Shown one piece after another: positions 1 to 24,402 of a DNA stretch of 24,402 nt. The position numbers were made by a program, and so were the translations under genes. Numbering within the stretch: the first letter of the stretch is position 1; the number at the start of each line of letters is the position of its first letter. This DNA is from a virus, in the UHGV virus genome UHGV-0126695; one strand, 5' to 3'. The notes under the pieces were generated by a model. That model did no database searches and was not told where the DNA came from. It worked only from the letters and a program-made list of their open reading frames with translations.

Positions 1-8945: not shown

Positions 8946-9848
8946 TTATGCCGGGGTGGTGATGTACGGGCTGTCCACGATGTCCACATCCTTGTACCAG
9001 ATGTTGGAATCGCCGCCGTTAACCAGCATGGCGTCAATGATCTGCTTCGCGTCCGCGCGGTTTCTCGGCCCCACCACAAGGGTGGTCGGGCGGATACCCA
9101 GCGGTTCACCGTTAGTACCCTTCATGCCCCGCAGCAACTCATTGGCTTTTTTGTAGTTCTCCACCGTCAGTGCCGCACGGGAACCGACGGCGGTCTGCCA
9201 GAAGCCAAACCCTGCATTACCGCGACCGTCCACTCCGTACAGGAATTCGTGGTTTTTGAAGGTGTGCTCACTGTTCAGATCGTCCAGGGCTTCAAACTTA
9301 AAGGCGCGTCGCGGCTGCCAGATGATGGGTTTCAGCACCTGTGATTCATCAATCAGAAACCACGGTTCGCCCTTGTCTGATGCCGGGGTGCCGACAACGT
9401 TGCTGTAGGTGCCGTCACCCAGCGGGTGGTCTTCATCAAAGAAGTTCTGGCCGTCAAAGCACAGAGTGTTAAATCCGGCACACAACAGGCCGTAACACAG
9501 CTTGTCCGGGAATACGGCTGTCATGCGTCCATAGCGCTCAGCGGTAATGCTGTACTGACCAATCTGATCATCTTCAATGTGCTCACGTTTAACGCGGATC
9601 GAACTTTCCCAGAGTTTGTTGGTGATGGTGTAACCATAACCGTCCAGCGTTGCCAGCTGACGCTCGCCAACCCATTCTTTGATGTCCGGCAAATCTTTCA
9701 TCCAGCCGTAGGTGTTGGAAGCAGACGAACTCGGCACCTCAGAGGCGATACGCTTCCATTGCGGCTCGACACCACTCAGACCACGGGTATAAGCGGCGCT
9801 CAGACAGGTGGTCAGCGCGTGAAGGACTTCGGAAGTGACTGCTCCCAT
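8946..9848 (-). CDS. T: Major capsid protein (Mu T / gp34-like)
   Basis: 300-aa ORF directly downstream of the protease/scaffold gene with ATGA overlap; size and context as Mu T. Confidence 0.85.
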   Translation of the reverse strand: MGAVTSEVLHALTTCLSAAYTRGLSGVEPQWKRIASEVPSSSASNTYGWMKDLPDIKEWVGERQLATLDGYGYTITNKLWESSIRVKREHIEDDQIGQYSITAERYGRMTAVFPDKLCYGLLCAGFNTLCFDGQNFFDEDHPLGDGTYSNVVGTPASDKGEPWFLIDESQVLKPIIWQPRRAFKFEALDDLNSEHTFKNHEFLYGVDGRGNAGFGFWQTAVGSRAALTVENYKKANELLRGMKGTNGEPLGIRPTTLVVGPRNRADAKQIIDAMLVNGGDSNIWYKDVDIVDSPYITTPA

Positions 9849-10810
9849 CAGTTATTCTCCTGTTTAGGTTTAGCGGCGAGGAACTCTTCCCCGGTAATAC
9901 CCATGCTGCGGCACATCGCCAGTTCGGCGTCGGTCAGTGTCTGCGCGGGTTTATCCTTGCCCTGGCTGGGCTTGTCGTTGTTCACCAGCGGCTGTGCACC
10001 TTTGGTATACTCCGCAAACTGTTTGCGGCCTTCTTCCGTGCGGCAGGTGGCAAGGAACATGTCACGGTTTGCCGGGGCCACTTTTCCGGCTTCGATGGCC
10101 GCATCCACAAGCGCTTCTGCTTCCTTCTCTTCCAGTTGCTGAAGGCGTTGTTCTGCGGTTTCGGCACGGTTCAGTGCCAGATTGTGGGTTTCCACCGGTA
10201 CAAACTTCGTCAGGTCAGGTGTCTGTGCGCGGTTCAGCGCCACCTGTTCGTTCTCCTGAAGTTGTTTAATGGCGGCCACGGTATCGTCCACCGTGGCAGA
10301 TTCAGCCAGCCCAAGCAGGCCGGTGATTTGCACAGGTACTGTCATCGGGTTTTTCTCCGTATTCAGTGCAGGAAAGTCCAGGTTAGGTTTGTTGGTCAGC
10401 CCGACGCTGGACAGGCGCGTCACCACACCGTCTGCGTCAAAGAAAAACGCCGGGCTGTAATAGCGATAGCGGCGTTCGCTCAGCATCCACCGGGCGTACT
10501 CGCTCCAGACAACACGGCCTTCAATGGTGCCGCTGTCCGTCACGCGCAGTTCTTCCACCCAGCCATACGCCGGGGCTTCATCACCGCGTTGCCCTTTAAT
10601 TTCGGTGGCGTGTTCAATGTCCACCGGAATTTTGATGTCGGACGAGCGGGTGACCACCTCATGCGGATTGCGGTTAATCCACGTCCGGCCATCGCGCCCG
10701 GTGAACTCACCCGCAGGGACGAGTTCGAGCCATTCCGGCAGTTGAGCAGGTGTCAGCTCAGGGATGGGTTCTGGCAGGGAAAAACACAGCGCCAGCAGTT
10801 CCGGTTGCAT
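9848..10810 (-). CDS. I: Head maturation protease / scaffold protein (Mu I / gp32-like)
   Basis: 320-aa ORF, first gene after a non-coding regulatory region; coiled-coil-like C-terminal half (QRLQQLEEKEAEALVDAAIEAGK) consistent with a scaffold domain. GGAG RBS 7 nt upstream. Confidence 0.8.
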   Translation of the reverse strand: MQPELLALCFSLPEPIPELTPAQLPEWLELVPAGEFTGRDGRTWINRNPHEVVTRSSDIKIPVDIEHATEIKGQRGDEAPAYGWVEELRVTDSGTIEGRVVWSEYARWMLSERRYRYYSPAFFFDADGVVTRLSSVGLTNKPNLDFPALNTEKNPMTVPVQITGLLGLAESATVDDTVAAIKQLQENEQVALNRAQTPDLTKFVPVETHNLALNRAETAEQRLQQLEEKEAEALVDAAIEAGKVAPANRDMFLATCRTEEGRKQFAEYTKGAQPLVNNDKPSQGKDKPAQTLTDAELAMCRSMGITGEEFLAAKPKQENN

Positions 10811-10859
10811 GTCAGTCTCCGTCGTTTGGGGTTACCGACGGTCAGTATGCGGAAGGCAG

Positions 10860-10889
10860 AAAAAAAGCCGGATTTACCGGCTTCACTGA
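10860..10889 (-). terminator. Intrinsic terminator-like hairpin with T7 tract (minus strand), copy 1 of a duplicated element upstream of a late operon
   Basis: Minus strand reads TTCAGTGAAGCCGGTAAATCCGGCTTTTTTT: stem AAGCCGG/CCGGCTT, loop TAAAT, then seven T. Nearly identical to the element at 18571..18600. Confidence 0.6.
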
Positions 10890-10907
10890 AAACGGGGAAA
10901 TACCCCC

Positions 10908-10948
10908 TTCAAAACCCCTTCAAAAACGCCACAGCATCTTCAAAAACG
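10908..10948 (-). repeat. Three direct repeats of cttcaaaa(a)c (plus strand) in the F-I intergenic region
   Basis: Copies at 10908..10916, 10919..10929 and 10938..10948 (minus strand reads GTTTT(T)GAAG); spacing 11 and 19 bp. Confidence 0.5.
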
Positions 10949-11023
10949 TCAGAATGCACATTCACGCCATCAGAATAAAAAACGCGTTTCTGATGCGTTT
11001 CAGGGGGATTTACGGCGGGAGGG

Positions 11024-11788
11024 TTACTCACTGTCAAAACGGGCCTGTTTTGTCGCCAGCTGGCGCGCCAGCGCCTGCTCACGGTTTATGCCGGGATTGT
11101 AGTTCCAGCCCGGTTCAATCCCTTCCGGCACGTCTTCCTCTTCACCCGTGCGTTTATTCACCCAGCGGACGGTTCGGATTTCCGGTGCTTCGGTGTGAAT
11201 GCTGCCCTGTGCCGCCAGTTGCTCATACTCAAACCGGTTGACCTGACGAATGGTGCATTTGCAGCCCCAGCCATTAGGGGCGAAATGTGTCTGCCAGAAC
11301 GGGTGGTCTACCGGCAGACACAGACGCGCCCATTTCACATGCTCCGCCCGGTGCTCGCGGGATGGCCCCAGCTCGTAAATCAGATACGGCATGGCCCGCT
11401 TTGTCCGTTGAATGCGTTCCCACTGGCCCGCCGCGCGGGCGGTGCGCATGTTGGTATCGTAAATCGTGCGGAGGCGGCGGTCGCTGCCCAGCTGTACGGT
11501 TCGGGTTTCGCCCGTCAGCGGATCATCCATCTCCTGTACGCCCCACCATCCGCGTTTTATCAGCAGCGGTTGCAGCGCCTCCCGGAACTCGCTGAACGTC
11601 TGCCCGCTTTGCAGGGCGTCTTCCACAAGGGCTTTCACATCCGACAACAAATCCAGTTGCAGCATTTTTGCCACGGTGAAGCTGTTCCGGTGCTCTTCCC
11701 GCCACACATCCCGGTAATCAAAACCGGGGCGCAGCTTCTTCGCCTTCAGCCACGCCAGCGCCTCTTTCGGGGTGAGAGTTTCACGCAT
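11024..11788 (-). CDS. F: Head morphogenesis protein (Mu F / gp30-like)
   Basis: ORF downstream of the portal gene; likely start is ATG 11788 (MRETLTPKEALAWLK...), 4 nt after the portal stop. The track's longer ORF to 11845 would overlap the portal gene by 65 nt. Confidence 0.75.
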   Translation of the reverse strand: MRETLTPKEALAWLKAKKLRPGFDYRDVWREEHRNSFTVAKMLQLDLLSDVKALVEDALQSGQTFSEFREALQPLLIKRGWWGVQEMDDPLTGETRTVQLGSDRRLRTIYDTNMRTARAAGQWERIQRTKRAMPYLIYELGPSREHRAEHVKWARLCLPVDHPFWQTHFAPNGWGCKCTIRQVNRFEYEQLAAQGSIHTEAPEIRTVRWVNKRTGEEEDVPEGIEPGWNYNPGINREQALARQLATKQARFDSE

Positions 11789-13352
11789 GACCGGTGTCCC
11801 CCAGCGCACGCGCCTTAAAGCACACCTCCGCCAGTTGCAGGGCAAAGTCGTCCGCGTTCAGCGTTTCCTGAAGCTCAGGCAGGCGTTTCAGAAAGTCATC
11901 AAAACTGTCGCATTCCTGCGCCAGTGTCAGCACCGGGTTCGTGAACGCCTCGCCGGTTTTCTGCCAGTCACGCAGGGCATCATCCACCATCTGTGCCAGT
12001 TCATCGGGGTGTTCCCGGTTCAGGGCGACGCGCTCGCGGTTCATCGCCACATCACCTGACATTCCGGCAGACACCGGATGCAGAACATCAGCCCCGTCGT
12101 CCGGTTCAGCCAGGCCGAACCGGTCCCGCAGCTCCGATTCCTGAACCCGCATCCCCCGGTCAATCAGCGGCACCAGAGCATCTGTCAGCGCCTTCAGATC
12201 TTCCGCTTCACTGATACGCAGAACAACACGGGGGTAGTGTTCCTGTGGCCCGTAGTTGGCCTCGATGTAGGGCCGCACCAGATATTCATTCAGTGTGTTA
12301 GCCAGCTGCCGCGCGTCCCAGCGCACAATGTCCATGCGCACCTGATTGTGCACGTCCGCCTGTGAACGCGAACTGCCGTTATCCGTGGTCATGGTCTGCC
12401 CCAGCACAGCCTTACTGATTTGCGCATCACACCATTCCGCCATTTCACGGAACAGTGCGCCGCCGTTATTCCGGCTGGCGGTTTCCTTCATTTCCAGTTG
12501 CATGGACTGCGGAATGGCACACCCGGCATCCGAGGCAATGGAAGCAATCGCATCAATCAGCACGCGGATTTGCTCCTCCGTGGCGTTGGGGCCGTATTTC
12601 CCCACCGTGACCGGAATGCCGAATTTTTCCGCAAATGCCCACCAGTCGCGCACGGTAAAGGATTTCAGCATGTACATTACCGCCACCAGACGGGCCAGAC
12701 CGTTACGCAGCGGCAAACCGGATTTCAGGCGCGGCTGATGAACAATGAATTTTCCCGGTGTCAGCGGTACACCATCCACCGGTTCATCGTCTGTCAGCAG
12801 GCGGAACTGGCGCAGAGTGGGCTTTTCGGCTTTCAGAAAACGGGGATCAACCCACTCATAATCACGGGGCATCCAGTGGTTTTTGTGGGTATTCCAGAGA
12901 ATTTCGCAGACCGCCACGCCTTTTCCCAGCCCATCGAGCAAATCGAACATCAGCTCCGGGATTTGCGGGGCTTCCATCAGTGCACGGATGGCGTCCGCCA
13001 GTTGCACGTCAGCATCGTCATCACTGGCGGCCACCACCACCGGTTCAATACCCGCCACCGTCAGCTTGCGGGTGCGCAGCACCGAGGCGTAATGCAAATC
13101 ACGTTCTTCCATCTCTTCGGCAAGGATAAAAAAATCACGCGTGATGCCGTCGGCGGCATTGCGCAGAATGCCTGCCAGCCTGCCGGGATTCAGCCCGGAA
13201 GCAATGCTGATGCCCGGCGATGCCGGACGTACGCCAGCCTGACGCGGGCGGGCCTGTGCTTCATTGAGCGCCTCTTTTTTCAGGGTGTCGCCCTCGCCGG
13301 TTGTCGGGTTCAGCAAATGACGAACATCCCCGGTCTGTTGTTTCAGGTTCAC
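11781..13352 (-). CDS. H: Portal protein (Mu H / gp29-like, DUF935)
   Basis: 523-aa ORF immediately downstream of the large terminase gene with ATGA overlap. Confidence 0.85.
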   Translation of the reverse strand: MNLKQQTGDVRHLLNPTTGEGDTLKKEALNEAQARPRQAGVRPASPGISIASGLNPGRLAGILRNAADGITRDFFILAEEMEERDLHYASVLRTRKLTVAGIEPVVVAASDDDADVQLADAIRALMEAPQIPELMFDLLDGLGKGVAVCEILWNTHKNHWMPRDYEWVDPRFLKAEKPTLRQFRLLTDDEPVDGVPLTPGKFIVHQPRLKSGLPLRNGLARLVAVMYMLKSFTVRDWWAFAEKFGIPVTVGKYGPNATEEQIRVLIDAIASIASDAGCAIPQSMQLEMKETASRNNGGALFREMAEWCDAQISKAVLGQTMTTDNGSSRSQADVHNQVRMDIVRWDARQLANTLNEYLVRPYIEANYGPQEHYPRVVLRISEAEDLKALTDALVPLIDRGMRVQESELRDRFGLAEPDDGADVLHPVSAGMSGDVAMNRERVALNREHPDELAQMVDDALRDWQKTGEAFTNPVLTLAQECDSFDDFLKRLPELQETLNADDFALQLAEVCFKARALGDTGHA

Positions 13353-14884
13353 AGTAAACCTCCCTCATTTTTCAGGCCGCGTGTCAGCTTCATCTGGCGG
13401 CGCGTGTTGCCTTCGTCCGGTTTCGCCGGGCGGTTCAGGCGGTGCAGCTCGTAACGGTGGCAGTCATCCTTGCTGGCAAGGAAGCCCAGGAAAATGGCCA
13501 CAGCGGCGTCGCCGTGACGCTTGCGGCCATCACTACCTTTAGTACGGGCATCGTCAATGCCGGGAACACCACGCAGTAACTGAATGGCCCCGAGGTCATT
13601 GATCACGTCTTCATGCTTCGGAAGGATCAGCTCATCATCTTCAAACGCCGCACGGAAACGGGGCATGTTTTCGCGGTAGAACGCCACGGACAGCATCACC
13701 TGTTCCACCTCATCGCCGTACCGCTCCGCCGCCTGTTCTGCCAGATACTGACCATTCCCCCGTGCATCCATTTTGATACCGTCACGACGGGGCAGACGAT
13801 CGCAAAGCCAGAACAGCACCTGCTCCTGCTGTTTAAACGGCACATTGCCAAGCTCAACCAGGAACGGCACCTCGCGGGTGGTGTCATCGTTCACCGTCAC
13901 AGGGGCCAGTACGGTCAGGTCACCCGAACGCGCAAAGTCTTCCCCCAGACAGTGGCGCAGGTTCTTCGGGAGTTTTTCCAGCTCGGGGCGCACCACTGTT
14001 TCCAGCCATTCCCGGATATCTGCCCGGCGCTGGCTTTCCGTCAGTGCGTTAAATTCCGGTGTGCCGGTAAAGCGCAACACTTTCCCGGTGCCACGGGCCG
14101 CACGTTCACGCAGTGAGCGGGGGATATACGTGCCGCCGCCGTTTTTCGGGACGCAGTAGTATTCTTCCAGTGCGTCTTCGCGGGTGGCGGTATTTCTCAG
14201 CAGACCTTCTTTCCATTCCGCCTCGGCCTCCGGTGACCACACCATGCCGCGCACCTGACAGATACGCCGGTACAGCCCGTCATTGCAGGCATCATCCAGC
14301 GTGATGGTGTGAATACGGTAATCTTTTTTGCCTGCGCGGCTTTCCTGAATCAGCTGGTTAAACGGGTTGTCCACGCCGTCATGGGTGGAAATAAGGCGAA
14401 CCTTACCGCCCCACGTGGTCAGTGGTGTGACCGCCTTGAGTACCTCATCCAGTTGTTCATGAAACGCCGCTTCGTCGATGGTGACATTCCCCTGCATCCC
14501 GCGAATGTTGCCCGGATTACTGGACAGCGCCTTGACCTTAAATCCGCTGGCGAAGTACACGACGAACGTCAGAATGTCCTTGTCTTCGTCGGTGATCACT
14601 TCCTCGCGGATTTCTTCTGCTGCCGCATTAAACGCTTTCGCCCACATTGCCACGGCGTCGATAAATTCGCGGGCCATCTCCTTATTCGAACCGATATAAA
14701 AGTGATCGCTCCCGCCGTTTTCCTTCTTCAGTGATGCGGTCAGTGCCGCATCTGCCGCTTCTGCCCAGGTTAAACCGGTACGGCGGGATTTCTCGGCGAT
14801 TTTCAGTTTTGAATCATCCGCAACCCAGCGTTTCTGATACGGCAGCAGAACATCGGATTCACTGAACGTGTTCATCTGTGTCAT
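13349..14884 (-). CDS. Terminase large subunit (Mu gp28-like)
   Basis: 511-aa ORF between the small terminase-like gene and the portal gene; ATGA overlaps on both sides. Confidence 0.85.
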   Translation of the reverse strand: MTQMNTFSESDVLLPYQKRWVADDSKLKIAEKSRRTGLTWAEAADAALTASLKKENGGSDHFYIGSNKEMAREFIDAVAMWAKAFNAAAEEIREEVITDEDKDILTFVVYFASGFKVKALSSNPGNIRGMQGNVTIDEAAFHEQLDEVLKAVTPLTTWGGKVRLISTHDGVDNPFNQLIQESRAGKKDYRIHTITLDDACNDGLYRRICQVRGMVWSPEAEAEWKEGLLRNTATREDALEEYYCVPKNGGGTYIPRSLRERAARGTGKVLRFTGTPEFNALTESQRRADIREWLETVVRPELEKLPKNLRHCLGEDFARSGDLTVLAPVTVNDDTTREVPFLVELGNVPFKQQEQVLFWLCDRLPRRDGIKMDARGNGQYLAEQAAERYGDEVEQVMLSVAFYRENMPRFRAAFEDDELILPKHEDVINDLGAIQLLRGVPGIDDARTKGSDGRKRHGDAAVAIFLGFLASKDDCHRYELHRLNRPAKPDEGNTRRQMKLTRGLKNEGGLL

Positions 14885-15462
14885 GCGCTAATCCCCAGAA
14901 TGTCCCGTTTGATGGTGTCAGCCGCACCGCCTGACAGACCGCCCGTTCTGACCAGCTCTTCGGTTTTTTCTGCCATCTCCTGCGCAAACGCATCGCGGAT
15001 CGCTTTCTCGCGTTTATGGCTGGTCATGGCGGCCGCTTCCAGACGCTGGGCAACCAGCGCCAGTTGGCCCAGCGCCTTCGGTGCAACAGGTTTGTCATCT
15101 TCTGCCATCGACATGGACGTTTCAAAAGCCAGCGTTTTTACAAACTCCATCAGCAGCTTGCCGACGTCTGACGTCGGCGCGGAACCCAGCTTTGCCGCCC
15201 AGACTTCGGCCATTTCGCGGGAGGCGCGGATTTTGGCCCCGACTTTTTCCATGCGGATGGCATAGCGGTTTAAGCCCGTCCGGCTTAACTGCATCTCTTC
15301 CGGCAGGTTGTGTTCGTCAATCAGGGCATTGATGGCTTCGCGGATGTCTTCCTGTGTGTGCCGCTTTTCCCGCAGCATCTGATGCAACTGCTCCCGGATG
15401 CTGTCCGGGAGTAAATCCACTTTGGAAAGACGGCCACGGGTGGGGCGTTGTTCATTTTCCAT
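14881..15462 (-). CDS. Terminase small subunit-like protein (Mu gp27 / DUF3486-like)
   Basis: ORF directly upstream of the large terminase gene. The track start at 15483 is GTG; ATG at 15462 has a strong AGGAGG RBS. Confidence 0.7.
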   Translation of the reverse strand: MENEQRPTRGRLSKVDLLPDSIREQLHQMLREKRHTQEDIREAINALIDEHNLPEEMQLSRTGLNRYAIRMEKVGAKIRASREMAEVWAAKLGSAPTSDVGKLLMEFVKTLAFETSMSMAEDDKPVAPKALGQLALVAQRLEAAAMTSHKREKAIRDAFAQEMAEKTEELVRTGGLSGGAADTIKRDILGISA

Positions 15463-15610
15463 GTGTGCCCTCCTGTTGCTCACTACGCTGTGAACTTTCG
15501 TATGCAGATTTCAGCGCGCCACTCTGGATTTCACGCCATGTCAGGTTGTGCGCCAGACGGCGGAGTTCATCACGGGACGCTTTACTTATCGGATTCTTTT
15601 TACGGTTCAC
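15452..15610 (-). other. +1-frame open reading frame continuing the gp26-like gene past its stop (GTG at 15610 to TGA at 15452); frameshifted C-terminal part or small overlapping ORF
   Basis: Manual translation: (V)NRKKNPISKASRDELRRLAHNLTWREIQSGALKSAYESSQRSEQQEGTHGK. It fills an otherwise non-coding 137-nt gap in a tightly packed operon and ends overlapping the small terminase start. Confidence 0.4.
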
Positions 15611-15899
15611 GACGGCCCCCGTCTTCAGTTCCCGGTGTTTTCAGACCGGCGTATATTTCTTCGCGAACGGAGCGGATATCCTTACCCAGCAGCTTCCACA
15701 GCCGCGCACATGCCGGTGATGAACGCAGGGCACGTTTCATGGGGGTATCCGGTGCATCCGGGTTCCAGGGCTTTCCGGTCTGTTGTTCGTATGCACAGGC
15801 AATGGCGTTTTGCTCGATATCTGCCAGCACAAGGCAGTACGCCAGCTGCCGCACGACGGCCAGTTCTCCGCGACTTAACGGCTTCAGTTTTCGGGCCAT
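15600..15899 (-). CDS. Hypothetical protein (Mu gp26 position), possibly truncated by a frameshift at a GGGGG run
   Basis: 99-aa ORF MARKLKPLSRGELAVVRQLAY...; stop at 15600 is followed by a 137-nt stretch that is open in the +1 frame. The G5 run (plus-strand ccccc at 15616..15620) lies just upstream of the stop. Confidence 0.55.
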   Translation of the reverse strand: MARKLKPLSRGELAVVRQLAYCLVLADIEQNAIACAYEQQTGKPWNPDAPDTPMKRALRSSPACARLWKLLGKDIRSVREEIYAGLKTPGTEDGGRREP

Positions 15900-15901
15900 G
15901 C

Positions 15902-16195
15902 TCAGTCCCTCGCACGGGGTTTTTTAACGCCCGGAACGCTGGACAGGCCGTTTGCCACATCCTCGCCGCTGCCGGTGATTTCAGCCACGTAACAGCCGCC
16001 CACATCAGACAGACGAACCAGCCCCTGCTCGCGAAGCCATGCAAGCTGGGTGCGCACCACATCACGGGATACCTTATGACCGTAAGCCTGAAGGCAGGTC
16101 TGCAACACGGATTCATTCGCGCTGTCGCCACAGTCCAGCAGGGAACGCAGCAACACAAGACGACGGTCTTCAGTGAGGATCTCTTTCATCGCCAT
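15902..16195 (-). CDS. Small winged-helix-like hypothetical protein
   Basis: 97-aa ORF tightly packed between neighbours; sequence (VRTQLAWLREQGLVRLSD) suggests a winged-helix fold. Function not recognised. Confidence 0.55.
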   Translation of the reverse strand: MAMKEILTEDRRLVLLRSLLDCGDSANESVLQTCLQAYGHKVSRDVVRTQLAWLREQGLVRLSDVGGCYVAEITGSGEDVANGLSSVPGVKKPRARD

Positions 16196-16500
16196 TATTT
16201 TTTTTCCTTTAACTCGTTCTCTAATAACAAATTGCTGATGCGGGATACCTGGCGGATGGATGGCCCCAGCTCTTTGATTTCTCCCCGCAGGTTGCTGATA
16301 TCCAGTTGCAGGCGGTGGAACTCATCACGGTCGGGTAAATGGTGTACCTGGCTTTCCATCACCGACATGCGGGAACGGAGTGAATCAAACTCTTCGCGTT
16401 TGACGTAGGTTTTCGCCAGAATCAGCTGAAGCAGGTTTATTCCTGTCATCAGCAATGCCCACAGAATGGGCCAGTTGGCTCTGATCATTTCCCAGGACAC
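16195..16500 (-). CDS. Membrane-anchored coiled-coil protein (Mu gp25 / DUF2730-like)
   Basis: 101-aa ORF with an N-terminal hydrophobic segment (WPILWALLMTGINLLQLILA) followed by a charged helical region. Confidence 0.6.
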   Translation of the reverse strand: MSWEMIRANWPILWALLMTGINLLQLILAKTYVKREEFDSLRSRMSVMESQVHHLPDRDEFHRLQLDISNLRGEIKELGPSIRQVSRISNLLLENELKEKK

Positions 16501-16712
16501 GTTTTCCTCCTGCGTTCACGCATCTGCTGACAGTCAATACAGGTCACCACATCCGGCAGCGCCGCAAGGCGCTGTGCCGGAATAACGTTCCCGCAGTCAT
16601 TGCATAAGCCCCGGCTGCGGGGCGCTTCTTTTGTCCGTGTCTGCCAGGCTTTAACGACGCTCTGACGCTCGTTCAGAACCACTTCACTGATGCGGTCGAT
16701 TTCGTCGGTCAT
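16485..16712 (-). CDS. TraR/DksA-family C4 zinc-finger protein
   Basis: 75-aa ORF with CxxC-N17-CxxC (CNDCGNVIPAQRLAALPDVVTCIDC), characteristic of phage TraR-like proteins. ATGA overlap with the upstream gene. Confidence 0.8.
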   Translation of the reverse strand: MTDEIDRISEVVLNERQSVVKAWQTRTKEAPRSRGLCNDCGNVIPAQRLAALPDVVTCIDCQQMRERRRKTCPGK

Positions 16713-17317
16713 TTCGGCCCCGCAGACATTTTGTGACGGCTTGATTTGCTGTAACGGGCAAAGCCGTCAAGGGTTCTTACACCGAGATAGCCCAGCGCCG
16801 GGGTAAGCAACATCAGCGTGATATCCCAGTCCGGTGATGGCATATGCAGCGTGATACCTCTGGCACCGGCAATGGCTCCGGCAATCTGGCCGCAGGAGAG
16901 CAACAGCACATAGGCCAGACTGCTGTAACAGGAAAGGCGGGCCAGCAGCGGGCGTGTCTGGCGCACATAGCTGTCCGTGGCGTTGTCACCATTGCGGATG
17001 GTTTCCTGCTGTTCGTGGTGTGCGGCCTGCTGGTCAGCCAGCACCAGCTTCTGCCGTTCCACCTCCAGCTGTTGCAGCTGAACTTTCAGGGTTTCCATCT
17101 GCACCAGTTGCTCCGGTGACAGCATCACCAGTTTTTGTTCCAGAATGCGTTGCTGTTCAGCAACGGGCAGGCTTTCCCGGACGCTTTCCACCATACCGGC
17201 CACCGAGTCTGCGGCGGCAGATGTGCTGCCACCAAACCAGCGCCCGACGGAACGAATCAGCCCCGGCCCGGCTTTCAGCAGAACAGAGGCGATGCCTGAA
17301 AGGGTTAACGGATCCAT
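16709..17317 (-). CDS. Holin-like protein (coiled-coil N-terminus, hydrophobic C-terminus; 3TM-holin-like)
   Basis: 202-aa ORF in the lysis cassette; central coiled coil (QQRILEQKLVMLSPEQLVQMETLKVQLQQLEVERQKL) and C-terminal transmembrane segments. Confidence 0.55.
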   Translation of the reverse strand: MDPLTLSGIASVLLKAGPGLIRSVGRWFGGSTSAAADSVAGMVESVRESLPVAEQQRILEQKLVMLSPEQLVQMETLKVQLQQLEVERQKLVLADQQAAHHEQQETIRNGDNATDSYVRQTRPLLARLSCYSSLAYVLLLSCGQIAGAIAGARGITLHMPSPDWDITLMLLTPALGYLGVRTLDGFARYSKSSRHKMSAGPK

Positions 17318-17715
17318 GAATCCCCCTTATGAAAACGGCGCTGATGTTTATAAAGTGCCGCGCAAAAGATACTGCCCATCCAGAACGCCAGTTGATAAGG
17401 CTCCTTCAGATAAAGAATGCCGAATGTCAGCATGAAAAAACCAACGGCCCAGACCACCCATGACCACACGACAATTCGAAGGGAGGCGGCCCGGAAACGC
17501 CTTTTGGGTTGCAGGCGATAAGGTACGTTGCCCAGCTGGAAACTGTGAATCAGGCAGAGTGTCGCGCCGTATGCCAGCACCATGACCGCAAACGCCCGCC
17601 ATCCGGCAAAACAGCTCGCCAGAAAAAGTACTGCCGACAGCCCCAGAAACGACCACTGGCACAACATAAAGCGGGAGTAAATAACGCGAACAAAAAGACT
17701 ATTCATTCTGTGCAT
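17305..17715 (-). CDS. Integral membrane protein (about four predicted TM helices); holin/antiholin or exclusion candidate
   Basis: Likely start is ATG 17715 (MHRMNSLF...) with an AAGGA RBS. The track's longer N-terminal extension to 17886 is Thr/Pro/Arg/Trp-rich and overlaps the better 75-aa ORF, so it was trimmed. Confidence 0.55.
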   Translation of the reverse strand: MHRMNSLFVRVIYSRFMLCQWSFLGLSAVLFLASCFAGWRAFAVMVLAYGATLCLIHSFQLGNVPYRLQPKRRFRAASLRIVVWSWVVWAVGFFMLTFGILYLKEPYQLAFWMGSIFCAALYKHQRRFHKGDSWIR

Positions 17716-17926
17716 TGAGTTTTTCCTTGTACTTCTGGCACTGCCAGAAAATGTCCCGTGTATCCACGGAGTTCCAGCCACGCATGTAGTAGCTGGCGTG
17801 TGTGCCGTCATGGCCGGTATAGTCCAGCGGTTTCGGGGGCGGACCTCCGGCCATGCGGTGTAAAACCTCCTGACGCAGGCGGTCACGCCGCCCGGCTTTC
17901 AGGGAGGCGTCCCAGCCTTTGCCCAT
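17699..17926 (-). CDS. Small hypothetical protein immediately downstream of the endolysin
   Basis: 75-aa ORF starting 1 nt after the endolysin stop (TGAcATG); its composition looks protein-like, unlike the competing overlapping frame. Confidence 0.45.
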   Translation of the reverse strand: MGKGWDASLKAGRRDRLRQEVLHRMAGGPPPKPLDYTGHDGTHASYYMRGWNSVDTRDIFWQCQKYKEKLNAQNE

Positions 17927-17927
17927 G

Positions 17928-18515
17928 TCACCCCCGCGTGGTGGACGGCGCGTTGTCGATGATTTCCAGACAGGCGTCGGTCAGTTTTTCCATGCGGTTA
18001 AACCAGCCGTTCAGGTATTTGCCCTGGGCGGGTTTGGATTTGATGATGTCGGCATAAAAGCGGGAACGACGGACAATGCAGCGGGTCAGCAACCAGTCCG
18101 GGGTGGACAGGCTCACGGCCTTACGGGTACGCGGGCCGATGATGCCGTCAGCATCCACATCAGCGGCTTCCTGCAAAATTTTGATAGCTTTTTTAACGCC
18201 ATGCTGAACCGCCGCATCGAACACAAACATCGCCACGCCATCAGGCCACTGGTCACATCCGGCAGGCAGCCAGTAATCGCGCCAGTAAATCTGCGCAACC
18301 TGTTCGCGGGTTAAATCCTTAATGCGGGTGTCGGGTTTACCATCGCCGTTGACATCGGTTTTGCCGTCAATCACACCGTCGCGGCGGTCAGAAATGCCGT
18401 ATTTGGTTTCGCCGCCACGGTCTGTGGGGTCATTGACATAGACGCCTTCGATATCAGGACGCAGAATAAAATTCAGCGCATGTTCAAAAGCCGGAGAGAA
18501 TTTTTGATTTTCCAT
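17928..18515 (-). CDS. Endolysin, glycoside hydrolase family 108-like N-terminal domain with C-terminal peptidoglycan-binding domain
   Basis: 195-aa ORF; N-terminus EGVYVNDPTDRGGETKYGIS matches the GH108 lysozyme signature region, and the C-terminal region resembles a PG_binding_3 domain. AGGTG RBS. Confidence 0.85.
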   Translation of the reverse strand: MENQKFSPAFEHALNFILRPDIEGVYVNDPTDRGGETKYGISDRRDGVIDGKTDVNGDGKPDTRIKDLTREQVAQIYWRDYWLPAGCDQWPDGVAMFVFDAAVQHGVKKAIKILQEAADVDADGIIGPRTRKAVSLSTPDWLLTRCIVRRSRFYADIIKSKPAQGKYLNGWFNRMEKLTDACLEIIDNAPSTTRG

Positions 18516-18615
18516 AAAAGCACCTGTGAAGCAGATTTAAACGTGGTCTGCTTCATGGTGCCGGAGGCATAAAAAAAGCCGGATTTACCGGCTTCATTGA
18601 ATTAAGGGAAGATAA
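18516..18615 (-). promoter_or_regulatory. Non-coding region upstream of the endolysin gene; candidate late promoter (P_lys-like)
   Basis: 100 bp between the cargo gene stop and the lys ATG. Contains the hairpin/T7 element and a perfect 8-bp inverted repeat gaagcaga-N11-tctgcttc (18528..18554) just upstream of the lys RBS. Confidence 0.45.
18571..18600 (-). terminator. Intrinsic terminator-like hairpin with T7 tract (minus strand), copy 2 of the duplicated element, upstream of the endolysin gene
   Basis: Minus strand reads TTCAATGAAGCCGGTAAATCCGGCTTTTTTT; 27 of 27 core positions match the 10860..10889 copy except one C/T difference. Confidence 0.6.
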
Positions 18616-19095
18616 CTACTCATCTCCTTTGATGGAGCAATCTATTACCATATCGTTACCCATCTTGAGAAATTTGGTTTGCATGAGAAAACCCTGTATC
18701 ACGTCAGTTAACCCATACCCTTCAACTTTTGTAGCTGAAACTACCATGTCAATAATTCGTTTCTGCTGCTTCTCTGTTAGTTCACCAATTGCTGACTCCG
18801 CAACTCGCGAGCATGCCACAAAAGAAGACAACACACCTGAAGGATTGTTTTCATAATCCTTCACTGTCGTCGTTGAGCTGACGACTTTATTGTTGATCGT
18901 AAATACCCCGAATTTGCTGTGAGCAGTTTCAGTTCCACCGTTCTTAATAGAATCGCCTCCCTTAAGAGGCTTCCAGCTATTTAGTGCAATGAGATCTTTT
19001 TCTGTCAGACGTTTTTTGATGACATCTTCAGCTGGCAACTTTGCCGCATTAGCGCAAAATACGCTCAGTAAAAGTATAAGAGGAAAGTATTTCAT
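18616..19095 (-). CDS. Secreted hypothetical protein (N-terminal signal peptide), cargo/moron gene
   Basis: 159-aa ORF with a typical signal peptide (MKYFPLILLLSVFCANA|AK). AT-rich by eye compared with the flanking late genes. Start overlaps the Mor stop (ATGA); followed by a terminator-like hairpin. Confidence 0.7.
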   Translation of the reverse strand: MKYFPLILLLSVFCANAAKLPAEDVIKKRLTEKDLIALNSWKPLKGGDSIKNGGTETAHSKFGVFTINNKVVSSTTTVKDYENNPSGVLSSFVACSRVAESAIGELTEKQQKRIIDMVVSATKVEGYGLTDVIQGFLMQTKFLKMGNDMVIDCSIKGDE

Positions 19096-19502
19096 GACTC
19101 ATCCTTAAACAGTTGCATTTGATATTTTCCACGCTCCAGCCTTCGCATTCTTTTGATAGCTTGATATACCGTTTTGTATGTCACTTTGTAACGCTGCACC
19201 AGTTCCGCTACGTTTTTCCCATCAAAATCACGCCAGATGCGCATGTCTCTGATAAGATTTTCCAGTATTTTCCCTTTAGGAACATATACCTGAATCCCAC
19301 CGATATGATTACAAATCGCCACTACCAACTCAAGGGAATGAACCGGGTTAACCCCAAGCCTTATCAGTTCCTGTCGCAACAGAGCATTCAGCTCTGAAAG
19401 TAGCGCCGGGTAAACATATTTTTCCTGATAATCGTGAAGATATTCCAGAACGCTGTCGTCCCGGAAGTCTTCGAATAAATCCTGCTCTTTCATTTGTTTC
19501 AT
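19092..19502 (-). CDS. mor: Mor/C-family transcriptional activator (Mor-like)
   Basis: 136-aa ORF; long stretches (YPALLSELNALLRQELIRLGVNPVHSLELVVAICNHIGGIQVYVPKG...IRDMRIWRDFDGKNVAELVQRYKVTYKTVYQAIKRMRRL) closely parallel the phage Mu Mor sequence as I recall it. Sits directly after GemA with ATGA overlap, as in Mu. Confidence 0.85.
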   Translation of the reverse strand: MKQMKEQDLFEDFRDDSVLEYLHDYQEKYVYPALLSELNALLRQELIRLGVNPVHSLELVVAICNHIGGIQVYVPKGKILENLIRDMRIWRDFDGKNVAELVQRYKVTYKTVYQAIKRMRRLERGKYQMQLFKDES

Positions 19503-20050
19503 ACAGCAATTCTCCCGCTGTTTCGTGCGCGGGCATACGCACTGGTCAGTGCATCATATCCGCGCAGCTCCCGCCCGGTTTCGCTCACAGGTAAAGGCAC
19601 ACCATGTCGGGCAAAGGCTTCACGGATGCAGCGCATATGCCACTGTTTGAGCGTTTCGAGCACAACCTGCAACGATTCCCCATGACACCAGGCCAGCGTG
19701 GAAACACCCTGACCACCATTACGTCTGGCCGTCAGGCGCTCAACGTATTTGTCCAGCGCAGCGTCGCTGATATCGGAAACGAAACCATCAAGGAACATCT
19801 GCTGCCAGATTTTGTAAATCTTCTCGCGTGGTGTGACATGCCCCTTAAAGCGACGGCGGGGATGTTTTTTCTGCTTCTTAAAACCGCGCTCTTTCATGGC
19901 ATCGAGCACTTGTTCCAGTTGTGCAACGGACAGCTCGCGGCAACTGGTTTTGCCCGTGCACTGCACCAGAAAAGCTCGGTAAGTGTCATCGTCGAGTTGC
20001 AACTCCCGACGGGCAACATGAATTAATTTAATCAGGGATGTGCGGCTCAT
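19499..20050 (-). CDS. gemA: GemA-like regulatory protein (Mu gp16 / DUF1018-like)
   Basis: ORF immediately upstream of mor; likely start ATG 20050 (MSRTSLIKLIHVARRELQLDDDTYRAF...). The track's longer version starts at 20095. Confidence 0.7.
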   Translation of the reverse strand: MSRTSLIKLIHVARRELQLDDDTYRAFLVQCTGKTSCRELSVAQLEQVLDAMKERGFKKQKKHPRRRFKGHVTPREKIYKIWQQMFLDGFVSDISDAALDKYVERLTARRNGGQGVSTLAWCHGESLQVVLETLKQWHMRCIREAFARHGVPLPVSETGRELRGYDALTSAYARARNSGRIAV

Positions 20051-20417
20051 TATGTCCCATCTCCTTAATGCAGTGTTTTTCGACCCATGCCACACGAGCA
20101 GAATTCAGGTGACATCTGCCAAGTCTGCATTCCTCATGATAGTGCGCTCTACTTTCATTGAAAGGTAATAATTCATCCAACTCGTTCGCGATAAAATCTG
20201 CACGTAATTGTTCTAATATATCTTCGGTATCCACTCCGATTTCGTCAAAATAACGACAAGCATTTGCACATAATCCTGAATATTGAACAAATATTTCACC
20301 CTCTGTTTCTGGTGCACCATTTTTTAACCACTGGTTATAGGCAACATAAAAATCATAAAGATGTTTTCTGGTGCTGGCGGATGTGGATTTAATTTCATTT
20401 TTCTCTGTGTTATTCAT
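20028..20417 (-). CDS. Hypothetical acidic Cys/His-containing protein (AT-rich accessory gene)
   Basis: Likely start ATG 20417 (MNNTEKNEIK...) with a GAGG RBS; C-terminal Cys/His cluster (HYHEECRLGRCHLNSARVAWVEKHC). The region is visibly AT-rich. Confidence 0.5.
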   Translation of the reverse strand: MNNTEKNEIKSTSASTRKHLYDFYVAYNQWLKNGAPETEGEIFVQYSGLCANACRYFDEIGVDTEDILEQLRADFIANELDELLPFNESRAHYHEECRLGRCHLNSARVAWVEKHCIKEMGHNEPHIPD

Positions 20418-20592
20418 TTCGTAATACCTCTTCGCAATAAAAGATTTCACTGGGATAACGTTTTTGTATGCGCTCCATCACCTGCATACATGCCTGCTCG
20501 GTGGGCCAGATTTTTTCCGTTACGGGTATGGCATCACAGGCATCATTCCCACAGGTGCCAACCAGCAGGACAAAGCCAATTGACTTAACCAT
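20410..20592 (-). CDS. Small Cys-rich protein with N-terminal hydrophobic signal-like segment (possible secreted protein or lipoprotein)
   Basis: 60-aa ORF MVKSIGFVLLVGTCGNDACDAIPVTEK...; it is the internal start of track ORF 20410..20688, chosen because the longer form would overlap the upstream gene. Below the 60-aa reliability range, so confidence is modest. Confidence 0.4.
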   Translation of the reverse strand: MVKSIGFVLLVGTCGNDACDAIPVTEKIWPTEQACMQVMERIQKRYPSEIFYCEEVLRNE

Positions 20593-21124
20593 GCTCGCTG
20601 ACTTCCTGTGTTGCCGCCGGAACCGGTGAATAATCAAGAATGAGATAGCGCAGGACGTGGTCGGTGATATTCCAGCCACTGGAACCACAAATAAAACGTC
20701 CCAGCCGGATATCGATATACGCCATCACAAAACGAGGCATTCCCTGTTTGCACATCTCGTCATCCACTTCAGCAACGATGTAAACCGACTCGCAGGTCAG
20801 TACGCCTGTCGCAAATTCTTTTGCCAGTGCCGGAATGGCATTGCCTTCCAGCCAGGGCAAAGAGCGGCGGAACGCGCACCATTGAGCATCATCAACAGCG
20901 GGGGGTTCCGTTGCGTTTCGTCTTACTGGCGGCGTCTGACGAGGGCGCGGAACGTCATAAAATCCGTTGCTTTCAGTGAGAACTCCGGCATCAACCGCAT
21001 CACGCAGGAAATACACCATTGAGGAAGGTGGCATATTCATTTTTTCAGCCAGAACGCCACAGGTCAGACGCCCGTAAGTCCGTAATAATGTGCTGACACC
21101 GTTCAGAACTTTTGCATCAACCAT
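20585..21124 (-). CDS. Hypothetical early-region protein with possible N-terminal winged-helix domain
   Basis: 179-aa ORF with an AAGGA RBS, in the early operon downstream of gam. Confidence 0.55.
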   Translation of the reverse strand: MVDAKVLNGVSTLLRTYGRLTCGVLAEKMNMPPSSMVYFLRDAVDAGVLTESNGFYDVPRPRQTPPVRRNATEPPAVDDAQWCAFRRSLPWLEGNAIPALAKEFATGVLTCESVYIVAEVDDEMCKQGMPRFVMAYIDIRLGRFICGSSGWNITDHVLRYLILDYSPVPAATQEVSEHG

Positions 21125-21223
21125 TTTTTTATTCCTTAGTAATCTGTTTCAGGCGCGAGCAATCCCCTGACGCATCGCGCCATAATTAAAAGAAAGTGAA
21201 TTAATTAAATATTCGTAGTGGTA

Positions 21224-21748
21224 TTAAATACCGGCTTCCTGTTCAAACGGAATAATAGAAAAATCTTCAATGCCCGATTTAACTGTAATTCCGGCAACAC
21301 CTGCGACCGCTTTCGGTTCCAGTAAAATCGCTTCCTTGTTGATTTCCTGTTTCGTGCGAATAAAGCGTTGCAGGCCAAGACGCTCCAGTGTTTCCATCAC
21401 CGCATCCACACCGCGAATACTTACCGATGGTGGGCGCTGACGCCATGACACATCGCCGGTTACCAGGTTCGCCGTCTTCACCTTGCCGCCGTTCGTCAGT
21501 TCGTCACGGTTCGCTTCACACCATCCCTGAACGCCTTTTGAAAGGGTTTCAATGCTGGTTTTAAGCGGCGTAATCTGTGAGGCGTATTTCTCAGTAATTT
21601 CAGCGATAGCGTCATTCATTTCCGTTTCAAGTCGTGCCGCTTCGCGTTGCAGGTCACCAATCCGGCGAATATCACACACCACGGCATCGCGGGATTGTGG
21701 AACATAAGCTGCTGCGGCGTTCTTGATTCGTTTTGCTGGTTTAGCCAT
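21224..21748 (-). CDS. gam: Host-nuclease inhibitor protein Gam (Mu Gam, Ku-like DNA end-binding protein)
   Basis: 174-aa ORF MAKPAKRIKNAAAAYVPQSRDAV...GITVKSGIEDFSIIPFEQEAGI, matching Mu Gam in length and nearly throughout in sequence as I recall it. Confidence 0.9.
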   Translation of the reverse strand: MAKPAKRIKNAAAAYVPQSRDAVVCDIRRIGDLQREAARLETEMNDAIAEITEKYASQITPLKTSIETLSKGVQGWCEANRDELTNGGKVKTANLVTGDVSWRQRPPSVSIRGVDAVMETLERLGLQRFIRTKQEINKEAILLEPKAVAGVAGITVKSGIEDFSIIPFEQEAGI

Positions 21749-21768
21749 ATAAATAAAGCTCCTGTTAA

Positions 21769-22056
21769 TTAATATTCGCTGTATACAATGCTGGATACAG
21801 CACGATTGCTTAATTCCATCTTTTGGGCAATGACATGAATAGCCAGCCCTTCTTTATAAAGTTCACGACATAAATATTTGTCGTGCTCACTGACCTGGTA
21901 TACACACAACGATATTCCGTGCCTTCTGGCATGTGCCTGTAGGGCGGTTGGGGCAACGTTCAGTTTTTTCGCCATTTCTTCAACGGTCAGTTTCCCGACA
22001 CTGGCTTCGATAAATTCCCGGTCTTCGCGTGACCAGCGTTTACGCTTACACATCAT
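21769..22056 (-). CDS. Hypothetical DNA-binding (HTH) protein
   Basis: Track ORF starts at a GTG (22068); the first ATG is at 22056 (MMCKRKRWSREDREFIEASVGKLTVEEMAKKLNV...). HTH-like segments; function unknown. Confidence 0.55.
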   Translation of the reverse strand: MMCKRKRWSREDREFIEASVGKLTVEEMAKKLNVAPTALQAHARRHGISLCVYQVSEHDKYLCRELYKEGLAIHVIAQKMELSNRAVSSIVYSEY

Positions 22057-22068
22057 TCCGGTCACCAC

Positions 22069-22488
22069 TCAGTACAACAGGGGGTCACGCAGTGATGCCG
22101 GAATATGCCGCAGCGATAACTGAACCGCTTTCAGGGCAAGGGAAGAATACGTCCCCTGCGTCCAGCCTTTCGCCATTTGCCGGTAATCGCGCCAGATGTT
22201 CTGCCACTGCTCCCGTGCGTCCGGGTCTGACGCGCTGATGTATTCGCGGTCCATGACGTATTCCCATAAATCCTCGTTAAACGCACCGCCAAATGCGATG
22301 GCGTTGGAGATGTTTTCGCCACAATAACGTGCACAAATGCTGTAATGGTCAAATGCAATCAGATAAGTAGTTTCACCATGCTCATAAACTTTGCGGGCGC
22401 AAATAAATTCGCGTAAGTCTCCGCTATTGTTATTACGCATTTTGATTCGAATTAATGCCTGGATTTCGTTTCTGATTTTGGCGTTCAT
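22069..22488 (-). CDS. Hypothetical early-region protein
   Basis: Track ORF 22069..22512; ATG 22488 (MNAKIRNEIQ...) has an AAAGGAA RBS and avoids overlap with the upstream gene. The alternative start at 22512 cannot be excluded. Confidence 0.5.
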   Translation of the reverse strand: MNAKIRNEIQALIRIKMRNNNSGDLREFICARKVYEHGETTYLIAFDHYSICARYCGENISNAIAFGGAFNEDLWEYVMDREYISASDPDAREQWQNIWRDYRQMAKGWTQGTYSSLALKAVQLSLRHIPASLRDPLLY

Positions 22489-22502
22489 TGTCAGCGTTCC
22501 TT

Positions 22503-22766
22503 TCAGTGACATGTTCCTTCAACTGTCGTTTCTGTGACACTGCCGCCCGCAATGACGCCATCATTTTTCAGTATTTCAATGGCCTCATGGGCTGACTCGC
22601 GAACGATATCCCGGCTTTTTTCCAGAACCAGTAACGCTATCGCACCAGCAAGCGTGTACTCATCACCATCCAGTTCTGCGCTGTGGTCCACGTTAACATT
22701 GGTGCGTAAATCCTGCCCTTTAACTTCAGATGTCACATTTTTGATTTCGATAATGACTTTTGCCAT
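22503..22766 (-). CDS. Hypothetical early-region protein
   Basis: 87-aa ORF with a strong AAGGAG RBS 8 nt upstream of ATG 22766. Confidence 0.55.
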   Translation of the reverse strand: MAKVIIEIKNVTSEVKGQDLRTNVNVDHSAELDGDEYTLAGAIALLVLEKSRDIVRESAHEAIEILKNDGVIAGGSVTETTVEGTCH

Positions 22767-22779
22767 TTTGTTTCTCCTT

Positions 22780-23004
22780 TTAGTCCAGAATAACGCCTAC
22801 TTTTACTGTTGTGCCTTTTACCTGTTTAAAGAAAACCGCACTGCACCACGGGCAACATGTAAAGGTGTCCCATACTTCTTTCTCTGGTGAACATTGCGTC
22901 ATGATTTGCTCTTTGCATTTAGGGCAATTGAACGCAGTCAGTGCGACATTGTTGCTTTGTGCTCGTTTAACCCATTCGATATATTTCTCAGCACTAATAC
23001 ACAT
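22780..23004 (-). CDS. Small zinc-ribbon-like protein (two CxxC pairs)
   Basis: Likely start ATG 23004 (MCISAEKYIEW...) just after the Kil-like stop; contains CPKC and CPWC motifs. AT-rich. Confidence 0.5.
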   Translation of the reverse strand: MCISAEKYIEWVKRAQSNNVALTAFNCPKCKEQIMTQCSPEKEVWDTFTCCPWCSAVFFKQVKGTTVKVGVILD

Positions 23005-23006
23005 AG

Positions 23007-23234
23007 TTATCTCCAGATAATCTGACAACCATTAAGGCGTGCCGTCCATACTGAACGGGCAACCCCTGATTTATGCTCCATAATCCTGACAGCGTTTCTG
23101 ACCAGCTCCGGTGGTGGGCAGGTGATTTCAAGTACCGGGCGGGCTACGCCCAGCCAGGATTCGTTGACGTGGCTGCCGCGCTCCTGTAACCAGGTCTTTA
23201 CTTCCGTCGCCATTTTGATATTCCGTGACATCAT
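23007..23234 (-). CDS. Kil-like small early protein (assigned by position after B)
   Basis: 75-aa ORF starting at ATG 23234 ([12 protein letters not shown]...) with an AAGGAG RBS, immediately downstream of the MuB stop, the position of kil in Mu. The sequence assignment itself is not confirmed. Confidence 0.5.
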
Positions 23235-23247
23235 GATTTCGCTCTCC

Positions 23248-24186
23248 TTACGTGCGCAGCAGGGTTGAAATATCAACATCCAGGTCTAATTCACGGAAAG
23301 CCTGACGCAGATAATCTTCATTAACACGTTCACCTTTGCCGTGGGCGGTCATGGCCGCAAGGCGCAGCGAGTGGTTCAGGATGCGAAGCGCACCTGGTTT
23401 TTGTGCAATCTGCTGTAATAATTCCCGCTCGTTTTCGCCGGTAATTTGCCAGGCATCCGCAATGGCTTTTACATCATCAATTTTGGTTTTATTAATTGCC
23501 GTCCGTTTGGCAATACGGGAAAACAGGCGGGCAAATTCAACCGTTCTGTTACCACCGGTCATGTTTGAATAAACACGGTGATTCCCCATCAGAACAAGGC
23601 CAATACGGGCGGATTCCTGTAACAGGCGGAGTTCTTCCAGAACCTCAGCGCCAAGATGATCAGCTTCATCGATAATGACCAACCCCTGCGTACCTTCAAG
23701 GCGACGTCTCAAAGCGCGGGAGAGTGGCCCCTTGCGGCGCGGTGCGTCATTCATCCCCAGTTCATAAGCCAGTTCCGTCAGGCATTCCAGAACACTGGCA
23801 CAGGATGGGGTAATGGTGATCATCCAGACATTGTTATTGGTGCGACGAAATTCGCGGGCCGCTTCAGTTTTTCCCACACCTGGATTACCGCAGATAACAG
23901 AAATACTTTCAGTCAGGCTGGCAAAACGCATACTCGTCCAGATTTGGCGTGCTGTTCTGGTTTCCACAAAACGTGGTGGTTCTGGCAGCTCTGCGGCACG
24001 GTGATAGTTCTCCAGCCAGCGTTCCAGCGTCTGCGCAACACGTTCATTGTCGCCGTTGTACTTGTTATTCACGAATGCGCTTAACGTTCCTGCGGCCACG
24101 CCAGACTCGCGTGCAATTTGTGCATAAGTCGCTTTTTCACTTTCTACAAGCGTGCGCAGTCCTGCGCGAATATCGGAAATATTCAT
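23248..24186 (-). CDS. B: DNA transposition protein B (MuB AAA+ ATPase, target DNA activator)
   Basis: 312-aa ORF with a Walker A motif ([14 protein letters not shown]) and near end-to-end resemblance to Mu B as I recall it ([15 protein letters not shown]...PRFVET...[19 protein letters not shown]...). ACGAGG RBS. Confidence 0.95.
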
Positions 24187-24224
24187 CTGAATAACCTCGT
24201 AATTAAATTTTGTTTAAACGTTAA

Positions 24225-24402
24225 TTAAATGGCTTTTTTACGTCTGTTCTGTTCCAGAATATCCAGCGAATGATTCAGATATTCATCACGATCAGTTTCA
24301 TATTCATCATCGGGTTCCTGGTATTTCACCTGCACCGTGTTACCGGAAGGCCGGAAAATACCAACAACCCTTGATTCTGGCGCTGCTGGTTCGGCTATCT
24401 GC
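24225..24402 (-). CDS. A: Transposase MuA, C-terminal end only (gene continues beyond window end)
   Basis: Manual minus-strand translation of the window end: QIAEPAAPESRVVGIFRPSGNTVQVKYQEPDDEYETDRDEYLNHSLDILEQNRRKKAI, then stop (TAA at 24227..24225). The ...QNRRKKAI end matches the MuA C-terminus. Absent from the ORF track because it has no start inside the window. Confidence 0.9.
   Translation of the reverse strand, partial: QIAEPAAPESRVVGIFRPSGNTVQVKYQEPDDEYETDRDEYLNHSLDILEQNRRKKAI

Follow-up and report, generated by a model that had tools for sequence, protein, structure and literature searches.

Few soluble periplasmic proteins of phages have a known role, and T4 Spackle and P1 Sim are the usual examples. 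Spackle (Sp) is a small, non-essential superinfection-exclusion protein that is produced early in the lytic cycle with a cleavable signal peptide and is soluble in the periplasm; its structure is reportedly the subject of a paper by Shi et al. in 2020. Sim (superimmunity), said to have been described by Maillou and Dreiseikelmann in 1990, is exported by the Sec pathway, is cleaved and stops infection after adsorption. We know of no soluble periplasmic protein with a known role described for Mu-type phages. Classical morons (lambda bor/lom, HK97-type) have a promoter and a terminator of their own and are expressed in the lysogenic state. In Mu, gp18-gp20, encoded between mor and C, are non-essential small envelope-directed proteins (PMC9239132).

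Here we analyse an ORF of the viral genome UHGV-0126695, called X in the following (18616..19095, minus strand); "the window" denotes the whole stretch of 24,402 nucleotides. X resembles the known accessory envelope proteins of phages in kind and belongs to none of their families. With T4 Spackle it shares a small size, a predicted signal peptide, a predicted soluble periplasmic location, an inferred early timing and dispensability. Predicted Sec export and cleavage are common to X and P1 Sim; Sim, however, is larger and made from a plasmid prophage, and the two are likened by description, not by homology. Like the classical morons, X is present or absent between close relatives, deviates in composition (GC 0.41, against 0.55-0.59 in the late genes; mor, 0.43) and appears to be directed to the envelope. 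Unlike them, it has no promoter-like site, is apparently coupled to mor, borrows what is probably the terminator of the early operon and keeps its slot across genera. Mu gp18-gp20 also adjoin mor, lie ahead of the endolysin and have no known function, but they are membrane proteins whose genes lie 3' of the dyad and Pm, whereas the gene for X, a protein predicted to be soluble, lies 5' of the dyad. A gp18-like gene (PF26867), separate from X, is found 3' of the endolysin gene in the relatives.

Results

Gene X and its surroundings

The window is a Mu-like prophage, with a transposase/B/early region ~85% identical to Mu, SfMu and D108. The genes around X follow the order of Mu (repressor, ner, A, B, gam, gemA, mor, endolysin, terminase, portal, protease, major head, sheath, tail genes), and the features of the locus are collected in Table 1. 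The plus-strand letters tcat at 19092-19095 read ATGA on the minus strand, where the stop codon of mor (TGA, 19092-19094) lies over the start codon of X (ATG, 19093-19095). A preliminary description of this DNA had already pointed to a 159-residue ORF with a clear signal peptide, to the overlap of its start with the mor stop and to a terminator-like hairpin behind it, and all three were found at the positions given in the table.

Table 1. Features of the X locus in the window
Feature	Position	Strand	Description	Evidence
CDS X	18616..19095	minus	ATG start, 159 codons (159 aa); precursor of predicted periplasmic protein	ORF list, dN/dS, PHROG 38744, AlphaFold
Signal peptide MKYFPLILLLSVFCANA	19045..19095	minus	codons 1-17; predicted SPase I cut after A17	hydropathy and motif analysis
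Shine-Dalgarno AAGGA for X	19102-19106	minus	6 nt 5' of the ATG, within the final codons of mor	read from sequence
mor (Mor/C-family transcription activator)	19092..19502	minus	59% identical to Mu Mor	Pfam PF08765, E 1.6e-29
Exchangeable cassette	18603..19066	minus	differs between otherwise 90-96% identical prophages	blastn break points
Hairpin GAAGCCGGTAAATCCGGC then T7	18571-18595	minus	8-bp GC-rich stem	terminator scan and fold
GH108 endolysin with PG_binding_3	17928..18515	minus	first gene of the next transcription unit, neighbour of X	Pfam PF05838, PF09374
Lysis region after the GH108 endolysin	16195..17926	minus	genes listed in the text	

The same description had noted that X is visibly richer in AT than the late genes. 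This is so (GC 41.2% against 55-59% in the lysis and late genes), but mor is equally AT-rich (42.6%), and low GC therefore cannot set X apart from mor or mark a separate insertion: the AT-rich block is mor together with X, not X by itself. No sigma-70-like promoter was found on either strand between 17800 and 20200 in a promoter scan. A classical moron with an autonomous promoter and terminator was accordingly rejected as a description of X, its terminator being a shared element that follows mor (see below).

Compared with two E. coli alleles, X has a dN/dS of 0.08 and 0.12, which denotes purifying selection and excludes a chance ORF; by the measure of its codon conservation, X is a real gene. 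In the allele that is 80% identical at the protein level, dS reaches 0.88 in X against 0.16-0.31 in the flanks, which argues that this allele was swapped in by recombination and did not evolve in place. Positive selection behind the 80% allele was rejected, because dS is high as well; there is no drive of adaptive substitutions.

Predicted export and fold of the product

The N-terminus of X reads MKYFPLILLLSVFCANA followed by AK, with a positive n-region (K2), an h-region at residues 4-14 and the cleavage motif A15-N16-A17. The hydrophobic core averages 2.69 on the Kyte-Doolittle scale over 11 residues and is the sole hydrophobic stretch of the protein, no other window exceeding 1.6. X thus shows every sequence feature looked for in Sec/SPase I substrates (n-region, h-region, AXA, absence of a further transmembrane segment), and the same layout is repeated in 16 of the 16 relatives examined. 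The product is predicted to be exported to the periplasm by this Sec-type signal peptide.

The lipobox pattern [LVI][ASTVI][GAS]C is absent from X, the residues ahead of C14 being S-V-F. Moreover, C14 is replaced by Ser in two close relatives (P0004 and P0005) and is missing in distant members. X is not a lipoprotein because of this replacement and of the F that precedes C14, and with the lipobox go an o-spanin and a receptor blocker of the Llp/Cor type. A spanin was ruled out on further grounds: X has neither a transmembrane domain (also not at the C-terminus) nor a coiled coil, its model is globular alpha/beta, its gene lies 5' of the terminator/Mor-box, and it is missing in 14 of 47 relatives with the same lysis genes.

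Mature X would have 142 residues, ~15.4 kDa and a pI of ~8. Its only cysteines are C95 and C153, which the family alignment shows to be invariant, as are P21 and W41; the two cysteines are spaced by 58 residues in nearly all members of clade A (the clade of X; 59 and 57 in two members). A periplasmic disulfide, predicted here, would be expected to show this pattern.

An AlphaFold model built on an alignment of 15 diverse sequences reached a pLDDT of 85.3 and a pTM of 0.79 (an earlier run with 7 close sequences was poor, pLDDT 53), residues 1-20 having low pLDDT. In the model, mature X is a single compact alpha/beta domain with an N-terminal helix (23-34), a six-stranded sheet (strands 56-60, 63-67, 71-78, 128-133, 136-145 and 148-156) and a helical hairpin (87-103, 108-123), and the invariant cysteine pair joins a long helix to the last strand in sequence. 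The modelled fold is a generic alpha/beta sandwich with a topology like that of PAS and PDC (Cache)-like extracytoplasmic domains, and carries no functional assignment.

A small family with a fixed place in the genome

Searches of Pfam, NCBIfam and PADLOC (E<=1) gave no match for X, and Pfam gave none for 14 relatives either; against the sequences of the PDB, both single-sequence and profile searches returned chance matches only. X has no sequence or fold likeness to T4 Spackle, no Pfam, sequence or fold match to the periplasmic lysozyme inhibitors (Ivy, MliC/PliC, PliG, PliI), and no likeness to any exclusion protein of solved structure. To this extent X resembles nothing, as had been written of it beforehand. 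It does, however, match PHROG 38744 over its full length (E 8.7e-110, residues 1-159 of 159), its sole family match and a family without annotated function, which also matches 14 of 15 aligned relatives.

Neither blastn nor tblastn found X in 50,697 deposited phage genomes; a scan of one genome per species gave no relative, and a literature search on the X accessions, the PHROG identifier and Mu-like periplasmic exclusion proteins brought up nothing relevant. A word-indexed search of 5.8 billion proteins yielded six clusters at least 74% identical to X, and an exhaustive profile search of 1.84 billion cluster representatives yielded eleven members of the family. The distant relatives share ~20-25% identity with X, have 150-169 residues, and all carry a signal peptide. 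By source name the relatives come from E. coli, Citrobacter freundii, Salmonella enterica, Serratia marcescens and Morganella morganii, each annotated "hypothetical protein". The allele cluster of this window occurs on several hundred E. coli contigs; at >95% DNA identity, the allele was found in one of 5,426 complete E. coli genomes (UMNF18), and IMG/VR holds only 3-4 near-identical loci. The UMNF18 prophage (L019) is itself a degraded copy: its sheath gene is cut short, frameshifts affect two baseplate genes, and the region corresponding to 6000-8800 of the window is missing.

The order mor - X - endolysin was found in all six clade A relatives whose context was looked up (E. coli L007, metagenome contig L008, Serratia L015, Morganella L016, Salmonella L017 and Citrobacter L018). 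X had been described beforehand as a cargo gene; with relatives of 20-25% identity at the equivalent place in Mu-like prophages from at least five enterobacterial genera, it is not sporadic cargo but an accessory locus typical of its lineage. In Morganella, the endolysin beside the X relative is of the Peptidase_M15_4 type and not GH108, which ties X to mor and the end of the early operon rather than to one kind of endolysin. Divergence is also uncoupled: for two alleles, identity to X is 98.7% and 80%, and the respective endolysins are 94.4% and 94.9% identical. A dedicated partner of the GH108 endolysin was rejected on these two observations. Compared with the E. coli locus L007, X is 24% identical and its neighbours are 46-67% identical, which makes X the fastest-diverging gene locally. 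These comparisons support the view that X is an accessory protein which can be dispensed with, diverges fast and belongs to a single lineage of Mu-like transposable prophages in Enterobacterales.

The hairpin behind X and the transcription unit

The hairpin lies fifteen bases past the stop codon of X, and the whole intergenic region 3' of X folds with a z-score of -5. In sequence, the hairpin is nearly the same as the stretch after mor in Mu (AAAGCCGGTTAATCCGGC then T7), which is presumably the early-operon terminator at 9.2 kb known from work of the Howe laboratory. The same Mu dyad is here taken to be the Mor-binding site of Mu. At the middle promoter Pm of Mu, Mor binds to a pair of 5-bp inverted repeats within a 16-bp element whose centre lies at -43.5 (PMC4390567, PMC4287176), and the primer used for cloning Pm begins at nt 9163 and spans the post-mor dyad (PMC9239132). 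By likeness to Mu, the hairpin of the window probably has two roles at once, ending the early transcript as an intrinsic terminator and serving as the dyad to which Mor binds at the first late (lys) promoter.

In 16 of 18 loci the motif has a single copy, placed between X (or mor) and the gene that follows; it is also present where the slot is empty, thus a shared post-mor element. Moreover, an exact 25-nt element, GAAGCCGGTAAATCCGGCTTTTTTT, is found twice on the minus strand of the window, where none is expected by chance: once as the hairpin 5' of the endolysin gene, and once at 10860-10884, 5' of the protease/scaffold gene (9848..10810). We take the position of the second copy to correspond to the P_I promoter of Mu, and from this copy the element would act like an activator box that also ends the upstream transcript. 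No C-like second activator was found between mor and the endolysin gene. If the element is both a terminator and the box of a Mor-dependent late promoter, one activator of the Mor/C type would drive the late operons directly.

Each copy is followed by a second stem-loop on the minus strand. The one at 18520-18561, ~10 nt past the first copy, pairs GCACC with GGTGC and holds the Shine-Dalgarno sequence AGGTG in its 3' arm; the one at ~10815-10845, ~20 nt past the second copy, pairs CCGTCG with CGACGG, followed by AG, before the protease gene. In each case the stem-loop ends either at the Shine-Dalgarno sequence of the first gene or over it. The outer lys stem does not vary in six of six loci, and compensatory changes occur at 4 of 12 pairs. 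The stem-loop at 18520-18561 may regulate translation of the endolysin or belong to the promoter.

The ATGA overlap and the position of X ahead of the hairpin support X as the last gene of the early operon, translationally coupled to mor. In Mu lysogens, Pe is silenced by the repressor. Mor is encoded in the early operon of Mu, which is driven from Pe and requires no new protein synthesis (PMC2582627). Standing last in such a repressor-controlled operon, X would be produced early in the lytic cycle and is probably off in lysogens; a weak internal promoter, or read-through, could still give some expression there.

The lysis region that follows the endolysin gene contains a gp18-like small protein, an overlapping membrane-protein ORF (~17250-17700) that varies between relatives, a 202-residue protein with a weak match to GTA_holin_3TM, a DksA/TraR zinc-finger protein and a DUF2730 protein, DUF2730 being the family of the Mu gp25 "releasin". 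The endolysin has no obvious SAR or signal sequence, and no clear spanin pair was identified in this region.

The slot is polymorphic between close relatives

We surveyed the slot in 47 records of complete E. coli genomes with gemA-mor...endolysin synteny. A member of the X family fills it in 24 records, and a different, very divergent secreted protein of 165 residues with the same N-terminus as X (variant B) fills it in nine; in the other 14 (variant C) it is empty, with the hairpin directly after mor. The comparison of syntenic prophages proposed beforehand as a check thus showed a variable slot. No annotated pseudogenes were present in the stretch examined of the empty-slot KFu019 prophage, and phage Mu has nothing between mor and the dyad. 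This distribution supports the dispensability of X.

The exchange has sharp borders. Against variant B, homology ends 29 nt into X, at 19067 (within the codons for MKYxPLILLL), and restarts at 18602; against variant C, it ends at 19132, within the 3' end of mor, and restarts at 18608. Variant B has its own family of ~19 clusters from Escherichia, Citrobacter, Yersinia, Kluyvera and Salmonella, and the single B-clade relative examined in context (L009, Citrobacter) is likewise flanked by mor and the endolysin gene. Aligned with hhalign, small profiles of X and B gave a probability of 81% over the N-terminal 60 columns, and larger profiles, in a full-length alignment that matched W41 and both cysteines, gave 64% (E 6e-5). 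Variant B is probably, but not certainly, a very distant clade of an X superfamily.

The Mor proteins of these loci differ at their C-termini. In variant C (L005/L006, 1211-1660), Mor has a 17-residue Pro/Arg-rich extension, YPSPNLPHPVRRPPRRP. The four-residue tail KDES/KDEQ (19092-19103 in the window), which encodes the Shine-Dalgarno sequence of the downstream gene, is present only where the slot is filled; the Mor proteins of Mu, Citrobacter and Serratia end in ...QLF/SLL.

Compared with three related prophages, the window has a backbone 90-100% identical, interrupted by about five replacement hot spots, X among these, most of which fall on AT-rich patches. A second mosaic hot spot is the AT-rich middle (~3400-4300, GC 0.46-0.50) of a 612-residue tape-measure-like gene (2637..4475, minus strand), replaced or absent in three otherwise 95-99% identical prophages. 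Further AT-rich (GC ~0.40-0.43), variable genes of the early region lie at 20028..20450 (minus strand) and ~22050-23000; they include a 140-residue protein that matches PHROG 6418/2510 and has no known function. Both stretches are replaced in UMNF18 and KFu019, which makes them other accessory slots of the early operon.

Discussion

All together, the observations are best explained by an exported early-lytic protein that takes part in envelope-level conflict, likeliest by blocking the entry of superinfecting phages; we give this explanation as a whole a probability of about 0.35. Within minutes of induction or infection, the repressor-controlled early promoter would drive transcription of X, which would be off in the quiescent lysogen. 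Its product would be exported and oxidised to a soluble, disulfide-bonded periplasmic protein, which may act in an envelope-level conflict in that compartment. There it could block a periplasmic entry step of a superinfecting phage while repressor immunity is off, as a functional analogue of T4 Spackle and P1 Sim. The replacement of its alleles, as well as its presence or absence, may then reflect a shifting specificity for competitors. As to function, periplasmic superinfection exclusion is our best guess, at a chance of roughly one in three. Between three prophages, the X allele showed no visible correspondence with the variable middle part of the tape-measure gene, a weak comparison at this number (n=3), and so there is no sign of coupling to this entry component.

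The immediate downstream neighbour of X is always an endolysin gene, and X might thus be a periplasmic accessory of lysis that sets its timing (antiholin-like, cf. T4 RI) or modulates the endolysin or the peptidoglycan before lysis. Indeed, the predicted location of X is where the periplasmic domains of holins and the released endolysin act, and X is non-essential, like antiholins. However, X lies on the early side of the terminator/Mor-box, outside the lysis transcription unit, the Morganella relative sits beside an unrelated endolysin, the divergence of X is uncoupled from that of the endolysin, variant C keeps the same lysis genes without X, and a protein with no transmembrane domain, lipobox or coiled coil is no spanin; we consider such a role quite unlikely. 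The preliminary description had also named a conserved lysis-cassette component with orthologues at this position as the finding that would speak against an accessory secreted protein. Orthologues at the same position do exist, but X is not a member of the lysis cassette, because it stands on the mor side of the terminator/Mor-box, is missing in 14 of 47 records and in Mu, and has an unrelated endolysin beside it in Morganella. The export, early timing, hypervariability and PAS/Cache-like topology of X would also suit another envelope function in early lytic growth, such as masking a component so that progeny are not lost on debris (cf. T5 Llp), countering a defence or toxin that acts in the periplasm, or binding a ligand through the PAS/Cache-like domain. 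A soluble protein with no lipid anchor is nevertheless a poor candidate for a blocker of outer-membrane or LPS receptors, and X matched no defence or immunity family in PADLOC, so functions of this sort seem unlikely.

We give little credence to a factor of lysogenic conversion or host fitness that acts from the resident prophage (envelope resistance, colonisation, exclusion in the lysogen). X is AT-rich and variable and encodes a secreted product, as many morons do, and the strains that carry it are often pathogenic isolates (ETEC/STEC, human and pig). Against this, no promoter-like site was found from 17800 to 20200, the overlap of its start with the mor stop ties X to an early operon that is repressor-silenced in Mu lysogens (PMC2582627 and general knowledge of Mu), and the low GC common to X and mor is no mark of a separate insertion. 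If X is early-lytic and silent in the lysogen, the host-fitness reading is weaker and exclusion during lytic growth more coherent. That X is a non-functional chance ORF or a decaying remnant, as might be thought of a gene with no annotated homologue and a family of 11 representatives among 1.84 billion, is scarcely credible: dN/dS is ~0.1; length, signal peptide, the Trp and both Cys are kept between genera at an identity of 20%; the predicted structure is of good confidence; the gene has a proper Shine-Dalgarno sequence and its coupling to mor; and X is intact on hundreds of E. coli contigs.

Superinfection exclusion by X may be part of a wider pattern. The proteins of the post-mor slot could form a superfamily not described before, early-lytic and periplasmic, whose two deep clades, A and B, block genome entry in the periplasm or sense superinfection and are turned over by competition among co-circulating transposable phages. 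We regard this extension as doubtful; if true, it would bring a new fold and a new family to superinfection exclusion, the first described for Mu-type coliphages.

The slot of X is sharply defined, its product is small with a confident model, and near-identical prophages provide natural "knock-outs" and allele swaps. If X does not exclude phages, it would be one more conserved accessory gene without known function. If it does, X would represent a new protein family in the prophage-encoded phage resistance of pathogenic E. coli.

Follow-up and report, generated by a model that had tools for sequence, protein, structure and literature searches.

The window, a stretch of 24,402 nucleotides (24.4 kb), is part of a Mu-like prophage in which the minus strand carries every gene. 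Its early region includes B (24186-23248), kil and small early genes between B and gam, gam itself (21748-21224), and a gp11-like gene (21124-20585). These are followed by gemA (19499-20050), a gene of the gp16 family (Pfam GemA, 1.1e-32) that precedes mor and whose stop overlaps the mor start; the gemA product is 183 aa long as called in near-identical copies, with the ATG at 20050 taken from the translation. The only Mor/C-family activator gene (19092-19502) encodes 136 aa and is followed by an ORF of 159 aa (18616-19095) that closes the early operon and has an N-terminal signal peptide and a low GC content of 41%. A gap of 100 bp separates this ORF from lys (17928-18515), which encodes an endolysin with GH108 and PG_binding_3 domains (Pfam 1e-23 and 2.8e-17, respectively) and is predicted to be the first gene of a Mor-dependent lysis/head operon.

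The gene directly downstream of lys (17699-17926) encodes a homologue of Mu gp18 with 70% identity (E 3e-37), for which PF26867 is recorded in relatives. In Mu, gp18 is the first gene of the middle operon, whereas here it lies behind lys. A membrane ORF after the gp18 homologue was considered as a counterpart of Mu gp19 and was set aside, as the two have no detectable relationship. The late region further contains a TraR/DksA zinc-finger gene (16712-16485), a gp26-like winged-helix gene (16195-15902) whose product is 61% identical to Mu gp26, homologues of gp25 and gp27, and the terminase, portal and F genes. After a gap of 213 bp comes gene I (9848-10810), which encodes a Mu-like prohead protease of 320 aa (PF10123, Mu-like_Pro_N, is recorded for this product in relatives) and is followed by the gene for the major head protein T and by the tail genes, ending at P (1363-293).

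The early part has a GC content of 47-51% and the late part one of 56-60%. From B to gam the DNA is about 85% identical to that of Mu, D108 and SfMu. Megablast against deposited phages gave no match for the late region, the whole window matching through the B-gam early region only, and found nothing for positions 17600-20500; no characterised phage of the lineage to which the window belongs was found among the deposited phages by this search.

The Mor-family gene and the slot behind it

In phage Mu, the textbook case of phage timing, Mor acts on the Pm promoter to give C, which in turn works at Plys, P_I, P_P and Pmom. The Mu record has the order gemA, mor, Pm, gp18, gp19, gp20, C, Plys, lys. 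The original prediction compared the window with a simplified Mu order of gemA, mor, C, lys, in which the named genes stand in the right sequence and gp18, gp19 and gp20 between mor and C are omitted. For the window itself it gave the order Mor-like gene, secreted-protein gene, lys, which the Pfam matches, the signal peptide and the GH108 domain confirm.

The Mor-family protein matches PF08765 (1.6e-29) with 102.5 bits, where the curated cut-off is 24.9, covers positions 3-107 of the 107 positions of this profile, and matches phrog_532 ('late transcriptional activator') at 1.3e-39. It is 59% identical to Mu Mor versus 31% to Mu C and, judged by this closer sequence and by its position directly after gemA, is an orthologue of Mu Mor rather than of Mu C. 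Members of the Mor/C family are small, at about 100-150 aa, and are characterized by the invariant linker residues G, G, Y, P and G and by a C-terminal helix-turn-helix (PMC2582627). In an alignment of the window protein with Mu Mor and Mu C, residues G68, G69, Y73, P75 and G77 are invariant, and weak matches to HTH_28 and HTH_23 fall at residues 94-121.

When Mu Mor, Mu C and the protein of the window are used as tblastn queries, the window has one significant place, 19095-19502 (E 6e-50, 2e-14 and 6e-91, respectively), the next matches having E values of at least 0.13. An unfiltered profile search over all six-frame stop-to-stop segments of at least 30 aa likewise gives one match (1.7e-71), followed by E = 1.6, and an iterated Mor/C profile built from 66 distinct family members again finds one match only. 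As tblastn and both profiles point to the same single place, 19502-19092, the window holds no second Mor/C ORF, as had been claimed, and its small unannotated ORFs fall outside the family; the original prediction had named a family member among these small ORFs as a finding that would overturn it, and none appeared in the six-frame search.

The slot behind mor is filled here by the 159-aa ORF, which has no Pfam match, matches phrog_38744 (function not assigned), and is matched by neither of the Mor/C profiles. Its homologues form only six clusters, all at least 74% identical, and the AlphaFold model of the protein has a mean pLDDT of 53, with residues 1-70 below 50. The slot between mor and the terminator/promoter element is variable, and relatives carry unrelated secreted or membrane ORFs there, or nothing, lys following directly after mor in two of them (L009 and L034).

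The two ends of the Mor-family protein, EQDLF at the N-terminus and QMQLF at the C-terminus, resemble clamp-binding motifs. MuC requires two such motifs, QHDLF and QPDLF, while Mu Mor has only an N-terminal DLF and ends in QPSLL (PMC12867686). The QMQLF of the window protein is closer to the clamp-binding consensus than the QPSLL of Mu Mor, and it may be speculated that the activator could couple late transcription to replication via the sliding clamp, as MuC does.

Mor-type dyads in front of lys and gene I

The gap before lys reads TTCAATGAAGCCGGTAAATCCGGCTTTTTTTATGCCTCCGGCACCATGAAG, and Mu Pm reads ACAGTAAAGCCGGTTAATCCGGCTTTTTTTACGTCCTCAATATCCTGTG. Within this gap lies a 16-bp dyad, AATGAAGCCGGTAAAT (18583-18598, minus strand), predicted to serve as activator site for the promoter of the lys operon (Pm-like promoter 1), with a -10-like hexamer, CACCAT (18555-18560), 22 nt after it. 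A second dyad, AGTGAAGCCGGTAAAT (10872-10887, minus strand), is the predicted activator site of the promoter of the gene I (head/tail) operon (Pm-like promoter 2), of which I is the first gene, and is followed after 22 nt by the hexamer CATACT (10844-10849). The dyads are composed of AATGA-AGCCGG-TAAAT before lys and AGTGA-AGCCGG-TAAAT before I.

The Mor site of Mu, located at -51 to -36 and centred at -43.5, is an imperfect dyad of 16 bp in which two 5-bp arms flank a GC-rich spacer of 6 bp; its promoter has a -10 hexamer and lacks a -35 element (PMC4287176, PMC4390567). A Mu site of AGTAA-AGCCGG-TTAAT with TATCCT 22 nt downstream, reconstructed from the text of these two papers, fits the published description and agrees with the 71-bp promoter feature of the Mu record. 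Each of the two copies in the window lines up with Mu Pm position by position, its 16-bp element matching Mu AGTAAAGCCGGTTAAT and its distance from dyad to hexamer equalling that to TATCCT in Mu Pm; positions relative to +1 are assigned through this alignment. A sigma-70 scan finds no -35/-10 promoter at either dyad, and both sites thus show the sequence characteristics of a Pm-type promoter, namely a dyad, a -10 hexamer and no -35. The predicted hexamers are weak, with CACCAT scoring three of six positions. The A at position 2 and the T at position 6 of the hexamer are kept in all lineages, and the spacing is 22 or 23 nt in some relatives.

A 19-bp core, AAGCCGGTAAATCCGGCTT, occurs exactly twice in the window, both times on the coding strand, before lys and in the gap before the protease gene I (10883-10865), with no copies expected. 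The half-site pattern also occurs twice, against an expectation of 0.06, and an unbiased search for repeats returns the dyad pair as the top (longest) direct repeat of the window, with 52 nt at 85% identity.

The two dyads lie at the places where Mu has its late promoters Plys and P_I. As Mor of Mu is inactive at the late promoters and C of Mu at Pm (PMC4287176), the type of operator found at lys and I is informative. The consensus of the C-type site is TTAT-N5-6-ATAA (PMC12867686); it has only two matches in the window, both in the early region (23007-23083), and none before lys, I or any late operon. The activator site upstream of I is Mor-type and not C-type, while the -10 region at this place resembles that of the C-dependent P_I of Mu (CCGCATACTGAC versus CCGCAAACTGAC), where the CAAACT region appears to be the homologue of CATACT.

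Searches of the window with relaxed half-site patterns for a third or fourth Mor-type site, equivalent to P_P and Pmom, give chance-level matches only. One partial match, GTGAAGCC near position 1850 inside gene N, was rejected because the right half-site is absent. The region upstream of com in near-identical copies of the prophage contains a GATC cluster, but no Mor-type dyad and no clear C-type dyad. With no Mor-type site for P_P or com-mom, the tail and mom genes must be reached by read-through or driven in some other way. Transcription that starts at the I promoter may continue into the tail genes, and mom may respond to a different input.

This configuration suggests that the late genes of the prophage are probably activated by the Mor-like protein directly, in a cascade with a single activator. 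A competing account of the repeated element arises from its overlap with terminator-like hairpins. The hairpin before lys, GAAGCCGG-TAAAT-CCGGCTTT followed by T7 (18575-18595, minus strand), is predicted by a terminator scan to be the intrinsic terminator of the early operon, with a predicted free energy of -12.6 kcal/mol and a z-score of -3.4, and with its T-run spans 18595-18566. A second hairpin (10884-10864) overlaps dyad 2, and each copy folds into a GC-rich hairpin with an 8-bp stem and T7 behind it. In Mu, the equivalent hairpin is annotated as a terminator inside Pm, so the overlap with the Mor site is common to Mu and the window, and a shared terminator could account for part of the similarity to Mu Pm. 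The element might then be an intrinsic terminator only, reused at two operon ends, with late transcription supplied by a non-homologous activator encoded nearby, or by read-through or antitermination of early transcripts. The weakness of the -10-like hexamers is in keeping with this, as is the presence in the late region of other candidates for binding DNA or RNA polymerase, the TraR/DksA and gp26-like proteins. However, the genes for both candidates lie downstream of the first element and would be unable to start that operon, and a gp26 homologue is also present in Mu, where C is still needed. Moreover, within the 52-nt repeat the identity between the two copies extends beyond the stem on both sides, and the 5′ half-site lies outside the stem and yet is conserved and covaries between the copies.

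Related loci and other copies of the prophage

To place the two dyads in a wider context, Mor/C ORFs and Mor-type dyads were counted in 77 viral-contig loci and 7 genome loci encoding relatives, the viral-contig scan being used in place of a scan of species-representative genomes that gave these 7 loci only. Each of the 24 loci that encode both Mor and C has a single dyad, located 3 bp after mor and corresponding to Pm. Two dyads are found in 32 of the 33 single-activator loci that encode Mor orthologues 56-100% identical to the window protein (the window included, each with at least 9 kb downstream). The first of the two follows mor or the gene in the slot, and the second precedes the protease gene at a distance of about 8 kb from the first. 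Many of these loci are near-duplicates, and the 33 represent roughly seven independent lineages, but loci with and without C remain cleanly separated by their number of dyads.

Within a lineage, variants of the half-sites change together in both copies. The pair TGA and TAAAT is found in the clade of the window, TGA and TTAAT in L036 and Brenneria, and TAA and TTAAT in L074 and Mu. A link between the TAAAT/TTAAT difference and a residue of the recognition helix (Q versus K or A) was considered and dropped, as one locus (L035) breaks the correlation. The Pasteurella phage AFS-2018a, a distant relative whose single Mor is 28% identical to the window protein, has its own dyad, TTTAAAGCACTTTAAA, before the lysis gene and before the protease gene. 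In two groups (L036, L040 and L053; L074-L076) the copy upstream of I keeps the 16-bp dyad despite having lost the 3′ arm of the hairpin and the T-run; like the paired half-site changes, this argues for selection on the dyad itself and not only on the terminator. These relatives argue against the view that the element serves as a terminator only, which we consider unlikely.

The original prediction had also allowed for a regulatory-defective prophage, in which C has been lost and the late genes are no longer expressed. Loss of a second gene does occur in the group, as L076 has, between its mor and lys genes, the truncated remnant of a Mor/C-like gene, and the copy in E. coli UMNF18 has frameshifted and deleted late genes. 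Against this, the structural ORFs of the window are all complete and as long as their counterparts in relatives, and different lineages have conserved the operator-like sites. Mu-like phages that lack C are also viable, SuMu infecting its host and 3927AP2 being inducible (PMC3447690, PMC4553209). An identical 159-aa protein is found in 375 blocks of an assembly collection and an identical B protein in 2176, and the copies that were read adjoin different host genes in different assemblies. Hundreds to thousands of such listings at varied host sites fit a recently transposing phage and not a decaying relic, and a defective prophage is accordingly very unlikely. Among 5426 complete E. coli genomes, 46 have a match to the prophage family, and in 24 of these the coverage is at least 80%.

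As the window lacks both ends of the prophage, these were read from contigs encoding identical proteins and not from the genome of the window itself. Contigs L003-L006 encode an identical P protein (L005 and L004 are 99.7% and 99.2% identical to window positions 1-11354) and extend past the baseplate genes, the tail-fibre genes and com-mom as far as host genes; neither the precomputed Pfam assignments nor the profile shows a Mor/C match in them. Contigs L013-L017, whose 159-aa protein is identical, extend in the other direction over B, A, ner and the repressor gene c to host DNA, and hold no Mor/C gene besides the one Mor up to the left prophage end. The Mor/C profile search proposed at the outset for the whole prophage has in this way covered the window and near-identical copies to both ends, with one Mor only. 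The other option raised originally, a C homologue outside the window (here taken to be elsewhere in the prophage or supplied in trans by another Mu-like prophage of the host), draws on the ends having been read from relatives and is most improbable, given these copies that pass through both ends into host DNA with a single Mor, the lack of a C-type site before any late operon, and the inability of Mu C to activate a Mor-type promoter (PMC4287176).

Late gene control and comparison with known Mu-like phages

Direct activation of the late promoters by the Mor-like protein, the option of the original prediction that gains support from the two Mor-type dyads and the comparative loci, would replace the three steps of Mu with a programme of two, early and late. 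Early transcription from the left end would reach mor and the 159-aa ORF and probably stop at the hairpin and T7 between lys and this ORF. The Mor-like protein would then bind the overlapping dyad, which the comparison with Mu Pm would centre at about -43.5. Like Mor at Pm, it would recruit sigma-70 RNA polymerase without a -35 element. Activation at the first dyad would start an operon comprising lys, the gp18-like gene, the lysis genes, terminase, portal and F, and the near-identical site at 10887-10844 would let transcription begin anew for protease I and the major head gene, and probably for the tail genes as well. The middle and lys operons of Mu would effectively be fused, with the gp18 homologue inside the lys operon, and with Mor-type sites at lys and I neither the middle operon of Mu nor C would be needed. 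The prophage has one Mor/C gene and two operator-like sites that are conserved and covary in relatives, and from these we infer binding, activation, transcription start sites and timing.

More tentatively, the lineage may represent a natural short-circuit of the Mu cascade, in which a Mor orthologue does the whole job of C via Mor-type operators, possibly including coupling to the clamp. Relatives with only a Mor-type gene and relatives with only a C-type gene both exist, so that the three-tier cascade of Mu could be a lineage-specific elaboration by recombination and not ancestral, a view that we hold to be possible at most. If it is true, comparison with Mu makes the role of the middle phase directly testable, and the combination of an early region close to that of Mu with duplicated Mor-type promoters provides a simple natural comparison for the extra regulatory tier. 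The practical value is modest, consisting of better annotation of the prophage family and of two short promoter fragments suited to reporter tests.

Mu itself is the closest system for comparison. In addition to the early DNA, it shares with the prophage the overlap of the gemA stop with the mor start, the Mor orthologue, a Pm-type element in which a 16-bp dyad is combined with a terminator hairpin and a -10 hexamer, genes homologous to gp18, gp25, gp26 and gp27 and, in near-identical copies, a right end with com-mom. The prophage differs in lacking C and a separate middle operon, in having a duplicated Pm-type promoter before lys and I where Mu has C-type sites, in the GH108 enzyme encoded by lys in place of the SAR endolysin of Mu, and in the extra secreted-protein gene after mor. 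Both hallmarks of the Mu-type three-tier cascade, a second family member C and C-type sites before the late operons, are absent.

The arrangement is found more widely than the original prediction implied, although its description of the locus holds. In a phage collection, 54 records match the window protein at 68 places; 40 of the 54 have one gene and 14 have two, the two-gene records being Mu, D108, SfMu, PhiR68_1, Mu_3F6 and Yersinia Mu-like phages. Published examples without C are SuMu from Haemophilus parasuis and 3927AP2 and phiMhaMu2 from Mannheimia haemolytica, in which lys directly follows mor (PMC4553209). The prophage resembles them in having a single Mor/C gene, with no activator gene between mor and a GH108/PG_binding_3 lys, whereas their hosts are Pasteurellaceae, their proteins are distant, and 3927AP2 is without the typical com-mom module present in copies of the window prophage. 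The papers on C-less phages proposed no promoter or operator and named no activator of the late genes (PMC4553209), and the present reading suggests which protein activates the late genes in such phages.

In reviews of transposable phages, 'late regulator Mor/C' is treated as one core gene (PMC8705779). B3, BcepMu, phiE255, KS10 and Vibrio phage martha 12B12 likewise have one Mor/C gene beside gemA that is treated as the late regulator (PMC8705779, PMC2628397), and the records of BcepMu, phiE255 and martha 12B12 each give one tblastn place. These phages differ from the prophage in their genome layouts, and their proteins are 28-41% identical to that of the window. In the literature outside subscription-only papers (e.g., Morgan et al. 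2002), no description of Mor-type sites at the late promoters of C-less Mu-like phages was found. The single-activator arrangement is thus a published pattern, found here in a new E. coli-type lineage, to which the rewiring of the operators is a modest addition.

Mosaic composition and the slot downstream of mor

The window is a sharp mosaic in both composition and ancestry, with about 1-18500 set against 18500-24402. The early region has a GC content of 47-51% and is about 85% identical to Mu from B to gam, whereas the late region has a GC content of 56-60% and was not matched by megablast to any record of the phage collection. The lowest GC content in the window, about 42%, is found in mor and the adjacent 159-aa ORF. 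This ORF (18616-19095, minus strand; GC 41%) encodes a signal peptide and occupies the slot separating mor from the terminator/promoter element, with close homologues in only six clusters and an AlphaFold model whose pLDDT of 53 is too low for use. Comparison of the slot in the window (18616-19095, minus strand) with that of related prophages (L008, L010, L018, L035, L036, L043, L074, L076 and L102) marks it as a hot spot where genes for small proteins, secreted or membrane-located, are found. In other lineages it holds unrelated signal-peptide proteins of 165-177 aa or multi-TM proteins of 103-107 aa, or is empty.

Mor termini and a possible second-gene remnant

The Mor-like protein, the product of the only Mor/C-family gene in the window, begins with an N-terminal segment ending in KEQDLF (19470-19502, minus strand) and has the C-terminus YQMQLFKDES (19092-19130, minus strand). 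Most orthologues in single-activator relatives, which carry one Mor/C gene and no C, have a QxxLF ending (QLDLF, QPDLF, QMPLF) that is nearer to the clamp-binding consensus QL[SD]LF than is the QPSLL of Mu Mor. In two relatives with no slot gene (L009, 14570-15019; L034, 8579-9082), the Mor protein is longer, at 149-151 aa, with a tail rich in proline and arginine after QPDLF, and the Pm-like dyad, a predicted Mor-type element, begins 2-3 bp past the mor stop codon, exactly as in Mu. Another single-activator relative, L076, contains a 60-aa fragment (7587-7766) between mor and the Pm-like element that has 35% identity to the window Mor-like protein and matches only the C-terminal helix-turn-helix half of the Mor/C family. 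The fragment looks like the leftover of a second gene of this family.

Early palindromes and the late operons

Within the early region, the kil/gp6 junction carries two palindromes fitting the MuC site consensus TTAT-N5-6-ATAA (23007-23020 and 23071-23083), with 64 bp separating them. As 0.21 are expected and 2 of 100 shuffles attain two, the pair is possibly due to chance. Just 3′ of lys is a homologue of Mu gp18 with 70% identity (17699-17926, minus strand); gp18 is the first gene of the middle operon in Mu, and its position here therefore places a Mu middle gene in the lysis operon of the window. The lysis/packaging operon also includes a 75-aa TraR/DksA-type C4 zinc-finger gene (16485-16712, minus strand), for which the gene listing of the equivalent part of Mu (Mu genome 7500-12500) shows no counterpart and whose product may modulate RNA polymerase. 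Downstream of the major head gene, a pair of neighbouring hairpins at 8865-8945 (minus strand), GCAGTTAAAAGG...CCTTTTAACTGC and CTGCCTTTTAAAAGGCAG, may function as an attenuator or partial terminator within the predicted long operon beginning at protease gene I.

The com-mom right end

The com-mom genes are retained at the right end of the near-identical prophage copies L003-L006. The region upstream of com (about 16800-16970) contains no Mor-type dyad and no clear C-type dyad. It carries a cluster of GATC sites resembling the Dam/OxyR-controlled Pmom of Mu.
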